A program made the translations under genes and the position numbers. A model generated the notes under the pieces. That model was not told the origin of the DNA. It saw only the letters and a list, made by a program, of their open reading frames with translations, and did not search any database. Of a stretch of 64,000 nt of DNA, positions 1-64,000 are shown in pieces; positions within the stretch are counted from its first letter, which is position 1, and each line of letters starts with the position of its first letter. This DNA is from Escherichia coli. GTDB taxonomy: Bacteria > Pseudomonadota > Gammaproteobacteria > Enterobacterales > Enterobacteriaceae. The stretch lies in assembly GCF_016903815.1 (NCBI RefSeq), contig NZ_CP069973.1. The stretch is one strand, 5' to 3'.

Positions 1-2220
1 TACCGCTTCTTCGGCTACGCTTTGCTCGTAACGCACTTTCTGATTGAGCTGACGCTGTTTACGACGCGGCTGAACCGGACGTACACGTTCTTCCTGTTCG
101 GTTTCCTGAACAGATTGCTCTTCAACATTCAGCGCCTTCGCTTCTTGTTGCGCCTGACGTTTATCATCGTTACGGCGGCGGCTACGTTCACGACGCGGCG
201 CTTGCTGCTCGTCGGTGGTACGTGCTTTTTCCGTTACCTCAGCCTGCTGACGGCTCTCACGCGTCTCGGCAGTCTGCTGCTGTGCCTGGCGACGATTACG
301 ACGGTTTTCTTCGCGATTATCGCTGCCTTCAGTACGTTCACTACGGGTGTCGCGGCGCTCATTACGGTCACGGCGGTTGTTCTGACGAGGCTTGCGACGA
401 TCCTGTTGACGTTCCGGTTTCGCTTCTGCTTTCGGTGCTGGTTGCTCGGCCGGTTTGGTTTCTTCACCACCGCTGAATAGCGCTTTCAGTGCGCCGAAGA
501 AGCGGCTCAACAACCCTGGTTGTGCAGGAGATGCTGGTGTTGCCGTTGCAGCTTTAGGTGCTGGGGCTACAACAGGGGCGGCAGGTTCAGCTGGGGTTGG
601 AGCTGGCGGCACATCCGGCATGGCAAAGGTTGCCAGCGCAGGTTGTTCAGGACGCTTACGTTCAGCGAACTCTTCTTCAGACGGCAGCGCCATCGCTTCT
701 TCATGCAGCTTCGGCAGCATGTAGCTTAAGGTTGGAGTTTCTTCCCCTTTACGCACGCGCAGCACATGGTAGTGCGGGGTTTCCATCTGATCGTTTGGCA
801 CAATCACACAGCGCACGCCGTCCTGACGAGTTTCAATCGCATTCACTGCAGAACGTTTTTCATTCAGCAGGTAAGACGCGATTGGCACAGGAACAATGGC
901 GTGAACTTCCTGAGTGTTCTCTTTCAGCGCTTCTTCTTCGATCAGACGCAGAATAGAGAGCGACAACGATTCGTTGTCACGCACGGTACCGGTACCGGAG
1001 CAGCGCGGGCAGACGTGATGGCTGGATTCACCCAGTGATGGGCTCAGACGCTGACGGGACATTTCCAGCAGGCCAAAGCGAGAAATATGGCTGATTTGAA
1101 TACGCGCCCGGTCCTGACGCACCGCTTCACGCAGACGGTTTTCTACCGCACGCTGGTGGCGTACTGGCGTCATGTCGATGAAGTCGATAACAATCAGGCC
1201 GCCGAGGTCACGCAGGCGCAGCTGACGAGCAATCTCATCGGCAGCTTCGAGGTTGGTGTTAAACGCGGTTTCTTCGATATCGCCGCCGCGGGTCGCGCGT
1301 GCGGAGTTGATGTCGATGGCGGTTAACGCTTCGGTGCTGTCGATAACAATGGAACCACCGGATGGCAGACGAACTTCACGCTGGAAGGCGGACTCAATCT
1401 GTGACTCGATCTGGTAGTGGCTGAACAGCGGGATCTCGCCGGTGTACAGTTTGATTTTGCTGCTGAAATCCGGGCGACCTAATGCAGCGATATGCTGGCG
1501 TGCCAGTTCGAGCACTTTCGGGTTATCGATAAGGATTTCGCCGATGTCCTGACGTAAGTAATCGCGGAATGCGCGAACGATTACGTTGCTCTCCTGATGA
1601 ATCAGGAACGGAGCTGGGCGGCTTTCAGCGGCTTTTTTGATGGCTTCCCAGTGTTTCAGACGGAAGCTTAAATCCCATTGCAGCGCCTCAGCAGATTTGC
1701 CGACGCCAGCGGTGCGCACGATAAGCCCCATGCCTTCCGGCAGTTCAAGGCTTGCCAGTGCTTCTTTTAATTCGGTACGGTCGTCGCCTTCGATACGACG
1801 AGAAATGCCACCCGCGCGCGGGTTGTTCGGCATCAGAACCAGATAGCTACCCGCCAGACTGATAAAGGTGGTTAATGCCGCGCCTTTGTTGCCGCGCTCT
1901 TCTTTATCGATCTGAACAATGACTTCCTGACCTTCACGCAACACATCTTTAATGTTGGGACGACCATGAGCACTGTAGTTAGCAGGGAAATATTCGCGGG
2001 CAATTTCTTTTAGTGGGAGGAAACCGTGACGTTCAGCGCCGTAATCAACAAAAGCAGCTTCCAGACTCGGTTCAATGCGGGTGATTTTACCTTTGTAGAT
2101 GTTTGCCTTTTTCTGCTCGTGCCCTGGACTTTCGATATCCAGGTCATACAGACGCTGCCCATCTACAAGGGCAACGCGCAACTCTTCCTGCTGAGTTGCG
2201 TTGATTAACATTCTTTTCAT
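1..2220 (-). CDS. rne: Ribonuclease E, N-terminal catalytic part (gene continues past the left window edge)
   Basis: Reverse complement of 2220 downward reads ATG AAA AGA ATG TTA ATC AAC GCA ACT CAG = [10 protein letters not shown]; Arg/Glu-rich repetitive coding further in explains the many short plus-strand shadow ORFs. Confidence 0.93.
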
Positions 2221-2792
2221 CGTAACTTACTCATTATTCTTACATTGACGACTAAGCTGCGGGCAAAGTAACGCCTTTCCGGGTGTGAACCGATGGCCTC
2301 GTGTCTAGTCGCGTCGCCAACCTCACGGTTATCGTCAGCTCAAAGAGGCGCAGAGTGTCGGTTGCCCGTTTTTCATGCGGAAAAACAGCGCAATTATCAA
2401 AGAAACAGACTGGGTATTACTCTCCAGAAATATTTCCATCTACCGGTAAGGACTGCAACCCGCAGCCCGCTAACTGCCTGAAAGATCAATACGTCTTACG
2501 CCATTGCTGCGTGGATGATCGGTCGGGCAAAATGGGTTATTCCGTAAAATTTCTTGTTTTAACAAGGATGGACACGGAAACGGCCTCATTATTCCACTGC
2601 AAGCCTTGTTATAGCAAGATGACTTTTACCATTTATCACCCGCTTACTCACAGTTTTTTCACTTCTTGCTGGTGATTGGTTTAATAACCATCAATAAAGT
2701 GATCACGTAGTGAAGTAATAAGGTGCAAAACTAAATATAAGCATAGAAAAATGAGTGGCGCGAATCCTGTTGACTAATTAGAATCGCCCACC
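2221..2792. promoter_or_regulatory. rne 5' leader and divergent rne/rluC promoter region
   Basis: 570-bp ORF-poor gap between divergent rne and rluC starts; a long structured autoregulatory rne leader is established for this locus. Confidence 0.5.
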
Positions 2793-3752
2793 ATGAAAAC
2801 AGAGACTCCATCCGTAAAAATTGTTGCTATCACCGCTGACGAAGCGGGGCAACGTATCGATAACTTTTTGCGTACCCAATTGAAAGGCGTACCAAAAAGT
2901 ATGATTTACCGTATTTTGCGTAAAGGCGAAGTGCGGGTGAACAAAAAACGTATTAAGCCTGAATATAAACTCGAAGCGGGTGATGAGGTGCGTATCCCAC
3001 CGGTTCGCGTTGCTGAACGGGAAGAAGAGGCGGTTTCGCCACATCTGCAAAAGGTGGCGGCGCTGGCGGACGTCATCTTATATGAAGATGACCATATCCT
3101 GGTGCTGAATAAACCTTCCGGTACGGCGGTACATGGCGGTAGTGGTTTAAGCTTCGGCGTTATCGAAGGTTTGCGGGCGTTGCGCCCGGAAGCGCGGTTC
3201 CTTGAACTGGTTCATCGTCTCGACCGGGACACTTCAGGTGTGTTGCTGGTAGCGAAAAAACGCTCGGCGTTGCGTTCTCTGCATGAGCAATTACGTGAAA
3301 AAGGGATGCAAAAAGATTACCTGGCGCTGGTGCGCGGTCAGTGGCAGTCGCATGTGAAGAGCGTTCAAGCGCCGTTATTGAAAAATATTCTGCAAAGCGG
3401 CGAACGTATCGTGCGTGTGAGTCAGGAAGGCAAACCGTCGGAAACACGCTTTAAAGTGGAAGAACGCTATGCTTTTGCCACCCTGGTGCGTTGTAGCCCG
3501 GTAACAGGGCGTACTCATCAGATCCGTGTTCATACACAGTATGCGGGTCATCCGATTGCCTTTGACGATCGCTACGGTGACCGTGAATTTGACAGACAGC
3601 TCACTGAAGCAGGCACGGGATTAAATCGCCTGTTCCTGCACGCTGCAGCGTTGAAGTTTACTCATCCGGGGACCGGTGAGGTGATGCGTATCGAAGCGCC
3701 GATGGATGAAGGTTTGAAGCGTTGTTTGCAAAAGCTGCGTAACGCGCGCTAA
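2793..3752 (+). CDS. rluC: 23S rRNA pseudouridine synthase RluC
   Basis: 319-aa ORF with RluA-family motifs (HRLDRDTSG), conserved position opposite rne. Confidence 0.93.
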   Translation: MKTETPSVKIVAITADEAGQRIDNFLRTQLKGVPKSMIYRILRKGEVRVNKKRIKPEYKLEAGDEVRIPPVRVAEREEEAVSPHLQKVAALADVILYEDDHILVLNKPSGTAVHGGSGLSFGVIEGLRALRPEARFLELVHRLDRDTSGVLLVAKKRSALRSLHEQLREKGMQKDYLALVRGQWQSHVKSVQAPLLKNILQSGERIVRVSQEGKPSETRFKVEERYAFATLVRCSPVTGRTHQIRVHTQYAGHPIAFDDRYGDREFDRQLTEAGTGLNRLFLHAAALKFTHPGTGEVMRIEAPMDEGLKRCLQKLRNAR

Positions 3753-3783
3753 TACAAGCATATAAACCTGATAATGGGCGGTT

Positions 3784-3856
3784 GGCCTGATAAGGCGTTT
3801 ACGCCGCATCAGGCCGCCAGCACCGATTGCCGGATGCGAAGTAACCGCATCCGGCG
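3784..3856. repeat. REP (repetitive extragenic palindromic) elements
   Basis: Imperfect palindromes ggcctgataaggcgtttacgccgcatcaggcc and gccggatgcgaagtaaccgcatccggcg. Confidence 0.6.
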
Positions 3857-3863
3857 CAAACAA

Positions 3864-4448
3864 CTATCCCATCAGCGGGTTTTTCCCTTCCCGACGTAAC
3901 ATCTGACACAGCGCGATTAGCGGTAAACCAACCAGCGTGTTAGGATCACGCCCCTCTAAACGCTCAAACAGCGTAATGCCAAATCCTTCACTCTTAAAGC
4001 TACCCGCGCAGTGCAGGGGATGCTCTTTACGCACGTAATTATCAATCTCCGCCTCGCTCAGGTGACGGAAATGGACGTCAAAAGGCTCCACTTCTGTTTG
4101 TAGATGCCCATTCGCCGAATTAAACAACGCCAGTCCAGTATAGAAGGTGACGATATTGCCGCTGGCTTTGCGTAATTGCAGACGGGCATTTTCTTCCGTT
4201 AACGGTTTACCGGTGATTTCGCCATCAAGAACACATACCTGGTCTGAACCAATAATTAAATGATCCGGATAACGTGACGCCAGAGATTGCGCTTTTTCTT
4301 GTGCCAGTCGAAGCACCAACTGTCGCGGTGATTCGTCGCTGCGTGGGGTTTCGTCGACCTCTGGTGCTGCACATTCAAAAGAGATTTGCAGTTTTTCCAG
4401 AAGAGCGCGACGCCAGGGCGAGGTGGAGGCTAAAATAAGTTTAGGCAT
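3864..4448 (-). CDS. yceF: Maf-like nucleotide pyrophosphatase YceF
   Basis: ORF 3864-4487; start placed at internal Met ([14 protein letters not shown]) giving 194 aa. Confidence 0.88.
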
Positions 4449-4634
4449 ATTTTTTTCCATCAGATATAGCGTATTGATGATAGCCATTTTAAACTATGCG
4501 CTTCGTTTTGCAGGTTGATGTTCGTTATCAGCACTGAACGAAAATAAAGCAGTAACCCGCAATGTGTGCGAATTATTGGCAAAAGGCAACCACAGGCTGC
4601 CTTTTTCTTTGACTCTATGACGTTACAAAGTTAA

Positions 4635-5168
<534 letters not shown>

Positions 5169-5207
5169 TTGGTGCTCCCCGTTGGATCGGGGATAAACCG
5201 TAATTGA

Positions 5208-5393
<186 letters not shown>

Positions 5394-5473
5394 TCACGCG
5401 TCTGCGTGATGAAGCTTAGTGAGGATTTTCCCCAGGCAACTGGGGAAAGACCAAACCGGGCGGCGACGATACC

Positions 5474-6544
5474 TTGACACGTCTAACCCTGGCGTTAGAT
5501 GTCATGGGAGGGGATTTTGGCCCTTCCGTGACAGTGCCTGCAGCATTGCAGGCACTGAATTCTAATTCGCAACTCACTCTTCTTTTAGTCGGCAATCCCG
5601 ACGCCATCACGCCATTGCTTGCTAAAGCTGACTTTGAACAACGTTCGCGTCTGCAGATTATTCCTGCGCAGTCAGTTATCGCCAGTGATGCCCGGCCTTC
5701 GCAAGCTATCCGCGCCAGTCGTGGGAGTTCAATGCGCGTGGCCCTGGAGCTGGTGAAAGAAGGTCGAGCGCAAGCCTGTGTCAGTGCCGGTAATACCGGG
5801 GCGCTGATGGGGCTGGCAAAATTATTACTCAAGCCCCTGGAGGGGATTGAGCGTCCGGCGCTGGTGACGGTATTACCGCATCAGCAAAAGGGCAAAACGG
5901 TGGTCCTCGATTTAGGGGCCAACGTCGATTGTGACAGCACAATGTTGGTGCAATTTGCCATTATGGGCTCAGTCCTGGCTGAAGAGGTGGTGGAAATTCC
6001 CAATCCTCGCGTGGCGTTGCTCAATATTGGTGAAGAAGAAGTAAAGGGTCTCGACAGTATTCGGGATGCCTCAGCGGTGCTTAAAACAATCCCTTCTATC
6101 AATTATATCGGCTATCTTGAAGCCAATGAGTTGTTAACTGGCAAGACAGATGTGCTGGTTTGTGACGGCTTTACAGGAAATGTCACATTAAAGACGATGG
6201 AAGGTGTTGTCAGGATGTTCCTTTCTCTGCTGAAATCTCAGGGTGAAGGGAAAAAACGGTCGTGGTGGCTACTGTTATTAAAGCGTTGGCTACAAAAGAG
6301 CCTGACGAGGCGATTCAGTCACCTCAACCCCGACCAGTATAACGGCGCCTGTCTGTTAGGATTGCGCGGCACGGTGATAAAAAGTCATGGTGCAGCCAAT
6401 CAGCGAGCTTTTGCGGTCGCGATTGAACAGGCAGTGCAGGCGGTGCAGCGACAAGTTCCTCAGCGAATTGCCGCTCGCCTGGAATCTGTATACCCAGCTG
6501 GTTTTGAGCTGCTGGACGGTGGCAAAAGCGGAACTCTGCGGTAG
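5474..6544 (+). CDS. plsX: Phosphate acyltransferase PlsX
   Basis: 356-aa ORF, PlsX family, first gene of fab cluster. Confidence 0.93.
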
Positions 6545-6611
6545 CAGGACGCTGCCAGCGAACTCGCAGTTTGCAAGTGACGGTATATAACCGAAAAGTG
6601 ACTGAGCGTAC

Positions 6612-7565
6612 ATGTATACGAAGATTATTGGTACTGGCAGCTATCTGCCCGAACAAGTGCGGACAAACGCCGATTTGGAAAAAATGGTGGACACCTCTGA
6701 CGAGTGGATTGTCACTCGTACCGGTATCCGCGAACGCCACATTGCCGCGCCAAACGAAACCGTTTCAACCATGGGCTTTGAAGCGGCGACACGCGCAATT
6801 GAGATGGCGGGCATTGAGAAAGACCAGATTGGCCTGATCGTTGTGGCAACGACTTCTGCTACGCACGCTTTCCCGAGCGCAGCTTGTCAGATTCAAAGCA
6901 TGCTGGGCATTAAAGGTTGCCCGGCATTTGACGTTGCAGCAGCCTGCGCAGGTTTCACCTATGCATTAAGCGTAGCCGATCAATACGTGAAATCTGGGGC
7001 GGTGAAGTATGCTCTGGTCGTCGGTTCCGATGTACTGGCGCGCACCTGCGATCCAACAGATCGTGGGACTATTATTATTTTTGGCGATGGCGCGGGCGCT
7101 GCGGTGCTGGCTGCCTCTGAAGAGCCGGGAATCATCTCCACCCATCTGCATGCCGACGGTAGCTATGGTGAGTTGCTGACGCTGCCTAATGCTGACCGTG
7201 TGAATCCAGAGAATTCAATTCATCTGACGATGGCGGGCAACGAAGTCTTCAAGGTTGCGGTAACAGAACTGGCGCACATCGTTGATGAGACGCTGACGGC
7301 GAATAATCTTGACCGTTCTCAACTGGACTGGCTGGTTCCGCATCAGGCTAACCTGCGTATTATCAGTGCAACGGCGAAAAAACTCGGCATGTCGATGGAC
7401 AATGTCGTGGTGACGCTGGATCGCCACGGTAATACCTCTGCGGCCTCTGTCCCGTGCGCTCTGGATGAAGCTGTACGCGACGGGCGCATTAAGCCGGGGC
7501 AGTTGGTTCTGCTTGAAGCCTTTGGCGGTGGATTCACCTGGGGCTCCGCGCTGGTTCGTTTCTAG
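6612..7565 (+). CDS. fabH: 3-oxoacyl-ACP synthase III
   Basis: 317-aa ORF; active-site Cys context AAACAGF. Confidence 0.95.
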
Positions 7566-7580
7566 GATAAGGATTAAAAC

Positions 7581-8510
7581 ATGACGCAATTTGCATTTGT
7601 GTTCCCTGGACAGGGTTCTCAAACCGTTGGAATGCTGGCTGATATGGCGGCGAGCTATCCAATTGTCGAAGAAACGTTTGCTGAAGCTTCTGCGGCGCTG
7701 GGCTACGACCTGTGGGCGCTGACCCAGCAGGGGCCAGCTGAAGAACTGAATAAAACCTGGCAAACCCAGCCAGCGCTGTTGACTGCATCTGTTGCGCTGT
7801 ACCGCGCATGGCAGCAGCAGGGCGGTAAAGCACCGGCATTGATGGCCGGTCACAGCCTGGGGGAATACTCCGCGCTGGTTTGCGCTGGTGTGATTGATTT
7901 CGCTGATGCGGTGCGTCTGGTTGAGATGCGCGGCAAGTTCATGCAAGAAGCCGTACCGGAAGGCACGGGCGCTATGGCGGCAATCATCGGTCTGGATGAT
8001 GCGTCTATTGCGAAAGCGTGTGAAGAAGCTGCAGAAGGTCAGGTCGTTTCTCCGGTAAACTTTAACTCTCCGGGACAGGTGGTTATTGCCGGTCATAAAG
8101 AAGCAGTTGAGCGTGCTGGCGCTGCCTGTAAAGCTGCGGGCGCAAAACGCGCTCTGCCGTTACCAGTGAGCGTACCGTCTCACTGTGCGCTGATGAAACC
8201 AGCAGCCGACAAACTGGCAGTAGAATTAGCGAAAATCACCTTTAACGCACCAACAGTTCCTGTTGTGAATAACGTTGATGTGAAATGCGAAACCAATGGT
8301 GATGCCATCCGTGACGCACTGGTACGTCAGTTGTATAACCCGGTTCAGTGGACGAAGTCTGTTGAATACATGGCAGCGCAAGGCGTAGAACATCTCTATG
8401 AAGTCGGCCCGGGCAAAGTGCTTACTGGCCTGACGAAACGCATTGTCGACACCCTGACCGCCTCGGCGCTGAACGAACCTTCAGCGATGGCAGCGGCGCT
8501 CGAGCTTTAA
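7581..8510 (+). CDS. fabD: Malonyl-CoA:ACP transacylase
   Basis: 309-aa ORF; GHSLGEYSA active-site motif. Confidence 0.95.
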   Translation: MTQFAFVFPGQGSQTVGMLADMAASYPIVEETFAEASAALGYDLWALTQQGPAEELNKTWQTQPALLTASVALYRAWQQQGGKAPALMAGHSLGEYSALVCAGVIDFADAVRLVEMRGKFMQEAVPEGTGAMAAIIGLDDASIAKACEEAAEGQVVSPVNFNSPGQVVIAGHKEAVERAGAACKAAGAKRALPLPVSVPSHCALMKPAADKLAVELAKITFNAPTVPVVNNVDVKCETNGDAIRDALVRQLYNPVQWTKSVEYMAAQGVEHLYEVGPGKVLTGLTKRIVDTLTASALNEPSAMAAALEL

Positions 8511-8522
8511 AAGAGGAAAATC

Positions 8523-9257
8523 ATGAGTTTTGAAGGAAAAATCGCACTGGTAACCGGTGCAAGCCGCGGAATTGGCCGCGCAATTGCTGAAACGCTCGCA
8601 GCCCGTGGCGCGAAAGTTATTGGCACTGCGACCAGTGAAAATGGCGCTCAGGCGATCAGTGATTATTTAGGTGCCAACGGCAAAGGTCTGATGTTGAATG
8701 TGACCGACCCGGCATCTATCGAATCTGTTCTGGAAAAAATTCGCGCAGAATTTGGTGAAGTGGATATCCTGGTCAATAATGCCGGTATCACTCGTGATAA
8801 CCTGTTAATGCGAATGAAAGATGAAGAGTGGAACGATATTATCGAAACCAACCTTTCATCTGTTTTCCGTCTGTCAAAAGCGGTAATGCGCGCTATGATG
8901 AAAAAGCGTCATGGTCGTATTATCACTATCGGTTCTGTGGTTGGTACCATGGGAAATGGCGGTCAGGCCAACTACGCTGCGGCGAAAGCGGGCTTGATCG
9001 GCTTCAGTAAATCACTGGCGCGCGAAGTTGCGTCACGCGGTATTACTGTAAACGTTGTTGCTCCGGGCTTTATTGAAACGGACATGACACGTGCGCTGAG
9101 CGATGACCAGCGTGCGGGTATCCTGGCGCAGGTTCCTGCGGGTCGCCTCGGCGGCGCACAGGAAATCGCCAACGCGGTTGCATTCCTGGCATCCGACGAA
9201 GCAGCTTACATCACGGGTGAAACTTTGCATGTGAACGGCGGGATGTACATGGTCTGA
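8523..9257 (+). CDS. fabG: 3-oxoacyl-ACP reductase
   Basis: 244-aa SDR; TGASRGIGRA NADP motif and YAAAKAG catalytic motif. Confidence 0.95.
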   Translation: MSFEGKIALVTGASRGIGRAIAETLAARGAKVIGTATSENGAQAISDYLGANGKGLMLNVTDPASIESVLEKIRAEFGEVDILVNNAGITRDNLLMRMKDEEWNDIIETNLSSVFRLSKAVMRAMMKKRHGRIITIGSVVGTMGNGGQANYAAAKAGLIGFSKSLAREVASRGITVNVVAPGFIETDMTRALSDDQRAGILAQVPAGRLGGAQEIANAVAFLASDEAAYITGETLHVNGGMYMV

Positions 9258-9467
9258 CCGCGATTTGCACAAAATGCTCATGTTGCGCGCAGTCTGCGTG
9301 GTTATGAGTAATAATTAGTGCAAAATGATTTGCGTTATTGGGGGGTAAGGCCTCAAAATAACGTAAAATCGTGGTAAGACCTGCCGGGATTTAGTTGCAA
9401 ATTTTTCAACATTTTATACACTACGAAAACCATCGCGAAAGCGAGTTTTGATAGGAAATTTAAGAGT

Positions 9468-9704
9468 ATGAGCACTATCGAAGAACGCGTTAAGAAAATT
9501 ATCGGCGAACAGCTGGGCGTTAAGCAGGAAGAAGTTACCAACAATGCTTCTTTCGTTGAAGACCTGGGCGCGGATTCTCTTGACACCGTTGAGCTGGTAA
9601 TGGCTCTGGAAGAAGAGTTTGATACTGAGATTCCGGACGAAGAAGCTGAGAAAATCACCACCGTTCAGGCTGCCATTGATTACATCAACGGCCACCAGGC
9701 GTAA
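9468..9704 (+). CDS. acpP: Acyl carrier protein
   Basis: 78-aa ORF with [12 protein letters not shown] phosphopantetheine-attachment motif. Confidence 0.96.
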
Positions 9705-9714
9705 GTGAACATCT

Positions 9715-9751
9715 CCAGGCGGTCGTTCGACCGCCTGAGTTTTATCTTTTT
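9715..9751 (+). terminator. Rho-independent terminator after acpP
   Basis: Hairpin ccaggcggtcg/cgaccgcctg followed by a T-rich run. Confidence 0.6.
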
Positions 9752-9761
9752 GTCCCACTAG

Positions 9762-11033
<1,272 letters not shown>

Positions 11034-11054
11034 GTTGTCATTTCCCACCCTTAT

Positions 11055-11080
11055 AAAAGGTCCGCTTGCGGGCCTTTTTT
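11055..11080. terminator. Rho-independent (bidirectional-looking) terminator after fabF
   Basis: aaaaggtccgcttgcgggcctttttt: GC stem flanked by an A-run and a T-run. Confidence 0.6.
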
Positions 11081-11081
11081 C

Positions 11082-11794
11082 TTGTGCACAGAAAACCCCC
11101 AGCTAGGCTGGGGGTTCCGGAAAGCTTTCAGCTTTAAGCCAGTTATTAAAACCCCTTTTGATTTGTTAAAACACCTTGCGGTCTGGCAACTGCAAGTGTC
11201 AAACAAGAAATCAAAAGGGGGTCCCAATGGGGAACGAAAAGAGCTTAGCGCACACCCGATGGAACTGTAAATATCACATAGTTTTTGCGCCAAAATACCG
11301 AAGACAGGTGTTCTACAGAGAGAAGCGTAGAGCAATAGGCAGTATTTTGAGAAAGCTGTGTGAGTGGAAAAGTGTACGGATTCTGGAAGCTGAATGCTGT
11401 GCAGATCATATCCATATGCTTGTGGAGATCCCGCCCAAAATGAGCGTATCCGGCTTTATGGGATATCTGAAAGGGAAAAGCAGTCTGATGCTTTACGAGC
11501 AGTTTGGTGATTTGAAATTCAAATACAGGAACAGGGAGTTCTGGTGCAGAGGGTACTACGTCGATACGGTGGGTAAGAACACGGCGAAGATACAGGATTA
11601 CATAAAGCACCAGCTTGAAGAGGATAAAATGGGAGAGCAGTTATCGATTCCCTATCCGGGCAGCCCGTTTACGGGCCGTAAGTAACGAAGTTGGATGCAA
11701 ATGTCAGATCGTGTGCGCCTGTTAGGGCGCGGCTGGTAAGAGAGCCTTATAGGCGCATTTGAAAAACCTCCGGCTATGCCGGAGGATATTTATT
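11082..11794 (+). mobile_element. IS200-type insertion sequence, copy 1
   Basis: 713-bp block identical to 27980-28692; left-end hairpin cccccagctaggctggggg; single Y1 transposase gene; absent from this intergenic site in E. coli K-12 as I recall it. Confidence 0.9.
11227..11685 (+). CDS. tnpA: IS200/IS605-family Y1 (HUH) transposase TnpA
   Basis: 152 aa from internal Met with RBS aaaggggg; HUH motif HIHMLVEIPP; ORF-track 5' extension judged non-coding. Confidence 0.9.
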   Translation: MGNEKSLAHTRWNCKYHIVFAPKYRRQVFYREKRRAIGSILRKLCEWKSVRILEAECCADHIHMLVEIPPKMSVSGFMGYLKGKSSLMLYEQFGDLKFKYRNREFWCRGYYVDTVGKNTAKIQDYIKHQLEEDKMGEQLSIPYPGSPFTGRK

Positions 11795-11863
11795 AGCTTT
11801 TATTCTGACTTGTTCCGTAGTGAACATGCTGCCACACTAACAATTCTCTGATAAGGAGCCGGT

Positions 11864-12673
11864 ATGTTCTTAATTAACGGTCATAAGCAGGAATCGCTGG
11901 CAGTAAGCGATCGGGCAACGCAGTTTGGTGATGGTTGTTTTACCACCGCCAGAGTTATCGACGGTAAAGTCAGTTTGTTATCGGCGCATATCCAGCGACT
12001 ACAGGATGCTTGTCAGCGGTTGATGATTTCCTGTGACTTCTGGCCTCAGCTTGAACTAGAGATGAAAACGCTGGCAGCAGAACAGCAAAATGGTGTGCTG
12101 AAAGTGGTGATCAGTCGCGGTAGTGGCGGGCGAGGATACAGCACATTGAACAGCGGACCGGCAACGCGGATTCTCTCCGTTACGGTTTATCCCGCACATT
12201 ACGACCGTTTGCGTAACGAGGGGATGACGTTGGCGCTAAGCCCGGTGCGGCTGGGGCGCAATCCTCATCTTGCAGGTATTAAACATCTTAATCGGCTTGA
12301 GCAAGTATTGATCCGCTCTCATCTTGAGCAGACAAACGCTGATGAGGCGCTGGTCCTTGACAGCGAAGGGTGGGTTACGGAATGCTGTGCGGCTAATTTG
12401 TTCTGGCGGAAGGGCAACGTAGTTTATACGCCGCGACTGGATCAGGCAGGTGTTAACGGCATTATGCGACAATTCTGTATCCGTTTACTGGCACAATCCT
12501 CTTATCAGCTTGTCGAAGTGCAAGCCTCGCTGGAGGAGGCGTTGCAGGCAGATGAGATGGTTATTTGTAATGCGTTAATGCCAGTGATACCCGTACGTGC
12601 CTGTGGCGATGTCTCCTTTTCGTCAGCAACGTTATATGAATATTTAGCCCCACTTTGTGAGCGCCCGAATTAG
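11864..12673 (+). CDS. pabC: Aminodeoxychorismate lyase
   Basis: 269-aa class IV aminotransferase-fold ORF, conserved position after fabF. Confidence 0.9.
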
Positions 12674-12675
12674 TC

Positions 12676-13698
12676 ATGAAAAAAGTGTTATTGATTATCT
12701 TGTTATTGCTGGTGGTACTGGGTATCGCCGCTGGTGTGGGCGTCTGGAAGGTTCGCCATCTTGCCGACAGCAAATTGCTTATCAAAGAAGAGACGATATT
12801 TACCCTGAAGCCAGGGACCGGACGTCTGGCGCTCGGTGAACAGCTTTATGCCGATAAGATCATCAATCGCCCACGGGTTTTCCAATGGCTGCTGCGTATC
12901 GAACCGGATCTTTCTCACTTTAAAGCCGGGACTTACCGCTTTACACCGCAGATGACCGTGCGCGAGATGCTGAAATTGCTGGAAAGCGGTAAAGAAGCAC
13001 AGTTCCCTCTGCGACTGGTAGAAGGGATGCGTCTGAGCGATTACCTCAAGCAATTGCGTGAGGCCCCGTATATCAAGCACACGCTGAGCGACGATAAGTA
13101 CGCCACCGTAGCGCAGGCACTTGAACTGGAAAACCCGGAGTGGATTGAAGGTTGGTTCTGGCCAGACACCTGGATGTATACCGCCAATACCACCGATGTC
13201 GCGTTACTCAAGCGAGCGCACAAGAAAATGGTGAAAGCGGTCGATAGCGCCTGGGAAGGGCGTGCGGACGGTCTGCCCTATAAAGATAAAAACCAGCTGG
13301 TGACGATGGCATCAATTATCGAAAAAGAAACCGCCGTTGCCAGTGAACGCGATCAGGTTGCCTCGGTATTTATCAACCGGTTACGCATTGGTATGCGCCT
13401 GCAGACCGACCCGACCGTGATTTACGGGATGGGAGAGCGTTATAATGGCAAACTTTCTCGTGCAGACCTGGAAACGCCGACAGCGTATAACACCTATACC
13501 ATTACCGGTTTGCCGCCAGGTGCAATAGCTACGCCGGGGGCGGATTCGCTGAAGGCTGCTGCGCATCCGGCAAAAACGCCGTATCTCTATTTTGTGGCCG
13601 ATGGTAAAGGTGGTCACACGTTTAATACCAATCTTGCCAGTCATAACAAGTCTGTGCAGGATTATCTGAAAGTGCTTAAGGAAAAAAATGCGCAGTAA
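12676..13698 (+). CDS. mltG: Endolytic murein transglycosylase MltG (YceG)
   Basis: 340-aa ORF with N-terminal TM segment, YceG family. Confidence 0.9.
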
Positions 13699-14329
13699 GT
13701 ATATCGTCATTGAGGGGCTGGAAGGCGCAGGCAAAACTACCGCGCGTAACGTGGTGGTTGAGACGCTCGAGCAACTGGGTATCCGCGACATGGTTTTCAC
13801 TCGGGAACCTGGCGGTACGCAACTTGCCGAAAAGTTAAGAAGCCTGGTACTGGATATCAAATCGGTAGGCGATGAAGTCATTACCGATAAAGCCGAAGTT
13901 CTGATGTTTTATGCCGCGCGCGTTCAACTGGTAGAAACGGTCATCAAACCTGCGCTGGCTAACGGCACCTGGGTGATTGGCGATCGCCACGATCTCTCCA
14001 CTCAGGCGTATCAGGGCGGCGGACGTGGTATTGACCAACATATGCTGGCAACACTGCGTGATGCTGTTCTCGGGGATTTTCGCCCCGACTTAACGCTCTA
14101 TCTCGATGTTACCCCGGAAGTTGGCTTAAAACGCGCGCGTGCGCGCGGCGAGCTGGATCGTATTGAGCAAGAGTCTTTCGATTTCTTTAATCGCACCCGC
14201 GCCCGCTATCTGGAACTGGCAGCACAAGATAAAAGCATTCATACCATTGATGCCACCCAGCCGCTGGAGTCCGTGATGGATGCAATCCGCACTACCGTGA
14301 CCAATTGGGTGAAGGAGTTGGACGCATGA
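13688..14329 (+). CDS. tmk: Thymidylate kinase
   Basis: 213-aa ORF; P-loop [10 protein letters not shown]. Confidence 0.95.
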
Positions 14330-15330
14330 GATGGTATCCATGGTTACGACCTGATTTCGAAAAACTGGTAGCCAGCTATCAGGCCGGAAGAGGTCACCAT
14401 GCGCTGCTCATTCAGGCGTTACCGGGCATGGGCGATGATGCTTTAATCTACGCCCTGAGCCGTTATTTACTCTGCCAACAACCGCAGGGCCACAAAAGTT
14501 GCGGTCACTGTCGTGGATGTCAGTTGATGCAGGCTGGCACGCATCCCGATTATTACACCCTGGCTCCCGAAAAAGGGAAAAATACGCTGGGCATTGATGC
14601 GGTACGTGAGGTCACTGAAAAACTGAATGAGCACGCCCGCTTAGGTGGTGCGAAAGTTGTCTGGGTAACCGATGCTGCCTTACTGACCGACGCCGCGGCT
14701 AACGCATTGCTGAAAACGCTTGAAGAGCCACCAGCAGAAACCTGGTTTTTCCTGGCTACCCGCGAGCCTGAACGTTTACTGGCAACATTACGTAGTCGTT
14801 GTCGGTTACATTACCTTGCGCCGCCGCCGGAACAGTACGCCGTGACCTGGCTTTCACGCGAAGTGACAATGTCACAGGATGCATTACTTGCCGCATTGCG
14901 CTTAAGCGCCGGTTCGCCTGGCGCGGCACTGGCGTTGTTTCAGGGAGATAACTGGCAGGCTCGTGAAACATTGTGTCAGGCGTTGGCATATAGCGTGCCA
15001 TCGGGCGACTGGTATTCGCTGCTAGCGGCCCTTAATCATGAACAAGCTCCGGCGCGTTTACACTGGCTGGCAACGTTGCTGATGGATGCGCTAAAACGCC
15101 ATCATGGCGCTGCGCAGGTGACCAATGTTGATGTGCCGGGACTGGTCGTCGAACTGGCAAACCATCTTTCTCCCTCGCGCCTGCAGGCTATACTGGGGGA
15201 TGTTTGCCACATTCGTGAACAGTTAATGTCTGTCACAGGCATCAACCGCGAGCTTCTCATCACCGATCTTTTACTGCGTATTGAGCATTACCTGCAACCG
15301 GGCGTTGTGCTACCGGTTCCTCATCTTTAA
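14326..15330 (+). CDS. holB: DNA polymerase III delta' subunit
   Basis: Start at internal Met ([14 protein letters not shown]) overlapping tmk stop; 334 aa. Confidence 0.9.
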
Positions 15331-15340
15331 GAGAGACATC

Positions 15341-16138
15341 ATGTTTTTAGTCGACTCACACTGCCATCTCGATGGTCTGGATTATGAATCTTTGCATAAG
15401 GACGTGGATGACGTTCTGGCGAAAGCCGCCGCACGCGATGTGAAATTTTGTCTGGCAGTCGCCACAACATTACCAGGTTATTTACATATGCGGGATCTGG
15501 TAGGCGAACGTGACAACGTCGTATTTTCTTGTGGCGTGCATCCACTCAACCAGAATGATCCCTACGATGTAGAAGATTTACGCCGTCTGGCGGCAGAAGA
15601 GGGTGTTGTAGCGCTGGGTGAAACCGGTCTGGATTATTATTACACACCGGAAACTAAAGTACGTCAGCAAGAGTCCTTCATTCATCATATCCAGATTGGT
15701 CGTGAACTGAACAAGCCGGTTATCGTCCATACCCGTGACGCCCGCGCCGATACGCTGGCAATTCTGCGCGAAGAAAAAGTGACGGATTGCGGTGGCGTAC
15801 TACACTGTTTTACAGAGGACAGAGAAACGGCGGGTAAATTACTGGATCTCGGATTTTACATCTCCTTTTCCGGCATTGTGACCTTCCGTAATGCGGAGCA
15901 ACTGCGCGATGCTGCGCGTTATGTCCCCCTGGATCGGTTACTGGTAGAAACTGACTCACCTTACCTTGCACCGGTTCCGCATCGAGGAAAAGAGAATCAA
16001 CCTGCGATGGTTCGTGACGTTGCAGAATACATGGCTGTGTTGAAAGGTGTTGCCGTTGAAGAACTGGCGCAGGTAACCACCGATAACTTCGCCCGTCTGT
16101 TTCACATCGACGCTTCCCGCCTTCAATCCATCCGTTGA
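15341..16138 (+). CDS. ycfH: TatD-family metal-dependent DNase YcfH
   Basis: Start at [11 protein letters not shown] (His-rich metal motif); 265 aa. Confidence 0.88.
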
Positions 16139-16432
16139 ATGAGTTTTTTTAAAGCTCGTAATTAATGGCTAAAACGAGTAAAGTTCACCGCCGAAAATTG
16201 GGCGGTGAATAACCACGTTTGAAATATTGTGACATATGTTTTGTCAAAATGTGCAACTTCTCCAATGATCTGAAGTTGAAACGTGATAGCCGTCAAACAA
16301 ATTGGCACTGAATTATTTTACTCTGTGTAATAAATAAAGGGCGCTTAGATGCCCTGTACACGGCGAGGCTCTCCCCCCTTGCCACGCGTGAGAACGTAAA
16401 AAAAGCACCCATACTCAGGAGCACTCTCAATT

Positions 16433-17866
16433 ATGTTTAAGAATGCATTTGCTAACCTGCAAAAGGTCGGTAAATCGCTGATGCTGCCGGTATCCGTACT
16501 GCCTATCGCAGGTATTCTGCTGGGCGTCGGTTCCGCGAATTTCAGCTGGCTGCCCGCCGTTGTATCGCATGTTATGGCAGAAGCAGGCGGTTCCGTCTTT
16601 GCAAACATGCCACTGATTTTTGCGATCGGTGTCGCCCTCGGCTTTACCAATAACGATGGCGTATCCGCGCTGGCCGCAGTTGTTGCCTATGGCATCATGG
16701 TTAAAACCATGGCCGTGGTTGCGCCACTGGTACTGCATTTACCTGCTGAAGAAATCGCCTCTAAACACCTGGCGGATACTGGCGTACTCGGAGGGATTAT
16801 CTCCGGTGCGATTGCAGCGTATATGTTTAACCGTTTCTACCGTATTAAGCTGCCTGAGTATCTTGGCTTCTTTGCCGGTAAACGCTTTGTGCCGATCATT
16901 TCTGGCCTGGCTGCCATCTTTACTGGCGTTGTGCTGTCCTTCATTTGGCCGCCGATTGGTTCTGCAATCCAGACCTTCTCTCAGTGGGCTGCTTACCAGA
17001 ACCCGGTAGTTGCGTTTGGCATTTACGGTTTCATCGAACGTTGCCTGGTACCGTTTGGTCTGCACCACATCTGGAACGTACCTTTCCAGATGCAAATTGG
17101 TGAATACACCAACGCAGCAGGTCAGGTTTTCCACGGCGACATTCCGCGTTATATGGCGGGTGACCCGACTGCGGGTAAACTGTCTGGTGGCTTCCTGTTC
17201 AAAATGTACGGTCTGCCAGCTGCCGCAATTGCTATCTGGCACTCTGCTAAACCAGAAAACCGCGCGAAAGTGGGCGGTATTATGATCTCCGCGGCGCTGA
17301 CCTCGTTCCTGACCGGTATCACCGAGCCGATCGAGTTCTCCTTCATGTTCGTTGCGCCGATCCTGTACATCATCCACGCGATTCTGGCAGGCCTGGCATT
17401 CCCAATCTGTATTCTTCTGGGGATGCGTGACGGTACGTCGTTCTCGCACGGTCTGATCGACTTCATCGTTCTGTCTGGTAACAGCAGCAAACTGTGGCTG
17501 TTCCCGATCGTCGGTATCGGTTATGCGATTGTTTACTACACCATCTTCCGCGTGCTGATTAAAGCACTGGATCTGAAAACGCCGGGTCGTGAAGACGCGA
17601 CTGAAGATGCAAAAGCGACAGGTACCAGCGAAATGGCACCGGCTCTGGTTGCTGCATTTGGTGGTAAAGAAAACATTACTAACCTCGACGCATGTATTAC
17701 CCGTCTGCGCGTCAGCGTTGCTGATGTGTCTAAAGTGGATCAGGCTGGCCTGAAGAAACTGGGCGCAGCGGGCGTAGTGGTTGCTGGTTCTGGTGTTCAG
17801 GCGATTTTCGGTACTAAATCCGATAACCTGAAAACCGAGATGGATGAGTACATCCGTAACCACTAA
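16433..17866 (+). CDS. ptsG: PTS glucose-specific EIICB component
   Basis: 477-aa ORF: multi-pass membrane domain plus C-terminal IIB domain (CITRLR). Confidence 0.95.
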
Positions 17867-17888
17867 TCCGTAAGACGTTGGGGAGACT

Positions 17889-17915
17889 AAGGCAGCCGGA
17901 TGGCTGCCTTTTTTA
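17889..17915 (+). terminator. Rho-independent terminator after ptsG
   Basis: aaggcagccggatggctgcctttttt. Confidence 0.7.
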
Positions 17916-17925
17916 CAGGTGTTAT

Positions 17926-20115
17926 TCAGAATTGATACGTGCCGGTAATGCTGAAATTACGCGGTGCGCCGTAGACGATAGAACCTTCCACGTTGGTATC
18001 GTAGGTTTTGTCGAACAGGTTATTGACGTTCCCCTGTAACGAGAAGTTTTTCGTCACCTGGTAGCGGGTGAAGAGATCCACCAGCGCGTAGCTACCTTGC
18101 TCGGCGCGGAAGGTGCCATACGGTGTCACGGTGTCGGTATACACGCGATTTTGCCAGTTAACACCACCGCCGACCGTCAACTCTGGCATGACAGGCAACC
18201 GGTAGCTGGTGAACATTTTAACCGTGGTGCGTGGCAGATTAGGATTAACGGCGTTTCCTTCGTTATCCTCTGCAATATAGCGTGTTGCGCCAAACGTCAG
18301 CTGCCAGTTGTCGGTAATTGCGCCGTTGAGTTCAAATTCCACACCTTTACTGACTGTCCCATCCACCGCTTTATAGGCGGTTTCGCCGTTGCTGCCGGGG
18401 ATAGGTGTACCGGTGGACTGAGCGACATTATCCTGCTCAATACGGAAGATGGCTAACGTGGTGATCAGACGGCTATTCATCCAGTCCGATTTCAGACCCA
18501 GCTCGTAGTTGTTACCGGTGATTGGAGCCAGATATTTGCCTGAACTGTCACGATCATTTTGCGGCTGGAAAATAGAGGTATAGCTGGCGTAGGTCGACCA
18601 GTTGTCATTGATGTCAAACACCAGACCAGCATAAGGCGTGGTGTGGTTTTTCTCCATGCTGTAAGTCAGCGTATCAACCCGCCAGTTGGTATATCGCGCG
18701 CCGAGGATCAGATGCAGCGGATCGGCAAGGGTGACACGAGTGGCAGCATATAACGATTTCATATGTGTGGTATCGTCCTGCGCCAGGCTCTGTGGTGACC
18801 AGTCGGTTTGTGGGAAATTGCCATTAAAGTTGTAGAAACTGCCAATTTCATCCGGGAAGATGTTTGCCCATGAACTGAAGTAACGATTGTTTTGTTTGCT
18901 GTAACTGCCACCAAACATTAGATTGTGCTGACGACCAAACAATTCATAACTACCGTCAGCAAACAAATCCAGCGCATCAACTTTACGTTTGCCGCTGTTC
19001 CAACCGGTGCCGCCGACATAATCAAAGCCAGGTCCATAATTACTGTATGGCCCAACCAGCATACCATCCGCTTTATTTACATAGGCATCGACATACATCA
19101 TTTTACTGTCAAATTCGACTTCGGAGTGGGTGGCATTCAGTGTCGCTTGCCAGGTATCAGCAAACCGCTGCTTGAGGGTCATAAAGACCTTGTTGATCTC
19201 TTTATCGTTATACGCCCAGTCAGGTGCGGTACTGCGTGCGCGATCGTAACTGTTGCTGCTGCCATCAGTATTCCAGCGCGGTAAACCGCCCCAGGTTGGG
19301 TTATTAACATCAATGCGCTGATATTCGTAACCGGCTGAAAGCGTCGTAAGATCGCCTAAATCAGCATCGACAATGCCGGAGAAGAAGGTCTTTTCACTGT
19401 TGTAGCGGTCCAGCCATGAGTCGTTATTCTGGTAGCCACCGACAATTCGCGCGCGGAATTTACCATCTTCGGTGAGTGGGCTTTGTAAATCCGCCACATA
19501 CCGTTCTTTGTTCCAGCTACCGTATTCCGCCGAGACATCGCCTTTAAATTCACGACTGGTCGCGTGTTTTCGAACCATATTAATTGCCGCAGATGGATTA
19601 CCCGTCCCGGTCATGAGTCCTGTCGCGCCACGCACTACTTCTACGCGTTCAAACAGTGCCATATCAGAAAGTGCGTCGCCCAGATTCCAGCGCGATTCAA
19701 AATAGGTGGGGATACCATCAACCATATAGTTATCGATCTGGAATCCGCGGGAATAATAAAGAGCACGATCGGAATCCGCCTGACTTTTGCTGATCCCCAG
19801 CGTGTTTTCCATCACTTCGCCCAGCGTTTGCAACTGCTGATCTTCCATCCGCTGCTGGCTAACAATAGTGACCGACTGAGGAATATCACGTTGAGTCATC
19901 TGCATTTTGGTTCCTGCAGAAGTAGACGTTACGCTGTAATCATTTTCGCCATCATCTGGAGCTGTGGCTGAACCCTCAACAATCACCGTTTCTTCAGTGG
20001 CTGGTGCAGCAAAAGCGGCAGAAGGTAATAGTGCCAGTACAATGCAACCGGCAAGTAGTGACGGTTTGGTGATGGCTTGATATTGATTATCCCTGTTAAA
20101 TTGTGTTGAAAGCAT
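17926..20115 (-). CDS. fhuE: TonB-dependent ferric coprogen/rhodotorulic acid receptor
   Basis: 729-aa ORF with signal peptide, plug domain and C-terminal beta-barrel ending in aromatic residue. Confidence 0.9.
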   Translation of the reverse strand: MLSTQFNRDNQYQAITKPSLLAGCIVLALLPSAAFAAPATEETVIVEGSATAPDDGENDYSVTSTSAGTKMQMTQRDIPQSVTIVSQQRMEDQQLQTLGEVMENTLGISKSQADSDRALYYSRGFQIDNYMVDGIPTYFESRWNLGDALSDMALFERVEVVRGATGLMTGTGNPSAAINMVRKHATSREFKGDVSAEYGSWNKERYVADLQSPLTEDGKFRARIVGGYQNNDSWLDRYNSEKTFFSGIVDADLGDLTTLSAGYEYQRIDVNNPTWGGLPRWNTDGSSNSYDRARSTAPDWAYNDKEINKVFMTLKQRFADTWQATLNATHSEVEFDSKMMYVDAYVNKADGMLVGPYSNYGPGFDYVGGTGWNSGKRKVDALDLFADGSYELFGRQHNLMFGGSYSKQNNRYFSSWANIFPDEIGSFYNFNGNFPQTDWSPQSLAQDDTTHMKSLYAATRVTLADPLHLILGARYTNWRVDTLTYSMEKNHTTPYAGLVFDINDNWSTYASYTSIFQPQNDRDSSGKYLAPITGNNYELGLKSDWMNSRLITTLAIFRIEQDNVAQSTGTPIPGSNGETAYKAVDGTVSKGVEFELNGAITDNWQLTFGATRYIAEDNEGNAVNPNLPRTTVKMFTSYRLPVMPELTVGGGVNWQNRVYTDTVTPYGTFRAEQGSYALVDLFTRYQVTKNFSLQGNVNNLFDKTYDTNVEGSIVYGAPRNFSITGTYQF

Positions 20116-20448
20116 TTGAAATCTCTAGGTTTATGTTGTCGTCAGGCTCATGCCGGAGGAGGGTGATGAGCGGTTATATTTAGTGTGCGAATAATTTTGC
20201 ATGTAAATGCAAATGAGAAATATACGCATTCATATTTGACGTGTAAACCAAACAGAGAATGTCTTTTCAGCGCATTCGCAGGCAGAAATGGGAATAATGG
20301 CGATATATACGGCAGCAAAACGATTTTTTGCTTAAGAAATCGTGAGTTAAGGTTGAAAGAGCAGGTTTAACTCGACCATACTCTATACTCGCAGTGTGGC
20401 GCGGCGTAGCATGGCGCAACGCATGGCTATTTGAAAAAGGAAAATGTC

Positions 20449-20808
20449 GTGGCAGAAGAAACTATATTCAGCAAAATTATTCGTCGTGAGATCCCCTCCG
20501 ATATCGTCTACCAGGATGATCTGGTAACGGCGTTTCGCGATATTTCGCCGCAAGCGCCAACGCATATTCTGATCATTCCGAATATCCTCATTCCGACTGT
20601 GAACGACGTGTCTGCTGAGCATGAGCAGGCGCTGGGACGCATGATCACCGTAGCGGCAAAAATTGCTGAGCAAGAAGGTATTGCCGAAGATGGCTATCGT
20701 CTGATCATGAACACCAACCGCCACGGCGGACAAGAGGTTTACCACATCCATATGCACTTGTTGGGTGGCCGTCCGCTGGGACCAATGCTGGCGCATAAAG
20801 GTCTGTAA
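20449..20808 (+). CDS. hinT: HIT-family purine nucleoside phosphoramidase
   Basis: GTG start giving [16 protein letters not shown]...; histidine triad HIHMHLLGG; 119 aa. Confidence 0.9.
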
Positions 20809-20810
20809 CG

Positions 20811-21188
20811 ATGAGAAAAGGATGCTTTGGGCTGGTGTCTCTGGCGTTGTTAGTGCTGGTGGGCTGTCGTTCACATCCGGAAATTCCGGTGAATGATGAG
20901 CAATCGCTGGTGATGGAGTCATCTTTATTGGCTGCGGGCATCAGTGCAGAAAAGCCCGTCCTTTCGACGTCTGATATTCAACCTTCAGCATCCTCAACGC
21001 TTTATAACGAAAGGCAAGAACCCGTTACCGTTCATTATCGTTTTTACTGGTATGACGCCAGAGGGCTGGAGATGCATCCTCTGGAAAGGCCACGCAGCGT
21101 TACCATTCCCGCACATTCGGCGGTAACGCTGTACGGCAGCGCCAATTTTCTGGGGGCGCACAAAGTCAGACTTTATCTATATTTGTAA
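20811..21188 (+). CDS. ycfL: Lipoprotein YcfL
   Basis: 125-aa ORF with lipobox LVGC. Confidence 0.85.
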   Translation: MRKGCFGLVSLALLVLVGCRSHPEIPVNDEQSLVMESSLLAAGISAEKPVLSTSDIQPSASSTLYNERQEPVTVHYRFYWYDARGLEMHPLERPRSVTIPAHSAVTLYGSANFLGAHKVRLYLYL

Positions 21189-21201
21189 GGGGTGAATCTT
21201 G

Positions 21202-21823
21202 ATGACAAAAATGAGTCGCTACGCCTTGATTACCGCGCTGGCGATGTTTCTCGCCGGGTGTGTGGGGCAACGTGAACCTGCGCCGGTAGAAGAAGTGAAA
21301 CCAGCGCCGGAACAACCAGCCGAGCCACAACAGCCTGTCCCCACAGTGCCATCGGTGCCGACAATACCGCAGCAGCCAGGCCCAATTGAGCACGAAGATC
21401 AAACTGCACCGCCTGCGCCGCATATTCGCCATTATGACTGGAATGGCGCAATGCAGCCGATGGTCAGTAAGATGCTTGGGGCTGACGGCGTGACTGCGGG
21501 TAGCGTCCTGCTGGTTGATAGCGTTAACAACCGTACTAACGGTTCGCTGAATGCCGCAGAAGCGACCGAAACGCTGCGAAATGCGCTGGCTAATAACGGT
21601 AAATTTACCCTGGTTTCCGCCCAGCAGCTGTCGATGGCTAAGCAACAGTTAGGTTTGTCGCCGCAGGACAGTTTAGGCACCCGTAGTAAAGCCATAGGCA
21701 TTGCCCGCAATGTCGGCGCTCATTACGTGCTGTACTCCAGCGCCTCTGGCAACGTTAACGCTCCGACCCTACAAATGCAGCTGATGCTGGTGCAGACGGG
21801 CGAAATTATCTGGTCAGGTAAAG

Positions 21824-21843
<20 letters not shown>
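21202..21843 (+). CDS. lpoB: Outer-membrane lipoprotein activator of PBP1B
   Basis: Lipobox LAGC, Pro-rich linker, 213 aa. Confidence 0.88.
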
Positions 21844-23684
<1,841 letters not shown>

Positions 23685-23706
23685 CCCTGGCTTATGTGAG
23701 GAAGCG

Positions 23707-24249
23707 ATGATTATCTATTTACACGGTTTTGACTCTAACAGTCCGGGTAACCACGAGAAAGTCTTACAATTGCAGTTTATTGACCCGGATGTACGCTTGA
23801 TAAGCTACAGTACGCGGCATCCGAAACATGATATGCAGCATCTGCTTAAAGAAGTGGACAAAATGTTGCAACTGAACGTTGACGAGCGTCCGCTAATTTG
23901 CGGCGTTGGTCTGGGCGGATACTGGGCAGAACGGATTGGTTTTCTTTGCGACATCCGCCAGGTGATCTTCAACCCTAATTTGTTCCCTTATGAGAACATG
24001 GAAGGCAAGATTGATCGCCCGGAAGAGTATGCCGATATTGCCACTAAGTGTGTGACCAACTTCCGCGAAAAGAATCGCGATCGTTGCCTGGTGATTTTGT
24101 CGCGTAATGATGAAGCGCTTAACAGCCAGCGGACATCTGAAGAGTTGCATCATTATTACGAGATTGTCTGGGACGAAGAGCAGACGCACAAATTTAAGAA
24201 TATCTCCCCGCATTTGCAGCGCATTAAAGCGTTCAAAACCCTCGGGTAA
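23707..24249 (+). CDS. ycfP: UPF0227 esterase-like protein YcfP
   Basis: Start at [10 protein letters not shown]; 180 aa. Confidence 0.85.
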
Positions 24250-24254
24250 ATGCC

Positions 24255-24385
<131 letters not shown>

Positions 24386-24648
24386 CTCCATACACACCTC
24401 ACTCTATATCACTCTCACAAATTCGCTCAAATAATAAACAACAAACTCTGTTTTTTGATCTCACCCGGTAAAGTCGCCTATCTTTTCAGCAACAAAACTT
24501 GATTAACATCAATTTTGGTATGACCAATGCACCATTCATGTTATTCTCATTAGCGAAGAACATTTTCATTGCTGTAACCTGTTGTTAATTAAGAGCCATG
24601 TTAATAACCATTAATTAACAATTGGTTAATAAATTTAAGGGGGTCACG

Positions 24649-25953
24649 TTGACTACGCCATTGAAAAAAATTGTGATTGTCGGCGGCGGTGCTGGTGGGC
24701 TGGAAATGGCAACACAGCTGGGGCATAAGCTGGGACGCAAGAAAAAAGCCAAAATTACGCTGGTCGATCGTAACCACAGCCACCTGTGGAAACCGCTGCT
24801 GCACGAAGTAGCGACTGGCTCGCTTGATGAAGGCGTCGATGCGTTGAGCTATCTGGCCCATGCGCGCAATCATGGTTTCCAGTTCCAGCTGGGTTCCGTC
24901 ATTGATATTGATCGTGAAGCGAAAACAATCACTATTGCAGAACTGCGCGACGAGAAAGGTGAACTGCTGGTTCCGGAACGTAAAATCGCCTATGACACTC
25001 TGGTAATGGCGCTGGGTAGCACCTCTAACGATTTCAATACACCAGGTGTCAAAGAGAACTGCATTTTCCTCGATAACCCGCACCAGGCGCGTCGCTTCCA
25101 CCAGGAGATGCTGAATCTGTTCCTGAAATACTCCGCCAACCTGGGCGCGAATGGCAAAGTGAACATTGCGATTGTCGGTGGCGGCGCGACGGGTGTAGAA
25201 CTCTCCGCTGAATTGCACAACGCGGTCAAGCAACTGCACAGCTACGGCTATAAAGGTCTGACCAACGAAGCCCTGAACGTAACGCTGGTAGAAGCGGGCG
25301 AACGTATTTTGCCTGCATTACCGCCACGTATCTCTGCTGCGGCCCATAATGAGTTAACGAAACTTGGCGTTCGCGTGCTGACGCAAACCATGGTCACCAG
25401 TGCTGATGAAGGCGGCCTGCATACTAAAGATGGCGAATATATTGAGGCTGATCTGATGGTGTGGGCAGCCGGGATCAAAGCGCCAGACTTCCTGAAAGAT
25501 ATCGGTGGTCTTGAAACCAACCGTATCAACCAGCTGGTGGTGGAACCGACGCTGCAAACCACTCGCGATCCAGACATTTACGCTATTGGCGATTGCGCGT
25601 CATGCCCGCGTCCGGAAGGGGGCTTTGTTCCGCCGCGCGCTCAGGCTGCACACCAGATGGCAACTTGCGCAATGAACAACATTCTGGCGCAGATGAATGG
25701 TAAGCCGCTGAAAAATTATCAGTATAAAGATCACGGTTCTCTGGTATCGCTGTCGAACTTCTCCACCGTCGGTAGCCTGATGGGTAACCTGACGCGCGGC
25801 TCAATGATGATTGAAGGACGAATTGCGCGCTTTGTATACATCTCGCTATACAGAATGCATCAGATTGCGCTGCATGGTTACTTTAAAACCGGATTAATGA
25901 TGCTGGTGGGGAGTATTAACCGCGTTATCCGTCCACGTTTGAAGTTGCATTAA
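24649..25953 (+). CDS. ndh: Type II NADH:quinone oxidoreductase (NDH-2)
   Basis: TTG start after RBS aagggggt; two GxGxxG FAD/NAD motifs; 434 aa. Confidence 0.92.
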
Positions 25954-25959
25954 TCGGCT

Positions 25960-26055
<96 letters not shown>

Positions 26056-26179
26056 CCTTCAGACTCCTCCGAATCCCTAAGTATTTCCAGCCATTCCCGC
26101 GCTTTTCATCTTCTGTCTGATAGCTGCTTTTCTCCTTCGCTTGCATGATTGGCATAACAGCAAAGAAGGAGGTGTTCCC

Positions 26180-26719
26180 GTGAATAAATCAATGTTGGCG
26201 GGTATGGGGATTGGTGTCGCAGCTGCGTTGGGCGTAGCGGCAGTGGCCAGTCTGAACGTGTTTGAACGTGGCCCGCAATACGCTCAGGTTGTTTCTGCAA
26301 CCCCAATCAAGGAAACGGTTAAAACACCGCGTCAGGAGTGTCGCAACGTCACAGTGACCCATCGTCGACCGGTGCAGGATGAAAATCGCATTACCGGGTC
26401 GGTGCTCGGCGCTGTTGCTGGCGGCGTGATAGGGCATCAGTTTGGCGGTGGTCGCGGTAAAGATGTCGCCACTGTTGTGGGGGCGCTGGGAGGTGGCTAT
26501 GCCGGTAACCAGATCCAGGGCTCTCTCCAGGAAAGCGATACTTACACGACTACGCAACAGCGTTGTAAAACGGTGTATGACAAGTCAGAAAAAATGCTCG
26601 GTTATGATGTGACCTATAAGATTGGCGATCAGCAGGGCAAAATCCGCATGGATCGCGATCCGGGTACGCAGATCCCGCTAGATAGTAACGGGCAACTGAT
26701 TTTGAATAACAAAGTATAA
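26180..26719 (+). CDS. ycfJ: Gly-rich outer-membrane protein YcfJ
   Basis: GTG start after RBS aggagg; 179 aa. Confidence 0.85.
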   Translation: MNKSMLAGMGIGVAAALGVAAVASLNVFERGPQYAQVVSATPIKETVKTPRQECRNVTVTHRRPVQDENRITGSVLGAVAGGVIGHQFGGGRGKDVATVVGALGGGYAGNQIQGSLQESDTYTTTQQRCKTVYDKSEKMLGYDVTYKIGDQQGKIRMDRDPGTQIPLDSNGQLILNNKV

Positions 26720-26740
26720 CAAGGCTGTACTCTGCAATTT

Positions 26741-26775
26741 GGCCCCTCATTCGCTCAGGCTGAGGGGCTTTTTTT
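26741..26775. terminator. Bidirectional rho-independent terminator between ycfJ and comR
   Basis: ggcccctcattcgctcaggctgaggggcttttttt. Confidence 0.7.
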
Positions 26776-26780
26776 GCGAC

Positions 26781-27413
26781 TTATTTCACCAGTTCGGGCC
26801 ATAAACGCAAAGTCGTTCCGGCAATCTGCATCAGTTTTTCCAGCGATGCACCTTCGCGTGCGCTGATCGACATCCCCTGAATAATACAATTAAGGAATTC
26901 AGCCAGATGCGTCACGTCACAGTGGGTCGGGATTTCCCCGCGCGCTTGTCGTTGACATAAAAACTGCTGCAAAGTGCGCTCTTGCATCGCATGGCGTGAT
27001 TTCAGCGTATTGGCGATATCTCCGGAATCCGGGGAGAGGGTGGTGCAGTTGTTGATCATAAAGCAGCCAGCCGGGGTGTCTTTGCTGGTAAAGCAGTTGG
27101 CGACGGCAGCAAAATAGTCAGCCAGCGCAGACTCCACGCTTTTCTCTTCACAAAACAGCTGTGCTTCATGCTTAGCGGCAAAACGATCGATATAGCGGTC
27201 GAGTACGGCGCGAAATAACCCCTCTTTGTTGGTAAATTCCGCGTATAGCGTGGGCGCTTTGGCTCCGGTCGCTTCGACGAGGTCCGCAAGAGAAGTCGCT
27301 TCATAACCGTGCTGCCAGAACAATTTCATGGCCTTATCAAGCGCGGCATCCCTGTCGAACACTTTTGGGCGGCCACGGCTTTTTTTTACACATTGTGTTG
27401 AGTCAGTTGCCAT
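26781..27413 (-). CDS. comR: TetR-family repressor ComR (YcfQ)
   Basis: Start at MATDSTQCVKKSRGRPK; TetR-type HTH; 210 aa. Confidence 0.88.
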   Translation of the reverse strand: MATDSTQCVKKSRGRPKVFDRDAALDKAMKLFWQHGYEATSLADLVEATGAKAPTLYAEFTNKEGLFRAVLDRYIDRFAAKHEAQLFCEEKSVESALADYFAAVANCFTSKDTPAGCFMINNCTTLSPDSGDIANTLKSRHAMQERTLQQFLCQRQARGEIPTHCDVTHLAEFLNCIIQGMSISAREGASLEKLMQIAGTTLRLWPELVK

Positions 27414-27653
27414 GATGCCGTTGTACCTGGTGACTGTGATTGAAAGGTTATTATAAAAATAATCACCTCCGTTCACCAGTCCACAAACCATAAAAATAAT
27501 TGCTTTCTATTTAACTGAAATTTAAAGATTTTTAAATTAATTAATGATTGTTATAAAAAATATCTTGTATGTGATCCAGATCACATCTATCATTTAGTTA
27601 TCGATCGTTAAGTAATTGTTTGCGACGTCATTCATCTGCATAAGGCCACTATT

Positions 27654-27911
27654 ATGAAAAACGTAAAAACCCTCATCGCTGCGGCGATTTTAAGCTCCAT
27701 GTCATTTGCCAGCTTTGCGGCTGTCGAAGTTCAGTCAACGCCAGAAGGCCAACAAAAAGTCGGTACTATCAGTGCTAACGCGGGGACAAATCTGGGATCG
27801 CTGGAAGAGCAGCTGGCGCAAAAAGCGGATGAGATGGGCGCAAAATCATTCCGTATTACTTCTGTAACCGGTCCAAATACCCTCCATGGAACAGCAGTAA
27901 TTTATAAATAA
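27654..27911 (+). CDS. bhsA: Multiple stress resistance protein BhsA (YcfR)
   Basis: 85-aa ORF with signal peptide, YdgH/BhsA family. Confidence 0.9.
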   Translation: MKNVKTLIAAAILSSMSFASFAAVEVQSTPEGQQKVGTISANAGTNLGSLEEQLAQKADEMGAKSFRITSVTGPNTLHGTAVIYK

Positions 27912-27950
27912 GCATTAACCCTCATTAATGCCTGCTACTGCTGATTTTTT

Positions 27951-27981
27951 CCCCGCGACATGCCGTGTCGCGGGGATTTTT
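27951..27981 (+). terminator. Rho-independent terminator after bhsA
   Basis: ccccgcgacatgccgtgtcgcggggattttt; IS200 copy 2 begins in its T-tail. Confidence 0.7.
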
Positions 27982-28692
27982 GTGCACAGAAAACCCCCAG
28001 CTAGGCTGGGGGTTCCGGAAAGCTTTCAGCTTTAAGCCAGTTATTAAAACCCCTTTTGATTTGTTAAAACACCTTGCGGTCTGGCAACTGCAAGTGTCAA
28101 ACAAGAAATCAAAAGGGGGTCCCAATGGGGAACGAAAAGAGCTTAGCGCACACCCGATGGAACTGTAAATATCACATAGTTTTTGCGCCAAAATACCGAA
28201 GACAGGTGTTCTACAGAGAGAAGCGTAGAGCAATAGGCAGTATTTTGAGAAAGCTGTGTGAGTGGAAAAGTGTACGGATTCTGGAAGCTGAATGCTGTGC
28301 AGATCATATCCATATGCTTGTGGAGATCCCGCCCAAAATGAGCGTATCCGGCTTTATGGGATATCTGAAAGGGAAAAGCAGTCTGATGCTTTACGAGCAG
28401 TTTGGTGATTTGAAATTCAAATACAGGAACAGGGAGTTCTGGTGCAGAGGGTACTACGTCGATACGGTGGGTAAGAACACGGCGAAGATACAGGATTACA
28501 TAAAGCACCAGCTTGAAGAGGATAAAATGGGAGAGCAGTTATCGATTCCCTATCCGGGCAGCCCGTTTACGGGCCGTAAGTAACGAAGTTGGATGCAAAT
28601 GTCAGATCGTGTGCGCCTGTTAGGGCGCGGCTGGTAAGAGAGCCTTATAGGCGCATTTGAAAAACCTCCGGCTATGCCGGAGGATATTTATT
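27980..28692 (+). mobile_element. IS200-type insertion sequence, copy 2
   Basis: Identical to 11082-11794 by eye, same orientation. Confidence 0.9.
28125..28583 (+). CDS. tnpA: IS200/IS605-family Y1 transposase TnpA
   Basis: Same 152-aa protein as copy 1. Confidence 0.9.
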   Translation: MGNEKSLAHTRWNCKYHIVFAPKYRRQVFYREKRRAIGSILRKLCEWKSVRILEAECCADHIHMLVEIPPKMSVSGFMGYLKGKSSLMLYEQFGDLKFKYRNREFWCRGYYVDTVGKNTAKIQDYIKHQLEEDKMGEQLSIPYPGSPFTGRK

Positions 28693-28704
28693 TTTATCCA
28701 GGAT

Positions 28705-29670
28705 TTACAGAGTTTGTGGGCTCACTTGATGACGGCGGACATCCACCGGCATCCCGGAACGGACATCCATCACATGTTGCATCACTTCAGCGTCAGTTTG
28801 TGCTGCATCTTTAAATGATTGCATTGCGCTATTCAGCGTAATTGGCAGCAGCTGCGGATCGTCATCAATCTTCTCTGACAGCGGCTGATGTACTTCAACC
28901 AGACGCGCACCGTTTGGTTCGGCAGAGACTTTTATCGGAGTGTTGATGATATTCACTTTGGTGCCTGGGGTGACCTGGCTAAAGAGTGTTTTGATATCGT
29001 CATCCCGCAGACGAATACAGCCAGAACTTACCCGCATGCCAATGCCGAAATCGGCGTTCGTACCATGAAGCAAATAAACGCCGCCATAGGCCGCCAGACG
29101 AATCGCATGATGGCCCATTGGGTTATCCGGTCCAGCCGGCACTACCGCAGGCAACTCAATTCCCTGTGCTTTATAACGGGCGCGGATGTTTGCCGTTGGC
29201 GTCCAGGTTGGGTTTGCTCGTTTGTCTGAAACGGTGGTCACCATTGTCGGTGTCAGCGTGTCACCACCCAACTGACCAATACCTATTGGATACACGGTTA
29301 CCGAATTTTTACCCGGCGGGTAGTAATAGAGACGCAGCTCCGCAATATTGATCACAATGCCTTCGCGCGGCGCATCTGGAAGTAGGGTTTGCAACGGGAT
29401 CGTTAACACGCTGCCCGCGCGCGGTACGTAAGGATCAACGCCGGGGTTAGCCTGTAACAGAGCGAGAAAGCCGACGTTATATTTTTTGGCGATGGCTTCC
29501 AGAGAACCACCGTCATTTTCCACCACATGAAATTTGTTTTCGCCAACCAGACGACTGCCCGCTGGCGGCAGCGGCCAGGTGTTGGCTTTTGCCGGTAGCG
29601 CCAGCGCCACGGCAGCGGCGAACGTAAAAAACGTTAGCCAGCGAGAAAAACGCGTTTTGATCATCACCAA
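28705..29670 (-). CDS. ldtC: L,D-transpeptidase LdtC (YcfS)
   Basis: 321-aa ORF: signal peptide, LysM-like region, YkuD domain with catalytic Cys (SSGCIRL). Confidence 0.9.
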   Translation of the reverse strand: MVMIKTRFSRWLTFFTFAAAVALALPAKANTWPLPPAGSRLVGENKFHVVENDGGSLEAIAKKYNVGFLALLQANPGVDPYVPRAGSVLTIPLQTLLPDAPREGIVINIAELRLYYYPPGKNSVTVYPIGIGQLGGDTLTPTMVTTVSDKRANPTWTPTANIRARYKAQGIELPAVVPAGPDNPMGHHAIRLAAYGGVYLLHGTNADFGIGMRVSSGCIRLRDDDIKTLFSQVTPGTKVNIINTPIKVSAEPNGARLVEVHQPLSEKIDDDPQLLPITLNSAMQSFKDAAQTDAEVMQHVMDVRSGMPVDVRRHQVSPQTL

Positions 29671-29810
29671 AAATCCATAATAAATATAAGGTTATTGTAA
29701 TAAACAGATAAGCCTGAATTATGGATGGTGACAGTGTCGGATAGTGCAGGGAAGTGCAAAGAATTTGTAAATGTTGCAGATGGGGGCGCAGAAACGCCCC
29801 CGATTTACCA

Positions 29811-32800
29811 TTAAGCGATGGCGTTCTCTTCCAGTTCACGCATAAACTGGCGTACCCATTCGATACGCGTTTTCCGCTCACTCAAATCCTGAATAAACTT
29901 CAGGCGCGTCGGACCATCAAGGCGGTAATGCTGCGGCTGTTTTTGCAGCAAACCAATCAACCAGGCCGGATCAACGTGATTCTTCTCGGCAAATTCGATC
30001 ACGCCGCCTTTCTCATTACCTTCCAGCTTCCTGATCCCCAGTTTCTGCGCTTGCTGGCGCAGACGGGCAATATCCAGCAGGGTACGCGCCGGATCCGGCA
30101 GCAGGCCGAAGCGATCGATAAGCTCAACTTTGATCTCTTCCAGTTCGTTTTCCGTTTTGGCGCTGGCAATACGTTTATAGAACGACAAACGCGTATTCAC
30201 GTCAGGAATGAAATCATCTGGCAATAGCGACGGCATCCGCAGCTCGACTTCTGTTTGCTGGCTGGTGAGATCTTCCAGCGACGGCTCGCGTCCGGCTTTC
30301 AGTGCATCGACGGCGTTTTCCAGCAACTCCATATACAGCGAGAAACCGATGGTTTCCATTGAGCCGCTTTGTTCTTCGCCAAGCAGTTCACCCGCGCCCC
30401 GAATCTCCAGATCGTGCGTTGCCAGCGCAAAACCTGCCCCGAGATCTTCCAGCGAGGCAATCGCTTCAAGACGTTTTTGTGCATCGGTAGTCATCGCTTT
30501 TGGATGCGGCGTCAGCAGCCATGCATATGCCTGATGATGCGAACGTCCGACGCGACCGCGTAACTGGTGCAGCTGCGCCAGACCGAAGTGATCCGCGCGT
30601 TCAATGATAATGGTGTTGGCTGTCGGGATGTCGATCCCGGTTTCGATAATGGTTGTACAAACCAGCACGTTGAAACGTTGATGATGGAAATCATTCATCA
30701 CCCGTTCCAGTTCGCGCTCGCGCATCTGCCCGTGACCGATGGCGATCCGCGCTTCTGGCACCAGTTCTGCCAGCCGTTCGGCGGCTTTCTGGATGTTTTC
30801 CACATCATTGTAGAGATAATAAACCTGTCCTCCGCGCAAAATTTCACGCAGGATCGCCTCCCGGACCACCAGACTGTCATACTCGCGGACAAACGTTTTG
30901 ACCGCCAGACGACGGGCGGGCGGCGTGGCAATAATCGACAGATCGCGCATTCCGCTCATCGCCATATTCAGCGTACGTGGGATCGGCGTAGCGGTAAGCG
31001 TCAGAATATCCACGTTCGCACGCATCGCTTTAATGCGCTCTTTATGACGCACCCCGAAGCGGTGTTCTTCATCGACAATCAGCAGGCCTAAATCTTTAAA
31101 CTTGACGTCACTTTGCAGCAGTTTGTGCGTACCGATCAGAATATCGATTTTCCCTTCCGCCACTTCCGCAAGGATTTGCGTCTGCTCTTTGGCGCTGCGG
31201 AAACGGGAGATCATTTCGATACGTACCGGCCAGTTGGCGAAACGGTCGCGGAAGTTGTCGTAATGCTGCTGCGCGAGAAGGGTGGTAGGCACCAGCACCG
31301 CCACCTGCTTGTGGTTATCTACTGCCAGGAAAGCGGCGCGCATCGCCACTTCTGTTTTACCAAAGCCAACATCGCCGCACACCAGACGATCCATTGCCAG
31401 CGGCTGACACATGTCGCTAAGTACCGCATTAATGGCCTGTGCCTGATCCGGCGTGGTTTCAAACGGGAAGCTGTCGCAGAACAACTGATACTGCTCGCGA
31501 TCGTGTTTAAACGCGAAGCCCTCTTTGGCGGCGCGTTGCGCGTAAATATCCAGTAATTCTGCCGCCACATCACGCACTTTTTCCGCCGCTTTCTGCCGCG
31601 CGCGTGACCACGCATCGCCGCCAAGTTTATGCAGCGGGGCGTTTTCTTCCGCGCCACCTGCGTAACGGCTAATCAGATGCAGTGACGACACCGGAACATA
31701 CAGTTTGGCGTCGTTGGCATAGGTGAGCATCAGGTACTCGCCAGTAATGCCGCCCGCTTCCAGCGTGGTCATTCCTGCATAACGACCGACACCGTGCTCC
31801 AGATGGACCACCGGCTGACCAATATGCAGCTCCGCGAGGTTACGGATCAGTGTATCGGGGTTGATGGCGCGGCGAGAATCCTGACGACGGCGGGCAACGC
31901 GTTCACCGAGCAGATCGCTTTCGCAGATCAGCGCCAGATTACGCACCGTATCGACAAAACCATGTTCGGCAGCGCCAATCATCAGATAACGCCCACGGTC
32001 GCTGGCTTCATCAAGACGCATAATGCGTTGAGGAGCAATTTTAATTCGCGCGAGCAGTTCACCCAGTGCTTCACGGCGACCTTCACTTTCTACCGAGAAC
32101 ACCACCGGACCGTCGAAAGACTCGAGGAACTTACGCAGCGCATCCAGCGGCGCTTTTTGTTGTGCCTGAACGGCCAGGTCTGGCAGTTTCTGGAAACCTA
32201 AATTGGCATTCGCTGCTTTTGTCGGTAAATGTTCAGTTTTTAGCTGCACACGCGGCCAGTTTTTCAGCTCTGAAAAGAGCTCGTCTACCCGCAGCCAGAG
32301 CGATTGTGGTGGCAACAGTGGACGCATCGGATCGACGCCGCGATTTTCAAAACGCGCCAGCGTGTCAGCCTGGAAACGTTCGGCACTGTTTTCCAGATCG
32401 CCAGTATTCACCAACAGCGTATTGGCAGGGAAATAACTGAACAGTGGCGGCAGCGGTTCGCTGAAGAATAGCGGCTGCCAGTACTCGATCCCGGCAGGTA
32501 ATGTGCCTTTACTCACTTGCTGATAAATATGTTCCGGATCGCGCTTCACTTCGAAGGTATCACGCCACTGGCTGCGGAACAGTTCAATTGCCGCTTTATC
32601 GGTCGGAAATTCGTGCGCGGGAAGCAGATTGATCTCTTCTACTTCCTCCAGCGTACGCTGGCTGTCGACGTCAAACACCCGCAGGCTGTCGATTTCATCA
32701 TCAAAGAAATCAAGACGATAAGGCAGCTCACTCCCCATCGGGAAGAGATCCAGCAACGCGCCGCGCGTGGCGTATTCGCCGTGCTCCATCACCTGGTCAA

Positions 32801-33257
32801 CATGGCGATAACCGGCGCTGTCCAGTTGGGTTCGTAATGCATCTCGTGACAGGCGCTGACCTTTTTTCATCACCAGCGCATGGCCGTGGAGAAAACTGTG
32901 CGGGCAAACGCGCTGCATAAGCGTATTCACCGGAACAATCAGTACGCCACGCTGCATCGTCGGTAGCTGGTAAAGGGTGGAAAGGCGCGAGGAGATAATG
33001 TCCTGATGAGGCGAAAAACTGTCGTAGGGAAGAGTTTCCCAGTCCGCCAGATTCATCACCATCTGGTCGGTAAACTGGCTAATTTCATCATGCAAACGCA
33101 GGGCATTTTGCATATCTGGTGCAATGAGTACCACCGGACCGGCGTGACGTTCGGCAATTTCCGCCACCAGCGTCGCGCAGGCAGCGCCAGTTAACTCGCC
33201 CAGCAGACGCTGCTCACCCGCTTTGACGGGCAGCGTATAACGATATTGTTCAGGCAT
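29811..33257 (-). CDS. mfd: Transcription-repair coupling factor
   Basis: Start at internal Met (MPEQYRYTLPV), 1148 aa; Walker A GDVGFGKTEVA and DEAD-like box. Confidence 0.93.
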   Translation of the reverse strand: MPEQYRYTLPVKAGEQRLLGELTGAACATLVAEIAERHAGPVVLIAPDMQNALRLHDEISQFTDQMVMNLADWETLPYDSFSPHQDIISSRLSTLYQLPTMQRGVLIVPVNTLMQRVCPHSFLHGHALVMKKGQRLSRDALRTQLDSAGYRHVDQVMEHGEYATRGALLDLFPMGSELPYRLDFFDDEIDSLRVFDVDSQRTLEEVEEINLLPAHEFPTDKAAIELFRSQWRDTFEVKRDPEHIYQQVSKGTLPAGIEYWQPLFFSEPLPPLFSYFPANTLLVNTGDLENSAERFQADTLARFENRGVDPMRPLLPPQSLWLRVDELFSELKNWPRVQLKTEHLPTKAANANLGFQKLPDLAVQAQQKAPLDALRKFLESFDGPVVFSVESEGRREALGELLARIKIAPQRIMRLDEASDRGRYLMIGAAEHGFVDTVRNLALICESDLLGERVARRRQDSRRAINPDTLIRNLAELHIGQPVVHLEHGVGRYAGMTTLEAGGITGEYLMLTYANDAKLYVPVSSLHLISRYAGGAEENAPLHKLGGDAWSRARQKAAEKVRDVAAELLDIYAQRAAKEGFAFKHDREQYQLFCDSFPFETTPDQAQAINAVLSDMCQPLAMDRLVCGDVGFGKTEVAMRAAFLAVDNHKQVAVLVPTTLLAQQHYDNFRDRFANWPVRIEMISRFRSAKEQTQILAEVAEGKIDILIGTHKLLQSDVKFKDLGLLIVDEEHRFGVRHKERIKAMRANVDILTLTATPIPRTLNMAMSGMRDLSIIATPPARRLAVKTFVREYDSLVVREAILREILRGGQVYYLYNDVENIQKAAERLAELVPEARIAIGHGQMRERELERVMNDFHHQRFNVLVCTTIIETGIDIPTANTIIIERADHFGLAQLHQLRGRVGRSHHQAYAWLLTPHPKAMTTDAQKRLEAIASLEDLGAGFALATHDLEIRGAGELLGEEQSGSMETIGFSLYMELLENAVDALKAGREPSLEDLTSQQTEVELRMPSLLPDDFIPDVNTRLSFYKRIASAKTENELEEIKVELIDRFGLLPDPARTLLDIARLRQQAQKLGIRKLEGNEKGGVIEFAEKNHVDPAWLIGLLQKQPQHYRLDGPTRLKFIQDLSERKTRIEWVRQFMRELEENAIA

Positions 33258-33384
33258 AACGGTTGTCAGATTCTCGTTAGGATATGCCTCAACATATGGG
33301 GGCATATCTCTGATAAGCAATGCTGTTCATTATCCGTAATCGACATGGTTTAGCAAATTGAATCGCCCCGGCTGGGGCGATGGC

Positions 33385-34458
33385 TTAGCGGGAGTAACTG
33401 ACGGCAGCGGGCAGTGAAGGCGGGGAGAACAACAGATCGCTGAATGCGCGCTGTGAAAGTTTTCTTACCAGCAAGCCCGCAACAGTACAGATGAACAAAC
33501 TGACAAAGGGGTAAACCATCAGGAGTGTCAGTTCGACTTGCGGCGACCAGCGTGCCGCGTTCATTGGCGCAAGCAGAGTTAAGCTGAATATCTCTACCAG
33601 AATGCGATGGGTGGTGTAGATAGCAATGGTGTTGGTGCCAATCACATTCAGCAGGCTGGTGGAGCGCATACCGAAACGTTGCTCGTATTGATAAAACAGC
33701 TTCATGATCACCACAATCGATACCAGCGACAACAGCAGCGAGATAGTAAACAACCAGGCACCGACCGCCAGAACGGTCAGCAAAGAAGCCATCAGCAGAT
33801 GGCGGCGCAACGGCACCTCTTTAACGTAGGTCATTAATGTTGCGCCAAACCATGCGCCAAGGCTGTAATAAGGCAAATTGCGGATCACACTGTTCATGCC
33901 CCACCACGGCGTGGGAACGAAATTAACCGCCACACTCATCAGTACAAACAAGGCGAATAGTGGCAGCGCCAGACGGCTAAAAATTTTACATACCACGAAA
34001 TAAACAATTAACGCATACAGATACCACAAACTGGTGCTGGCGGTGATCATCCCGTGCAGGAACTCACCGGTGGAATCGGCATACGCGGCATTGGAGGCAT
34101 TGCTTAAATCGCGCTCAGGTGCCAGCCACTGGTTCAGCGCACTTAACGCCAGCCACTGCACCACGCCCCAAAGCGCCAGCACCCAGAAGATGTTCCAGAT
34201 CCGTTTATCGAGACAATTTCCCCACGGTACGCTGTCGATATAGCGGCGAATCAAATAGCCGGATATAAAGAAAAAAACCGGCATACGAAAGGGTGCAAGG
34301 TAAAGATTGTAATAGATCCAGCATTTGCTCAGGACTTCCGATAACGGATGCTGAAAAGTGCTCAGATGCGGATAAAAGGTAATCACCGAGTGATAAATCA
34401 CTACCAGACAAATACATAATCCTTTGATCTGGTTAATCCATAGCTCTTTTTGTTTCAT
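33385..34458 (-). CDS. ycfT: Inner-membrane acyltransferase-family protein YcfT
   Basis: 357-aa polytopic membrane ORF. Confidence 0.85.
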   Translation of the reverse strand: MKQKELWINQIKGLCICLVVIYHSVITFYPHLSTFQHPLSEVLSKCWIYYNLYLAPFRMPVFFFISGYLIRRYIDSVPWGNCLDKRIWNIFWVLALWGVVQWLALSALNQWLAPERDLSNASNAAYADSTGEFLHGMITASTSLWYLYALIVYFVVCKIFSRLALPLFALFVLMSVAVNFVPTPWWGMNSVIRNLPYYSLGAWFGATLMTYVKEVPLRRHLLMASLLTVLAVGAWLFTISLLLSLVSIVVIMKLFYQYEQRFGMRSTSLLNVIGTNTIAIYTTHRILVEIFSLTLLAPMNAARWSPQVELTLLMVYPFVSLFICTVAGLLVRKLSQRAFSDLLFSPPSLPAAVSYSR

Positions 34459-34607
34459 CAGGACAACACGCTCTTTTTATTTAACATGCTGTTGATCCTG
34501 AGGGGCCAGTCGCGTGGTGTAATGCGTATCTGTCTGTATTTGGTTATTTTTCAGATAAAGATCAGGCCACAAGGCCAATGAGAAAATGAGGCCCTTTAGT
34601 CGATTGA

Positions 34608-37856
<3,249 letters not shown>

Positions 37857-37884
37857 AGGCAGTACATTAAAACAAGGAGCGGCA

Positions 37885-38796
37885 ATGTATTACGGGTTTG
37901 ATATTGGTGGAACAAAAATTGCGCTTGGCGTGTTTGATAGCGGTCGGCAGTTGCAGTGGGAAAAGCGGGTGCCGACACCGCGTGACAGCTATGACGCATT
38001 TTTAGATGCAGTGTGCGAGCTGGTGGCTGAAGCCGATAAGCGTTTTGGCTGTAAAGGTTCTGTCGGCATCGGTATTCCGGGAATGCCGGAAACAGAAGAT
38101 GGTACGCTGTATGCCGCCAATGTCCCCGCTGCCAGCGGTAAACCGCTGCGTGCCGACCTGAGCGCACGTCTTGATCGCGATGTCCGCCTTGATAACGATG
38201 CCAACTGTTTTGCCCTTTCAGAAGCCTGGGATGATGAATTTACTCAATATCCACTGGTGATGGGGTTGATTCTCGGCACCGGCGTTGGCGGCGGGCTGAT
38301 TTTCAACGGTAAACCAATTACCGGTAAAAGCTATATTACCGGCGAGTTTGGCCATATGCGTCTGCCGGTTGATGCGTTAACCATGATGGGGCTGGATTTC
38401 CCGTTACGCCGCTGCGGCTGTGGTCAGCATGGCTGCATTGAAAATTATCTGTCTGGTCGCGGTTTTGCGTGGCTGTATCAACACTATTATCATCAACCGT
38501 TGCAGGCTCCCGAAATTATTGCGCTTTATGATCAAGGCGATGAGCAGGCAAGGGCGCACGTTGAGCGTTATCTGGATTTATTAGCGGTTTGTCTGGGAAA
38601 TATCCTGACCATTGTTGACCCTGACCTGGTCGTCATTGGTGGTGGCTTATCGAATTTCCCGGCAATCACAACGCAACTGGCGGACAGGCTGCCTCGTCAT
38701 CTCTTACCTGTAGCTCGTGTTCCGCGCATTGAACGCGCGCGCCACGGTGATGCGGGAGGAATGCGTGGTGCGGCCTTCCTACATCTAACCGATTAA
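37885..38796 (+). CDS. nagK: N-acetyl-D-glucosamine kinase
   Basis: Start at [11 protein letters not shown]; ROK family; 303 aa. Confidence 0.9.
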
Positions 38797-38811
38797 ACAA
38801 CAGAGGTTGCT

Positions 38812-39633
38812 ATGCTGTCGCGTCGGGGTCATCGGTTAAGTCGTTTTCGTAAAAATAAACGCCGTCTGCGCGAGCGTTTGCGTCAGCGTATTTTTTTCAG
38901 AGATAAAGTGGTGCCGGAAGCAATGGAAAAACCAAGAGTACTCGTACTGACAGGGGCAGGTATTTCTGCGGAATCAGGTATTCGTACCTTTCGCGCCGCA
39001 GATGGCCTGTGGGAAGAACATCGGGTTGAAGATGTGGCAACGCCGGAAGGTTTCGATCGCGATCCTGAACTGGTGCAAGCGTTTTATAACGCCCGTCGCC
39101 GACAGCTGCAGCAGCCAGAAATTCAGCCTAACGCCGCGCATCTTGCGCTGGCTAAACTGCAAGACGCCCTCGGCGATCGCTTTTTGTTGGTGACGCAGAA
39201 TATCGACAACCTTCATGAGCGTGCCGGTAACACCAATGTTATTCATATGCATGGGGAACTGCTGAAAGTTCGTTGTTCACAAAGTGGTCAGGTTCTCGAC
39301 TGGACCGGAGACGTTACCCCAGAAGATAAATGCCATTGCTGCCAGTTCCCGGCACCCTTGCGACCGCACGTAGTGTGGTTTGGCGAAATGCCACTCGGCA
39401 TGGATGAAATTTATATGGCGTTGTCGATGGCCGATATTTTCATTGCCATTGGTACATCCGGGCATGTTTATCCGGCGGCTGGGTTTGTTCACGAAGCGAA
39501 ACTGCATGGCGCACACACCGTGGAACTGAATCTTGAACCAAGCCAGGTCGGTAATGAATTTGCCGAGAAATATTACGGCCCGGCAAGCCAGGTGGTGCCA
39601 GAGTTTGTTGAAAAGTTGCTGAAGGGCTTATAA
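38812..39633 (+). CDS. cobB: NAD-dependent protein deacylase (sirtuin)
   Basis: 273-aa Sir2-family ORF ([10 protein letters not shown], Zn Cys pairs). Confidence 0.9.
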
Positions 39634-39649
39634 AGCGGGAAGAATTGCC

Positions 39650-39750
39650 TGATGTGCTACGCTTATCAGGCCTACAAGGGGACGCAATTAATTGAATTTG
39701 CGGGTTTGTGGGCCGGATAAGGCGTTTACGCCGCCTCCGGCATAATAGAC
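39650..39750. repeat. REP elements
   Basis: gcctgatgtgctacgcttatcaggcctac and ggccggataaggcgtttacgccgcctccggc. Confidence 0.6.
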
Positions 39751-39769
39751 GCACACTTTACTGCCTCTT

Positions 39770-40555
39770 TTACCGTTTACTCGTCAATAACAACGCGGCA
39801 ATAAACGTACAGACACCAATTAGTCCTGCCCAGAGCGGCGATATTCTGGTAATCGCAAAGCTATTATCGATGTACAAACATAAAGCCTGATAACCCATAT
39901 TGGCAATAGTCATCGCCACTGCAAACTTTAATGCATAATTAAGGCGCGTCGTGTAGTAAAAAAATGCAGTAAAGACGATGAATGCAACTGCCCAGGCAAA
40001 AAGACCTAATATCGTGGTACTGCCGGGAGGATCATTCTCCTGCTGTTGTCCGGGATGCGGATAATATGTCAGTGGCGGCGTCGGTTGTTTTAATATCTGT
40101 GCTTGTAAAACAGCCAATGCATTATTGATTCCCTGATACCAGAGGTCCGCATGTAAATAAGCCTGAGTGTGATTTTCTACCAGAAGGCCGAGATGTTTAT
40201 CGTCCAGACCGCTTTCAACCTGGCCGTTGGTTATCATAATTAACCGTGGCTCGCGGGTGGTAAAAAGTAACAGGACGCTGCCTTTTACATCACTCAATGA
40301 AGATGACGCATGCGCCAGCATCGCTTTGCCATTTTGCCTGAAGCTTGCTTCATTAACGCCAGGTACAACCACGATAAACGGCGCAATCCCGGTTTGTTGG
40401 CGAAAAAGCTCGGCTTTATGCGCGATCTCTTCAGCATCCGGTACAGTACCTGTAACATCTGTAAAAAGAGTCTTCATTATTGGAATCAATGGATTACTGG
40501 TTGCCGTCAGAGGCAGGAGTATCAGTAAACTGAGCAATAATATGATTTTTTTCAT
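39770..40555 (-). CDS. ycfZ: Inner-membrane protein YcfZ
   Basis: 261-aa ORF with signal/TM segments. Confidence 0.8.
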
Positions 40556-41013
40556 GGGCGGGACTTCCGTTTCCTGCGTGTCTTTTTAGAGGAGGGCATA
40601 CTGATTAATAAACCGACGGAGATAAAAATAACGCCCATAATGCCGATAAACCCCCATTTAAAAAAATTAACCCACGGGTTATTTATCTCAGCCTTTTCAG
40701 GATGTCCTGGAGAATAATAAACATTAACTTTATCGCCTTCGCTGTCTTCATAAAAATCGCTGCCGATACTCGAATTGAAAATTAGCGTGTAATCAGGCGT
40801 CGGTCGAAAGGCAACGACGGGATACCACGAACCATTTTTACCCGTGCGATGAGAATGACTGGAGTGCCAGACGGTATCAACAATGACGCCTTCAGTATGA
40901 ATCGCGTCTTTGCTATAGGTGAACTGGTTATAAAAGACAACAACAGAAATGAGGATCAGTACCAGACCGATACCGAGGAATATACGAAAGAAAACTCTAC
41001 TGTCCTGACTCAT
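40552..41013 (-). CDS. ymfA: Inner-membrane protein YmfA
   Basis: Start at internal Met (MSQDSRVFF); 153 aa. Confidence 0.8.
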
Positions 41014-41070
41014 TAGCCACATCCTTGCTAAATAAAAAACGGGCGGTAATACCACCGCCCGCTTGCTGAA

Positions 41071-42117
41071 TTAACGTCCTGCTTTCAGCTTCTGATAATA
41101 CTCTTCATAAATGCTGCTGGCTGCGCCAACGTCATTCTGCCATTCACCATTTTTAATGGTTTCAGCATCCGGGTAGAGCGTTTTATCGTTCGCCACTTCC
41201 GGACTTAACAGCTTACGCGCCGCAAGGTTTGGCGTTGGATAACCGATAGTTTCTGCAACCTGTTTTGCCACATCCGGGCGCAGCAGGAAGTTGATCAATT
41301 TCAGCGCGCCTTCTTTGTTTTTGGCATTTGCCGGGATCGCCAGGCTGTCCATCCAGAAAATGCCGCCTTCTTTCGGCCACACCACATCAATTGGCGTACC
41401 CGCCTGGCGTGCAACGAAAGCAGAACCGTTCCAGATCATGCCGAGGTTAACTTCGCCTTCCATATACGGGTTAGCGGGGTTATCGGAGTTAAACGCCGCG
41501 ACGTTTGGCATCAGTTTTTTCAGCTCGTTGTATGCAGCTTCAATCTCTTTCGGATCGGTGGTGTTACCGGAGTAGCCCAGCTTACGCAGCGCCATCTGGA
41601 ACACTTCACGGGCATCGTCGGTCAGCAGCAGGCTGCCTTTGTACTCAGGTTTCCACAGATCGGCCCAGCTGGTAACGGATTTCGGATCCACCGCATCACC
41701 GTTAACGCCAATCGCCGTTGCACCCCAGATATACGGAATGGAATAGTCGTTATTCGGGTCAAACGGCTTGTTGAGCATGTCTGGATCGAGGTTGCTGAAA
41801 TTGCTTAACTTCGACTTGTCGATCTTCTGGATCATCCCTTCTTTACGCATTTTATCGACGTAATAGGTTGAAGGAACCACCAGGTCATAGGCACCGTCTT
41901 TGTACGTTTTCAGCTTCGCGTACATGGTTTCGTTCGACTCGTAAGTCGAATAGATAACCTTAATACCGGTTTCTTTGGTGAACTGTTCAAGCAGTCCTGG
42001 CGGCACGTACTCGGTCCAGTTGTAGAAATACAGCGTGTTGTTGTCATCGGCGTGAGCGGCGCTCATGCCCAGTGCCAGAGCACCCGCCGCGAGCAGGTGG
42101 CGTGACCATTTTTTCAT
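41071..42117 (-). CDS. potD: Spermidine/putrescine ABC transporter periplasmic binding protein
   Basis: 348-aa ORF with signal peptide. Confidence 0.93.
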   Translation of the reverse strand: MKKWSRHLLAAGALALGMSAAHADDNNTLYFYNWTEYVPPGLLEQFTKETGIKVIYSTYESNETMYAKLKTYKDGAYDLVVPSTYYVDKMRKEGMIQKIDKSKLSNFSNLDPDMLNKPFDPNNDYSIPYIWGATAIGVNGDAVDPKSVTSWADLWKPEYKGSLLLTDDAREVFQMALRKLGYSGNTTDPKEIEAAYNELKKLMPNVAAFNSDNPANPYMEGEVNLGMIWNGSAFVARQAGTPIDVVWPKEGGIFWMDSLAIPANAKNKEGALKLINFLLRPDVAKQVAETIGYPTPNLAARKLLSPEVANDKTLYPDAETIKNGEWQNDVGAASSIYEEYYQKLKAGR

Positions 42118-42908
42118 TTAACGTCCCCTGTGTTACCTTTCGTTTTATCACGAGCAATAAGCTGGCTGGCAATTACCATCACCAGCGACAGCACCAGTAA
42201 TATGGTTGCCAGCGCGTTAACTTCCGGCGATACGCCGACTTTGACCATCGAATAAATTTTTAACGGCAGAATTTCATAGCTTGGTCCGGTGACGAACGAA
42301 GAAACTACTACATCGTCCATCGACAGGGTAAAGCTTAACACCCAGCCCGCCGCTACCGCTGGCATTGCCAGTGGCAGAATGATTTTTCGCAGAATGGTAA
42401 ATTCGCTGGCACCGAGATCTTTCGCCGCTTCCAGCATTCGCACGTCAAAACCTTTCAGGCGCGAATACACCGTCACCACCACAAACGGCAGGCAGAAGGT
42501 GATATGCGAGAACAGCAGCGACCAGAAGCCAAGCTGAATACCCAGCAGCATAAACAGCACCAGCAGAGAAATCGCCATCACAATATCTGGCGACATCATC
42601 ACCACAAACAGCATTCCGCTAACGAACGGCTTACCGCGAAAGCGATAACGGTACAGCGCAACTGCAGTCAGTGAACCGATAAGCGTAGCAAACGTCGCTG
42701 AAAACACCGCCATCGTCAATGAATGCTGAGCTGCCTGCAACAGACTGTCGTTGTTCATCAGCAGGCTATACCATTTAGTGGTAAAACCCTGCCAGTTGAT
42801 GCCAAAGCGCGAGCTGTTGAACGAGTTCACAATCAAAATAATGATTGGAATATACAGGTACGCGTAGATAGCGGTCATAAAACCGCCGCGAAGCAGTCGA
42901 CCGATCAT
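42114..42908 (-). CDS. potC: Spermidine/putrescine ABC transporter permease
   Basis: 264-aa ORF; the upstream partner potB is not where expected. Confidence 0.93.
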   Translation of the reverse strand: MIGRLLRGGFMTAIYAYLYIPIIILIVNSFNSSRFGINWQGFTTKWYSLLMNNDSLLQAAQHSLTMAVFSATFATLIGSLTAVALYRYRFRGKPFVSGMLFVVMMSPDIVMAISLLVLFMLLGIQLGFWSLLFSHITFCLPFVVVTVYSRLKGFDVRMLEAAKDLGASEFTILRKIILPLAMPAVAAGWVLSFTLSMDDVVVSSFVTGPSYEILPLKIYSMVKVGVSPEVNALATILLVLSLVMVIASQLIARDKTKGNTGDVK

Positions 42909-43074
42909 TCGAGTTCCACCTTCTTATTCATAAGGTGGAGCACTTTCAGGATTTTGAATTTATTCAATTTTTTCCTTTCTCCAAAATCTCTCCAAAACGT
43001 TTCCCCAAAACTAGGCCACGCATTTTACAACACTTTTTTCCTGAGATGGTGACGGATATTCCATATGGTGTTTG
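42909..43074. other. Prophage left junction (attL-containing region) with a short potB-like 3' tail
   Basis: Only 166 bp separate the potC start from the integrase 3' end; minus strand has an ATG-less open frame of about 35 codons ending ...KVLHLMNKKVELE with TGA overlapping the potC ATG. Confidence 0.55.
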
Positions 43075-44193
43075 TCAAATAACCAACTTAACCCATTCCT
43101 GACCTCGAGTATCGTTATAGCGATCGGTGGTTGCCTGGACTTTATGTCCTAGTAATGTTTTTGTATCGATACCCTGTGCACGGTACAGCCGTTCTGATAG
43201 AGAGCGTTGTTCATGAAATGTTGGCGGAGTTTTTCCTGCTGGTGGAATTATCCCAGCCAGATCCCGTGCTTTGGCAAAGTAGTCGCTCAGGTTGTCTTTA
43301 CTCATCGGCTTCGGTTGTTTCTGGTGCCGACTATGGATTAGATATGGACTTAATATTCTGTCTCGGCACCCATCAATAACTTCTTTTAACGTTATCCCAA
43401 TGGCATCACAGCGTAGTGTAAGCGGTAACGCCAGACGCATTCCGGTTTTTCCCTGGGTGATATGCAAGTGTTCGTTCCACACATCTGAAAAACGCATGTG
43501 GCAAATGTCATCACGGCGCTGACCAGTAACAATCGCAAGAAGCATTGCGTTACGGATAAAGTGTTTTTCAGGCGTTGCATTGTAAATTTTTTGCCAGTCT
43601 TCCATGGTGAGCCTGGCTCTGGTTACTTTAGGGATCGGTTTACGGGTAGCCTCCGGAGGATTCCATCCAGGAGGAACTTCCCCTGCATGCTGTGCTTCTT
43701 TATAAATATCAACCCATAATCCACGATTTACTCTCGCTGTGCTGACCATGTCTTTATCCAGCCACTCATCCAGTATTAATGCAAAGTCTCTTACTTCCAG
43801 TTCTTTCAATGGGTGGTTTCCCAGACGGGAAACCAGGTATGCAGCCATTCGAGTTTTTTCTTTGTGAGTTGTAGCTGCAATATCTCCATTTTTCAGTCGC
43901 GTGTCCTGTATTTTCAGATATCGATCAACCCATGCCTTTAATCTGATACCCCGACGTTTTGTTGCTGACGGACTTTCATCAATTTTGCGCATGAAATATT
44001 CAGCTTCTGCTGCAGCTATTCGCTGATTGGCTGTGGAAGCGATTTTTTCTGCCTTACCTTTGTCTGTTCCGAGTCCGTGAAATTTTCCAGTCACAGGATT
44101 TTTATACTGGTAGTAAACTCTGCCAGTTCTGCGATCAAACTTTTCGTAAAGACCGGCTACGTCAGTGCTGTTTTTTCGTGGCCTCGGTGACAT
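43075..44193 (-). CDS. int: Lambda-family tyrosine integrase
   Basis: 372 aa; C-terminus HEQRSLSERLY...LGHKVQATTDRYNDTRGQEW matches the lambda Int catalytic R-H-R-Y region. Confidence 0.92.
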   Translation of the reverse strand: MSPRPRKNSTDVAGLYEKFDRRTGRVYYQYKNPVTGKFHGLGTDKGKAEKIASTANQRIAAAEAEYFMRKIDESPSATKRRGIRLKAWVDRYLKIQDTRLKNGDIAATTHKEKTRMAAYLVSRLGNHPLKELEVRDFALILDEWLDKDMVSTARVNRGLWVDIYKEAQHAGEVPPGWNPPEATRKPIPKVTRARLTMEDWQKIYNATPEKHFIRNAMLLAIVTGQRRDDICHMRFSDVWNEHLHITQGKTGMRLALPLTLRCDAIGITLKEVIDGCRDRILSPYLIHSRHQKQPKPMSKDNLSDYFAKARDLAGIIPPAGKTPPTFHEQRSLSERLYRAQGIDTKTLLGHKVQATTDRYNDTRGQEWVKLVI

Positions 44194-44428
44194 GAGTTAA
44201 AATCTCCTTCAGTGCATCATCATCGCCAGTATGAATTTCCGGCGCAATTCCCGTTTCACCAGGCCCAACAAATACTGCTCGGCGATCTATCAGCCAACGC
44301 CCACGAATTTTTTGTGGTCTTGGAACGATGTATCCTAGTTTTCCGTATTTCACCAGGGTAGTGTTTGTTATTGGGAGACTGAACCGTTTTGGTTTCCACT
44401 CGTCGAGCGTTATCAGGTACTGTTCGCT
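44162..44428 (-). CDS. xis: Excisionase
   Basis: Small ORF overlapping int start; lambda Xis-like pattern (LDEW...RW...P.P.K.GR.W). Confidence 0.7.
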   Translation of the reverse strand, partial: SEQYLITLDEWKPKRFSLPITNTTLVKYGKLGYIVPRPQKIRGRWLIDRRAVFVGPGETGIAPEIHTGDDDALKEILTHVTEATKKQH

Positions 44429-44492
44429 CATGGCTATCACTCCGGAACGCGCCAGTTGCAGAATATCAACGACAACTGGCGACGGTTGAACA

Positions 44493-46949
44493 TTAAAAAT
44501 CAGCCTGACTCGGGATCAGTTTTTGCCAGATAACTGAAACGTATTTTGCCTGGTAACGGGCGTCATCAAGTGCATTATGGCGCTCACCTTCGAATGGAAT
44601 AGCCGTTCTGGCATCGAAGTCTATGGCTTTCCCCAGCTCAACGATTGTGCGTACATCGCGATCGTTGTAGTAACGCCACGGGCAGGGGATCCCCTGCCGT
44701 TCGTATGAACGGCGCAAAATCGTGTTGTCGAAGTTGGCTCCATTTCCCCAGACCTGAACAAAAAATTCGCCGGAGTTTTCGTCGATAAATTCCCGCAATT
44801 GTAACAGTGCATCATCTAACGGGATTTCATCGGTCATAATGGCAGATTGCGCTTCGCGTGATTGCTTAAGCCACCATTTAATGGTGTCCCGATCAATGAC
44901 TCCGCCAGCAGTTTCCAGATCGATAGTCTTACTAAATTCCGGTCCCATATCTCCGGTTTGCGGATCGAAAAATATTGCACCTATTGAGATAATCGGGGCA
45001 TCTGGATTTTTTCCCATGGTTTCAAGGTCGATCATTAGATGGTCACACGTCCCGCTGGTGGATGTGCCTTTATGATGACCGTTCACCTTAACTGAGTGAT
45101 CTGTCGCCTCGCCAGTTTCACTATCGCTATCGTGATGCTGATTGCCGCCAGGGTTCTCCTTGTGTGGATGTTCAGTGCCTTCCATTTCCTCCGGATCATT
45201 TTCCTGAACTTCAACCTGATTCTCTTCATTGAATGTTTCCTGGTATGTTGCGTCGCCCATCACCGCGCCACAATCAGGGCAGTTGCCGCCGCCGGTCTGA
45301 CCGCAGGCGGTGCAGATCTTTTCCGGTTCCTGTTGCACTACTGGTTCAGGTTGTTTCGTTTCTGGCTCGTTTTGTAACGCATTTGGGCTGTTTTGTTCCG
45401 CTTTCTGGCCGTTCTGTTCCGTTTCTTGCTGGTTCTGGTTCACAGAATCGCGGGTTTCCATCCCCTTGACCCATTTCGGATCATTCGGGTCGCTAATCCC
45501 TGCAACAAATTCTCCGCGAGAGGCCGCAAGCAACTTATCGGCGTCAGGCTGGCTGATATTGGCTGCCTGCATAATTTTGTTTACTTCGTCAGCGGTAACT
45601 TTTACCTGATTAACCGGATCTATCTGTGCCTGAGTATCCAGCGATTGCGTGTCCTGGCGATGTTCAGTTGTATTCGGCTCCATTGCTTCAGTCGTTGCCT
45701 GTTCATCTGCCATTGCGTCAGACGGTTGTGATTTTTCCTCATTATTTTTTTCTTCTTCTGTTTCGCGTTCAGCAGCCAGTTCGCGGTTAACTTCTTCCAG
45801 GATATCTTTTTCCGGTGTATGTCGTGCAGCAGCGAGAGTTTCCTCGGTAGGGTTCTCGTGATCAGTTTCCGTCAAATAGGCGTTGATATACCCCTGAAGG
45901 CGTCCCGGGTAGTGATAAAATTCAGGGTGTGCGCTTCGGATAAGTGCAAAAATAGCGGCGCGGGAATAATCCAGGATACCCGGGATTGCGCGAAGTGCTG
46001 CGGACCATTCTTTGAACGGACTTTCTTTCTTCCGGACGACTTCTTTTGCGCGACGATAAACGCTGCCCGGAATTTCATAAATATTAAAATCCATCGGAAG
46101 TGTGGCCGCTGCAATCTCCACATCCAGCGTATCGAAGGTGTGTACTAAATTCGGATTGCGATCGGTTTTGTTCCCTCCACCGGCATTAGCACCGGAAGCC
46201 GTGCGGGTGATGCGTGAAACACGATTTCCTTTCATCCACTCTTTTGTCAGCAGACCGCGATCGGTGTAGTCAGCGCCCAGGTATGCTTCGAAAAAAGCAG
46301 TCATCAGTCCCAGGTCTGAATTACCAGGATTAGGGAAAACTTTGTCCGTGTCACGAACCAGTTTGTGGAGATCGCGAATTTCCAGCGGTTCGAGTTGCGC
46401 TGCTTTATTTGAGATGGCCAGCGCGGTAACGGCGGGAAGTTTTTCATCCTGTGCGTTATGTAATGTGCGCAGTTCGTCCCGCGAAACGTGTGTGATCGGT
46501 TTTTCGCTGCCGTGCTGTGCCAGCCATCGAACAGGCAGAATCTGACCTGAAACCGGCAGGAGCATGTTCTCCTCAATCTCAGCCATGTCTTCGCCGTTGA
46601 CGTTGGTATTGTCAGTGCTGGCTGGTTTATCCTGAACAGAGGGCGAGGGCGCGATAAGTACCATTGTGATACCATCTTCACCGCCCTTTTCGTATCGGTT
46701 GCAGAATTCGGTATCAAACACGCCTTCCGGAGGAAGGTCATTCACAACGGGTAAATGGACGCGAACAGGTTTTTTAAAATCCTCTTTGTCAAATCCGGCA
46801 TCGTCCATTGCGACAACACCGCGTGATATTGCAACCGATAATTTTTTTGCTGTGCGCCAGTAAAAACCGCCTTTAATTCCAAGACGTTTTCTGATTTTGT
46901 CATTTTTGGCTTCGTAATATAGTGCAATTTCTTCTTTATCAGTGCTCAT
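44493..46949 (-). CDS. Phage exonuclease with C-terminal DEDDh (DnaQ-like) 3'-5' exonuclease domain
   Basis: 818 aa; C-terminal motifs IDLETMG and HNALDDARY; long acidic low-complexity middle region; C-x2-C...C-x2-C zinc ribbon. Confidence 0.75.
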   Translation of the reverse strand: MSTDKEEIALYYEAKNDKIRKRLGIKGGFYWRTAKKLSVAISRGVVAMDDAGFDKEDFKKPVRVHLPVVNDLPPEGVFDTEFCNRYEKGGEDGITMVLIAPSPSVQDKPASTDNTNVNGEDMAEIEENMLLPVSGQILPVRWLAQHGSEKPITHVSRDELRTLHNAQDEKLPAVTALAISNKAAQLEPLEIRDLHKLVRDTDKVFPNPGNSDLGLMTAFFEAYLGADYTDRGLLTKEWMKGNRVSRITRTASGANAGGGNKTDRNPNLVHTFDTLDVEIAAATLPMDFNIYEIPGSVYRRAKEVVRKKESPFKEWSAALRAIPGILDYSRAAIFALIRSAHPEFYHYPGRLQGYINAYLTETDHENPTEETLAAARHTPEKDILEEVNRELAAERETEEEKNNEEKSQPSDAMADEQATTEAMEPNTTEHRQDTQSLDTQAQIDPVNQVKVTADEVNKIMQAANISQPDADKLLAASRGEFVAGISDPNDPKWVKGMETRDSVNQNQQETEQNGQKAEQNSPNALQNEPETKQPEPVVQQEPEKICTACGQTGGGNCPDCGAVMGDATYQETFNEENQVEVQENDPEEMEGTEHPHKENPGGNQHHDSDSETGEATDHSVKVNGHHKGTSTSGTCDHLMIDLETMGKNPDAPIISIGAIFFDPQTGDMGPEFSKTIDLETAGGVIDRDTIKWWLKQSREAQSAIMTDEIPLDDALLQLREFIDENSGEFFVQVWGNGANFDNTILRRSYERQGIPCPWRYYNDRDVRTIVELGKAIDFDARTAIPFEGERHNALDDARYQAKYVSVIWQKLIPSQADF

Positions 46950-47026
46950 TGATAAACCTCATTACAGATTTAAGGGTGAACAAATCCCTGCCATTGCTGG
47001 CATATAAAAATGAAACCGGATATTAA

Positions 47027-47236
47027 TTACGGTGCTGTTTTAAGCCCCGCCGGGATTTCGTTATTGTCCATGTGAATAACTTTATCGACCGGATAACAGT
47101 TGCCGGGAATTTTCTGTTCCGCTGCGGCAGCCATGCATTCTTTCATTGAGTTGTACATGCCGGTGATTGCATCAAGCGACTCACCAGTATTGAGATGTAC
47201 AGTCAGAATGAGTACGAATAATGTGTTCATCGCCAC
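47027..47236 (-). CDS. Small membrane protein, YdfD-like by position (putative host-killing/lysis protein)
   Basis: 69-aa ORF with N-terminal hydrophobic segment, immediately downstream of the DicB-like gene as ydfD is in Qin; identity not verified. Confidence 0.45.
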   Translation of the reverse strand: MAMNTLFVLILTVHLNTGESLDAITGMYNSMKECMAAAAEQKIPGNCYPVDKVIHMDNNEIPAGLKTAP

Positions 47237-47415
47237 TCTCCGAAAATACCGAGTTTAAGAAGGGCAATTCTGGAGAGTATGGAATTGTCATTCAGCAGGT
47301 AGGGTTCATATTTTCTCATATTGATTGCATCCTCGGTGAAATCCCTGTTACTGAGCAGAACACCAATATTAAAGCACCCGTCAGACGTATTAACGTTTGG
47401 TAGTGACGTTTCCAT
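47227..47415 (-). CDS. dicB: DicB-like cell-division inhibitor
   Basis: 62 aa; LPNVNTSDGCFNIGVLLSN..FTEDAIN.RK closely matches recalled E. coli DicB. Confidence 0.75.
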   Translation of the reverse strand: METSLPNVNTSDGCFNIGVLLSNRDFTEDAINMRKYEPYLLNDNSILSRIALLKLGIFGEWR

Positions 47416-47425
47416 TATCGCGTCC

Positions 47426-47983
47426 TCAACAATGAATTTTTAGCAATTGCTCCACAGTCATATTTTTAATTGCGCTCCGGTTTACAAGAGTCCATCCTTG
47501 TTTCTCCAGATAAAACCGGAAGGTATCCAGGGTGCAGACCATTGCGCCGTCAGGAACGGTTTCAGTGAATTTGATATTGCCGTGTTCGTCGAGACGGATA
47601 ACCAGGGTGCGTCCGTCCCCGTGAATCATTTTGTCGGGAGACGGGGCGTTATTCTGGCGCAGTTCTTCCTCCATGCGATCGAACTCAGCGATGTAGGCTT
47701 CTTTGAAAGTTGCGGCTTTTTTACCTGTGAACCCCATCACCAGGAAAACGAAGCCGTTTTTGGTGATTTGGTACATGGGGCGTTTTTCGCCTTTGGCGTC
47801 GGTGTAGGTAACGGGCGTAAAATTGCGCTCGTTAAAATCTTCAGAGCATTCTAGCGTTTCAATTTTGCGCAGAACGTCCTTGTGCATTTTGCGGAAGAAC
47901 TCTGCAACCGCAACAGACGTAGTGACAGCGCGACCATTTTCGATGGTTACGTCAGGGTGAGAAAGGGTAGGGATAGTAGCCAT
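47426..47983 (-). CDS. rha: Rha-family phage regulatory protein
   Basis: Start at internal ATG with RBS gagg (MATIPTLSHPDVTIENGRAVTTSVAVAEFFRKMHKDVLRKIE); the ORF-track 5' extension crosses a terminator-like hairpin. Confidence 0.7.
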   Translation of the reverse strand: MATIPTLSHPDVTIENGRAVTTSVAVAEFFRKMHKDVLRKIETLECSEDFNERNFTPVTYTDAKGEKRPMYQITKNGFVFLVMGFTGKKAATFKEAYIAEFDRMEEELRQNNAPSPDKMIHGDGRTLVIRLDEHGNIKFTETVPDGAMVCTLDTFRFYLEKQGWTLVNRSAIKNMTVEQLLKIHC

Positions 47984-48463
47984 AATGGCAGCCTCTTGGT
48001 TGAGTATTAATAACTCACCACCAAGGTTTTCCACGACCATAAGGGTGGTGAGGCGTACAGGGGTGGAAATACCGGTCAACCAAGAATCCGGCCAGCCTTG
48101 CAGCTGCCCTGCACGCCCCACCATAATCTGAATGTGGCTGTGCTTGACGCATAAAAAAACCGCCTGAGCGCGGTTATGCGCTTGATTGAATTCCGGGTTT
48201 CCACGCCCGGCACCCGTTTTATGAGGTGCAGGTGCACTATAATTCCACCCGTTCTGGTTTTCAATAGCTACATTCAACATTTTCTCTTACCTTTCATCAC
48301 CGAAGTGAACTTTGTTGATGCGGTGCCTGGTGCCTCCAGGTGACGTTAACCAGTTAACAATTAACGCCGGATACAGAGAATCCACCCATAACACTGTTTT
48401 TGGTTTTAACTGTTCCGCGTGCGCTTAGCCGCATTCACCGCATCACAAAATTCACTTTAAAAA

Positions 48464-48515
48464 GGGTGGCAGAGCAGTCACGGAGTAGAACTGATGCCAC
48501 CAAAGACTACACATG
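48464..48515 (-). ncRNA. dicF: DicF-like small RNA
   Basis: Minus-strand ggtggcatcagttctactccgtgactgctctgccaccc plus U-tail matches recalled DicF 3' two-thirds at about 34 of 38 nt; 5' end approximate. Confidence 0.6.
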
Positions 48516-48810
48516 GGTATTGTGGCGGGGCTGTCACTTAAGCGTATGGTCAACCTGACAACCCGGTGCATTTTCTGGAGCAATGGAGGAAACCCCAGCC
48601 ATACTTACCGCCGCGCCATTTCGCGGATTGCCACAACCGGAAGCGCACGATCGAATTAAATTTAACGACGACCTATACAGAGAGACTAACTTCGCCGGGC
48701 GCTTTCGTGTTATGCCCTGACTTTTCAGGGATATATCCTTTTTAGTAAACTGTCAGTGCCGGATTCTTATCCGTGTCCGGCGCACGCACTCTACCTCACC
48801 TGTGAATAAA

Positions 48811-49197
48811 TTAATGATTAATTGATATTTTGTTGTTTGATTCAACTTTCCCATCGGATGTGTGATGCTTTAAATCACAGGAATTAATACTGCTCGCTGT
48901 AAAATGATTTTCAAGGGGAGCTATTCGAATCCCTTTCTTTTTCATTAACAAGCCAAATCCTTTATTAATGATGTCCATTAATTCCAGGAAGTATTTTTCA
49001 TGTAAATCCTGGTTATCAGAGAGCTGCTTCTCTTCGTACAGACCGATAAAGGCACGACGCACGTTACCGGATATAGTATCGATGGTTTCTTTTTCTACGG
49101 TACTCAGGTCAAGAGTCGCCAGTTGAGAGCGAACCACATTCGATGCCATTTCCTGGAATGGTACTGGTAAATCTTTAAATTCCATCGTCAACCTCAT
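48811..49197 (-). CDS. Hypothetical protein, early-left operon
   Basis: 128-aa ORF whose start overlaps the stop of the upstream small gene; 3' half markedly AT-rich; no recognised motif. Confidence 0.55.
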   Translation of the reverse strand: MRLTMEFKDLPVPFQEMASNVVRSQLATLDLSTVEKETIDTISGNVRRAFIGLYEEKQLSDNQDLHEKYFLELMDIINKGFGLLMKKKGIRIAPLENHFTASSINSCDLKHHTSDGKVESNNKISINH

Positions 49198-49349
49198 CAG
49201 TCAGTGTTTCTGGTTAACCAGCGACGCGCGCCAGCTTCAGTTTGAAACGTTTTGCTTCTGGTATACGTCATCGCGGTAAACGTGCCGTCCTGGTTGGGAA
49301 ACACGCCGCATACCAGAGATTCGTTGTTGCCAAGATCGATAGTATCCAT
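49197..49349 (-). CDS. YdfA-like small protein
   Basis: Start placed at internal MDTIDLGNNESLV...TAMTYTRSKTF, which resembles recalled Qin YdfA; the ORF-track start at 49403 is also possible. Confidence 0.5.
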   Translation of the reverse strand: MDTIDLGNNESLVCGVFPNQDGTFTAMTYTRSKTFQTEAGARRWLTRNTD

Positions 49350-49403
49350 GCTGACCTCATTTCCCCTTAACGCCAGGGTAGCGGAACTGTTTGCTGAGAA
49401 CAC

Positions 49404-49555
49404 CGTGCGGTGTCTTGATGAGTAGAATTTAGAATAACCTAAGAATTATGGTCAAGCTTTTTGTGTAGAAAAACCTAAGTTTTTTGATGTAAAAAACACA
49501 AGCATTTGAAAGTTTGTGCTTTTTATTACAGAGAGTGGCGAAAAAAAAGGGAGGT
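49404..49555 (-). promoter_or_regulatory. Early-left promoter/operator region (PdicB analogue)
   Basis: 152-bp AT-rich gap with repeated aacctaag and ttgatg/ttgtgtag motifs. Confidence 0.4.
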
Positions 49556-49963
49556 TTATTTATTTGCGCTTCTTTTGCGAGCTTTGAGTAGTTCTTCAAA
49601 AAGTTTGTTGAAATTCTCAACTCGAGCACGCATCTCTGACAACAGAGCCTTTTGCTCTGACTCAGGCAGTGCGTCGAACAGTTGAAGCAACTCTTTTTGA
49701 TCTTCTGTCAGATTAACTGGCTGATTATCTGGGATCGGTTCGCCTGGTTGCTTATCTTCATCTCCAAAAAGAAGCCAAGTCGGCGAGCACTGAAGCGCCT
49801 GGCTCAGTGCGAATAATCTCTTCCCCGCTGGCTGTGTTTCATCTCTTTCCCATTGAGAAATTGTTACGTGAGCCACTTTGACCAGCTTACCTAATGCGGC
49901 CTGAGACAGTTTTAATTTTTTACGCCTGTATAAGAGGCGAGCACCGAAGGTTTCGTTTTTCAT
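49556..49963 (-). CDS. dicA: DicA-type HTH (XRE) prophage repressor
   Basis: 135 aa; LSQAALGKLVKVAHVTISQWERDETQPAGKRLFALSQALQCSPTWLLFGDEDKQP and MRARVENFNKLFEELLKARKR closely match recalled DicA. Confidence 0.85.
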   Translation of the reverse strand: MKNETFGARLLYRRKKLKLSQAALGKLVKVAHVTISQWERDETQPAGKRLFALSQALQCSPTWLLFGDEDKQPGEPIPDNQPVNLTEDQKELLQLFDALPESEQKALLSEMRARVENFNKLFEELLKARKRSANK

Positions 49964-50039
49964 ATTAGGTAATTCTAATTTTTCTTGACTTAGGTTTCTC
50001 TACGATCTAGTTTCCTTAGGAAAATCTAAGGAGTTCGAT
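49964..50039. promoter_or_regulatory. Divergent repressor/cro promoter-operator region
   Basis: 76-bp gap with repeated cttagg/cctaag half-sites (acttaggtttc, ccttaggaaaatctaagg). Confidence 0.5.
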
Positions 50040-50267
50040 ATGTTGAAAATTGATGCTATAGCGTTTTTTGGCAGCAAAACAAAGCTTGCCAATGCCGCAG
50101 GAGTTAGGCTGGCAAGCGTTGCTGCATGGGGGAAACTGGTTCCTGAAGGTCGCGCGATGCGTCTACAGGAGGCATCCGGCGGGGAACTTCAGTACGACCC
50201 CAAAGTTTATGACGAATATCGTAAGGCAAAGCGGGCGGGGCGGTTGAACAATGAAAATCACCCCTGA
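50040..50267 (+). CDS. dicC: Cro-like regulator (DicC/YdaS family)
   Basis: 75 aa; FGSKTKLANAAGVRLASV...LVPEGRAMRLQEASGGELQYDPKVYDEY matches YdaS/DicC. Confidence 0.8.
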   Translation: MLKIDAIAFFGSKTKLANAAGVRLASVAAWGKLVPEGRAMRLQEASGGELQYDPKVYDEYRKAKRAGRLNNENHP

Positions 50268-50802
50268 ACAGGTTTGTGAGGCTCTGGATGCCTGGGTATG
50301 TCGACCAGGAATGACACAGGAGCAAGCGACGATATTAATCACGGAAGCATTCTGGGCTCTGAAAGAACGCCCGAACATCGATGTTCAACGCGTCACGTTT
50401 AATGATGGCGAGGTTGATCAACGGGCGCTGGGCGTTAACCGGGTGAAGATATTCGAACGCTGGAAAGCTATCGACACCAGGGATAAGCGGAAAAAATTCA
50501 CGGCGCTGATTCCGGCAATTATGGAGGCTATCCGAATTAGTGATTTCAGGTTGTATCGTGAGATCAGTGATGGAAAAAGCATTACGTACATGATCGCCGG
50601 ATTAAACAAAGAATATGGCGATGTGGTGGAGTCCGGGCTGCTTTTTGCGGATCCAGCTGTTGTGGAACGTGAGACTGACGAGCTTATAGAAAAAGCTATT
50701 GCTTTCAAGCATGCGTATCGTCAGCAATATCAATATTACTTTGCAGATAAACAAATGTCTGCCAGGGGTTTGTATGAGTATCGATGCACTACGATGGGCT
50801 AA
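50251..50802 (+). CDS. YdaT-like protein (CII-position regulator/toxin family)
   Basis: 183 aa; KFTALIPAIMEAIRISDFRL resembles recalled YdaT; position after cro analogue. Confidence 0.6.
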   Translation: MKITPEQVCEALDAWVCRPGMTQEQATILITEAFWALKERPNIDVQRVTFNDGEVDQRALGVNRVKIFERWKAIDTRDKRKKFTALIPAIMEAIRISDFRLYREISDGKSITYMIAGLNKEYGDVVESGLLFADPAVVERETDELIEKAIAFKHAYRQQYQYYFADKQMSARGLYEYRCTTMG

Positions 50803-51814
50803 AAAGGTGAAAACCGGCAGTTCATCCAGTAAGTCTGTATTGACCTGGCTTGCTGATATGTGCGGTGCCGATTTGTGTGCATACCCGTCTGTATCTGCAC
50901 TGGCAGAAGTAACGGAACTGAACAAAAAGACTGTGCAGGACAGCTTACGACACCTGATGGAGATTGGGTTAATTGTTGATACCGGTGAGAGAAAAGGCAG
51001 AACAAAGCAAATTGTGGTGTACCGACTTATCGGTGTAGAAGAAAGTGTTGCCGAGCCTGAATACACCCAAAAACGGGAGTCTTTAAAGGTGGGTAAAATT
51101 GGTGCTGTTAATAAAAACAGTACCGAAAATGGTTATGTTTCAGCACAAAACAGACCCAAAAACGGAACTCTTAGCTGCATGGAAAATAACCAAAGACACC
51201 CAAATTTTCCATCAAAGACACCCAAAAACGGATCACGGAACCCAAAGGAACCCAAAGATCTAAACCCCACACATAACGCACGCGAGAGTGCTCCGACCAG
51301 TGAGCAGGAAGTTTTGTCGTTACAGGCAGCACCCCTTGTATTCCTGGATGGCCTGAGCGAACCCATCGGAAAATTTCCGATGACCGATAGCTGGTATCCG
51401 TCACGGGATTTTCGACGACGGGCTGCGTTGTGGGGGATGGCTTTGCCGGAGACAGAATTTACACCTGCTGAACTTGCCGCCTTCCGGGACTACTGGGCAG
51501 CGGAGGGGAAAGTGTTTACGCAGATTCAGTGGGAGCAGAAATTCGCCCGTCACGTAAATCACGTCAGGGCGCAGGTTAAACCAGTCAGCAAGGGGGTAAA
51601 CCATGCAGCAGCACCAGGTGGCACCGCATCACGGGCAGTTCAGGAAATTCGGGCAGCACGTGAGCAGTGGGAACGTGAAAACGGATTTATCAGCGACGGA
51701 AACGGTCTGGAAGCTGTGGGAACTCATGGGGGAGGTTTATTCGAACCGCTGGACCCAGAAGAACGGGGCCGCACCTTCGAAGCTCTGGATTGCACAGATT
51801 GGCGCGATGACTGA
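50774..51814 (+). CDS. Replication initiation protein (O-like; N-terminal HTH, DnaT-like C-terminal region)
   Basis: Start at ATG 50774 (MSIDALRWAKKV) with RBS; C-terminal YWAAEGKVFTQIQWEQKFARHVN resembles DnaT-type domain. Confidence 0.6.
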   Translation: MSIDALRWAKKVKTGSSSSKSVLTWLADMCGADLCAYPSVSALAEVTELNKKTVQDSLRHLMEIGLIVDTGERKGRTKQIVVYRLIGVEESVAEPEYTQKRESLKVGKIGAVNKNSTENGYVSAQNRPKNGTLSCMENNQRHPNFPSKTPKNGSRNPKEPKDLNPTHNARESAPTSEQEVLSLQAAPLVFLDGLSEPIGKFPMTDSWYPSRDFRRRAALWGMALPETEFTPAELAAFRDYWAAEGKVFTQIQWEQKFARHVNHVRAQVKPVSKGVNHAAAPGGTASRAVQEIRAAREQWERENGFISDGNGLEAVGTHGGGLFEPLDPEERGRTFEALDCTDWRDD

Positions 51815-52268
51815 GCAGCAAATCCGACAGGTCTGCCGCCAGTGCATGGACCGCTGCCGGGCGGGTGAAACATGGCCTCCGGACCTGGCTGAGTTTGTGG
51901 CGCTGATTTCAGAAAGCGGGGCCAATCCATTTGGCCTGACGGTGGATGCTGTGATGGAGGAGTACCGCCGCTGGCGTGATGAGTCCTGGCGATATGACGG
52001 AAGCGACAAATATCCGTGGCCTCAGCCTGTGCTGTACCACATCTGCCTCGAAATGCGTACCAGAGGGATTGAGCGCCAGATGACGCAGGGTGAGTTAAAA
52101 CGACTTGCAGAACGGCAACTGACGAAATGGGCAAAGCATGTTGGTAACGGGATGAGTGTTCCGCCAGTGCGACGACAACTGGAAGGGGCGAAACACCCGC
52201 AAGGGCCAACGCCAATTGAACGGCTGAAACAGGAATACGAACGCCGGAAGGCAGCTGGTTTTATTTGA
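51603..52268 (+). CDS. Lambda P-like replication protein (helicase loader family)
   Basis: LPPDLAEFVALI...VMEEYRRWRDESWRYDGSDKYPWP parallels lambda P (LPNVSELVDMVYEYCRKRGLYPDAESYPWK); start ambiguous because of the 212-nt overlap with the O-like gene. Confidence 0.55.
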   Translation: MQQHQVAPHHGQFRKFGQHVSSGNVKTDLSATETVWKLWELMGEVYSNRWTQKNGAAPSKLWIAQIGAMTEQQIRQVCRQCMDRCRAGETWPPDLAEFVALISESGANPFGLTVDAVMEEYRRWRDESWRYDGSDKYPWPQPVLYHICLEMRTRGIERQMTQGELKRLAERQLTKWAKHVGNGMSVPPVRRQLEGAKHPQGPTPIERLKQEYERRKAAGFI

Positions 52269-52283
52269 ATCTGAGAAACGATT

Positions 52284-53072
52284 TTGTCGGAGGAAATTTT
52301 AATGGAAACCGTATTTGACGCACTGAAAGCAATGGGAAAAGCCACATCGGTAGAACTGGCCGCGCGACTTGATATCAGTCGTGAAGAGGTTCTCAACGAG
52401 CTGTGGGAACTCAAAAGAAATGGCGTCGTTGATAAAACTGGTCACACCTGGTTTCTGGCTGGCGAAGGTGAATCCCGGGTAACCGAAGAGCGGCCAGTAA
52501 AATCTGAAGCACAGGATATGCTGACCGGGGAGGTCGAACAAAAAGTTACCGCAGACATGATGATTGAGTTTATCGGTCAGGATGGTGCTAAAACGTGTGA
52601 GGAACTGGCGGGTAAGTTCGGCGTCAGTACTCGCAAGGTTGCCTCCACGCTGGCGGTGGTAACCGCAACGGGGCGGCTGGCACGCGTTAATCAGAACGGT
52701 AAATTTCGTTACTGCATGCCGGGCGATAATTTACCAGCAGAGCCGAAAGCCGCGCTGGTAACGGAAAGTGATGGTAAGGCCTTTCCTCAGCCAGCAGGTG
52801 CTGCGTTACCAGTCCGGGAAGCCGCAACACAGGAAGAAATTAAAACAGAAACTGTGGCGGACATTGTGCAGCCGTTGCCATCGTTTACCGAAACGCAAGC
52901 AGATGAGCTGATTTTTCCGTCCCTTCGCAGGGCAAACCTGGCGCTGCGCAGGGCGAAAAGTGATGTTCAGAAGTGGGAGCGAGTCTGCGCCGCGCTGCGG
53001 GAGCTGAACAAGCACCGGGATATTGTTCGACAGATTAGTGATTCTTCCCGCCGTGTTGTATCGGAAAAGTGA
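52284..53072 (+). CDS. Hypothetical phage protein with two winged-helix-like segments
   Basis: 262-aa ORF; repeated [15 protein letters not shown] and [19 protein letters not shown]-like segments. Confidence 0.5.
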
Positions 53073-53087
53073 TTGCCGGAGGCGCTT

Positions 53088-53480
53088 ATGGCAAAAGTAT
53101 TTACACCAGAAGAGCGGGAAGAAGTGAAGGCGCGCATTGTGGAATTCGTGCGCCTGAGCGGACGAGAAACTTTTCGACAACTGGCAGATAAAACGGGTGT
53201 CAGTAAGACCGCTATTCGTCGTTTATCTGGTGCGCTTGCGGCCAGTGGTGATGTCTGGCTCTCTGGTTGCGGGGTATTTCCATCAGAGCAGGCGTATCGC
53301 GTATGGCGTAAGACACCGGAGAAGGCTGCTGACCCGACACTGATTCGAAAGTTACCTGACGGAGAAATACGTCGTTACAACAGACGGCAGAACATAATTT
53401 GTCGTGAGTGCCGCCAGAGCGAAGTCATGCAGCGTGTGCTGGCGTTCTATCGGGGAAACTTTCAGGAGGTGATGGAGTGA
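53088..53480 (+). CDS. Hypothetical HTH protein
   Basis: ATG 53088 preceded by ggagg; FRQLADKTGVSKTAIRRL HTH-like. Confidence 0.5.
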   Translation: MAKVFTPEEREEVKARIVEFVRLSGRETFRQLADKTGVSKTAIRRLSGALAASGDVWLSGCGVFPSEQAYRVWRKTPEKAADPTLIRKLPDGEIRRYNRRQNIICRECRQSEVMQRVLAFYRGNFQEVME

Positions 53481-53482
53481 GG

Positions 53483-53773
53483 GTGAGAGTTTATATTGCC
53501 GGTCCAATGACGGGATATGAAAATTTCAACCGTGAGGCGTTTCACAAGGCGGAAGAGGAACTGAAACGGGAAGGGCATACCGTCTTAAACCCGGCAGTAC
53601 TTCCGGACGGGCTGACACAGCCGCACTACATGGATATTTGCATGGCAATGATTCGTTGTGTGGATGCGATTTACATGCTGAATGGCTGGCAGCGGTCAGC
53701 GGGCGCTAAGGCAGAGCTGGCACTGGCGGAGAAACTGGGGCATGCGGTGATTTATCAGGAGGTGGCTCAATGA
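53483..53773 (+). CDS. DUF4406-like (nucleoside 2-deoxyribosyltransferase-like) protein
   Basis: GTG start after ggag; VRVYIAGPMTGYENFN...DAIYMLNGWQRSAGAKAELALA pattern. Confidence 0.55.
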   Translation: MRVYIAGPMTGYENFNREAFHKAEEELKREGHTVLNPAVLPDGLTQPHYMDICMAMIRCVDAIYMLNGWQRSAGAKAELALAEKLGHAVIYQEVAQ

Positions 53774-54231
53774 GAGAGGTTAACTATGAGGCGCTTCGTG
53801 AGGCAGCACAAAACTATCAGTCGACGCTGGCGTGGTATCAGGCTATCCCGGACAGCCCAAATGCTGAACGGGATTGTGATGCGGCTCTTGCTGCGTTTAA
53901 GCGTCACATCCGTCATCGGGAAGCGGATATTATCGCTGATTTGCTGGATGGACTGGAAGAAGCAAAATCACAACTCAACGAGCAGCGTGAGTATTACGAA
54001 GGCGTTATCTCTGATGGGAGTAAGCGTATTGCTGAACTGGAAGCGCGGGAAGTTCAATTACCGACTCGCTACGACCTTCGATATGGACACCCGATAAATG
54101 CAGATGAGCGACATGTCATGATACCTAAAGAAAATGGCAGTTGGCTTTACCTGATTGACCTAGAACACGCATTACGCGTCGCTGGCATTCGCATCAAAGG
54201 AGAGGAGCATGGAAATAAAACCAGAGGATGA
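53770..54231 (+). CDS. Hypothetical phage protein
   Basis: 153-aa ORF, overlapping stop/start with neighbours. Confidence 0.45.
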   Translation: MREVNYEALREAAQNYQSTLAWYQAIPDSPNAERDCDAALAAFKRHIRHREADIIADLLDGLEEAKSQLNEQREYYEGVISDGSKRIAELEAREVQLPTRYDLRYGHPINADERHVMIPKENGSWLYLIDLEHALRVAGIRIKGEEHGNKTRG

Positions 54232-54565
54232 GTTAAGCAATATCGTTTTATTTCCGGTAAAAGAGGATGACCCTCGTAATCAGGTTAATTTTCTTTATGA
54301 GTCATCGGAAAGACCATATTGTCATCACGCCTCTGTTCGGGTTGACGAAAAAGAGCGTCAGGTCCGCTGTAAAATCTGCGGTGCAGTTGTGGAGCCGTTT
54401 GACTGGATGCTCTCTGTGGCGAAAAGAGAAACCAGACTGGCAGATGATGTAAGGCTATTGCGCCAGGAGGAACAGGAAAGGCGGAAAAATATAGAAAAGT
54501 TAATTCAGATTGAGCGTAACGCGAAAGCGCGGATATGCAGGGCGACAAAATCCAGAACTGAATAA
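54209..54565 (+). CDS. Hypothetical zinc-ribbon-like protein
   Basis: 118-aa ORF with CHH...CKICG pattern. Confidence 0.4.
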   Translation: MEIKPEDELSNIVLFPVKEDDPRNQVNFLYESSERPYCHHASVRVDEKERQVRCKICGAVVEPFDWMLSVAKRETRLADDVRLLRQEEQERRKNIEKLIQIERNAKARICRATKSRTE

Positions 54566-54660
54566 TTAAATTTAGCACTGTTAAAAATTTTATCCTTAAC
54601 CGGAGGGATTTCTGCACCCTCAGAACATCAGGAGGCCGCCCGAAAGGGCGGTAATGAAAA

Positions 54661-55068
54661 ATGACTGAATTAACAAAAGAGCAATTAATCGAAGAAGCCA
54701 AATTAAAAATAGCGATTGCGAAATGCCACACGAATTCAGGGATGGCACGGGTAGAGGGTGAGTTATTCAAAATTGCACTGGCATCGCTAGAAGCGGAACC
54801 GATAGCGTGGAAATGCGGCGAAAACATAATCCTGTTTAATCCTGACACAGTTGAAGCATACGCAAAACGTGCGGAGATATCACCTAAACCACTATTCGCA
54901 GCTCCACCTGTGCCGGTTGTGTCTGAAGGACTGGTTAAAGCCGTGCGCTTCTATGAAAAGGTTAAGCGTGAAAATCCGCCAGTCGAAACCGGAGCATGGA
55001 AAGACGCTGTTGACTGGGTGCTCAAAGAGGCCTGCCAGGTTGTAAACACTGGCATCAAAGGAGACTGA
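54661..55068 (+). CDS. Hypothetical phage protein (shares N-terminal module with the 328-aa protein)
   Basis: 135-aa ORF; AAPPVPVVSE linker motif. Confidence 0.5.
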   Translation: MTELTKEQLIEEAKLKIAIAKCHTNSGMARVEGELFKIALASLEAEPIAWKCGENIILFNPDTVEAYAKRAEISPKPLFAAPPVPVVSEGLVKAVRFYEKVKRENPPVETGAWKDAVDWVLKEACQVVNTGIKGD

Positions 55069-55069
55069 T

Positions 55070-55435
55070 ATGGCACTGACGAAAAAACAACGTGCAGAAT
55101 TGCGCATGAAGTTTGGCGGTCGCTGTGCTTATTGCGGCTGTGAACTTGGCGAAAAGTGGCATGCAGACCATGTAAAACCGGTCATTCGTTTTAATGGAAA
55201 TATGCTTCACCAGGAACGTGACGATATATCCAACATGGTTCCGGCATGCCACCCATGCAATCTGCACAAGCATTGCAGTAGCCTGGAAGACTATCGGCGA
55301 ATTATCAGTGATGGTCGTCGTGAATTCCTTGCGTCCGGGAAAGGCAAAGCGCTGGTTCGTATGGGATTGGTTGAAATGAAATCTGACCCGGTTGTGTTCT
55401 GGTTTGAAAAATATCAAGAAGGGGCTACAGCATGA
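55070..55435 (+). CDS. HNH endonuclease
   Basis: 121 aa; CAYCGC...HADHVKP...N...CHPCNLHKH HNH motif. Confidence 0.8.
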   Translation: MALTKKQRAELRMKFGGRCAYCGCELGEKWHADHVKPVIRFNGNMLHQERDDISNMVPACHPCNLHKHCSSLEDYRRIISDGRREFLASGKGKALVRMGLVEMKSDPVVFWFEKYQEGATA

Positions 55436-56418
55436 CCACTATTACCAATAAGAAACAGTATCCCAGCGAGCAATATCTTAATGAGCTTATCACCAACATA
55501 GAGTTTGCTGCAAGGGCACCAGTTGAAGTCGTGAGCGCAATGGCAGCAGAGCTACAGAAGCGGCGCGAAGCTGATAGCGCAGAACCAGTTGCTTATATTT
55601 TCAAACATCCGGCCGGGAAATTATTCTGGGCTTTAACGGATGAAAGCAATAAAGAGCAAGCGGACGTTATTCCTGTTTATGCCGCCCCTCCAGTGCCAGT
55701 AGTATCTGAAGAAAAACCAATGCCTAACCCTCTTAAAATGTACGCGGTCGATGATGTTGCCGCTATTGCAGAGGTGAGAGGCTGGAATGCCTACCGCGCC
55801 GCCATGCTTCAGAGTCAGGGGGAAGGCAACCCTCATGTAACCCCGGCTCGCCTGCCTGGTGGTTTCACCATTGAGGATGCGAAGGTGTTACATGAAGACC
55901 TTGTACGTAGCCACATAAGCCAGGCTTTAAGTGGCGAAAAGATGAAAAAGAAAGATCGCGATGCTGATTTGCGCTGGATTCATGGCGTAATAGTTCAGGC
56001 CGCGTGGTTTGTAAAGGCATCACTGGAGCAGAATGCACTATCGGGCAACTCTCCGGTAATTCCTGGTGAGGTGTTGTCCGCAATCCGGGAGGTTGCCAGG
56101 ATTCGCGCCGATTTCGATGATTTTGACGGTGACAGGCGAGGTATCGGTGATTGTCTGGATGAGGCCGAGCAAGAGCTTATCGTTACCATTAACAAATATG
56201 CCAGTCAGTTGGCAGTAGAGCCGGTAGTACCTGATGACGTTCTGGAACAGACAGTAGCGTCGCCAGCGCTAGGTAACCAGGTTAGCGAATTAACAATGTG
56301 GGTTAAACGACTGGTCAGTCAACTGAAAAAAGCTCAGCCGGACTGCAAATTACCGGAGAAGGCGATGGATTACCTGAAACGAAATGGACTGATAAGCGTG
56401 GAGGATGTTTTACGATGA
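55432..56418 (+). CDS. Hypothetical phage protein
   Basis: 328-aa ORF; AAPPVPVVSE motif after an N-terminal module paralogous to 54661-55068. Confidence 0.5.
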   Translation: MTTITNKKQYPSEQYLNELITNIEFAARAPVEVVSAMAAELQKRREADSAEPVAYIFKHPAGKLFWALTDESNKEQADVIPVYAAPPVPVVSEEKPMPNPLKMYAVDDVAAIAEVRGWNAYRAAMLQSQGEGNPHVTPARLPGGFTIEDAKVLHEDLVRSHISQALSGEKMKKKDRDADLRWIHGVIVQAAWFVKASLEQNALSGNSPVIPGEVLSAIREVARIRADFDDFDGDRRGIGDCLDEAEQELIVTINKYASQLAVEPVVPDDVLEQTVASPALGNQVSELTMWVKRLVSQLKKAQPDCKLPEKAMDYLKRNGLISVEDVLR

Positions 56419-56538
56419 ATATTTAGACTAAAGAGTTTGTAACGCTATGTAAGTGATTTTTTCTGGTTTAGATATTTATATGTCCGGCCAAATTGAGGTG
56501 TGTTTAAATGTTATTGCACATTGATTGTAGGGGGAATA

Positions 56539-56718
56539 ATGAAAAACGCATTGCAGTTTTTGTTTGTTGCGTTCTGGTTGTTCGCATCATGTATGCCCAT
56601 CATCTTCACAGCAAGGTATATGGAAAAAATTGATGTTTTGATATTAATGTTTGGACATATAAATGCCCTTTTTTTAGGGGTGTTCATGGCGGTCATGTGC
56701 ATTGAATACTGGCGGTAA
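56539..56718 (+). CDS. Putative small membrane protein
   Basis: 59 aa from ATG 56539 with RBS aggggg; two hydrophobic segments; AT-rich context. Confidence 0.3.
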   Translation: MKNALQFLFVAFWLFASCMPIIFTARYMEKIDVLILMFGHINALFLGVFMAVMCIEYWR

Positions 56719-56799
56719 ATACAGCGAACGCCATTGGTTTAGTTGGATATTTACTGTGCCGGACAAAAACGGTTTGCGGGGAAATCTTAGTTAAGTAGA

Positions 56800-56976
56800 A
56801 TAACTGCGGGTGCTTGAGGCTATCTGTCTCAGGCATGAACACCAAAAGGCAGATAGAGAAAAGCCCCAGTTAACATTACGCGTCCTGCAAGACGCTTAAC
56901 ATTAATCTGAGGCCATATCTATGCGACACATAGAGATTAGCCTCTTACGGACCGAAAGGTCAAGGAGAAGCAGGCT
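56800..56976. promoter_or_regulatory. hok mRNA leader with mok-like upstream ORF and expected antisense Sok region
   Basis: 19-codon upstream ORF (ATG 56921) whose TGA overlaps the hok ATG; hairpin gcgtcctgcaagacgc; Sok position inferred, not observed. Confidence 0.35.
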
Positions 56977-57132
56977 ATGAAGCAGCAAAAGGCGATGTTA
57001 ATCGCCCTGATCGTCATCTGTTTAACCGTCATAGTGACGGCACTGGTAACGAGGAAAGACCTCTGCGAGGTACGAATCCGAACCGGCCAGACGGAGGTCG
57101 CTGTCTTCACAGCTTACGAACCTGAGGAGTAA
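56977..57132 (+). CDS. hok: Hok/Gef-family type I toxin
   Basis: Hand translation MKQQKAMLIALIVICLTVIVTALVTRKDLCEVRIRTGQTEVAVFTAYEPEE (51 aa), essentially the HokD/RelF sequence as recalled. Confidence 0.85.
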   Translation: MKQQKAMLIALIVICLTVIVTALVTRKDLCEVRIRTGQTEVAVFTAYEPEE

Positions 57133-57200
57133 GAGACCAGGCGAGGGAGAAATCCCTCGCCACCTCTGATGTGGCAGGCATCCTCAACGCACCCGCACTT

Positions 57201-57229
57201 AACCCGCTTCGGCGGGTTTTTGTTTTTAT
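57201..57229 (+). terminator. Rho-independent terminator after hok
   Basis: aacccgcttcggcgggtttttgtttttat. Confidence 0.75.
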
Positions 57230-57348
57230 TTTCAACGCATTTGAAGTTCTGGACGGTGCCGGAATAGAATCAAAAATACTTAAGTAGCGCGCAGGGATAA
57301 GAGGGATGGTCCCTTAAAGGGGAGAGCTAATTATCCGGAAGGATTCTG

Positions 57349-57600
57349 ATGATGAACATCGAAGAACTGCGTAAAATTTTTTGTGAAGATGGCCTCTATG
57401 CTGTGTGCGTTGAAAATGGAAATATTGTTAGCCATTACCGCATTGTGTGTTTGCAAAAAAATGGGGCTGCGTTAATTAATTTTGTGGATGCCCGAGTGAC
57501 GGACGGATTTATCTTGCACGACGGTGAGTTTGTCACTTCATTACAGGCATTGAAAGAGATCGGAATAAAAGCTGGCTTTTCTGCTTTTTCAGAAGAATAA
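57349..57600 (+). CDS. Hypothetical phage protein
   Basis: 83-aa ORF. Confidence 0.4.
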   Translation: MMNIEELRKIFCEDGLYAVCVENGNIVSHYRIVCLQKNGAALINFVDARVTDGFILHDGEFVTSLQALKEIGIKAGFSAFSEE

Positions 57601-57666
57601 ACTCATCTACAATCTTGCGCGGGGCTGAACTCCCGCTGAGTAACACCGTGCCACCGGAGAAAACCG

Positions 57667-57945
57667 ATGGCACGCAACGCAAAATATTACAATCATGATA
57701 ATTCGACCGTTCTTGCCCACACGCACGAGCGGTATTCTCATGCATTTAAGTCAGACTGGTACCAGCATCCCCCATGCACTGAAGAACAGGCCGAGTGGCT
57801 AATTCAGTGCTACCGCAGACACGGATACGAGATTAAGAAAGCCCTCAGCCTCGATTATCGTCACTGGATAATCTCCGTCAGGCTCCCTTACTCCGAACGG
57901 CCACCGCGTCCGTCCCGCACATTCCAGCAACGCATCTGGAGGTAA
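57667..57945 (+). CDS. Hypothetical phage protein
   Basis: 92-aa ORF abutting the DUF968 gene. Confidence 0.4.
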   Translation: MARNAKYYNHDNSTVLAHTHERYSHAFKSDWYQHPPCTEEQAEWLIQCYRRHGYEIKKALSLDYRHWIISVRLPYSERPPRPSRTFQQRIWR

Positions 57946-57946
57946 C

Positions 57947-59005
57947 GTGCGGGTATTACTTCGACCTGTTCTGGTACCGGAACTTGGGCTGGTGGTGCTA
58001 AAACCGGGCCGTGAATCCATGCCGGTATTCCACAATACCCGGGTACTGGTGGAGCCGGAACCGAAAAGCATGCGTAATCTGTCGTCCGGGGTCGTTCCTG
58101 CCGTTCGCCAGCCGCTGGCGGAGGATAAATCATTACTGCCATTTTTCAGCGACGAACGAGTGATTCGTGCTGCTGGTGGCGCTGGCGCATTGTCTGACTG
58201 GTTACTGCGCCATGTTAAATCCTGCCAGTGGCCACACGGCGATTATCACCACAGTGAAACCGTCATTCACCGTTATGGTACCGGCGCAATGGTGTTGTGC
58301 TGGCACTGCGACAACCAGCTGCGCGACCAGACCTCCGAATCACTCGGGCAACTTGCTCACCAAAACCTGTCTGCATGGATGATTGACGTCATACGCCATG
58401 CAATGAATGGCTCGCAGGAACGGGAATTATCGCTGGCTGAATTATCCTGGTGGGCGGTCCGCAATCAGGTGGCGGACGCGCTACCGGAAGCGGTATTACG
58501 TCGTTCGCTGGGGTTGCGTGCGGAAAAAATCCGCTCAATGTACCGTGAAAGCGACATCGTACCGGGAGAGCAGACCGCCACCAGCATACTGAAACAGCGC
58601 ACAAAAAATCTTGCGCCGCTGCCTCACGCCCACCAGCAACAGAACCCACCACAGGAAAAGACGGTGGTCAGCATTGCCGTTGATCCGGAATCTCCGGCTC
58701 AGTATCTCCAGCGCCAGAAACCACAACGGGAAGAGATGCCTGTATACACGCGCTGGGTAAAAACGCAGAAATGCATGACGTGTGGCAATCAGGCAGATGA
58801 TCCGCATCACATCATTGGTCATGGACTGGGAGGGATGGGAACAAAGGCTGACGATTTGTTTGTTATTCCGCTGTGTCGTAAATGCCATAACGAACTACAC
58901 GCCGGGGTAAAAGATTTTGAAGAAAAACACGGTAGTCAGTTGTTGTTGCTGATTCGTTTTTTAATGCACGCGAGAAATTCGGGTGTTCTGAAGTGGAAAG
59001 CATAA
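57947..59005 (+). CDS. DUF968-family phage protein
   Basis: C-terminal Cys/His cluster CMTCGNQADDPHHIIGHG...PLCRKCHNELH; position before rusA/Q as in Qin (ydfU); true start may be an internal Met. Confidence 0.6.
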   Translation: MRVLLRPVLVPELGLVVLKPGRESMPVFHNTRVLVEPEPKSMRNLSSGVVPAVRQPLAEDKSLLPFFSDERVIRAAGGAGALSDWLLRHVKSCQWPHGDYHHSETVIHRYGTGAMVLCWHCDNQLRDQTSESLGQLAHQNLSAWMIDVIRHAMNGSQERELSLAELSWWAVRNQVADALPEAVLRRSLGLRAEKIRSMYRESDIVPGEQTATSILKQRTKNLAPLPHAHQQQNPPQEKTVVSIAVDPESPAQYLQRQKPQREEMPVYTRWVKTQKCMTCGNQADDPHHIIGHGLGGMGTKADDLFVIPLCRKCHNELHAGVKDFEEKHGSQLLLLIRFLMHARNSGVLKWKA

Positions 59006-59374
59006 ATGACCGAACGCATAGAATTTGTTTTGCCTTACTCGCCGACGGTGAACACTTACTGGCGACGCCGTGGCAGCACATATTTTGTATCAAAAGCCGG
59101 GGAGCGTTATCGCCGGGCAGTGGCGCTTATTGTTCGCCAGCAGCGACTGAAATTAAGCCTGTCCGGACGGCTGGCAATAAAAATTATTGCAGAGCCACCG
59201 GATAAGCGTCGTCGTGACCTGGACAATATTCTGAAAGCACCACTGGATGCGCTGACGCACGCGGGGTTGTTAATGGACGATGAGCAGTTTGATGAAATCA
59301 ATATTGTACGTGGCCAGCCAGTATCTGGTGGACGGCTGGAGATAAGAATTACAGAGGTGGGTGTGCATGAATAA
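59006..59374 (+). CDS. rusA: Holliday-junction resolvase RusA
   Basis: 122 aa; PDKRRRDLDNILKAPLDALTHAG and GGRLEIRITEVG match RusA. Confidence 0.88.
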   Translation: MTERIEFVLPYSPTVNTYWRRRGSTYFVSKAGERYRRAVALIVRQQRLKLSLSGRLAIKIIAEPPDKRRRDLDNILKAPLDALTHAGLLMDDEQFDEINIVRGQPVSGGRLEIRITEVGVHE

Positions 59375-60056
59375 CCAGTATTTACAGTTTGTTCGTGAGC
59401 AACTCATGATTGCCACTGCAGATCTCAGTGGGTCGACAAAATGCCAGCTGGAAGCCTGGCAGGAAAATGCCCTGTTCGATACAGGGCGTTACAGACGCAA
59501 AAAAATTCGTTACCGCGATGAGGTAACCGGAAAAATGATCACGCGGGATAATCCCCCGATCCAGGGTAAACAATCACTGGCGAAAGGCTCATCAATTGCG
59601 CTGGTCAGTCCTGTTGAGTTTGCAACATCATCGTGGCGGCGTGCTGTTCTGGAACTGGAAGAACATCAGAAGGCGTGGTTGTTGTGGTGTTATGGCGGAA
59701 ACATTTGCTGGGAGCATCAGATCGCGATAACGCAGTGGGGGTGGAGTGAATTTAAAACTCAGTCCGGCTCCAGAAAAATTGCAGTGAAAACGCTGGAGCG
59801 TGTGAAGAAGTTGATCTGGCTGGCGGCACAGGATGTCAGAGGATGGGTTACCGGGTGTGAGGTCTACCAGAGACAGGAGCTTGCCAGACTGTGTGGAGTT
59901 AAGCCTGATAACTGGAGCCATAATTATGCGAACTACTGGCGTGAGATGTGCGATATTTTTAAGCGCCTCGATAGAGAATCCTTGATTTGCTCCGTGAAAA
60001 TAAGAGCGCAACAAAAAGCGACCTTTTCACGACGAGATATTGCAAAAGTCAATTAA
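59367..60056 (+). CDS. Putative late-gene antiterminator (Q-like)
   Basis: 229 aa, overlapping rusA stop, directly upstream of a tR'-like terminator and the lysis genes; assigned by position. Confidence 0.5.
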   Translation: MNNQYLQFVREQLMIATADLSGSTKCQLEAWQENALFDTGRYRRKKIRYRDEVTGKMITRDNPPIQGKQSLAKGSSIALVSPVEFATSSWRRAVLELEEHQKAWLLWCYGGNICWEHQIAITQWGWSEFKTQSGSRKIAVKTLERVKKLIWLAAQDVRGWVTGCEVYQRQELARLCGVKPDNWSHNYANYWREMCDIFKRLDRESLICSVKIRAQQKATFSRRDIAKVN

Positions 60057-60117
60057 ATCGCGTATGTTTCGTATAAATCTGATATTTTGCCGATTTTGTA
60101 CGTGATGGCAAAGTAAG

Positions 60118-60146
60118 AAAAAACCACCGCCAGGTGGTTTTTTTTA
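60118..60146 (+). terminator. tR'-like rho-independent terminator downstream of Q
   Basis: gaaaaaaaccaccgccaggtggttttttttat. Confidence 0.75.
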
Positions 60147-60268
60147 TGTCCGAAAATCGCGTCAGTACAGTAAACGCGCTGGTGGTTGCGAATACGGGTC
60201 TTTCAGCTTGCCGGCTTTTTCGACAAGAGTTATTGGTATGTCACGTTAACCGGAAAAGGGAAAAAGAC

Positions 60269-60466
60269 ATGCTAAAACAGCAGGATATGACAGAAGCCGC
60301 CAGAGTGGTGTTTAATGAATTAAGCGTTACCGACCCGGCGACAGTCAGGGAGATTGCACAGAATACTTACCTTTCACGCGAACGCTGCCAGTTAATACTG
60401 ACCCAGCTTGTTATGGCGGGTCTGGCAGACTATCAGTTTGGTTGTTACAGACACCTTCAGTCCTGA
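60269..60466 (+). CDS. Hypothetical small protein
   Basis: 65 aa from ATG 60269 (MLKQQDMTEAARVV...) with RBS aaggg; stop lies inside a terminator hairpin. Confidence 0.35.
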   Translation: MLKQQDMTEAARVVFNELSVTDPATVREIAQNTYLSRERCQLILTQLVMAGLADYQFGCYRHLQS

Positions 60467-60478
60467 AGGCTTTTTTAT
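60454..60478 (+). terminator. Rho-independent terminator
   Basis: ccttcagtcctgaaggcttttttattt. Confidence 0.6.
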
Positions 60479-60835
60479 TTGTGGTAAATGGGCGGCTGGT
60501 GGGTGTGGTGGTTGTTGCTTTCCCGTTGCTGAAAAAGAAAACGCCAGACTGTTAGCCGGGTATCAGTTAGCGGGAGAAATTTTTAAATACTTCACAATTC
60601 AGGCGGTTGACTGTTGTCTGGTTTGCGGGGAGTTTGTTAAAAGAAACTGGCATGGTGAATCCCCCTGTGCGGAGGGGCAATCAGCGAGTAGGTATATGGG
60701 ATAATCGCGGATTCAGGTGCTGGTACTGAATTCACCGGGAGGCACCCGGCACCATGCAATGGCACATAGCGCCACTCTCCAGCCCCTCTCCGGAGGGGCT
60801 GTTTATATTGATTTTGTCAGATGTGAGTAAACTCC

Positions 60836-61171
60836 TTATGGACTTTGTTGTTTTAGCCCATAAGGACATATTTGCAGAGTGCAACGATTATTAAAGCATT
60901 CATTCAATACGTTATCTGTATTTGTAGGGCATTCCTGGCTGTTTTTGATTAAATTCCAGAATGTTTTATTGAATGGTACTACGTTGTAAATGGTTACAGG
61001 TAGCACTTTGTTATTGAGCATGATACCTGTGTGAGTCAGTGTAAATATACTTTCAGGAGGTAAGAAAGCATCCGATTGATACCAGATTATTAATTTTATT
61101 TTACTCCATATGACTGAAAAAGATATTCCGCATGATGGCTGGATAACTGTATCAATCACAATCCACTTCAT
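60836..61171 (-). CDS. Hypothetical protein in AT-rich island (antisense to the late operon)
   Basis: 111-aa ORF open despite AT-rich (stop-codon-prone) sequence; four Cys in the C-terminal third; AT-rich upstream region. Confidence 0.4.
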
Positions 61172-61416
61172 TTAGTTTCCTTGTTTATGCCTTGCTGGTG
61201 ATGTTCTGAAAAGTATAAATGATATTTTTGATTGTAAACCATAGAGCAGAATTATTTTTCTGATGTTGTTTATTGTTTATTTAAATGCAGGGTGGTTTAT
61301 ATCTCGTCTTGTAGTTTATCCATGCATATCTGCTTGATGATGAGGTTTTTATTTAAGGTATGGTTTTGTGTTTTTTCTGTATTACATGTCAGGTATTTTA
61401 AAGAATCATTTTTCAG

Positions 61417-61620
61417 ATGGTGGAAAGAACCATGGCATTTAAACACTATGATGTTGTCAGGGCGGCGTCGCCGTCAGATCTTGCGGAAAAGCTGACACAT
61501 AAACTGAAAGAGGGCTGGCAGCCGTTTGGTAGTCCGGTGGCCATAACCCCTTATACCCTGATGCAGGCGATTGCAGCAGAAGGTGATGTGGTGGTCAGTG
61601 GTGCAACTGAGCCGGAGTGA
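61417..61620 (+). CDS. Hypothetical small protein
   Basis: 67-aa ORF; stop overlaps the next small ORF start (GTGA). Confidence 0.4.
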   Translation: MVERTMAFKHYDVVRAASPSDLAEKLTHKLKEGWQPFGSPVAITPYTLMQAIAAEGDVVVSGATEPE

Positions 61621-61778
61621 TACTACGTCATCGTACTGGCCCGGCATTCCAGGCCATAAAAGACGGTCTGGCAGTGGGACTAAATGCACTGACGCTGACG
61701 GATATTACCAAAAATGCAACGTATGGCGTTGAGATAGAAAGTCTGGTGCTGGAGATAAATGCACCGGCATCATCATAA
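61617..61778 (+). CDS. Hypothetical small protein (translationally coupled)
   Basis: Hand-translated 53-codon frame from GTG 61617; below the ORF-track cutoff. Confidence 0.25.
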
Positions 61779-61927
61779 AAAGTGAGCCAGTCAAATGGAA
61801 GGTATCGTTAAACTCACCGGTAGTGTCAGTGGGTCGTCTGAGACGCCTGCATGAGTTATCAGAGCCATCAGTACTTAACTGGTGGCTTTTTTATTGTTGT
61901 CAGCTTCCGGATAACGGGAGACGGGGT

Positions 61928-62143
61928 ATGTACCAGATGGAAAAAATCACAACAGGTGTGTCATACACCACGTCAGCGGTGGGAACGGGCTACTGGTTCC
62001 TGCAGTTGCTGGACAGGGTTTCCCCGTCTCAGTGGGCGGCAATAGGCGTGCTGGGGAGTCTGCTGTTTGGGCTGCTGACATATCTGACTAACCTGTATTT
62101 CAAAATCAAAGAGGACCGGCGTAAGGCGGCGCGGGGAGAGTAA
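61928..62143 (+). CDS. S: Class II pinholin, phage 21 S-type
   Basis: [51 protein letters not shown] closely matches recalled S21; dual start motif M-Y-Q-M at 61928/61937. Confidence 0.88.
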
Positions 62144-62147
62144 AGTG

Positions 62148-63038
62148 ATGAATAAAAAATATGAACTGGTTGTTAAGGGGATAAATAATTACGGGGATAA
62201 GGTTACTGTTACTGTGAAGTCGGAAGGTGACGGGCAAGCGTCGCTGTTGTTGCCAGATGTGGCGATTAGTCTTGACCGTACTGAAGGTGCCACGCTGGAG
62301 TTTTACGAAGCTGAGGCGAAAAAGCAGGCGAAGCAGTTTTTCATGGATGTTGCTGCCGGGTTATGTGAATGGAACGAACCGTTGCCGGAAAAGCGCCCCG
62401 TAATTTTAGAGGCGCAGGATGTGTTGATAACCTACAAAGGAAAGCTACCGGGAAGAATTACTTGTTCTCTGAAGATGCCGCCGTCAACACTGCGGTCAGA
62501 AAAAGATGATGTTGAATCACGTATTGAAAAACTGGAGAGCTACGTCGTTGAGCTGAATAAGAAATGGTCGATATTGGTGCCTTCTGGCGATGAAAAGCAG
62601 TTTGCTGCGTTTGACGATTATTGTCGGAAAGTGATGAGCAGAAATCTCGCAGAGTGTTTCAGTATTCATAATGATAATTTCAGTGACCCGGAATGGGAGT
62701 GTAACCGGCCATCCTTTGTTGTATCCGGTGATGCTGGGAAAATAACCATCTCAGAAAATGGGAAAGTAACACCTCCATCGCACCAGCACAGTGAGGAGCT
62801 CATTGAATTTGCCATTGATTACCTGAAGAACAATAAAAAGCAGGGGCTGATGAAGCGCGTTGGCCGTTGCATGGGATATCTTCAGGTAGCCGCTGAGATT
62901 GAAGCGCTGGCCAGTGGTGCTGATAAGGATGCAATTGTGCGGGAGGCTCTTCTTCGTGATTTTAATACTCCACCCTTTAAAAAAGTGCCGGCTTACTGGC
63001 TTCATCCGGGGCTGACTTATCTTAAAGTGCGTATTTAG
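62148..63038 (+). CDS. Hypothetical 296-aa protein inserted between holin and endolysin
   Basis: ATG 62148 five nt after the holin stop with RBS ggggagag; no recognised catalytic motif. Confidence 0.6.
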   Translation: MNKKYELVVKGINNYGDKVTVTVKSEGDGQASLLLPDVAISLDRTEGATLEFYEAEAKKQAKQFFMDVAAGLCEWNEPLPEKRPVILEAQDVLITYKGKLPGRITCSLKMPPSTLRSEKDDVESRIEKLESYVVELNKKWSILVPSGDEKQFAAFDDYCRKVMSRNLAECFSIHNDNFSDPEWECNRPSFVVSGDAGKITISENGKVTPPSHQHSEELIEFAIDYLKNNKKQGLMKRVGRCMGYLQVAAEIEALASGADKDAIVREALLRDFNTPPFKKVPAYWLHPGLTYLKVRI

Positions 63039-63074
63039 TGGGCCAGGGACAGCGGCTGAATATTTAATATATCC

Positions 63075-63608
63075 ATGAACACCAAAATCAAATACGGCCT
63101 GTCGGCTGCCGTTCTGGCGCTGATTGCCGCTGGTGCGCCTGCGCCTGACATTCTCGACCAGTTTCTGGATGAAAAGGAAGGCAACCACACCACGGCATAC
63201 CGTGATGGTGCAGGTATCTGGACCATCTGCCGTGGTGCCATCATGGTGGATGGCAAACCTGTCGTTCCGGGCATGAAGTTGTCGAAGGAAAAATGCGACC
63301 AGGTTAACGCCATTGAGCGTGATAAAGCGCTGGCGTGGGTGGAGAAAAACATCAGAGTGCCGCTGACCGAACCCCAGAAAGCGGGGATCGCGTCATTCTG
63401 TCCGTACAACATTGGTCCCGGTAAGTGTTTCCCGTCGACGTTTTACAGACGAATTAATGCTGGTGATCGAAAAGGTGCCTGCGAAGCGATTCGCTGGTGG
63501 ATTAAGGACGGTGGCAGAGACTGCCGTATTCGTTCAAACAACTGTTACGGTCAGGTATCCCGTCGTGACCAGGAGAGCGCGCTGGCGTGCTGGGGTATCG
63601 ACAGATAA
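63075..63608 (+). CDS. R: SAR endolysin (T4-type lysozyme, GH24)
   Basis: Gly/Ala-rich N-terminal SAR segment; catalytic E-x8-D-x5-T (EGNHTTAYRDGAGIWT). Confidence 0.88.
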   Translation: MNTKIKYGLSAAVLALIAAGAPAPDILDQFLDEKEGNHTTAYRDGAGIWTICRGAIMVDGKPVVPGMKLSKEKCDQVNAIERDKALAWVEKNIRVPLTEPQKAGIASFCPYNIGPGKCFPSTFYRRINAGDRKGACEAIRWWIKDGGRDCRIRSNNCYGQVSRRDQESALACWGIDR

Positions 63609-63765
63609 GCAGAATATTTTGCTGAAAAATGAGGAATGGCCACGCGGGCGGATAACACGAAATCCTGCGAACTGGCGAAACGTAAGTGAATAAAAGTAAA
63701 AACCCCGTTTGTTGGCACCAAGCGAGGTTTTGTGTTTCTGACCTTGAGTAAGGCAAGGGAGAACA

Positions 63766-63947
63766 TGGCGAAGTGTAAACGAATTCTGTTGAGGTTGACT
63801 ATGAAAAATGGCCTTGAACTGAAAGCGCCTGTAACTGATGACATCAGCAGAGCACTGGCTTTTGCCATTAAGTGGGTGGCGGTCGGTGTTGCTGTGTCCC
63901 CGATGCTGTATGGGCTGGCAAAACTGGTCATTGCGTTGAAATCGTGA
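63766..63947 (+). CDS. Putative small membrane protein downstream of endolysin
   Basis: 59 aa from ATG 63766; C-terminal hydrophobic segment; does not look like Rz/Rz1. Confidence 0.3.
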
Positions 63948-64000
63948 AGGGAGGATTAAGCATGTCAGACAAACTCATAACGCTGGCGAAGATCCTCTGT

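Follow-up and report, generated by a model that had tools for sequence, protein, structure and literature searches.

When an insertion sequence lies directly against the terminator of a host gene, its position may reflect how the element selects a target, how selection sorts insertions after the event, or nothing more than chance. The problem arises twice in the window (the whole 64,000-nucleotide stretch of Escherichia coli DNA that was analysed, to which positions below refer), where 713 identical bases stand as direct repeats at 11082-11794 and 27980-28692. The window matches positions ~1,212,112-1,276,111 of E. coli strain 7/2 (NZ_CP023820.1) in plus orientation, and the gene order there is fabG-acpP-fabF-(tnpA)-pabC-yceG-tmk-holB ... 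comR-bhsA-(tnpA)-ldtC-mfd. Salmonella, suggested by the names of the Rfam hits, was rejected as the source in view of this match and of the 100% identity of the element to IS200C copies of E. coli. Elsewhere in the window, prophage-type RNA genes at 48041-48515 and 56808-56979 (C4 antisense RNA, isrK and DicF on the minus strand, sok on the plus strand) form a cluster that suggests a cryptic lambdoid or P4-like prophage segment. A preliminary description of this DNA had placed an IS200 element at the edge of the fabF terminator and another inside the T tail of the bhsA terminator, and had read this as the structure-directed targeting of the IS200/IS605 family. Very probably two identical IS200C elements did insert, without target duplication, into the T tracts of these two terminators, and in doing so behaved as IS200-group elements normally do.

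Two IS200C insertions and their empty sites

Empty sites were sought in contigs that encode exactly the PabC and BhsA proteins of the window. Downstream of fabF (9792-11033, plus strand, an intact 413-aa frame according to the ORF list and to RefSeq for strain 7/2, whose sequence here is identical), the empty fabF-pabC site reads GGTCCGCTTGCGGGCC TTTTTTCTT|AGCTTTTATTC in five other E. coli assemblies (L001 and L003-L006), whereas the window reads ...TTTTTTCTT GTGCACAG...ATATTTATT AGCTTTT and two assemblies are occupied likewise. Comparison of the empty and occupied reads thus yields an insert of 711 bp with no target duplication. Because TT is common to the left flank and the right end, the junction carries a 2-nt ambiguity and copy 1 may start at 11082, 11083 or 11084; by choice among these it is written here as 11084-11794 (plus strand). 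The host terminator occupies 11055-11083 on the plus strand and was returned by a terminator scan (MFE -13.3 kcal/mol). Its hairpin begins at 11055, 22 nt past the fabF stop codon at 11033, and consists of the stem-loop GGTCCGCTTGCGGGCC at 11059-11074 (11055-11078 with A:T pairs), followed by the T tract TTTTTTCTT at 11075-11083. The terminator is unchanged in the IS-free assemblies, its full nine-base tail TTTTTTCTT is kept ahead of copy 1, and the junction recurs in 221 of 5,426 complete E. coli genomes. A further E. coli lineage (L023) has a different IS200C allele in the fabF-pabC terminator, distinguished by 5 SNPs; the flank haplotype and the right junction differ as well (TTTATT-TAGTTTTTATTCC versus TTTATT-AGCTTTTATTCT, in comparison with window positions 11084-11800), which suggests independent insertions into one terminator, a putative hot spot.

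The second site lies between bhsA (27654-27911, plus strand, 85 aa) and ldtC (28705-29667, minus strand), both full length and annotated by RefSeq in strain 7/2, and it is empty in all ten assemblies compared. The closest of these, L015 and L017, read GCGGGGA TTTTTTTT ATCCAGGATTT, and the window reads GGGGATTTTT GTGCAC...TTTATT TTTATCC. Set against each other, these reads show that a host tract of eight T residues has been split five and three, and that copy 2 occupies 27982-28692 (plus strand). The bhsA terminator (27950-27981, plus strand; terminator scan, MFE -23.0 kcal/mol) begins 39 nt past the bhsA stop codon at 27911, with the stem-loop TCCCCGCGACATGCCGTGTCGCGGGGA at 27950-27976 and the left five T at 27977-27981; the right three T stand at 28693-28695 on the plus strand, where L015 and L017 read GGGGATTTTTTTTATCCAGGATTT without interruption. 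All ten IS-free strains have this terminator, with T7 or T8 tracts. In the window it retains five of its eight T, and the left-end hairpin of the element follows 10 nt further on. This junction is rarer than that at fabF (90 of 5,426 complete genomes). On the minus strand the right-end hairpin of copy 2 is followed by TTTTT, ~22 nt beyond the ldtC stop codon, which itself lies 12 nt from the right end of the element; judged by its form, this hairpin could serve as a new ldtC terminator.

Comparison with empty sites was the check that the preliminary description had called for, and its outcome is that both T tracts and both hairpins are host sequence, kept in IS-free strains; its account of two genuine IS200 copies, one at the fabF tract and one inside the bhsA tract, agrees with the empty sites. 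The host hairpins are predicted to be Rho-independent terminators, since each is a GC-rich stem-loop with a T tract, lies 3' of a co-oriented gene and is kept where the element is missing. Three further E. coli sites, at galU, kdsA and yccU, gave the same result, in each case a 711-bp insert without duplication at the 3' end of the T tract; in all, insertion is at the 3' end of the tract at four of the five sites and inside it at bhsA. That the hairpin and T tract might instead belong to the element and travel with it is thus a reading to which we give next to no credence: mere adjacency to the element is all that speaks for it, whereas the empty sites at five loci keep hairpin and T tract and the hairpin sequence differs at every site, and on these grounds it was rejected. 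At the kdsA-ldr site (L029) the IS200C copy ends ATATTTTTT rather than ATATTTATT, with an A to T change at position 709, in the right-end cleavage region.

The two IS200C copies, 711 bp each, are 100% identical to each other, and copy 1 is 100% identical also to IS200C copies in many E. coli genomes. Sequences like IS200C are found in 3,096 of 5,426 complete E. coli genomes, at up to 35 places per genome; roughly 9,400 of the places are chromosomal, and 1,288 are on plasmids, often as truncated copies adjoining IS1. Each copy in the window has a single transposase gene, tnpA, and no tnpB, as is characteristic of the IS200 group. In copy 1 it occupies 11227-11685 (plus strand) and encodes a 152-aa Y1 HUH transposase (Pfam PF01797, Y1_Tnp; RefSeq 'IS200/IS605-like element IS200C family transposase'), and in copy 2 the same 152-aa frame stands at 28125-28583. 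Upstream of it, an Rfam match to STnc490 (11094-11217, plus strand; 146.1 bits against a gathering score of 56) covers the region of the tnpA 5'UTR and the art200 antisense RNA. Terminal inverted repeats are absent, and the left and right subterminal hairpins differ from each other, again as in the IS200 group. The left-end hairpin, AACCCCCAGC-TAG-GCTGGGGGTT (that is, AACCCCCAGCTAGGCTGGGGGTT), lies on the plus strand at 11094-11116 and folds at -18.7 kcal/mol; it recurs in copy 2 at 27992-28014, so that each left end does bring a hairpin of its own, as had been proposed. From other members of the family it is presumed to be the hairpin that TnpA binds. In published work it is a bidirectional terminator at nucleotides 12-34 of the element, which shields tnpA from impinging transcription (Ellis 2015, PMC4513863). 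The right end of copy 1 (11767-11794, plus strand) consists of the hairpin CCTCCGGCTATGCCGGAGG at 11767-11785, with arms CCTCCGGC-TAT-GCCGGAGG and a fold of -15.9 kcal/mol, and the 9-nt T-rich tail ATATTTATT. A terminator scan finds this end terminator-like on both strands, with the minus-strand reading CCTCCGGCATAGCCGGAGG TTTTTCAAAT at 11767-11785 and, in copy 2, at 28665-28683. The element belongs to the IS200 group by its Y1 transposase, its subterminal hairpins, the lack of inverted repeats and of target duplication, and its insertion 3' of a short sequence.

A survey of left-end junctions

To weigh preference against chance, the comparison was widened to 126 unique junctions, comprising those of the window, 10 places in E. 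coli where the same TnpA is encoded, and at least 120 loci from a scan of species-representative genomes with the 25-mer of the left-end hairpin as query. Among the matches listed, the scanned loci come from Enterobacterales, Vibrio, Oxalobacter, Mailhella and Desulfovibrio, Peptococcaceae and Oscillospiraceae, and essentially each copy is preceded by a GC-rich hairpin and then a T-run, the hairpin sequences all being different. Counted back from the element, and among the matches listed, T occupies position -1 in 124 of 125 flanks, positions -2 and -5 in 120 each, -4 in 113, -6 in 98 and -7 in 82, while position -3 is variable and positions -8 to -10 are rich in G and C; the flanks end, in other words, in TTNTT. 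Equally constrained is the spacing between the last G:C pair and the element, with a mode of 6-7 nt, a range of 5-10 nt in 120 of 126 junctions and only 2-4 nt in the other six (among the matches listed). All surveyed junctions are fixed insertions that survived selection.

Coincidence, whereby two copies merely happen to adjoin terminator-like sequences, would have been easier to entertain had the window been considered in isolation, with its two copies only and with terminator scan counts in 2-kb regions that do not exceed shuffled expectation. The survey leaves it with practically no chance of being right: all 126 independent junctions among the matches listed show the same arrangement, and coincidence was rejected for that reason. 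What the placement shows is a genuine insertion preference of IS200-type elements, and not luck.

A more serious alternative is that the transposase recognizes sequence only, that is, TTNTT in single-stranded DNA, that insertions survive selection mainly in the intergenic regions 3' of genes, most T-runs there being terminator tails, and that the hairpin is a by-product. IS200 or IS1541 insertions inside genes are known (hisD984, inv, caf1A); a hairpin therefore cannot be an absolute requirement, and such insertions accord with targeting by sequence alone. Of TTTTT sites in 3' regions, moreover, 64% already have an upstream fold at or below -8 kcal/mol and 60% one at or below -10, and recognition of a 4-5-nt target is the rule of the family (He 2013, PMC3597680). 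The frequencies at the junctions are nonetheless higher: among the matches listed, the 40-nt flanks of the 126 junctions have a median MFE of -18.1 kcal/mol, with 100% at or below -8 and 96% at or below -10 (p = 5e-16 against the 3'-region TTTTT sites). A stricter measure was also applied. A strict hairpin was defined as one with a perfect stem of 5 bp or more, 3 or more of them G:C, whose loop measures 3-8 nt and whose foot lies no more than 12 nt from the element. Such a hairpin is present at 109 of 125 junctions (87%) among the matches listed, as against 28.8% of TTNTT sites that follow long ORFs on their 3' side by up to 100 nt (Fisher p = 1e-32); for controls from the same loci the figures are 10.6% for TTNTT anywhere, 12.9% for TTTTT anywhere and 17% for random positions. 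The 16 junctions that fail this definition have mostly bulged or long-loop hairpins. The narrow range of stem distances (mostly 5-10 nt, among the matches listed) and the occurrence of the pattern in non-autonomous derivatives and across many taxa also speak against sequence and selection alone. Given that T-runs in 3' regions fall well below the observed frequencies, a survival filter is not the whole story, although it may contribute because every surveyed copy is a fixed insertion; as a full explanation it seems to us unlikely. The association of the target with a hairpin is very strong, and goes beyond what the family rule explains.

The scan also brought out short derivatives in which the IS200 left-end hairpin occurs without tnpA (L100-L109, L048, L075 and L039). 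These are a ~430-bp element in Serratia sp. Ag1 (L100-L109), present in ~8-9 copies, a ~245-bp element in an Oscillospiraceae MAG (L048) and, in Dickeya (L075 and L039), IS200 sequence that stops shortly past the hairpin, which represents either a ~95-bp element or truncated ends. Each lies directly 3' of a hairpin and T-run, and they look like non-autonomous, MITE-like elements that are mobilised in trans with the same target preference. The 25-nt left-end hairpin itself, AACCCCCAGCNNNGCTGGGGGTTCC, is exact in Gammaproteobacteria, Oxalobacter, Desulfovibrionaceae (Mailhella) and Firmicutes MAGs (L030-L149, among the matches listed), while the 10 nt between it and the tip of the element depend on lineage. 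Such exact conservation of a 25-mer implies that the hairpin is under strong constraint or that its horizontal spread is recent.

Reading of the target

As far as is known, TnpA binds hairpins of the element and not of the target. In the mechanism worked out for IS608 and ISDra2, one strand is excised as a circle and inserted 3' of a tetra- or pentanucleotide in single-stranded DNA, of which the lagging-strand template is an example, and IS200/IS605 elements recognize their target through its pairing with a guide tetranucleotide that directly precedes the foot of the hairpin (He 2013, PMC3597680). In IS200C the left-end hairpin is preceded by AGAA and the right-end hairpin by AAAAA, and the cleavage sites are rich in T (TTNTT in the target, TTATT at the right end). 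With these putative A-rich guides and T-rich cleavage sites, a T-run target is what the family rule leads one to expect, and the TTNTT consensus fits it. Covariation of guide and target across subfamilies gave no informative signal, since every guide has GAA at its end and every target is rich in T. The linkers are less typical, being ~10 nt on the left (GTGCACAGAA) and 9 nt on the right (ATATTTATT), so that the left is barely the longer and depends on how the hairpin foot is defined; typical IS200/IS605 linkers are 15-16 nt on the left versus 8 nt on the right (He 2013, PMC3597680). In its interpretation the preliminary description is largely right, though imprecise where it ascribes structure-directed targeting to the family as known, the established rule being guided by sequence (He 2013, PMC3597680).

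On the likely reading, IS200 elements integrate 3' of TTNTT in single-stranded DNA, with a neighbouring hairpin strongly favoured. The site lies mostly 5-10 nt downstream of this GC-rich hairpin, on the strand that reads hairpin and then T tract, and the upstream terminator hairpin is left with a T-rich tail of ~5 nt or more. The T-run is probably recognized, as in IS608 and ISDra2, through pairing with the AGAA guide that precedes the left-end hairpin, to judge from the complementarity of the two, and the substrate is presumably single-stranded DNA of the lagging-strand template. More tentatively, and as a possibility rather than an expectation, we propose that the terminator hairpin itself forms part of the target that transposases of the IS200 group use. 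The neighbouring hairpin might be sensed, perhaps, in one version of the proposal, as a mimic of the right end, where a 9-nt T-rich tail with TT at its end likewise follows a GC hairpin. Alternatively, the folded hairpin might serve to keep the adjacent T tract accessible in single-stranded DNA. Two points count against the sensing of a hairpin. The tails of the targets (mode 6-7 nt) are shorter than the 9-nt tail of the right end that they would mimic. In the IS608 model, further, the two hairpin-binding sites of the TnpA dimer are filled by the element's own ends during integration, and with both occupied there is no obvious place for a hairpin of the target.

A different source of exposed DNA would be transcription, if the target were the non-template T tract laid open in a terminating RNA polymerase. 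The orientation of the insertions is as this would predict: the element is co-oriented with the upstream gene, always on its non-template strand, and it lies mostly 5-10 nt past the stem, where transcripts normally end. At 96 of 121 junctions the 150 nt upstream contain the stop of a co-oriented ORF of 100 aa or more, at a median distance of 52 nt (among the matches listed). At the other 25 of 121, also among the matches listed, no co-oriented long ORF is near, which argues against a dependence on transcription. The replication fork is favoured, too, by the orientation of the elements in the chromosome. The copies in the window are, we take it, co-directional with replication (from the strain 7/2 annotation and the E. 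coli map), as are presumably all five of the five IS200 sites in genome OZ039874.1 (from coordinates and synteny). Over distinct E. coli sites the figure is, on our assumptions, ~10 of 11 against ~55% expected from gene orientation (binomial p ~0.014), with replichore assignments that rest partly on the E. coli K-12 map. An orientation bias of IS200 with replication has also been published (PMC3971601). We accordingly rate exposure by the polymerase as unlikely.

Related systems and consequences

The association of IS200 with terminators is already known. Odaert et al. are said to have described in 1998 that IS1541, an IS200-like element of Yersinia pestis, inserts downstream of genes, with terminator-like stem-loops at 8 of 14 sites that were proposed to be hot spots. 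The phenomenon, insertion at terminator-like stem-loops, is the same; the host and the element variant are different, and the present data consist of exact empty-site junctions, a TTNTT consensus and 126 of 126 junctions among the matches listed. A more recent study (bioRxiv 10.1101/2025.07.22.666184, dated 2026) finds terminator-like sequences over-represented upstream of insertion sequences, most strongly for IS200/IS605; its Supplementary Table 1 gives, for 40.2% of 20,314 IS200 copies, a terminator that precedes the ORF and lies outside the element, with 0.59-4.1% in the same column for other families in neighbouring rows. That work (bioRxiv 10.1101/2025.07.22.666184) is statistical, without resolution at the level of junctions, and reads the terminators as a limit on transposase expression, with no analysis of target choice. 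In the literature on IS1541 or IS200 and intrinsic terminators, no explicit statement of a target preference was found except in that study. The additions made here are proof at junction level for five sites, a target consensus, the spacing, and a generality of near 100% across taxa among the matches listed.

IS608 and ISDra2 share with IS200C the Y1 HUH TnpA, the subterminal hairpins, the lack of inverted repeats or duplication, insertion 3' of a short sequence and, probably, a guide 5' of the hairpin foot that is complementary to the cleavage site and an orientation biased with replication. They differ in their targets, TTAC and TTGAT, for which no target hairpin is known, whereas that of IS200C is a T-run with an adjacent hairpin; IS200C differs further in its left linker, ~10 nt long where most of the family has 15-19 nt, and in the lack of tnpB. 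The closest enzymes that act on host hairpins are the RAYT (TnpA-REP) proteins. According to two reports, these and REP-targeting insertion sequences act on extragenic GC-rich hairpins in single-stranded DNA (PMC3333891, PMC8266576). REPs are repeats with a conserved motif, however, while the hairpins targeted by IS200C are each different, each a gene's own terminator. A likeness from further afield is that of class C group II introns, which Robart, Seo and Zimmerly reportedly showed in 2007 to insert just downstream of intrinsic-terminator stem-loops. They too are mobile and use terminator stem-loops as harmless landing sites, but their chemistry, as retroelements equipped with a ribozyme and a reverse transcriptase, is entirely different, and the likeness is one of convergence. 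As an identity for the present element such an intron was considered and rejected, given its length of 711 bp, a Y1 transposase as its only ORF, and STnc490 as the only Rfam match.

For the host, the insertions appear to cost little. That they leave the flanking genes intact had been noted from the outset, and it holds for all four: fabF, bhsA and ldtC are full length, and so is pabC (11864-12673, plus strand; ORF list, with the same protein in IS-free strains), which keeps 69 nt of its native upstream sequence. Read-through into pabC and antisense transcription toward ldtC may nevertheless be altered, as the preliminary description proposed. A terminator is thus likely to be a harmless landing site for IS200C. 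The arrangement likely also suits the element, as the host terminator and the left-end hairpin of the element would together shield tnpA from read-through, if the two act as their sequences lead one to predict. The copies in the window are two clean textbook cases of a mobile element that lands with least harm, past a gene's terminator, and the habit is strict, holding at 126 of 126 junctions, among the matches listed, in many bacterial groups. For annotation, IS200 copies are to be expected at terminators, and the host hairpin should not be mistaken for part of the element. If the hairpin is indeed used as target, this would be a combined capture by structure and sequence, undescribed for Y1 HUH transposases, and intrinsic terminators would be a near-universal, cross-phylum 'safe harbour' for IS200. 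Should TnpA of the IS200 type prove to sense the hairpin, it would be an example from nature of an enzyme that integrates DNA where a structural landmark, and not a long sequence, marks the site, which would bear on transposon biology and on why IS200 is so well tolerated and so quiet.

Follow-up and report, generated by a model that had tools for sequence, protein, structure and literature searches.

Two identical copies of an insertion sequence flank, in direct orientation, a 16-kb chromosomal segment of this Escherichia coli strain, which raises the question of whether the pair acts as a unit or arose from separate insertions, and, if the latter, what led the element to these two positions. 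Careful alignment of positions 11082-11794 and 27980-28692 of the window (the whole stretch of 64,000 nucleotides analyzed) gave 713 of 713 identical bases without gaps, with both copies on the + strand and a spacing of 16,898 bp, as the original prediction had proposed. The pair is the sole long repeat within the window. Comparison of filled with empty sites, with K-12 providing the empty site A and YDC107, a near-identical strain, the empty site B, defined the inserted DNA as 711 bp (GTGCAC...ATTTATT), located at 11084-11794 between the fabF terminator and pabC (copy A) and at 27982-28692 between the convergent bhsA and ldtC (copy B). The extra 2 bp of identity (11082-11083 and 27980-27981) are the target TT in the flank, which preceded the left end at all 10 distinct insertion sites sampled. 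Filled minus empty site equals exactly 711 bp, and because target and element both end in TT, the data would fit a 709-bp element with a duplicated 2-bp TT equally well. An assembly artefact was ruled out, as at least 29 independently assembled complete genomes contain the same 20 kb of the window at 100% identity. Very probably, the known element IS200C inserted twice, in separate events, into a phylogroup D, ST405-complex clone in which it has expanded.

The assignment to the IS200 family was borne out and could be narrowed to IS200C. The 713 bases are 100% identical to many RefSeq elements annotated as "IS200/IS605-like element IS200C", and it is on this annotation that the name rests. Each copy is complete, comprising a Y1/HUH transposase gene, a left-end terminator hairpin, a 5'UTR stem-loop and a right-end hairpin, all on the + strand. 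The 152-residue TnpA is encoded at 11227-11685 in copy A and by the same gene at 28125-28583 in copy B, with WP_000526135.1 annotated at both places; it carries the HUH motif H-I-H in ADHIHMLV and tyrosines in RGYYVDT, and it matched PF01797 (E = 3.8e-38) as well as the known structures of IS608 TnpA (2a6m, E = 3.9e-19) and ISDra2 TnpA (2xm3, E = 1.9e-16). tnpA is the single annotated coding sequence in the 711-bp insert, which has no tnpB; the other listed open reading frames overlap tnpA on either strand and are unannotated. In copy A, folding placed the left-end hairpin at 11094-11116 (element nt 11-33), preceded by an A-run on its 5' side, and it corresponds to the IS200 internal bidirectional terminator reported at nt 12-34 (PMC4513863) and serves as the subterminal hairpin. 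The tnpA 5'UTR stem-loop follows at 11152-11221 (element nt 69-138; fold z -5.55) and pairs with the Shine-Dalgarno region. Most of this stem-loop is enclosed in a match to Rfam STnc490 (RF01405) at 11094-11217, which scored 146 bits in each copy, the gathering score being 56. The IS200-type left-end regulatory region, with internal terminator, 5'UTR stem-loop and STnc490/art200, is thus present in agreement with PMC4513863. At the other end, the right-end subterminal hairpin CCTCCGGCTATGCCGGAGG (11767-11785, by folding) has AAAAA on its 5' side, and a 9-nt linker, ATATTTATT, joins it to the tip. The two ends, GTGCACAG... and ...ATTTATT, do not form inverted repeats, and the repeat search of the window reported no inverted repeat pair.

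The direct orientation of the pair likewise has a ready account. GC skew on the + strand is positive along the window, the corresponding K-12 region lies at 1.15 Mb within the clockwise replichore, and both tnpA genes, lying on the + strand, point with the replication fork. A tnpA orientation bias with the fork has been reported for this family (PMC3971601). Since the family mechanism would fix tnpA along the fork, two copies on one replichore are expected in direct orientation, and there is no coincidence to explain.

We infer that the host is an E. coli clone of phylogroup D and the ST405 complex, the lineage being taken from strain names in papers: YDC107 is ST964, O102:H6, phylogroup D (PMC6035167), and an ST405 comparison includes WCHEC4533 and Z1002 (PMC9037040). 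Genomes of this clone carry IS200C at about 21 to 28 places, versus a median of 1 among genomes with any, and the E. coli average is 2.9 IS200 copies per genome (PMC4513863). The identity of the two copies had been taken as a sign of recent transposition. With 1,299 E. coli records holding copies that are at least 99% identical, this sign taken alone is weak; copy identity cannot date an insertion, whereas an empty-site comparison in close relatives can. YDC107 differs from the window at 1 base in 16,185, carries an identical copy A and has an empty site B. As judged from these two sequences, copy B was shown to be recent and to postdate the YDC107 split, and copy A to be older and to predate it, so the earlier dating holds for copy B only. 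There were also indirect signs of activity: site B is polymorphic within the clone, and the sister strain PEC1013 has a third copy.

The bracketed interval (11795-27979; 16,185 bp) belongs to the ordinary core chromosome, aligns colinearly with K-12 at 1.153-1.169 Mb, and contains pabC, mltG/yceG, tmk, holB, ycfH, ptsG, fhuE (- strand), hinT, ycfL, lpoB, thiK, nagZ, ycfP, ndh, ycfJ, comR (- strand) and bhsA. Three of these genes, tmk, holB and ptsG, had been named as essential; ptsG is not, and it was absent from the essential-gene lists in the literature looked up. The other two, tmk and holB, are essential (PMC11481867, PMC8510551) and lie between the copies, so that recombinational loss of the interval would, as originally noted, remove essential genes and should be lethal. 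Queries with synthetic junction sequences found neither the deletion junction nor the tandem-duplication junction in any of 5,426 complete E. coli genomes, 64 of which have both copies. Amplification, also raised originally, is possible in principle, but these genomes hold no duplication junction. It is therefore highly improbable that the pair works as a unit, be it a composite transposon or an amplification cassette for the interval. Direct repeats of 711 bp with 100% identity would be good RecA substrates, and E. coli offers well-documented cases of IS-flanked tandem amplification of resistance genes (PMC10940297). Yet no joint product of either kind was found, the interval is core genome, and IS200-family transposition uses one strand with element-specific left and right ends. 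The pair is without joint function and is a potential substrate for homologous recombination.

The distribution of the element was examined in the same 5,426 complete genomes. IS200C matched in 3,097 of them (57%), with a full-length copy in 2,063, and the exact sites recur in unrelated backgrounds with different variants, so that the proposal that IS200 presence is a lineage marker failed. A composite junction search located the site junctions at 310 places in 246 genomes, with site A filled in 221 and site B in 90. About 157 genomes were filled at A only, about 26 at B only and 64 at both; the B-only genomes rule out a nested history in which the 90 site-B genomes would form a younger subset of the 221 site-A genomes. 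Different IS variants fill the same two sites in backgrounds 0.8-1.6% diverged, and the variants group by genome rather than by site: copy A equals copy B in the window, the site-B copy of MB53 resembles the site-A copy of APEC, and the site-B copy of EC556 resembles both the site-A copy of OZ039874 and the two copies of 2017.17.01CC. The last strain has both sites filled by another variant and an extra T at the right junction of site A, although its near relative 510016 has a standard empty site A; MB53 has T6 instead of T5 at site B. Both sites thus appear homoplasic, having been struck independently in unrelated E. coli lineages, and 2017.17.01CC, unrelated to the window's strain, is on this comparison a case of independent gain of both copies.

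Both insertions might instead go back to single ancient events, each copy then having been passed on vertically or having travelled with its flanks through homologous recombination; every empty site, including site B of YDC107, would be the product of precise excision, with no hot spots involved. Consistent with such a history, same-site copies differ between lineages at 4 to 11 of 711 bases (0.6-1.5%), similar to the divergence of their flanks (0.3-2.2%), and elements of the IS200/IS605 family excise precisely and reseal the donor (PMC5027513). Some of the shared occupancy could accordingly be old and vertical. As an account of the whole pattern we consider it unlikely, because the grouping of variants by genome and the differing junctions of 2017.17.01CC and MB53 speak against it, and site B, filled in only 90 of 5,426 genomes spread over at least four backgrounds, would require very many losses; moreover, IS200 transposes rarely (PMC4513863).

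The sites themselves have a common structure. Copy A begins straight after the final TT of the fabF intrinsic terminator (11055-11083, + strand), a hairpin followed by TTTTTTCTT. Copy B lies in the bhsA/bhsB intrinsic terminator (27950-27981, + strand; 12-bp stem plus T-run, fold z -7.27), where the T8 of the empty site in YDC107 has become T5[IS]T3, leaving five Ts upstream; the bhsB sRNA of K-12 ends at the last T of the copy B target T-run. The third copy, in the sister strain PEC1013, is found at a hairpin, GCGCGACGAATTGCTGTCGCGC, followed by TTTTT (21853-21879, + strand) just past the lpoB stop codon and inside the 5' end of thiK, a site that is empty in the window. At 10 of 10 distinct sampled sites, a hairpin of -13 to -26 kcal/mol ends 2 to 7 nt before the left end, with a T-rich tail in between. 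As a control, an adjoining hairpin was present at 12% of the ends of runs of at least five Ts in the window; this control replaced an earlier one based on any TT-preceded position, of which 18% had an upstream hairpin.

These observations can be read in two ways. IS200C may target T-rich tetranucleotides only, the hairpin being a by-product of the T-runs at terminators and of selection elsewhere, with no mechanistic role. The target of IS608 is chosen by base pairing to a guide tetranucleotide and not by target structure (PMC3597680), most of the sampled sites are intergenic, where insertions are harmless, and IS200C has been described only as inserting in T-rich regions (PMC6963479). This reading is tentative and the less probable of the two: against it stand the hairpin frequency at control T-runs versus that at the insertion sites, the three sites that lack a T-run and still keep the hairpin (ATTATT at L015, TTTAATT at L016 and TTTGTT at L017), and the PEC1013 insertion, which disrupts thiK and nevertheless lies 3' of a hairpin plus T5. 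Adjacency to terminators could also reflect, in part, the survival of harmless insertions.

The other reading, to which we give about an even chance of being correct, is that IS200C integration is aimed at a fixed short offset 3' of terminator-like hairpins, through mimicry of its right end and A-rich guide pairing. Certain terminators would then be recurrent hot spots, precise to the nucleotide, in unrelated lineages; the IS-bracketed 16-kb segment would have arisen independently at least twice, and the U-tail of the BhsB sRNA would have been clipped by copy B each time. By analogy with IS608 and ISDra2, the transposase would excise the top strand as a single-stranded circle and insert it on the 3' side of a short target in the lagging-strand template, and it would be this lagging-strand insertion that sets tnpA along the fork and yields direct orientation on one replichore. 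The A-runs 5' of both subterminal hairpins are probably guides for the T-rich cleavage sites, namely the target ending in TT and the element end TATT, and a terminator hairpin with its T-run may resemble the element's own right end, a hairpin with a 9-nt T-rich linker. We infer both the guide pairing with the cleavage sites and the right-end mimicry from the sequence and from IS608; together they would explain how the same two nucleotide positions could be struck independently in several lineages.

For the window itself these results matter little: the insertion sequence is a known one, the clinical E. coli clone that carries the pair is also known, and neither deletion nor amplification was in evidence. 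Beyond the window, independent recurrence makes IS200C junctions at sites A and B unsuitable alone as clonal markers. Furthermore, the order of hairpin, T-rich tail and left end at all sampled sites offers a simple, testable target rule for the IS200 subgroup. IS1541 insertions may likewise lie beside terminator-like hairpins, a point given no evidential weight here. In the accessible literature, targeting by this subgroup is given only as a T-rich preference or as a statistical association with terminators; terminator-like sequences have been reported upstream of IS200/IS605 elements (bioRxiv 10.1101/2025.07.22.666184).

Among known systems, IS608 of Helicobacter pylori and ISDra2 of Deinococcus radiodurans have homologous Y1/HUH TnpA proteins (E about 4e-19 and 2e-16) and are alike in having subterminal hairpins, a short right linker (9 nt in the window's element, 8 nt being typical), apparent insertion on the 3' side of a short target and an orientation that follows the fork (PMC3597680, PMC5027513). 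IS200C here differs from them in having no tnpB, a left linker of about 10 nt versus 15-16 nt, and a T-rich target ending in TT versus TTAC or TTGAT; in addition, a host hairpin always adjoins the target here, which is not a described requirement for IS608. IS200 of Salmonella enterica and IS1541 of Yersinia pestis share the architecture of the window's element: a length of about 707-711 bp, tnpA as the only gene, a bidirectional terminator hairpin at the left end (nt 12-34) and, at nt 69-138, a 5'UTR stem-loop that masks the Shine-Dalgarno sequence, together with the STnc490/art200 region (PMC4513863). Salmonella IS200, at 707 bp, is a different sequence variant from the 711-bp element of the window, and plasmid matches from Salmonella and Yersinia occurred only at lower identity. 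The RefSeq/PGAP IS200C of E. coli, in contrast, is the same element, with 100% nucleotide identity on many chromosomes and plasmids and the same transposase protein; relative to its other carriers, only the positions and the high copy number are specific to the window's clone, the element itself being without differences.

As determined by anchored base-by-base extension, 713 of 713 bases were identical between 11082-11794 (copy A) and 27980-28692 (copy B), which share a strand and are spaced 16,898 bp apart, so the coordinates and identity given in the original prediction were correct. Alignment of both stretches with 50 bp flank found perfect identity inside and unrelated DNA around, and a repeat scan of the entire window found no other long repeats. 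Numerous E. coli elements, on chromosomes and on plasmids, matched the 713 bases at 100% over the full length and are annotated as "IS200/IS605-like element IS200C family transposase"; the pair are real, correctly placed copies of a known insertion sequence. In K-12, both sites are empty. Empty site A in K-12 reads GGGCCTTTTTTCTT followed by AGC, and the filled one reads CTT, the element (GTGCAC...ATTTATT), then AGC. For site B, the empty reference was YDC107, which has 1 base different from the window over the 16,185-bp interval between the copies, and GGGGA-T8-ATCC there corresponds to GGGGA-T5-element-T3-ATCC in the window. These empty/filled comparisons indicated a gain of 711 bp at each site, the 713 bp being a 711-bp element plus the TT preceding its left end. 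Judged from these junctions, a 711-bp element without duplication is indistinguishable from one of 709 bp that duplicated 2 bp of target (TT).

The gene order, fabG-acpP-fabF-copy A-pabC-yceG-tmk-holB-ycfH-ptsG-fhuE-hinT-ycfL-lpoB-thiK-nagZ-ycfP-ndh-ycfJ-comR-bhsA-copy B-ldtC-mfd, is colinear with K-12 1.15-1.17 Mb. Upstream of the pair lie two ordinary core RNAs, the RNase E 5′UTR element (rne5; 2245-2581, − strand) and the SraB sRNA (4442-4610, + strand). Farther along, a lambdoid prophage directly follows potC and reaches the window end (about 43075-64000), with GC content falling to 0.47-0.48; potB and potA were not seen before the window end. It carries an integrase (about 43075-44193, − strand), excisionase, exonuclease, dicB, Rha, CI/Cro-like regulators, replication protein P, hokD, rem, RusA, Q, holin and lysozyme, and Rfam assigned C4, isrK and DicF (48041-48515, − strand), sok (56808-56979) and STnc100 (60621-60810) to it.

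No fewer than 29 complete E. coli chromosomes, the majority from human clinical isolates, shared the 20 kb around the pair at 100% identity. Both copies are present in WCHEC4533, WCHEC96200 and Z1002, which a published study set beside an ST405 isolate in a genome comparison (PMC9037040), and YDC107 is ST964, O102:H6, phylogroup D (PMC6035167). From strains named in papers rather than MLST, we infer that the host clone belongs to the ST405 complex. The clone carries 21-28 IS200C places per genome, compared with a median of 1 among E. coli genomes having any (maximum, 35) and a published average of 2.9 per E. coli genome (PMC4513863), a lineage-specific expansion, though IS200C is usually called nearly dormant. 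The identity of the copies had been taken as a sign of recent transposition. This holds for copy B, which is missing from the near-identical YDC107, but not for copy A, which is older because YDC107 also has it; identity alone is weak ground, copies with 99% identity or more being present in 1,299 records. Given that an IS200C match occurred in 3,097 of 5,426 genomes (full-length in 2,063), the presence of IS200C is not diagnostic of lineage, contrary to its proposed use as a marker.

It was also proposed that the interval holds the essential genes tmk, holB and ptsG; ptsG is not known to be essential. The claim stands for tmk and holB, both of which appear among the essential genes of Enterobacteriaceae (PMC11481867) and in an essential-gene CRISPRi library (PMC8510551). 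Synthetic junctions representing a deletion (fabF flank-IS-ldtC flank) or a tandem duplication (bhsA flank-IS-pabC flank) were searched in 5,426 complete genomes, and neither was found, coverage of either query being at most 77%, the single-junction value. No rearrangement between the copies was detected, and the pair is without joint function.

The sole mildly notable point is nucleotide-precise recurrence at terminators. Of the two junctions, the one beside fabF (site A) occurred in 221 genomes; 90 had the one beside bhsA (site B). A composite query of both 80-nt junctions (E below 1e-20) found 310 places in 246 genomes; therefore 64 genomes have both, about 157 A only and about 26 B only. 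In the A-only strains APEC O2-211, 2014C-3338 and 20Ec-P-124, the interval was 1.25% from the window and the IS had 6 differences, while the B-only strains 510016, EC556 and MB53 were 0.8-1.6% from the window, with IS variants having 11, 4 and 6 differences, respectively. The coprogen/rhodotorulic acid receptor gene fhuE carries a pseudogene annotation in two of these unrelated B-only strains, through an internal stop in 510016 (10004-12193 of comparison locus L003) and a frameshift in EC556 (L004 10225-12176); it is intact in the window.

The IS variants clustered per genome, not per site. Copies A and B of the window share one sequence, 5 of 6 changes in the MB53 site-B copy are common to the APEC site-A copy, and the EC556 site-B copy equals the variant at OZ039874 site A. 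This last variant fills both sites in 2017.17.01CC, an unrelated human faecal strain of 4.67 Mb (NZ_AP027822.1; L021 3144-3854 and 20043-20753), which is a close relative of 510016 and whose interval diverges from the window by 1.47%. An extra T stands at its site-A right junction, where 510016 has the standard empty site; MB53 has 6 Ts before the left end, versus 5. The other variant at both sites and the extra T indicate that the same bracketing pair arose at least twice. From these sequence comparisons, we read the same positions as probably filled by repeated independent insertion. A less likely alternative, with which the comparable extent of divergence in IS and flanks would fit, is old insertion followed by precise excision.

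Further sites were taken from contigs in which the identical transposase is encoded. Together with one in PEC1013 and the two of the window, 10 distinct sites were counted. Each of the 10 had a hairpin (−13 to −26 kcal/mol) in the folded 50 nt preceding the left end, terminating 2-7 nt from the element, and a flank ending in TT; among 261 ends of T runs of at least 5 in the window, the same test found such a hairpin at only 31 (12%). Most sites lie 3′ of a co-oriented gene's end, often between convergent genes. PEC1013, a member of the same clone as the window with 2 differences over 16 kb, carries a third IS200C (NZ_CP165737.1; L022 13230-13940) at window 21879/21880, after GCGCGACGAATTGCTGTCGCGC-TTTTT (window 21853-21880), inside thiK and just downstream of the lpoB stop; thiK there is annotated as truncated. 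This copy is a different variant from the clone's resident one, with changes at element positions 53, 290, 371 and 485. That this harmful insertion has the same anatomy argues for targeting, not survival alone, behind the pattern. IS200C has been noted in T-rich regions (PMC6963479), and the target pattern is already known in outline. Copy B sits inside the bhsA terminator T-run (window 27950-27981), leaving 5 Ts before GTGCAC where the empty site has 7-8, and the last T of this run is the 3′ end of the K-12 sRNA BhsB (L002 19304-19403). Copy B could thus lower termination efficiency or impair the Hfq-binding U-tail of this sRNA.

In IS608, which excises precisely and has a right linker of about 8 nt, a guide tetranucleotide lying 5′ of the foot of each hairpin recognises the cleavage sites by base pairing, and the element integrates into the lagging-strand template 3′ of its target (PMC3597680, PMC5027513). 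The hairpins of IS200C are each preceded by an A-run (CAGAAAA-hairpin and TTGAAAAA-hairpin), its right end is hairpin-ATATTTATT, and its targets are T-rich, ending in TT. Pairing of A-rich guides with T-rich cleavage sites would account for the target, and a terminator hairpin with its T-rich tail also resembles the element's own right end. GC skew of the + strand is positive across the whole window and both tnpA lie on that strand, so both elements are oriented with the replication fork, in line with published work on IS200 (PMC3971601); this would account for two copies on one replichore being in direct orientation. The sole ORF, tnpA (copy A, 11227-11685, + strand), encodes 152 aa (Pfam Y1_Tnp, E 3.8e-38) with the HUH motif ADHIHMLV and tyrosines in RGYYVDT, and its product matched the solved IS608 and ISDra2 transposases. 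An Rfam search placed STnc490, the IS200 5′UTR RNA, in both copies (11094-11217 and 27992-28115) on the + strand, sense to tnpA, whereas the literature has STnc490/art200 antisense to the tnpA 5′UTR; the Rfam model may represent the sense 5′UTR RNA. Folded as single-stranded DNA, the element ends gave a predicted left-end hairpin (element nt 11-33) and another at the right end, 9 nt short of the tip; a long stem-loop (nt 69-138) was predicted to cover the Shine-Dalgarno sequence. This anatomy of hairpins and 5′UTR stem-loop in IS200C is the same as that of Salmonella IS200 (PMC4513863).

Follow-up and report, generated by a model that had tools for sequence, protein, structure and literature searches.

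The DNA that we analysed is a single 64,000-nt stretch of Escherichia coli sequence, referred to throughout as the window, in which potD and potC are separated by 166 bp from a lambda-type integrase gene and the prophage that follows it. The genes of the locus are:

41071–42117, minus strand: potD, encoding the spermidine/putrescine-binding protein, read as an open reading frame downstream of potC
42114–42908, minus strand: potC, intact, 264 amino acids, from its open reading frame and protein comparison
43075–44193, minus strand: the integrase gene (int), 372 amino acids, a full-length homologue of lambda Int by phmmer, Pfam and PHROGs
44162–44431, minus strand: the excisionase gene (xis), overlapping the start of int, by PHROGs and by the annotated excisionase of strain 7/2
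44493–64000: the rest of the prophage, running off the end of the window, from its match to the strain 7/2 prophage

The PotC protein is identical to that of K-12 strain C600, the 22 nucleotide differences between the two genes all being synonymous, and WP_000580316.1 is the PotC annotated in K-12 C600 as well as in five lysogens or remnant carriers; PotD differs from C600 PotD by one amino acid. The gap between potC and the stop codon of the integrase gene measures exactly 166 bp (42909–43074). An initial annotation, made from the sequence alone, had described 166 bp between an intact potC and the 3′ end of a lambda-type integrase, and both the protein identity and the coordinates of the open reading frames bear this out.

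Further into the prophage, the interval 44493–64000 holds genes for an exonuclease, dicB, repressor/cro, replication, Q and lysis. The gene annotated as an exonuclease (44493–46949, minus strand) encodes 818 amino acids, much longer than a plain exonuclease domain, and has a long acidic, Q/E/N-rich middle part with a cysteine motif ahead of a C-terminal nuclease-like region. On the other side of the locus, strain 7/2 carries a copy of IS200C between ymfA and potD (733–1191 of extracted segment L002) that the window does not have, so that the two represent different strains in spite of their 99.99% identical prophages.

Alignment of the window with the uninterrupted operon of K-12 C600 showed perfect identity up to position 42930 and none beyond it, placing the end of potB homology at a single base. 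The initial annotation had proposed that a lambdoid prophage sits at the potB/potC boundary and had suggested this alignment as a check; the abrupt stop at 42930, together with a core sequence found at both prophage ends (below), supports the proposal. The features of the interval, named here as parts of the attachment site that we take it to be, are:

42905–42930, minus strand: native potB 3′ end left at attL, identical to C600 as far as 42930 and followed by unrelated sequence
42917–42930: common att core CACCTTCTTATTCA (14 bp), from a three-way alignment of attL, attB and attR
42924–42930: probable 7-bp overlap (strand-exchange) region TTATTCA, from the core layout and a polymorphism
42932–42937: putative C′ core-type Int half-site AAGGTG, an inverted repeat of CACCTT at 42917–42922
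42931–43074: phage P′ arm of attL, from the core to the int stop codon, without homology to the uninterrupted operon
42976–43010, plus strand: three tandem candidate arm-type Int sites, TTTCTCCAAAA (42976), TCTCTCCAAAA (42987) and TTTCCCCAAAA (43000)

K-12 PotB has the C-terminus YWRASRLLNKKVELE, ending SRLLNKKVELE before the stop codon, and the segment 42905–42930 corresponds to two bases of a Leu codon, the codons for NKKVELE and a TGA that overlaps the potC ATG; it also retains the native Shine-Dalgarno-like sequence of potC, AAGGTGG, upstream of the potC start. On the minus strand, an open frame runs from a TAA (43025–43027) through NAWPSFGETFWRDFGERKKLNKFKILKVLHLMNKKVELE to this same TGA (42905–42907), its 3′ end reading KVLHLMNKKVELE and stop. 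The frame had been noted before as a TAA-bounded, ATG-less tail of about 35 codons whose TGA lies over the potC ATG; the boundaries hold, but it comprises 39 codons and is not strictly ATG-less, with an in-frame ATG at 42929–42931 and in-frame TTG and GTG codons.

The potB-derived share of this frame consists of the last seven codons and the stop (NKKVELE), the other 32 codons being phage P′ arm. A blastp comparison of the 39 residues with PotB aligned the last 8–9 residues and nothing more. These results bear on the suggestion that the tail is a phage-borne surrogate potB 3′ end that completes potB at this site, as in icd/e14. The last residues of the frame are indeed those of the PotB C-terminus, its TGA overlaps the potC ATG as in the native operon, and the phage does possess a surrogate end, although at its other junction. 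Upstream of the frame, however, there is only the TAA and then the int stop codon, so that the tail is joined to no potB body; its nine PotB-like residues are a native remnant, the remainder is P′ arm containing the arm-type repeats, and the body of potB lies 48 kb away at attR, by which this explanation is already refuted and which leaves it scarcely credible.

The length of the frame is also within chance, since shuffling the phage-derived 144 nt gave frames at least this long in 8.2% of cases. In the free-phage version, the frame continues through the core and ends in SELDD and stop. The 39-codon frame is a by-product of the junction and not a gene end, and annotations of lysogens should treat the open frame ahead of potC as neither a potB fragment nor a pseudogene.

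The junction also creates a shorter frame: the core/P′ joint converts the potB Leu codon CTG to ATG, giving an 8-codon mini-frame, MNKKVELE (42905–42931, minus strand), whose stop overlaps the potC start. Either this mini-frame or the whole tail might be translated as a leader peptide that keeps potC translationally coupled, for which the preserved ATGA stop/start overlap, the in-frame ATG at 42929–42931 and the open state of the frame in all five attL variants examined would speak. That the frame stays open in every variant can equally be attributed to conservation of the underlying DNA with its arm sites, and of the differences between variants, most alter the encoded residue (for example W to R, S to C, T to K and LH to SR). 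We saw no Shine-Dalgarno-like sequence on reading the DNA ahead of the 42929–42931 ATG, whereas potC keeps its own AAGGTGG, and with about one shuffle in twelve (8%) yielding a frame as long and no annotation pipeline calling the tail frame, we consider a translated leader highly unlikely. RefSeq annotates no gene in the 166-bp tail among the genomes listed, and an Rfam search returned no family match, its one hit being at chance level and inside int.

The junction 23-mer occurs only once in the 64-kb window, even with up to three mismatches tolerated, which places attR outside the window. We therefore read attR from genomes that are 100% or 99.99% identical to the window over the shared part, so that the sequences given here are those of the relatives and not the window's own. 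Positions 42678–64000 are 99.991% identical to the prophage of strain 7/2, and over 36000–60000 (24 kb) the window and strain 2779 show 100% identity. The strain 7/2 element is a complete lambdoid prophage with int, xis, exo, dicB, repressor/cro, replication, Q, lysis, terminase, head, tail and tail-fibre genes, followed by potB and potA.

At this far junction, the potB gene of strain 7/2 is 864 nt long (287 amino acids), compared with 858 nt (285 amino acids) in K-12, and its product is identical to K-12 PotB for 282 residues before ending in KKVSELDD instead of KKVELE. Strain 2779 encodes the same protein at its far junction (WP_000799406.1). The phage P arm supplies about eight PotB codons, five of them new, exchanging the terminal ELE for SELDD; beyond the 14-bp core, the phage-derived and native ends bear only a loose resemblance to each other (GAATTAGATGATTAA versus GAACTCGAATGA). 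A replacement potB end is thus carried by the phage, as the initial annotation had surmised, but it lies at attR and not in the 166-bp tail. The same annotation had named the other junction with its direct repeat as something to look for, and in both strains CACCTTCTTATTCA is present at the far end beside potB; it had also held that an intact potB adjacent to the locus with no duplicated core would argue against the proposal, and what we found is a potB that is essentially whole at the far junction, but with the core duplicated. For the genome from which the window comes, the far junction is expected to read TAATTCGCT-CACCTTCTTATTCA-GCAAGCGAG, with potB ending in SELDD and stop. By the same comparison, the prophage would be roughly 48.5 kb in size, with attR predicted about 48.45 kb to the right of 42917.

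The absence of potB from the window might by itself suggest a junction produced by deletion or by homologous recombination that removed potB, and not by site-specific integration. This absence applies only within the window: potB and potA lie at the far end of the prophage beside the same 14-bp block, which already refutes a loss of potB, and the identical junction in 1395 genomes and the recovery of attP (below) reduce the likelihood of this origin to practically nil.

Three attR variants were found, in which PotB ends in KKVSELDD, ATEIDN or SDIDN; the 864-nt potB was read for the SELDD and ATEIDN forms. We observed that the P arms of potB-site prophages are widely diverged (attR of O157:H7 RIMD 0509939, MB06234 and strain 272), while the surrogate PotB ends that follow the shared KK are all five residues long, acidic and of one pattern (SELDD; TEIDN, preceded by A; SDIDN), resembling the native ELE in their shortness and acidity. 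In the O157-type attR, the block of identity with attB shrinks to 12 bp. The O157-type prophage of strain 272 has nleL, espN and espK just inside attR (2920–11929 of extracted segment L015), a position occupied by tail-fibre genes and a methyltransferase in the prophage type of the window. The 287-amino-acid PotB variants ending in SELDD, ATEIDN or SDIDN should be regarded as signatures of integration and not as natural alleles.

The core itself was located from these junctions. CACCTTCTTATTCA is common to attL, attR, attB and attP; exact copies occur at both prophage ends of strain 7/2 (positions 240 and 48694 of extracted segment L003, a spacing of 48,454 bp), at attR of strain 2779 and once in C600, and uninterrupted genomes match an attR probe from exactly the first base of the core. 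The expectation that the att core would lie inside the tail proved correct, since it occupies 42917–42930. Within potB, the core spans the codons for L-N-K-K-V. In attP, the layout is CACCTT-C-TTATTCA-T-AAGGTG, that is 6+1+7+1+6, with the inverted hexamers nine bases apart, and the probable overlap sits 17–23 nt upstream of the potB stop codon.

A polymorphism within the core provides information on the position of strand exchange. The base at 42923 (core position 7) is C in the window and in K-12 and is C/T polymorphic, both alleles being synonymous in potB (AAG/AAA). Strain 272 carries T at the corresponding base of its attL but C at that of its attR; the T allele also occurs in attL of OkiPb01697 and in many uninterrupted attB sites, for example that of ATCC 8739. 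We had considered a crossover to the left of 42923 on the basis of this polymorphism, a placement that was dropped in view of the T allele at uninterrupted attB sites. On the assumption that attB had the T allele in the ancestor of strain 272, the T in attL is bacterial and the C in attR is phage-derived, placing the exchange to the right of 42923 and within TTATTCA. From this argument and from the layout, we infer that the crossover occurs within TTATTCA (42924–42930), between the CACCTT and AAGGTG half-sites. At base resolution, this gives the att core of a very common E. coli prophage family together with its probable crossover.

The P′ arm contains further sequence features that would fit an integrase-dependent attachment site. 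The motif TYTCYCCAAAA has three matches on both strands of the 64-kb window, against 0.20 expected, all of them in the P′ arm, and none of 100 shuffles reached three matches. The P arm has a fourth copy, across the core at a distance of about 125 bp. Six diverged attL or attP sequences show no variation in the three repeats, although two of these sequences differ entirely beyond about 129 bp, and the P-arm copy is kept in the three attR variants, which are otherwise widely different. Three tandem copies beside int with another in the opposite arm correspond to the lambda layout, and we take the TYTCYCCAAAA repeats to be probable arm-type sites for Int.

The integrase has the corresponding domains. 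In a phmmer comparison, it matched lambda Int (PDB 1z1b) with an E-value of 4e-54 over residues 26–371, and Pfam assigned PF09003 (Arm-DNA-bind_1) to residues 1–64 (E 7e-21) and Phage_integrase (E 4e-18). Alignment to lambda Int shows R (in VTGQRRDD), K (GKTGMR), H and R (FHEQRS), H (LLGHK) and Y (DRYND) at the positions of R, K, H, R, H and Y that we take to be the catalytic residues of lambda Int. PHROGs classified the two proteins as an integrase and, for Xis, as phrog_629 excisionase (E 5e-26); NCBIfam gave no match for Int or Xis.

A predicted attP was obtained by fusing the phage arms of the two junctions, attR and attL. An exact 29-mer over both predicted joints matched two IMG/VR contigs, 2681813264_000005 and 2529292834_000010, both of which align to the predicted attP over about 500 bp with a few substitutions and have the P′ arm contiguous with the P arm. 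Their gene order (tail fibre, tail-fibre assembly, methyltransferase, attP, int, xis, exo) is the vegetative one. These contigs may derive from excised phage or from tandem lysogens, and the P-O-P′ junction is real in either case. The attP-form junction lies mid-contig in both, and the identifiers look like those of isolate genomes, which would imply excised circles or tandem copies of this phage in the cultures concerned. In a GenBank phage collection, the reconstructed attP found half-matches only and no free attP; two of these half-matches that we checked are prophage-derived records that include host flanks.

We also observed a 13-bp GC-rich inverted repeat with a 4-nt loop, CCTCCCCGACCAT/ATAGTCGGGGAGG, on the P-arm side of attP, some 190 bp past the core as viewed from int (4883–4912 of the IMG/VR contig in segment L006, with the same sequence at 48480–48512 of strain 7/2 in segment L003). 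It is beyond attP relative to int, at roughly the place where lambda has sib/tI, and after integration it is separated from int and comes to lie at attR.

The junction is widespread in the species. Of 5426 complete E. coli genomes, 5424 gave a match to a 601-bp junction probe. The match covered the whole probe in 1395 genomes, with potC adjoining the integrase gene; in genomes with an uninterrupted operon, the match stops at 42930, and potC and potB are annotated under it. The P′ arm is present in 1634 of the 5426 genomes (nearly full in 1418), and the junction occurs in about 26–30% of complete E. coli genomes. Neither the attR junction nor the core/P′ junction had an exact match in a set of contigs representing one genome per species. 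A partial class of about 216 genomes may represent integrase-less remnants or a different island that uses the same site. In E. coli E600003 and OkiPb01697, which belong to this class (301–430 of extracted segments L010 and L011), the core, the P′ arm and the three arm-type repeats adjoin potC, but the sequences diverge completely after about 121–129 bp, no integrase follows, and the next genes encode a hypothetical protein and an AAA ATPase on the other strand.

Taken together, these data make it very probable (roughly 0.93) that the 166 bp are the attL (B-O-P′) of a lambdoid prophage of about 48.5 kb, which Int inserted site-specifically within the last codons of potB. In the mechanism that we propose, Int would exchange strands within the 7-bp TTATTCA between the inverted CACCTT and AAGGTG half-sites, as in lambda. 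The native potB end, with NKKVELE, the TGA/ATG overlap and the potC ribosome-binding site, stays with potC at attL, while the body of potB, together with potA and the operon promoter, is moved to attR, where the P arm supplies the final codons.

In this arrangement, potCD are separated by the prophage from potA-potB and their promoter and lie directly downstream of int on the same strand. A scan of the interval between int and potC for promoters and terminators found no promoter-like site facing potC and no terminator. Judged from the sequence, transcription of potCD in the lysogen probably depends on read-through from the int region. The three diverged attP variants all fit a five-residue pattern, [ST]-[ED]-[LI]-D-[DN], and we considered whether the phage-encoded PotB tail might be under selection and potCD prophage-dependent, in the manner of a regulatory-switch type of lysogeny. 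We regard this as an unlikely extension of the data; if it were true, spermidine uptake in roughly a quarter of E. coli strains would depend on the state of the prophage.

Prophages at this site are known from several lineages. PhipotB of CFT073 is a 44-kb prophage at potB (PMC3573123, Table 1), PP_potB of O157:H7 clade 8 is variable and frequently lost or regained (PMC9997748), potB-site prophages have been published for O145:H28 (PMC7067040), and a 'prophage 5 (potC)' was described in outbreak O157:H7 (PMC10925052). A review lists potC as an insertion site of Stx phages (PMC8065619), citing Steyert et al. 2012, the main text of which contains no mention of potC or potB. In the literature searched, we found no paper that prints the core sequence in the context of a potB/potC prophage, the hits for it having titles on unrelated topics. 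The window shares its attL and integrase type with the O157-like strain 272, with 97.6% identity over the 166 bp, whereas the O157-type prophage differs in having espK, espN and nleL next to attR and in a PotB that ends in ATEIDN.

Compared with insertions into icd, the window shares the position near the 3′ end of a coding gene and a phage arm that completes the reading frame with its own last codons and stop, so that the gene remains whole; such repair by a phage arm is the known pattern at gene 3′ ends. Prophages e14 and 21 in icd, however, reportedly bring a long phage-borne duplicate of the gene 3′ end, as related in Campbell's reviews; at potB, the phage supplies about eight codons and not a long homologous duplicate, the surrogate lies at attR, far from int and outside the 166 bp, and the insertion splits an operon between two translationally coupled genes.

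The system also resembles that of lambda. The prophage has a full-length Int with arm-binding and catalytic domains, an xis that overlaps int and an int beside the P′ arm, and its candidate arm-type repeats stand three in tandem in P′, with one or more in P; lambda itself has three tandem arm-type sites next to int and further copies in the other arm. The 6+1+7+1+6 core with CACCTT/AAGGTG resembles the lambda core, CAGCTT-T-TTTATAC-T-AAGTTG, in its CAGCTT/AAGTTG half-sites. The system differs from lambda in that the target lies inside a gene, potB, and not between gal and bio, and in the sequences of the core and arm sites. The feature is real but ordinary, at a site that is already published and with a mechanism that is classical lambda; the detail of the core sequence belongs to this known system and not to a new one, and its import extends little beyond annotation.

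Follow-up and report, generated by a model that had tools for sequence, protein, structure and literature searches.

At one end of a prophage, the window analysed here (a 64,000-nt stretch of Escherichia coli DNA) carries a gene for an 818-aa protein that RefSeq lists as an exonuclease. The reading frame starts with an ATG codon preceded by a Shine-Dalgarno sequence (GAGG, 9 nt upstream) and is 100% identical to the annotated CDS of WP_001542183.1; it is a genuine gene and not a chance reading frame. Of 5426 complete E. coli genomes, 1272 carry the gene at a coverage of at least 80%; at least 1000 public contigs encode the identical protein, and the folded parts of the protein have a dN/dS of 0.14–0.18. 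The gene closes a Qin-like dicB operon, directly ahead of xis/int, and the gene order matches dicB-ydfD-ydfE-intQ of the K-12 Qin prophage. The window shares the arrangement repressor .. dicB - ydfD - [gene] - xis - int with another E. coli and with the surroundings of a 44%-identical relative. In the early-left operon no annealase gene (recT) is annotated, and xis directly follows the gene. A scan for promoters and terminators yielded counts no higher than those of shuffled sequences; because of the position in the operon we infer that the gene is expressed when the prophage is derepressed, with an internal promoter as a further possibility. The features are collected in Table 1.

Table 1. 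Genes and protein segments at the prophage end, in coordinates of the window
Feature	Coordinates	Strand	Description
Whole CDS	44493..46949	(-)	818 aa; RecE-type N-module, acidic linker and DEDDh exonuclease; WP_001542183.1, 'exonuclease'
N1, aa 1–103	46641..46949	(-)	alpha/beta domain, pLDDT >90
N2, aa 121–250	46200..46589	(-)	helical domain, pLDDT >90; partly under PF06630
N3, aa 257–400	45750..46181	(-)	helical domain, pLDDT about 80–97
Acidic Gln/Glu-rich linker, aa 401–636	45042..45749	(-)	predicted disordered, net charge about -32
Conserved island in the linker, aa 473–493 (LLAASRGEFVAGISDPNDPKW)	45471..45533	(-)	family motif LAAxRG[DE][FY]VxGISDPxDPKW
CxxC-x7-CxxC zinc-knuckle-like element, aa 546–560	45270..45314	(-)	about 85% identical to its RecE counterpart
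Recombination junction	45096..45101	(-)	RecE homology stops at aa 617 (...ETGEATD), aligned with RecE residue 588
DEDDh 3'-5' exonuclease domain, aa 637–818	44496..45041	(-)	PF16473, Rv2179c/DexA family
Excisionase	44162..44440	(-)	immediately downstream, 52-nt gap
Integrase	43075..44193	(-)	prophage end adjoins potC
Upstream operon genes	47027..47415	(-)	dicB 47227–47415; ydfD-like DUF1482 47027–47236

The initial annotation had placed a DEDDh exonuclease at the C-terminus, and the domain search bears this out: PF16473 matches aa 637–808 and no other part of the protein (E 1.3e-67; 227.3 bits against a cut-off of 27; model positions 2–177 of 177). All five catalytic residues are present, with D641, E643, D741, H791 and D796 aligned to D7, E9, D119, H186 and D191 of DexA. 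The AlphaFold2 model of this domain has block pLDDT values of mostly 80–95, falling to about 65 at aa 691–710, and a Foldseek search finds T4 DexA (8KEL; E 8e-8, TM 0.64–0.71) as the nearest solved fold, followed by RNase T and Orn. The domain carries 0 non-synonymous and 3 synonymous changes. One representative of the family, P0137, lacks the catalytic Glu, so exonuclease activity is not universal in the family. The protein after which PF16473 is named is an exoribonuclease.

The N-terminal half differs from what had been described at first. Several hundred residues ahead of the nuclease were described as strongly acidic, and most of the protein as of unknown function. The acidic description applies to aa ~361–636 and does not extend to aa 1–360, where the composition is ordinary; over aa 1–400 it amounts to about 16% D+E, 13% K+R and 29% hydrophobic residues. 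For aa 1–400 the domain search and AlphaFold2 do assign known ordered domains, the outcome named beforehand as refuting the initial reading: PF06630 (Exonuc_VIII N-terminal) matches aa 55–189 above its gathering score (E 1.9e-27), an NCBIfam model covers the region as well, and aa 1–400 are modelled as three ordered domains with pLDDT mostly >90. The protein is thus not one low-complexity stretch in front of a nuclease, as aa 1–400 comprise three RecE-homologous domains; that no function is known for this part still holds. Similarity to K-12 RecE is just 25–33% over aa 1–120 and rises to 65–93% identity in 40-residue windows across aa 121–280, which include N2. N3 is the family's most widely shared piece and is also preceded by YdfE-type N-termini. 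In RecE itself the N-terminal domain has been described as 'of unknown function', and genetically the nuclease domain alone suffices (PMC11611040).

The relationship to RecE ends abruptly. BLASTP aligns aa 58–617 to RecE residues 50–588 with 56% identity and finds no similarity to RecE past aa 617. Likewise, the NCBIfam model of exodeoxyribonuclease VIII (NF007259, PRK09709) aligns aa 1–620 to its positions 1–602 of 877, and the score of 908.7 remains below the equivalog cut-off of 1269. The RecE crystal structure 3H4R spans residues 605–866 only, which places the junction just N-terminal of the crystallised nuclease domain. In Pfam searches the PDDEXK family PF12684, which lies at 615–850 in K-12 RecE, was not found in the 818-aa protein. 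As RecE homology ends just before the nuclease domain, the protein is a RecE N-module in which the PD-(D/E)XK 5'-3' nuclease has been replaced by a DEDDh domain of the 3'-5' type. Several public phage records mislabel homologues as exodeoxyribonuclease VIII.

Between the two folded parts lies the linker, where the acidic, Gln/Glu-rich and hydrophobic-poor composition noted earlier is indeed present: aa 400–636 have a net charge of -32 with 20% D+E, 19% Q+N and 14% hydrophobic residues, and this composition starts at ~aa 361 and runs to aa 636. Outside one motif block, AlphaFold2 pLDDT over aa 401–636 ranges from 28 to 56 and is mostly <50. All 35 nuclease-bearing representatives used for the linker comparison have such a linker, of 74–305 aa, with a net charge of -12 to -38 and 15–24% D+E. 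Sequence constraint is relaxed, with omega values of 0.34–0.95 for linker segments against 0.14–0.18 for the folded domains; aa 576–636 show 13 non-synonymous and 0 synonymous changes relative to a close variant. Embedded in this linker is a short conserved motif (omega 0.04–0.15), which is found in 42 of 150 family representatives, in all three C-terminal classes and in K-12 RecE. Short helices are predicted just upstream of it (aa 453–462 and 470–477), and the block pLDDT is 70–82 over aa 451–490. A second element, C546-x2-C549-x7-C557-x2-C560, uses four of the seven cysteines of the protein and has an omega of 0.18 versus recE. It corresponds to the 'zinc ribbon' of the initial annotation: the CxxC motif is real and shared with RecE; however, it is present in only 5 of the 35 representatives and has no confident fold (pLDDT about 43–49). 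This putative zinc element is thus lineage-restricted.

A word-indexed protein search returned near-identical E. coli copies only, and the diversity of the family was taken instead from an all-against-all search of 150 representatives of 50%-identity clusters. Among these, the N-module is joined to a DEDDh domain in 18, to the RecE nuclease in 22 and to a domain of phrog_7838 in 11. For the last class no match was found in Pfam or among PDB profiles; it gave us the impression of a Rad52/Sak-like motif, which we do not claim. The C-terminal swaps are recent and have happened repeatedly: in 22 of 42 proteins N3 is closest to that of a protein from another C-terminal class, and N3 of the 818-aa protein is 89% identical to that of a protein of the third class and 88% identical to that of a RecE-type protein. 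Within the RecE/YdfE family, whose members are encoded in the early-left operons of lambdoid prophages, the protein is a mosaic. The gene is a genuine mosaic, but also a common E. coli prophage gene that has already been catalogued.

The protein combines a RecE N-module and an acidic tether of ~235 residues with an exonuclease domain of the DexA/Rv2179c DEDDh type, and we consider it probable that it works as an effector-delivering prophage protein. Made on derepression of the prophage, it would act as a metal-dependent exonuclease that trims 3' ends, as the intact catalytic residues suggest; DNA would be the most likely substrate, with RNA as the alternative. The N-module would be indifferent to the effector that it carries and serve as a portable targeting or assembly unit through which the attached enzyme reaches a shared target; this partner or substrate would probably be DNA ends or a recombination or replication factor. 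In the linker, selection would act on composition and not on sequence, as might be expected of a flexible tether. The LAAxRG[DE][FY]VxGISDPxDPKW motif is a candidate docking site, either for a partner or within the protein itself, and the candidate zinc knuckle may likewise be a docking site in the E. coli lineage. An interaction scaffold, one of the two roles proposed initially, is plausible for the N-module and the linker motif. Our leading guess for the net effect is that phage 3' DNA ends are trimmed during development, which would alter recombination or the action of RecBCD.

Alternatively, the protein could be a prophage exonuclease directed against superinfecting phages, with the DEDDh domain degrading incoming phage nucleic acid while the N-module and linker provide specificity or regulation. 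We regard this as rather unlikely, although several observations are in its favor. DexA is of the same Pfam family as well as the nearest solved fold, roughly one in four E. coli genomes keeps the gene intact, and for the neighboring prophage gene dicB a block of some phages has been reported. Furthermore, an E. coli DexA homologue, EcD ('HREX', specific for 5hmC-DNA), protects against T4 (PMC12153337), and prophage-borne ISG20-like 'TONDO' DEDDh exonucleases with uncharacterised auxiliary domains defend against RNA phages (PMC13344964). However, EcD is another protein, with primers that encode MIDTET... for the N-terminus and ...TIPETYD for the C-terminus. When viral contigs were searched to see whether EcD might be a domain of such a fusion, the sequence of its 3' primer was not found, where it has to be considered that the EcD gene may be codon-optimised. 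W152, which is reportedly needed for 5hmC recognition, is Tyr761 here, and D169 falls on Ala775, although a nearby Asp two positions later makes this assignment ambiguous. The tetramer-forming D90, whose loss marks the EcD type and which is an Ala in EcD, is retained as D712 or D713, depending on the alignment. PADLOC gave no match for the full protein and a weak generic DEDDh match for the domain. Finally, the gene is placed distally in an operon under repressor control, unlike a moron expressed in the lysogen.

Still less likely is that the acidic region forms the functional core, either as a DNA-mimic decoy against RecBCD or restriction enzymes or as an auto-inhibitor of the attached nuclease. 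The negative, hydrophobic-poor composition is kept in 35 of 35 nuclease-bearing relatives even where the sequence diverges, and the early-left operon of the prophage in the window contains no recognisable anti-RecBCD or Rec module, both of which would fit such a role. However, the characterised DNA mimics Ocr, Gam and ArdA are rigid folded proteins, and the acidic region does not resemble them: it is predicted to be disordered (pLDDT 28–56) and evolves under relaxed constraint, as the excess of non-synonymous changes in aa 576–636 illustrates. It also always lies between two folded parts, as a tether would. As for the initial proposal that the linker could mimic DNA, the analysis neither supports nor excludes it.

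Decay of a cryptic prophage could have left a remnant that is currently functionless. In K-12, IS2 interrupts the counterpart, the pseudogene ydfE, the gene is split in two in one phage record and the linker evolves nearly neutrally; but an intact full-length frame, an identical protein on so many contigs, the low omega in the N-domains, the absence of non-synonymous changes in the DEDDh domain and its intact catalytic residues make this very unlikely. That the protein is nothing other than RecE (exodeoxyribonuclease VIII), degrading dsDNA 5'-3' in recombination of the RecET type, as the labels of phage records and high scores with PHROG 607 and PRK09709 would have it, is close to untenable and was rejected on domain content, with the NCBIfam match confined to the first 602 of 877 model positions below the cut-off, no PD-(D/E)XK domain, no RecE similarity after aa 617 and no recT downstream.

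The reading as an effector-delivering RecE/DexA mosaic bears on RecE itself, a workhorse of recombineering whose N-terminal ~590 residues, two-thirds of the protein, have no known function. Since N-module, tether and motif are kept while the polarity of the nuclease flips without an annealase, the N-module would serve something besides RecET chemistry, with targeting, assembly and regulation as candidate roles. More tentatively, the N-module, the tether and the LAAxRGEFVxGISDP motif could together be a portable cassette, a possibility to which we give much less weight than to the mosaic reading. Prophages would repeatedly have fitted this cassette with another enzyme for DNA ends, be it an exonuclease of 5'-3' or of 3'-5' polarity or a third, uncharacterised domain accompanied by a Gp157-like partner. 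If so, the binding target of the cassette would account for the N-terminal two-thirds of RecE, long without an explanation, and the DEDDh version would be a targeted anti-recombination or anti-phage nuclease and not a recombinase. The natural chimeras and the short conserved motif provide material for testing the role of the N-module, and the gene of this active-looking 3'-5' exonuclease is found in roughly one E. coli genome in four.

Among known systems, T4 DexA (exonuclease A; PDB 8KEL/8KEN) and EcD share with the DEDDh domain the PF16473 family, the five catalytic residues and the nearest solved fold. However, both are stand-alone proteins of about 200–230 aa, whereas the domain described here makes up the C-terminal 182 of 818 residues; it is 27–28% identical to DexA, and extra loops of DexA are absent (gaps in the alignment). 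Rv2179c of Mycobacterium tuberculosis, the namesake of PF16473, belongs to the same Pfam family, whose 177-position model the DEDDh domain matches at E 1.3e-67, and has been described as a stand-alone 3'-5' exoribonuclease, in contrast to a domain in an 818-aa fusion. DnaQ-type nuclease genes and 'RecE-2' proteins were treated in a recent study (Genome Res 2025, PMC12315714). The passages considered note such nuclease genes close to int in the early-left operons of lambdoid phages without assigning a role, and in them we found no description of a fusion to the RecE N-module, of a conserved acidic tether or of the linker motif.

YdfE of the Qin prophage (pseudogene b1577) is encoded at the corresponding place in the operon, dicB-ydfD-[gene]-int. 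An intact form of it, P0128 (823 aa), has the linker and DEDDh half in common with the protein. Related genes of the phages PPompW, Tritos and mEp460 share about 94–97% DNA identity over nt 1344–2457. The first ~250 residues of YdfE, however, form a YdfE_N/YdfE_C module without BLASTP similarity to N1–N2 of the RecE type, and the K-12 gene is truncated by IS2E. K-12 YdfE is not a truncated copy of the 818-aa protein but a sister form, likewise truncated, that begins with another N-terminal module. RecE (exonuclease VIII of the Rac prophage, K-12 b1350) differs at the opposite end: its C-terminus is a PD-(D/E)XK 5'-3' nuclease in place of the predicted DEDDh 3'-5' exonuclease, and the protein in the window is without a RecT partner and misses the NCBIfam equivalog cut-off. 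The two have ~590 homologous N-terminal residues in common (85–93% identity in parts of N2), together with an acidic linker that holds the LLAASRGEFVxGISDPNDPKW motif and a CxxC-x7-CxxC element, and each is encoded late in an early-left operon of lambdoid type that is read towards xis/int.

The gene at 44493-46949 (minus strand) encodes 818 residues from an ATG start, with a ribosome-binding site (GAGG) 9 nt upstream. The open reading frame proposed in the initial annotation is genuine: its product matches RefSeq WP_001542183.1 ('exonuclease') at 100% identity, at least 1000 public contigs carry the identical protein, and, of 5426 complete E. coli genomes, 1272 contain at least 80% of the gene. 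The gene is already catalogued, with a RefSeq name, a precomputed Pfam architecture and several PHROGs. Its N-terminal part is related to RecE, exonuclease VIII of the K-12 Rac prophage. Pfam places the RecE N-terminal family PF06630 at residues 55-189, positions 1-602 of 877 of the NCBIfam exodeoxyribonuclease VIII model align with residues 1-620 at a score under the cut-off, and residues 58-617 share 56% identity with K-12 RecE 50-588 (BLASTP). Identity is mosaic: 25-33% over residues 1-120, 65-93% over 121-280, 21-38% over 281-400 and 36-82% over 401-600. The homology ends at residue 617 (...ETGEATD), beyond which BLASTP and sequence comparison gave no match to RecE. In K-12 RecE the PDDEXK domain PF12684 lies at 615-850, and 3H4R, the sole solved RecE structure, spans residues 605-866; our protein lacks PF12684. 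Taken together, the stop of the homology, the span of 3H4R and the missing PF12684 indicate at the sequence level that the protein is the N-terminal part of RecE, with the 5'-3' nuclease exchanged at a domain boundary for a 3'-5' DEDDh nuclease. That it is RecE itself was refuted by its domain content.

We searched residues 1-635 against 1.84 billion cluster representatives (272 relatives at E<=0.001) and mapped the protein's segments onto the best 150. Among these, a RecE-type N-module (domains N1-N3) is joined to a DEDDh domain in 18 representatives, to a RecE PD-(D/E)XK nuclease in 22 and to a ~270-aa phrog_7838 domain (class 3) in 11. The classes are interleaved, the closest N3 coming from another class for 22 of 42 proteins; N3 of our protein shares 89% identity with a class-3 protein and 88% with a RecE-type one. 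The 3' half of the gene (nt 1344-2457) is ~94-97% identical to PPompW, Tritos and mEp460-type phage genes with a different N-terminus. Because of this interleaving, the RecE mosaic and the common 3' half, we conclude that C-terminal domains have been swapped repeatedly and recently. The phrog_7838 domain, labelled 'exonuclease' by name only, had no sequence match in Pfam or PDB. Class-3 N-modules are of the RecE/YdfE type, and the class-3 genes overlap with the Sipho_Gp157 (PF05565) gene that comes next. An invariant stretch of the class-3 C-terminal domain, KKSLTDAxKKALSxLGFxADIxxGLYD, may resemble Rad52/Sak-type annealases.

The window prophage is Qin-like: repressor, DUF1391 (ydfA-like), Rha, dicB, DUF1482 (ydfD-like), the exonuclease gene, xis and int lie tightly packed on one strand. 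The K-12 Qin order is dicA-ydfA-ydfB-ydfC-dicF-dicB-ydfD-ydfE-intQ. K-12 ydfE (b1577) is a pseudogene cut by IS2E; BLASTP found no similarity between YdfE and our protein. YdfE matches residues 1-256 of P0128 at 98.8% identity; P0128 is a sister form of 823 aa with which our protein has the linker and DEDDh domain in common. By sequence, ydfE is the IS2E-truncated 5' end of a P0128-type DEDDh exonuclease gene. The location directly before xis/int, without an annealase gene in the vicinity, recurs in another E. coli, in a relative of 44% identity at another site in the chromosome and in a KilR-adjacent relative. Intact dicB and a short dicB fragment, which the identical RefSeq locus lists as a pseudogene, are separated by a gene for a Rha-family regulator; this suggests insertion into a duplicated dicB region. 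The prophage itself lies inside the potABCD operon, at the potB/potC junction. In prophage-free E. coli the match is limited to nt 42890-42930, annotated potB/potC, and the int-potC junction was present in 1412 of the 5426 genomes.

Features of the exonuclease, its prophage and its relatives. Omega values are from codon comparisons with the 91%-identical variant (L008) and with recE.
Feature	Residues	Nucleotides (window unless stated)	Evidence	Omega vs L008	Omega vs recE
N1	1-103		AlphaFold2 alpha/beta domain, pLDDT >90	0.14-0.18 (N1-N3)	not used
N2	121-250		AlphaFold2 helical domain, pLDDT >90	0.14-0.18 (N1-N3)	not used
N3	257-400		AlphaFold2 helical domain, pLDDT about 80-97	0.14-0.18 (N1-N3)	not used
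Low-confidence segments	104-120, 251-256, 407-450, 497-545, 552-631		AlphaFold2 pLDDT below 50
Plain linker segments				0.34-0.35	0.50-0.95
Motif segment	451-496			0.04	0.15
LAAxRG[DE][FY]VxGISDPxDPKW	473-493	45471-45533	inside predicted-disordered linker
Cysteine element	541-575			too few changes	0.18
DEDDh domain, Rv2179c-like PF16473	637-808		Pfam E 1.3e-67
DEDDh region	637-818		AlphaFold2 high confidence
Rha-family gene between dicB fragment and intact dicB		47426-48280; L001 10556-10639
potB/potC junction		42890-43085
Prophage		43075 to beyond 64000
K-12 ydfE		L007 6079-6999
Class-3 genes		L010 5001-7996; L011 5001-7996; L012 5001-7717	relatives P0129, P0204
Homologues named 'exodeoxyribonuclease VIII'		L009 501-2944 (phage vB_EcoM-606R7); public phage records H16-H19, H34, H36

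The C-terminal DEDDh exonuclease recognized in the initial annotation was confirmed by Pfam. Its active site is intact, D641, E643, D741, H791 and D796 aligning with the five catalytic residues of T4 exonuclease A (DexA), and its fold is DexA-like. Several phage records name homologues 'exodeoxyribonuclease VIII' despite a DEDDh domain and no RecE nuclease; one divides the homologous gene into two CDSs. Of the characterised relatives DexA is the nearest, which would make DNA the likeliest substrate. However, RNA could serve instead, as PF16473 is named after an RNase, and RNase T and Orn, which come next in fold similarity, are enzymes acting on RNA. A role in defence is suggested by EcD, an E. 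coli DexA homologue reported to protect against T4 by cutting 5hmC DNA (PMC12153337), and by DEDDh exonucleases from prophages, equipped with auxiliary domains yet to be characterised, that reportedly block RNA phages (PMC13344964). However, EcD is not the same protein, our protein keeps the Asp by whose absence EcD is defined, and the proposed 5hmC-recognition residues are not retained (DexA W152 is Tyr761, D169 aligns with Ala775). Moreover, the full protein had no PADLOC match and its gene is located at the distal end of a repressed operon.

The acidic, Gln/Glu-rich composition ascribed to the several hundred residues ahead of the nuclease holds for residues ~361-636, but not for the first 360, which are of ordinary composition and are predicted as folded domains by AlphaFold2 (39-sequence alignment). 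Residues 400-636 have a net charge of -32, with 20% D+E, 19% Q+N and 14% hydrophobic residues. This acidic tether is conserved: all 35 representatives with both N3 and a nuclease carry a linker of 74-305 aa with a net charge of -12 to -38, D+E 15-24% and K+R only 2-10%. We read it as a tether under selection for charge and flexibility. The conserved charge is also compatible with a DNA mimic, but predicted disorder and relaxed constraint do not fit one. Within the linker, LAAxRG[DE][FY]VxGISDPxDPKW occurs in 42 of 150 representatives (best 150 of 272), spanning all three classes, and also in K-12 RecE, and is a candidate family-wide docking motif. The C-x2-C...C-x2-C element noted earlier is present (C546-x2-C549-x7-C557-x2-C560, four of seven cysteines); found in 5 of the 35 representatives, it is probably a zinc knuckle of the E. 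coli lineage. Residues 576-636 (45042-45224) differ from the variant by 13 non-synonymous and no synonymous changes, sites too few for a claim of positive selection, and contrast clearly with the adjoining DEDDh domain (none and 3). A dead remnant is contradicted by the purifying selection and the intact gene.

We propose that the protein is made upon prophage derepression and would act on 3' ends as a metal-dependent 3'-5' exonuclease, the N-module and linker setting where or when the attached nuclease acts, whichever enzyme that is. In the phage cycle 3' tails may be trimmed, or incoming nucleic acid may be attacked. A survey (PMC12315714) states that 3'-tail trimming in E. coli usually opposes recombination, and mentions DnaQ-type nucleases near int as a class and 'RecE-2' proteins without nuclease. 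In the papers examined we found no description of a RecE N-module whose nuclease has been swapped for one of opposite polarity, of three interchangeable C-terminal classes on it, of an acidic tether common to the whole family or of the conserved linker motif. The gene offers a handle on the unexplained RecE N-terminus. RecE carries a PD-(D/E)XK 5'-3' nuclease and in Rac has recT downstream of it, whereas the protein described here carries a 3'-5' DEDDh nuclease instead and has no annealase nearby.

Follow-up and report, generated by a model that had tools for sequence, protein, structure and literature searches.

A common allele of the prophage genes dicB and ydfD in Escherichia coli that very probably functions as in K-12

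The gene pair dicB and ydfD, its operon and its phenotypes are already known and have been studied in Escherichia coli K-12 since the 1980s. K-12 DicB binds MinC, and the complex reaches the septal ring through ZipA and blocks Z-ring formation; DicB-MinC also inhibits ManYZ, and the cells become about 100-fold more resistant to lambda (PMC6832061). The N-terminus of K-12 DicB is essential, with L5 critical and K2 replaceable, and its last 8 residues are dispensable, though removal of 12 or more weakens activity (PMC4967827). Expression of K-12 YdfD lyses cells, and the protein, which must be intact, binds through its residues 1-28 to IspG; this reported target belongs to the MEP biosynthetic pathway, and the enzyme was assayed in purified form. 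YdfD is also sensitive to C-terminal changes (PMC8835842). Cells are spared from lysis when DicB or SulA is expressed together with YdfD (PMC8835842, citing Masuda 2016), and the K-12 proteins are therefore antagonistic within the one transcript, ydfABC-dicFB-ydfD, that dicB and ydfD share (PMC10448788). The longest K-12 transcript detected stops after ydfD, and Rem serves as the antirepressor that lifts DicA repression of dicBp (PMC10448788). Two further systems bear on the locus described below. Kil of phage lambda is reported to block FtsZ assembly in a ZipA-dependent manner (PMC3961180), and in Gifsy-1 of Salmonella, read-through of the isrK terminator yields an mRNA whose translation is switched on by the short IsrK RNA (PMC4825925).

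Here we analyzed a stretch of 64,000 nucleotides of E. coli DNA (the window; contig NZ_CP069973.1 of assembly GCF_016903815.1), which carries a dicB/ydfD pair on its minus strand at 47027-47415. Many complete E. coli chromosomes match the 601 bases surrounding the pair at 100% identity, and RefSeq already holds the allele and names the genes there "dicB: cell division inhibition protein DicB" and "DUF1482 family protein". In strain 7/2 (NZ_CP023820.1), the same locus is a lambdoid prophage adjoining potC. The gene order on the minus strand is a DicA-like repressor, DUF1391 (ydfA-like), a hypothetical gene, DicF, the dicB leader, a cassette (discussed below), dicB, ydfD, an 818-aa exonuclease gene, xis, and int (Table 1).

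Table 1. Positions of the dicB-ydfD pair and of associated features in the window
Feature	Position	Strand	Details
Intergenic region 3' of ydfD	46950..47026	-	93-97% identity to K-12; weak hairpin at 46989-47002 (weak terminator-like match)
ydfD-family (DUF1482) gene	47027..47230	-	67 aa from the likely ATG start; RefSeq DUF1482 family protein WP_001093951.1
Stop/start overlap (ATGA) of dicB and ydfD	47227..47230	-	4 nt; 10 nt if the GTG start is used
dicB allele	47227..47415	-	62 aa, METSLPNVNTSDGCF...GIFGEWR; RefSeq dicB WP_000450218.1
dicB ribosome-binding region	47416..47445	-	GAGGA at 47423-47427, 7 nt before the ATG
Rha-family antirepressor-like gene, last in the cassette	47426..47983	-	Pfam Phage_pRha, E=4.6e-31; phrog_995, E=1.1e-86
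45-aa ORF	48015-48152	-	
C4-type antisense RNA match	48041-48128	-	Rfam 78 bits; overlaps the 45-aa ORF
isrK sRNA	48153-48229	-	Rfam 69.2 bits; begins 7 nt past the promoter-like site
isrK terminator	48158-48175 plus T run	-	6-bp stem, then seven Ts
Promoter-like site	48264..48236	-	TTGAAA-17-TATAGT; best sigma-70-like match in 6 kb, 10/12 positions
dicB 5' leader	48311-48452	-	Near-identity to K-12 Qin when aligned; no differences over long stretches
DicF sRNA	48464-48515	-	Rfam 61.1 bits (gathering score 48); near-identity to K-12 Qin
DicA-like repressor of the early-left operon	49556..49963	-	63% identity to K-12 DicA, E=6e-62
Cro/DicC-like gene	50040-50267		Divergent from the DicA-like repressor
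Rem homologue	57349..57600	+	RefSeq "protein Rem"; position mapped from strain 7/2

Both proteins belong to the expected families by several measures. DicB matches Pfam PF05358 well above its cut-off (E=1.3e-32; 111.7 bits, cut-off 27; residues 1-60 of 62 aligned), passes the NCBIfam model CellDivInhibDicB (NF049927) narrowly (103.4 bits, cut-off 100), and matches phrog_1251 (E=5.6e-39). The downstream protein matches Pfam DUF1482 (PF07358) over profile positions 1-57 of 57 (E=2e-19, 69.6 bits against 25) as well as phrog_1092 (E=1e-35), and had no match among the NCBIfam models. Against the K-12 MG1655 reference proteins (taken from NC_000913.3), BLASTP gave 64% identity over 55 aa for DicB (E=1e-22) and 67% identity over 63 aa for YdfD (E=1e-32), so that the alignments by which an earlier sequence-only reading of this DNA had proposed to check itself came out far beyond chance. 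That reading had also placed the downstream ORF in the ydfD position, which agrees with the DUF1482 match, the identity to YdfD, and the same overlap with dicB as in K-12. Taken together, it is very probable that the two ORFs are dicB and ydfD of the early-left (PL-type, "dicBF") operon of the lambdoid prophage next to potC and that they work as in K-12. We base the identity of the genes on the family matches above curated cut-offs, the identity to K-12, the RefSeq annotation, the context of DicF, leader and DicA, and the conserved overlap. As in Qin, DicF precedes the pair in an early-left operon under DicA repression, and the function assigned to it is one predicted by homology. By homology too, the 77-nt region beyond ydfD is likely the 3' end of the dicB-ydfD transcript.

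Drawing each step from the K-12 experiments, we would expect the operon to be transcribed once DicA repression is lifted (by prophage induction, Rem, or spontaneous switching). DicB together with MinC, brought via ZipA to the septal ring, would then dismantle the Z ring and cause cells to filament, and the DicB-MinC interaction would also stop DNA entry of ManYZ-using phages. YdfD, translated in coupling with dicB, would inhibit the isoprenoid enzyme IspG and lyse dividing cells, a lysis that the DicB division block would restrain. Filamentation, lysis, and phage exclusion, all of which the sequence-only reading had named, are indeed reported for the K-12 genes (PMC6832061, PMC8835842, PMC4967827). 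Its term "host-killing module" is loose, as the K-12 proteins are antagonistic rather than cooperative (PMC8835842).

The pair is conserved as a unit. The 4-nt overlap between the dicB stop and the start of a YdfD-family gene recurs in 79 of 80 IMG/VR loci encoding DicB relatives (ATGA in 58, GTGA in 21, and the non-start ATAA in the remaining one), and K-12 dicB-ydfD has the identical gene order and the same overlap. A Shine-Dalgarno-like GGAG lies inside the 3' end of dicB, about 8 nt upstream of the ydfD start, and the overlap suggests that translation of the two genes is coupled. The overlap had also been noticed in the sequence-only reading, with a downstream ORF of 69 aa; the overlap stands, at 4 nt and not 10, while a length of 69 aa is obtained only from the GTG at 47236 (47027..47236), and the likely start is the ATG at 47230, which matches both RefSeq and the K-12 ydfD start. 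The reading had also left the strand, minus for both ORFs, unstated. Pairwise dN/dS against other alleles points to purifying selection on dicB (0.06-0.23) as well as on ydfD (0.11-0.32 where computable). At least 1000 public contigs encode each of the two proteins in exactly this form. The pair is real but ordinary, made up of common, annotated prophage genes.

Free phages carry the genes as well. A 2016 survey found no DicB gene among about 2000 phage genomes (PMC5069750); our tblastn search of 50,697 phage records returned 20 deposited records with DicB genes, all of them lambdoid, among them isolated phages such as mEp460_ev081, Tritos, and HannyBb, which carry both dicB and ydfD. Kinship to P1 Icd or other phage division inhibitors was considered as well and rejected, none of these 20 records being named P1. 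A PADLOC search gave no defence-system match.

The sequence-only reading had described the 62-aa DicB as close to the known protein in its N-terminal two-thirds and divergent in its C-terminal third, and the segment identities to K-12 bear this out, with 71% over residues 1-41 against 33% over residues 42-62 and 25% over the last 8. One might therefore ask whether the divergent third has changed the partners of DicB (e.g., with MinC binding kept and ZipA targeting or ManYZ inhibition lost or altered), which would make the protein a distinct DicB subtype. The low identity of this third would fit such a subtype, as would the weakened activity of K-12 truncations that extend past the last 8 residues (PMC4967827), and two C-terminal types plus hybrids of them coexist in E. 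coli, as expected if the types are not equivalent. The 44% identity to K-12 over residues 37-54 likewise counts against a protein that works just as in K-12. However, most of the divergence falls in the dispensable tail, the family HMM is matched over the whole length, purifying selection within the type is strong, and the conserved or hydrophobic positions of the last predicted helix (L40, L41, N42, I46, S48, A51, L55) are kept in both C-terminal types. All residues invariant across 28 DicB family members, among them M1, L5, N7, T10, and S11, are present in the window's DicB. An AlphaFold2 model of low confidence (pLDDT 63.5) places helices at 13-22, 24-36, and 46-55, with the N-terminus and tail disordered. 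We consider a distinct subtype quite improbable and expect DicB-like activity to be kept, because L5, the family invariants, and the hydrophobic last-helix positions are retained and the differences from K-12 lie mainly in the last 8 residues, where divergence is strongest, and at non-conserved positions of the last helix.

Among the 28 DicB-family proteins, a sample biased by having been retrieved with the window's DicB as query, the C-terminus is most often of the type found in the window (YEPYLLNDNSILSRIALL.LGIFGE), and the K-12 type is the other form among these relatives, with hybrids of both occurring. Judged from these sequences, the divergent C-terminus is a common allele and no new variant.

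Identity of YdfD to K-12 is distributed the other way round, with 43% over residues 1-28 and 86% over residues 29-63. The invariant cysteines C32 and C45 and 14 other invariant columns are present, and the C-terminal core reads EQKI.G.C.P..K. The protein ends in KTAP, a 4-aa extension over the 63-aa forms that results from a 1-nt deletion just ahead of the K-12 stop codon (47027-47041); the resulting 67-aa form is common, being encoded by 23 of the 80 IMG/VR loci and represented in many database clusters. The divergence of residues 1-28, the reported IspG-binding part, counts against function as in K-12, as does the KTAP extension, given the reported sensitivity of K-12 YdfD to C-terminal changes.

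The downstream ORF had been called a small membrane protein on the strength of an N-terminal hydrophobic segment. The segment is there (residues about 4-13, LFVLILTVHL); the membrane label, though, appears doubtful. Masuda et al. in 2016 reportedly proposed that K-12 YdfD is associated with the cytoplasmic membrane, which counts for the idea of a genuine lysis protein of the inner membrane, held there by this segment, rather than a soluble IspG inhibitor, and the two invariant cysteines could form a disulfide in a periplasmic domain. On the Kyte-Doolittle scale, however, the maximum mean is 2.39 over 11 residues and only 1.30 over 19 (K-12 YdfD, 2.0 over 19), under the usual threshold of about 1.6 for a classical transmembrane segment of 19 residues, and a positively charged flank is absent. 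In an AlphaFold2 model of moderate confidence (pLDDT 77.8, 83-90 over residues 1-40; 15 close homologues were drawn on), a beta-hairpin (5-12 and 18-26) packs against a helix (29-39), followed by a short strand, so the hydrophobic run is predicted to lie in a beta-hairpin and not in a helix. Foldseek of this model against the PDB returned nothing with E < 1, and a PDB sequence search found no relative with a solved structure for either protein. Finally, purified K-12 YdfD bound IspG in vitro, binding was also seen in vivo, and the cysteines were dispensable for it (PMC8835842). We regard a membrane anchor for the window's YdfD as doubtful because of the low 19-residue hydropathy, the hairpin model, and the published binding of purified YdfD to IspG, and an inner-membrane lysis protein is an unlikely reading compared with a YdfD that acts on IspG.

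At the nucleotide level, DicF, the dicB leader, and the sequence that follows mid-ydfD are near-identical to Qin (about 95% for the leader and flanks). Identity falls to its lowest, 33%, at the dicB/ydfD junction (47236-47265), with 47-50% in the bins beside it (47146-47175 and 47266-47295). The stretch from mid-dicB to mid-ydfD is thus a divergent allelic block, a mosaic in an otherwise Qin-like operon. We also considered whether the DicB C-terminus and the YdfD N-terminus co-vary as a specific protein pair and rejected this, as DicB proteins of one C-terminal type occur next to YdfD N-termini of two very different types, which linkage explains more simply.

Some neighboring features deserve mention in their own right. 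The first 10 or so bases of the DicF copy differ from K-12 DicF, and its terminator stem carries a compensatory pair change (GGCGG/CCGCC in K-12, GGTGG/CCACC here). RefSeq (PGAP) annotates a pseudogene "DicB, missing C-terminus" at 48311-48394 (minus strand), which we rejected as a second DicB copy, as its translation (VLWVDSLYPALIVNW...) is without DicB similarity; the segment is the 5' leader of dicB, a stretch that in K-12 happens to lack stop codons in the dicB frame, and it gave a sub-threshold, partial Rfam STnc100 match (38 bits against 47). Downstream of ydfD, the 818-aa "exonuclease" gene (44493-46949, minus strand) encodes a protein whose first 600 residues are RecE-like (909 bits to the NCBIfam exodeoxyribonuclease VIII model, cut-off 1269, aligned to positions 1-602 of its 877), with a C-terminal Rv2179c-like 3'-5' exonuclease domain (Pfam PF16473, E=1.3e-67) replacing the rest of the RecE model. 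The type I toxin gene hokD (56977-57132, plus strand; mapped from the strain 7/2 RefSeq annotation) lies in the same prophage as rem, as in Qin, and an IS200C transposase gene (40432-40890, minus strand; mapped position) sits between ymfA and potD, just beyond the prophage attachment side.

The main departure from the K-12 layout is an insertion of about 870 bp, relative to Qin, between the dicB leader and the dicB ribosome-binding sequence (47426-48300, minus strand). It comprises the promoter-like site, isrK with its terminator, the 45-aa ORF, and a rha gene absent from K-12 Qin, and Qin homology picks up again past the cassette in the dicB ribosome-binding region (87-90% identity over 47386-47445). 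We found no flanking direct repeat (target-site duplication) at the cassette borders. At a query coverage of at least 80%, 385 of the 5426 complete genomes of E. coli, about 7%, have this arrangement, most of the others having the leader joined directly to dicB, and it recurs in 25 of the 80 IMG/VR DicB loci; the same dicB-ydfD allele also occurs without it. The rha gene probably starts at the ATG at 47983 with AAGAGG just before, its stop codon (47426-47428) lies inside the dicB Shine-Dalgarno sequence, and the two genes are 10 nt apart. A terminator scan of the region revealed no terminator-like site between them, and read-through transcripts should therefore enter dicB-ydfD.

As the cassette puts the isrK terminator between the operon promoter and dicB, it may change dicB expression, which counts against expression exactly as in K-12. 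Going further, dicB-ydfD might be expressed mainly from the isrK promoter of the cassette via terminator read-through and not from the DicA-controlled promoter, which would place the division block and the lysis under an sRNA-gated antirepressor switch. Several features are in line with this, including the sigma-70-like promoter that matches at 10 of 12 positions and ends 7 nt ahead of the isrK start, the terminator-free 10-nt gap before dicB, the read-through of part of the isrK transcripts into the antirepressor gene in Gifsy-1 (PMC4825925), and the recurrence of the arrangement in several hundred genomes. Yet the case is purely structural, isrK ends in a strong terminator, rha itself contains a weak hairpin followed by Ts (47516-47530), and the existence of the allele without the cassette means that the cassette is not needed for its maintenance. 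On balance, we hold expression mainly from the isrK promoter to be a possibility, if a somewhat unlikely one, and keep the DicA-controlled promoter as the preferred source of dicB-ydfD expression. That the self-promoted cassette gives a DicA-independent, sRNA-gated route to DicB and YdfD, even in uninduced lysogens, we put forward as a tentative and rather unlikely proposal; if true, such a route would tie division arrest, exclusion of ManYZ-using phages, and lysis to the antirepressor switch.

Within the cassette, RefSeq annotates a 284-aa "Rha family" CDS (47426-48280, minus strand) that spans the isrK and C4 matches as well as the isrK promoter and terminator. Its residues 14-109 match Pfam Phage_ASH, and the 185-aa protein from the ATG at 47983 (ribosome-binding site AAGAGG) looks more plausible, although 13 variants of 86-100% identity keep the long frame open. 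A 14-nt direct repeat occurs at 48025-48038 and 48195-48208 (GGTTTTCCACGACC / GGGTTTCCACGCCC, plus strand), with one copy in the isrK hairpin and the other about 40 nt upstream of the rha ATG, and the two copies may correspond to the target sites that are repeated in antisense systems of the C4 type. Rfam c4-a1b1 also matched weakly at 48190-48242.

Beyond confirming common genes, the locus adds some descriptive points, namely a near-invariant bicistron, a mosaic block at its junction, a weakly supported YdfD anchor, and a cassette that could rewire dicB expression in a subset of prophages. The textbook K-12 DicB has the less common C-terminal type among the retrieved relatives and the window the commonest, and these points may help to carry K-12 results over to clinical E. 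coli lineages.

Compared with Qin, the closest described system, dicB (b1575; PF05358) shares with its counterpart here the length of 62 aa, the place after DicF and the leader, the ribosome-binding sequence, and an operon under a DicA-type repressor. The window's DicB differs in its tail (LGIFGEWR here, LMPKGCAQ in Qin) and at two N-terminal positions (K2 to E, L4 to S), and Qin dicB is without the 870-bp isrK/C4/rha cassette that precedes dicB here. Qin ydfD (b1576, "lysis protein"; DUF1482 PF07358, also called YebW family) shares the overlap, both cysteines, and the hydrophobic N-terminus, but the window's protein has a less hydrophobic N-terminal domain (1-28) and the added KTAP at its C-terminus. 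At the position matching the 818-aa exonuclease gene downstream of ydfD, Qin has the pseudogene ydfE; unlike Qin, the prophage in the window keeps int, xis, and the uninterrupted exonuclease gene. If dicB is indeed read from the cassette, the arrangement would echo the c4-icd-ant operon of phage P1, in which a division inhibitor is likewise combined with an antisense RNA and an antirepressor. Kil of lambda, like DicB, is a small division inhibitor of a PL operon that acts on induction, and the likeness is one of mode of action; Kil blocks FtsZ in a ZipA-dependent manner, whereas DicB works through MinC. The isrK-orf45-anrP region of Gifsy-1 (Salmonella) resembles the cassette in layout, having in the same order isrK with promoter and terminator, a 45-aa ORF, and an antirepressor-family gene (PMC4825925). 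In contrast to Gifsy-1, a C4 antisense-RNA match overlaps the 45-aa ORF in the cassette, and past the antirepressor gene there is neither an isrJ match nor a terminator, with dicB-ydfD following directly.

Follow-up and report, generated by a model that had tools for sequence, protein, structure and literature searches.

A variant DicF RNA and a probable immI-type RNA cassette in a dicBF-type prophage operon of Escherichia coli

In the immI region of phage P1, C4 is a trans-acting repressor that RNase P processes from its precursor, and repression of the icd-ant operon by P1 C4 also involves Rho- and translation-dependent polarity. P1 and P7 are heteroimmune, with specificity loops that differ between the two phages. 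In Gifsy-1, experiments have demonstrated the isrK promoter, read-through of the terminator, and orf45-dependent translation of anrP, and a processed RNA downstream of IsrK, STnc1160, is complementary to IsrK (PMC4825925). In E. coli K-12, dicF lies within a "long untranslated region" (PMC5069750), and the DicF small RNA binds Hfq and is released by RNase E and RNase III, the latter generating a 72-nt species (PMC5069750, PMC9438474). Published genetics assign the targeting of xylR to the 5' end of DicF and the targeting of ftsZ to its 3' region (PMC5069750).

The interval 47984-48810 of the 64-kb window (the whole stretch of DNA that was analyzed) belongs to a prophage and contains three kinds of sRNA, namely, DicF, IsrK, and C4, each of which is already known; all of its features are on the minus strand (Table 1). 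The locus is an undescribed mosaic of familiar parts, all members of known families, and is not a new kind of element. It likely represents the untranslated middle of the dicBF-type early operon of a lambdoid prophage together with an inserted P1 immI-type cassette that carries an RNA lock. RefSeq annotation and the open reading frames give the minus-strand order dicA-like repressor, DUF1391/ydfA, a 128-aa gene, leader, DicF, structured spacer, dicB, ydfD, and exonuclease, which gives DicF the setting of a dicBF-type operon, with ydfA-type genes on one side, dicB on the other, and a DicA-like repressor gene present. The noncoding DNA flanking DicF is homologous to that of K-12, and 48785..48300 can be aligned both to K-12 Qin and to phage Tritos. 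An earlier note on this DNA had singled out the interval and suggested that its unexplained flanks could hold further RNAs. They do hold IsrK and C4, neither of which it had named and both of which score above the Rfam gathering score (GA), along with the dicF leader, long and already known, and a structured spacer between dicF and dicB. The lower edge of the interval was one base off, with the rha ATG at 47983..47981, and the interval otherwise stands.

Table 1. Features of the interval and its immediate surroundings, in window coordinates
Feature	Position	Strand	Basis or remark
Untranslated leader 5' of DicF	48516..48810	-	Homology to the K-12 ydfC-dicF untranslated region
DicF sRNA, variant allele	48459..48515	-	Rfam RF00039 at 48515..48464
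Structured DicF-dicB spacer	48303..48458	-	~22-bp closing helix around four hairpins
isrK promoter (predicted), sigma-70 type (TTGAAA, 17 nt, TATAGT)	48236..48264	-	Predicted start about 48229
IsrK sRNA, two hairpins and intrinsic terminator	48153..48229	-	Rfam RF01394
a1, GUGGAAA, C4 target-site copy in IsrK	48204..48198	-	
b1, UCAAUCAAG, C4 target-site copy in IsrK	48189..48181	-	
C4-type antisense RNA	48041..48128	-	Rfam RF01695
Invariant AUG at the C4 5' end, start of the leader ORF	48124..48122	-	
b', UUCUUGGUUGA, C4 recognition element, hairpin-2 loop	48086..48076	-	
a', UUUCCAC, C4 recognition element	48069..48063	-	
rha leader with C4 targets	47981..48040	-	Read from the sequence
a2, GUGGAAA, rha leader	48034..48028	-	
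b2, UCAACCAAGA, rha leader	48003..47994	-	Overlaps the Shine-Dalgarno sequence
Shine-Dalgarno sequence AAGAGG of rha	47997..47992	-	
rha, Rha-family regulator, 185 aa, cassette cargo	47426..47983	-	Pfam Phage_pRha
dicB, intact	47415..47227	-	ORF list and RefSeq annotation

The cassette, about 860 bp long and consisting of a promoter, IsrK, C4, and rha, is inserted just 5' of the dicB start. Both of its junctions carry dicB leader sequence. A Shine-Dalgarno (SD) sequence and ATG at 48280 occupy the former position of the dicB start. The right junction, where rha terminates within the old dicB leader, keeps the leader sequence AAAATTCATTGTTGAGGACGCGATAATG, and dicB retains its native leader and SD sequence there. 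Among 124 collected DicF loci, 18 contain the cassette, and dicF is directly followed by dicB in about 90. The dicB gene, now immediately 3' of rha, could also be expressed via read-through from isrK, and its expression may be tied to the RNA lock, given that the cassette lies inside the dicBF cell-division-inhibition operon.

The predicted isrK promoter matches the consensus at 10 of 12 positions and was the best site of the region in a promoter scan. The Rfam isrK match begins 7 nt 3' of its -10 hexamer, and promoter-like hexamers occur at the equivalent position in the unrelated upstream contexts of mEp460, L107, and Gifsy-1; the prediction draws on the consensus match and on this positional conservation. 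The isrK family (RF01394) was recognized at 69.2 bits (GA 50; E value of 1e-12, with all Rfam E values computed for the whole window), overlapping a 25.5-bit match to c4-a1b1 (RF03163), and the terminator scan placed a stem at 48175..48158 and, after it, a run of T residues that reaches 48153. This terminator is the hairpin cataaccgcgctcaggcggttttttt that the earlier note had correctly seen to be crossed by the extended ORF of rha. C4, the equivalent of Salmonella STnc1160, starts 24 nt 3' of IsrK and scored 78 bits (GA 45; E value of 1.4e-13). Covariation of structure backs both RNAs; when the C4 fold was imposed on 17 distinct sequences, 97.9% of the cells were paired and 11 pairs were changed on both sides, a result matched by none of 500 shuffles. 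The context is also that of isrK, with a C4/STnc1160-type RNA, a leader ORF, and a regulator gene following in order and with IsrK complementary to C4.

The first AUG of Gifsy-1 orf45 (published as +107; PMC4825925) maps onto the invariant 5' AUG of C4, which here begins a leader ORF in frame with rha. By homology with orf45, this short frame is probably translated. A 45-aa ORF at 48152..48015 was considered as the orf45 homolog and rejected, since the +107 AUG, once mapped, shows orf45 to begin with the C4 AUG and to use another frame; the equal lengths of the two ORFs are a coincidence. The product of the cargo gene belongs to the Rha family (PF09669; Phage_pRha, E value of 8.8e-31), with the domain beginning 21 aa past Met100 of the annotated 284-aa ORF (residues 120 to 205, corresponding to residues 21 to 106 of the 185-aa protein); the best-matching PHROG Rha/antirepressor families begin at about residue 111 of the same ORF. 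Rha-family proteins are commonly annotated as antirepressors, and such a role is presumed for the putative regulator here. Its only match to Gifsy-1 AnrP is weak and C terminal (23% over 75 aa), and a PDB sequence search with Rha gave no match. A P1-like Punavirus has the same layout before icd, which has a homologous start (MATIPTP...); neither an icd nor an ant gene is present at the locus.

C4 has the two recognition elements of its type: a' and b' are complementary to a1 and b1 upstream and to a2 and b2 downstream, with b2 at the ribosome-binding site. Across 16 distinct cassette versions, b1, b', and b2 covary, and a1, a', and a2 do likewise. The intermolecular pairing of these elements was judged by comparing the energies of cognate and noncognate duplexes; indels shift the register in column-wise pair counting. 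The cognate IsrK-C4 duplex was the best in all 16 specificity types (mean of -33.6 kcal/mol versus -21.4 kcal/mol for noncognate duplexes), and the cognate duplex between C4 and the rha leader averaged -31.4 kcal/mol versus -20.9 kcal/mol (standard deviation, 4.0) for noncognate duplexes and was the best in 13 of the 16 types. The b elements are enriched in variable columns (21 of 30, compared with 62 of 195 elsewhere; Fisher P of 1.5e-4). Pairing of the 5' strand of C4 hairpin 1 (GGCAGC) with GGCUGCC between the SD sequence and the AUG was rejected as a further contact because it is not kept where hairpin 1 of the homologs differs; the true "a" recognition element is UUUCCAC/GUGGAAA.

These pairings, whose covariation is demonstrated here, point to a regulatory switch; its outcome is deduced by comparison with P1 c4/icd/ant and Gifsy-1 isrK-orf45-anrP. 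The cassette's own promoter would drive IsrK, and read-through of the terminator would yield a transcript carrying C4 and rha. In C4, the single-stranded elements a' and b' would pair with a2 and b2 of the rha leader and are proposed to block translation of rha because b2 overlaps the SD sequence. As a1 and b1 copy the C4 target sites, IsrK could supply decoy sites, and either free IsrK or the IsrK sequence in cis might compete for C4 and open the lock. The leader ORF that starts at the invariant C4 AUG probably couples ribosomes into rha. It is possible, though on balance doubtful, that IsrK acts exactly as it does in Gifsy-1 rather than by titrating a free C4 antisense RNA as a decoy: the short RNA would pair, in trans, with the orf45/C4 part of the long mRNA made by read-through, flip the fold of that mRNA from inactive to active, and thereby activate translation of the leader ORF and rha. 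The genetic and structural data from Gifsy-1 (PMC4825925), the presence in the window of the corresponding elements and AUG, and the conserved, covarying complementarity of IsrK and C4 are all consistent with such a mechanism, which nevertheless leaves unexplained both the covariation of b' with b2 at the rha SD sequence and the P1 immI layout. The decoy and Gifsy-1 mechanisms rely on identical pairings, and one does not preclude the other.

The DicF copy upstream of the cassette is a variant allele. The earlier note had proposed a DicF-like RNA at minus strand 48464-48515, and the Rfam scan that it suggested returned a match with exactly these coordinates that covers the full covariance model (RF00039, positions 1 to 52 of 52) at 61.1 bits (GA 48; E value of 6e-11). 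Compared with K-12 dicF, the 3' 46 nt contain 4 differences, consistent with the 34 of 38 identical positions counted in that note, and the 5' 12 nt are unrelated, reading CAUGUGUAGUC where the canonical allele has UUUCUGGUGACG; the variant also has a 14-nt deletion upstream. Two of the four 3' differences form a compensatory change from C-G to U-A in the terminator stem, and the RNA folds like that of K-12 (-15.8 versus -15.9 kcal/mol); the fold and the stem change support a working terminator.

The variant keeps the ftsZ/pykA/manX pairing core, the terminator hairpin, and the U-tail. In a computed duplex with K-12 ftsZ (-80..+40), its nt 17 to 48 pair at the same site as K-12 DicF (-23.4 versus -20.7 kcal/mol), and computed duplexes of these nucleotides with pykA and manX are also retained. 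With xylR, nt 4 to 16 of K-12 DicF form 12 consecutive pairs (-16.7 kcal/mol), whereas the variant reaches -7.3 kcal/mol at an unrelated site. The variant should still block division because the core for ftsZ, pykA, and manX is kept, and repression of xylR is predicted to be lost because the 5' seed has been replaced, in agreement with the earlier suggestion that the divergent 5' part might alter target specificity. By homology with K-12, the 5' end would be formed by RNase E cleavage of the operon transcript, and release of DicF would follow either from transcription ending at the DicF hairpin or from an RNase III cut in the long helix of the spacer. The AU-rich sequence of the canonical RNase E 5' processing site (AUCAAUUUUCUGG) is missing from the variant, and with that sequence lost, the mature 5' end, and hence the seed, is uncertain.

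The variant allele was found in 207 of 5426 complete E. coli genomes, compared with 3970 that contain the canonical allele, and in about 13 of the 124 collected DicF loci. E. coli 7/2 (NZ_CP023820), AR_0067, and FDAARGOS_448 are examples of strains whose locus is identical to this one. That this copy is instead a decaying relic with nothing functional left, the deletion and 5' replacement having killed the processing site and the cassette having broken the dicBF operon, seems quite unlikely. The allele recurs with little variation in the 207 genomes and in about 13 viral contigs, both with and without the cassette, which is difficult to reconcile with decay even though the allele is rare, has lost the canonical AU-rich processing context, and belongs to a type of locus often hosted by defective prophages (PMC5069750). 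The whole ftsZ-pairing core is kept and the terminator has a compensatory base-pair change, the neighboring dicA-like, rha, dicB, ydfD, exonuclease, and replication genes are intact, and the junction 5' of dicB has preserved the signals for its translation, all of which also argue against decay.

The leader upstream of DicF is about 85 to 90% identical to K-12 Qin, beginning about 25 nt past the ydfC stop, and its proximal ~185 nt (48700..48516) is conserved among DicF loci with differing upstream genes. It is presumed, by analogy with K-12, to be part of the dicBF-operon precursor that RNase E cuts at the DicF 5' end. An Rfam scan of 48810..48516 gave no match, and the consensus structure of the 295-nt leader contained predicted stems with zero compensatory changes, the sole pair changed on both sides being in the DicF terminator. 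Folding of the flanks, as the earlier note had suggested, separated the two sides of DicF: the z-score was -5.16 for the spacer (minimum free energy of -64.6 kcal/mol; none of 200 shuffles was equally stable) and only -1.8 for the leader. A plus-strand 45-aa ORF within the leader (48583..48720, with GGAG before its ATG) was rejected as a conserved gene, the ATG being present only in the leader allele of the type found in the window.

The spacer is near-identical to that of K-12 across ~150 nt and is probably, by analogy, cut by RNase III to yield the 72-nt form of DicF known from the literature. Copies of the spacer are nearly identical to one another. The STnc100 covariance model (RF02076) aligned with 48452..48311 over positions 22 to 154 of 206 at 38 bits, below the GA of 47. 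A full copy of STnc100 at 60621..60810 has motifs and a helix layout in common with the spacer, and the base changes between them preserve pairs. The spacer is treated here as a structural relative of STnc100, as judged from sequence and fold, and nothing more. The idea that it acts as an antiterminator RNA resembling HK022 put was dropped as unsupported, though not disproved, as no link was found in the literature.

RefSeq (PGAP) annotates a 284-aa Rha coding sequence from 48280 and a "DicB pseudogene" at 48394..48311, within the spacer; the long Rha frame and the pseudogene look like annotation artifacts. Rather than showing coding homology to DicB, 48394..48311 aligns to the K-12 dicB 5' untranslated spacer, upstream of the ATG, and the reported similarity is to an overextended upstream frame that in K-12 is by chance open for 35 codons. 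A reading in which 48280..47984 encodes the N-terminal ~100 aa (an "Ash"-family domain) of a 284-aa Rha, 48394..48311 is a decayed DicB, and the RNA matches are secondary is very improbable: although PGAP calls both features, the frame is open from 48280 with stop codons depleted across isrK-C4 (9, versus 74 and 70 in the other two frames), the conceptual translation matches Pfam Phage_ASH (residues 14 to 109; E value of 1.1e-13) and several PHROG families over the same residues, and long coding sequences are annotated across this region in mEp460, cdtI, and Lys8385Vzw, the substitution density over 48229..47984 is flat across codon positions (0.286/0.294/0.290), the region is filled by a promoter, an intrinsic terminator, and two above-GA RNA genes with strong pair covariation, variation is concentrated where segments covary as RNA duplexes, the frame is interrupted in Gifsy-1 (whose RNA functions have been demonstrated by experiment; PMC4825925), L107, and Kp4865, and the Rha domain follows only after Met100, which has a strong SD sequence. 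The earlier description of the interval as ORF-free fits this lack of codon periodicity but does not hold entirely, in that a PGAP coding sequence begins at 48280 and the leader frame from 48124 is probably translated.

Two further ideas, unlikely when taken jointly, are that the rha frame has been kept open through isrK-C4 as a dual RNA/"spacer-ORF" element and that the seed-swapped DicF has acquired a different host regulon. If the frame has been kept open, upstream ribosomes would translate through the IsrK terminator and C4 when dicBF is derepressed, melting both and overriding the antisense lock, and an N-terminally extended Rha would be made together with DicB; Pfam Phage_ASH would then be a "protein shadow" of the dual element.

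The DicF family is not uniform, in that about 4% of complete E. coli genomes have an allele that is without the xylR seed and should still hit ftsZ. Since strains with the variant allele lack this seed, DicF phenotypes deduced from K-12 or enterohemorrhagic E. coli (EHEC) need not transfer to them. The P1-type C4 lock, studied in Salmonella as IsrK, behaves like a portable cassette with many coevolving specificities that guards different regulator genes. Gene callers and protein-family libraries routinely translate such RNA genes, misleading prophage annotation; the long "Rha/antirepressor" coding sequences, Pfam Phage_ASH, several PHROG families, and the "DicB pseudogenes" are examples.

Among the systems described previously, K-12 Qin DicF (RF00039, dicBF operon) occupies the same place in its operon, preceded by a long untranslated leader and followed by a ~175-nt spacer and dicB, and has the hairpin terminator and the ftsZ/pykA/manX core in common with the variant. 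In contrast to K-12 Qin, the variant has its 5' 12 nt replaced, 14 nt deleted upstream, no xylR seed (nt 4 to 16), and an altered RNase E processing context; a 128-aa protein of PHROG 6937 takes the upstream place of ydfB and ydfC, and dicB is parted from DicF by the cassette. The spacer has the same closing helix and GGUGAAU motif as STnc100/PasD (RF02076; bioRxiv 10.64898/2026.05.13.724894) and likewise two 3' hairpins with the UCACCNGGAGGCACCNGGCACC motif, in which pairs are kept despite base changes. Unlike STnc100/PasD, the spacer is without the STnc100 5' part and terminator, and it lies inside an operon after DicF, whereas STnc100/PasD is found downstream of a Q antiterminator gene.

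The Gifsy-1 isrK-orf45-anrP locus (Hershko-Shalev et al. 2016; PMC4825925) has the same order of promoter, IsrK with a leaky terminator, C4-like STnc1160, and regulator gene. The AUG at the 5' end of STnc1160 starts a leader ORF, as does the C4 AUG here, and in both systems, IsrK is complementary to the C4/orf45 segment. The N-terminal domains of the cargo proteins are unrelated (Rha here and AnrP in Gifsy-1), the leader ORF runs in frame into rha here but overlaps anrP by AUGA in Gifsy-1, and the a and b specificity sequences differ. The cassette lies inside a dicBF operon and has no isrJ, whereas the Gifsy-1 locus is downstream of Q/antQ. The immI regions of P1 and P7 (RF01695, RF03163) again have the same order, with an a1b1 RNA and terminator followed by C4, a2, and b2, the last located at the ribosome-binding site of the gene that follows. 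That gene encodes a Rha-domain protein here and, in P1/P7, the 73-aa Icd, followed by ant; the first codons of rha resemble those of P1-type icd (MATIPT...), and the specificity loops of C4 differ between phages, as they do in P1/P7 heteroimmunity.

The interval at 47984-48810 carries, on the minus strand, RNA genes for DicF, IsrK, and the C4 antisense RNA. All three exceeded the Rfam gathering thresholds (GA) when the whole window was scanned, and a sensitive rescan restricted to 47800..49000 added two sub-threshold matches. The isrK match starts 7 nt after the end of a promoter-like site. The earlier note had described an ORF-free segment containing a DicF-like sRNA and further hairpins, and both the observation and its interpretation hold; the hairpin that it quoted is the IsrK terminator. 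The further hairpins are present, although their identity as IsrK and C4, a putative P1 immI-type lock on rha, had been missed.

RNA genes, signals, and pairing sites of the interval (window coordinates)
Feature	Coordinates	Strand	Evidence or location
DicF	48515..48464	minus	Rfam 61.1 bits, GA 48, full length
isrK	48229..48153	minus	Rfam 69.2 bits, GA 50
C4 antisense RNA	48128..48041	minus	Rfam 78 bits, GA 45
c4-a1b1, sub-threshold, overlaps isrK		minus	25.5 bits (rescan)
STnc100, partial, sub-threshold	48452..48311	minus	38 bits, GA 47 (rescan)
IsrK terminator	stem 48175..48158, T-run to 48153	minus	terminator scan
Promoter-like TTGAAA, 17 nt, TATAGT	ends at 48236	minus	10/12 matches, best site of scan
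b1, UCAAUCAAG	48189..48181	minus	IsrK linker
b', UUCUUGGUUGA	48086..48076	minus	C4 hairpin-2 loop
b2, UCAACCAAGA	48003..47994	minus	rha leader
a1, GUGGAAA	48204..48198	minus	IsrK hairpin 2
a', UUUCCAC	48069..48063	minus	C4
a2, GUGGAAA	48034..48028	minus	rha leader

Three short segments, b1, b', and b2, change together across an alignment of 19 module sequences (the first MAFFT pass comprised 20 unique modules), and a1, a', and a2 do likewise. Within closely related cassettes, variable columns are enriched in the b elements (21/30 versus 62/195 elsewhere; P 1.5e-4), and b2 overlaps the rha Shine-Dalgarno sequence AAGAGG (47997..47992), which precedes the rha ATG at 47983. Over 16 specificities, the C4-leader duplex had a mean energy of -31.4 kcal/mol for cognate pairs versus -20.9 kcal/mol (sd 4.0) for foreign ones, the cognate leader being the best partner of C4 in 13 of 16; for C4-IsrK the means were -33.6 and -21.4 kcal/mol, with the cognate best in all 16. 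The internal folds of C4 and IsrK are strongly supported, with 97.9% of cells paired, 11 pairs changed on both sides, and a match in none of 500 shuffles. The site pairings are observed here, and their regulatory outcomes can be extrapolated from P1 and Gifsy-1: C4 would block the rha ribosome-binding site, decoy sites in IsrK would lift that block, and a leader ORF would deliver ribosomes into rha.

An alternative reading is that the rha frame running through isrK-C4 encodes protein. Substitution density across 48229..47984 is equal at the three codon positions in every frame, and the Rha domain starts after Met100 of the long ORF, both of which count against coding. Three lines of evidence partly keep the question alive. 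Pfam Phage_ASH (PF10554) hits the long ORF at residues 14-109, and translating isrK-C4 conceptually (48241..47954; loci L124, L125, and L128) gives matches to PHROGs 6928, 3960, 29966, and 4908; the families concerned seem to be RNA genes modelled as proteins. Phage records also contain CDSs of ~380 aa, annotated as "antirepressor," "peptidase," or "transcriptional regulator," that traverse isrK-C4. Finally, stop codons in alignment A2 (48229..47984) occur 9 times in the rha frame, all in three sequences, versus 74 and 70 times in the other frames, and variable stop sites number 2 versus ~11 and ~20 (binomial P ~2e-4). Downstream of 48124 this depletion arises because the leader ORF runs there, and b1 inherits the stop avoidance of b2 because it lies 186 nt away in the same phase. 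Neither accounts for the depletion upstream of 48124, which is the basis for retaining translation through isrK-C4 as a low-probability reading beside that of two RNA genes.

Homology to K-12 stops near the old dicB start and resumes just ahead of an intact dicB at 47415; the intervening ~860 bp (roughly 48300..47440) are therefore an insertion. At the right junction the dicB leader AAAATTCATTGTTGAGGACGCGATAATG persists and encodes the last Rha codons. The cassette was present in 18 of 124 DicF loci, a set made up of reference loci and the 120 viral contigs that a single pattern scan gave, and it occurred alongside either DicF allele; in ~90 of the 124, dicF is followed directly by dicB. The isrK-C4-regulator module was also found in Stx phages, mEp460, cdtI, phiP27, ST64B-like Salmonella phages, a P2-like phage, a Klebsiella phage, and Gifsy-1. 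In the window, dicB (47415..47227) starts 11 nt past the rha stop (rha, 47983..47426) and keeps its native leader and Shine-Dalgarno sequence, so that transcripts running on from the isrK promoter could yield Rha together with the division inhibitor DicB.

The DicF of the window belongs to a minority allele. A canonical 5' end, UUUCUGGUGAC(G/A/U)UUUGGCGG, was found in ~105 of the 124 loci and the window type, CAUGUGUAGUCUUUGGUGG, in ~13, in every case with a 14-nt deletion just upstream; among complete E. coli genomes the counts were 3970/5426 and 207/5426, respectively. The computed duplex of DicF nt 1-16 with xylR reaches -16.7 kcal/mol in K-12 (12 consecutive pairs, nt 4-16) versus -7.3 kcal/mol, at an unrelated site, for the window allele. 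For nt 17-48, the K-12 and window values were -20.7 and -23.4 kcal/mol with ftsZ, -24.8 and -27.3 with pykA, and -24.4 and -23.5 with manX. These duplexes agree with genetics in which xylR is targeted by the DicF 5' end and ftsZ by the 3' region (PMC5069750). One C-G pair of the terminator stem has become U-A, a compensatory change, and the fold energy of this DicF is unchanged. Because the AU-rich 5' processing context has been lost, the true 5' end of the window DicF is uncertain.

The roughly 300 bp upstream of DicF that the first reading had left unexplained are an ordinary long untranslated dicF leader, which that reading could not see. In K-12 Qin, 340 untranslated nt separate ydfC from dicF and 174 nt separate dicF from dicB, and window positions 48785..48300 align with this entire noncoding stretch, and with phage Tritos as well, at ~85-90% identity to K-12 upstream of DicF and nearly complete identity across the DicF-dicB spacer; 48810..48516 is therefore the leader already known (PMC5069750). 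Its proximal ~185 nt are conserved among the DicF loci compared even where the upstream genes differ. The sensitive rescan gave no Rfam match in the leader, its fold is unremarkable (z -1.8), and no compensatory changes were seen in the aligned DicF loci; we can say only that it is part of the precursor.

With a predicted fold of four hairpins closed by a helix of ~22 bp, the spacer (48458..48303) has very high stability (-64.6 kcal/mol, z -5.16). RNase III is reported to yield a 72-nt DicF (PMC9438474, PMC5069750), a size that would fit cleavage within this closing helix. Across several loci (L005, L008, L018, L029, L089, L104, and others), the closing helix, a GGUGAAU hairpin, and two 3' hairpins form a constant frame around a central hairpin that comes in at least five different forms, as though it were swapped as a module. 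The spacer has its layout and two sequence motifs in common with an STnc100 copy at 60621..60810; it misses the Rfam threshold (38 versus 47 bits) and so was not filed as STnc100. That copy (plus strand; full length, 132.4 bits) ends in a terminator upstream of lysis genes, and a Q-like ORF (59361..60056) sits just upstream, an arrangement compatible with a short transcript from a late promoter.

The 827-bp segment has identical copies in many E. coli chromosomes, with 129 records at least 99% identical and at least 80% of its length covered in 314 genomes. In the RefSeq record of one identical-segment genome, the minus-strand order is a divergent Cro/CI-like gene, a DicA-like HTH repressor, DUF1391 (YdfA-like), a 128-aa hypothetical protein, the interval, a Rha family protein, DicB, DUF1482 (YdfD-like), and an exonuclease. 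The PGAP annotation gives Rha a length of 284 aa, with its start at window position 48280, and also places a "DicB pseudogene, missing C-terminus" at 48394..48311, within the untranslated spacer upstream of dicB. Since in K-12 an open frame of 35 codons, beginning at a GTG, leads up to the dicB ATG, this call is probably caused by over-extended DicB models and not by DicB coding sequence. Elsewhere, the Rfam scan found a sok antitoxin RNA at 56808..56979 (plus strand) in a nin-like prophage region. An rne 5' UTR element (2245..2581, minus) and SraB (4442..4610, plus) at the left end indicate that the window adjoins the rne region of the chromosome. Two STnc490 matches (11094..11217 and 27992..28115, plus; 146.1 bits each), identical in score and alignment and ~16.9 kb apart, suggest a repeated mobile element or a duplication.

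Every part of the interval falls in a described family; in searchable papers no description was found of a cassette inserted in the dicBF operon, of a leader ORF fused in frame to rha, or of a DicF allele with a swapped seed. A leader ORF over c4 is not known to have been described for P1. In the P1-like phage vB_EcoM-673R5 (locus L137, 775..915), the AUG at the C4 5' end is in frame with the icd start, with no stop between. In Gifsy-1, IsrK is driven by its own promoter, and part of the transcripts pass its terminator to give a long, translationally silent RNA that IsrK activates in trans via the upstream ORF orf45; STnc1160 is a processed RNA downstream of IsrK and complementary to it (PMC4825925). 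Mapping of the published +107 AUG places the orf45 start at the invariant AUG at the C4 5' end. Gifsy-1 orf45 finishes in an AUGA overlap with anrP, whereas in the window the AUG at 48124 is in frame with rha with no stop between. The cargo gene varies among phages: the window Rha carries Pfam Phage_pRha and matches Gifsy-1 AnrP weakly, at the C terminus only. The layout of the cassette is that found ahead of icd in a P1-like Punavirus, with an a1b1 RNA and its terminator, C4, and then a2 and b2 with the Shine-Dalgarno sequence, and the genes begin MATIPTP... in the icd of that phage and MATIPTL... in the window Rha.
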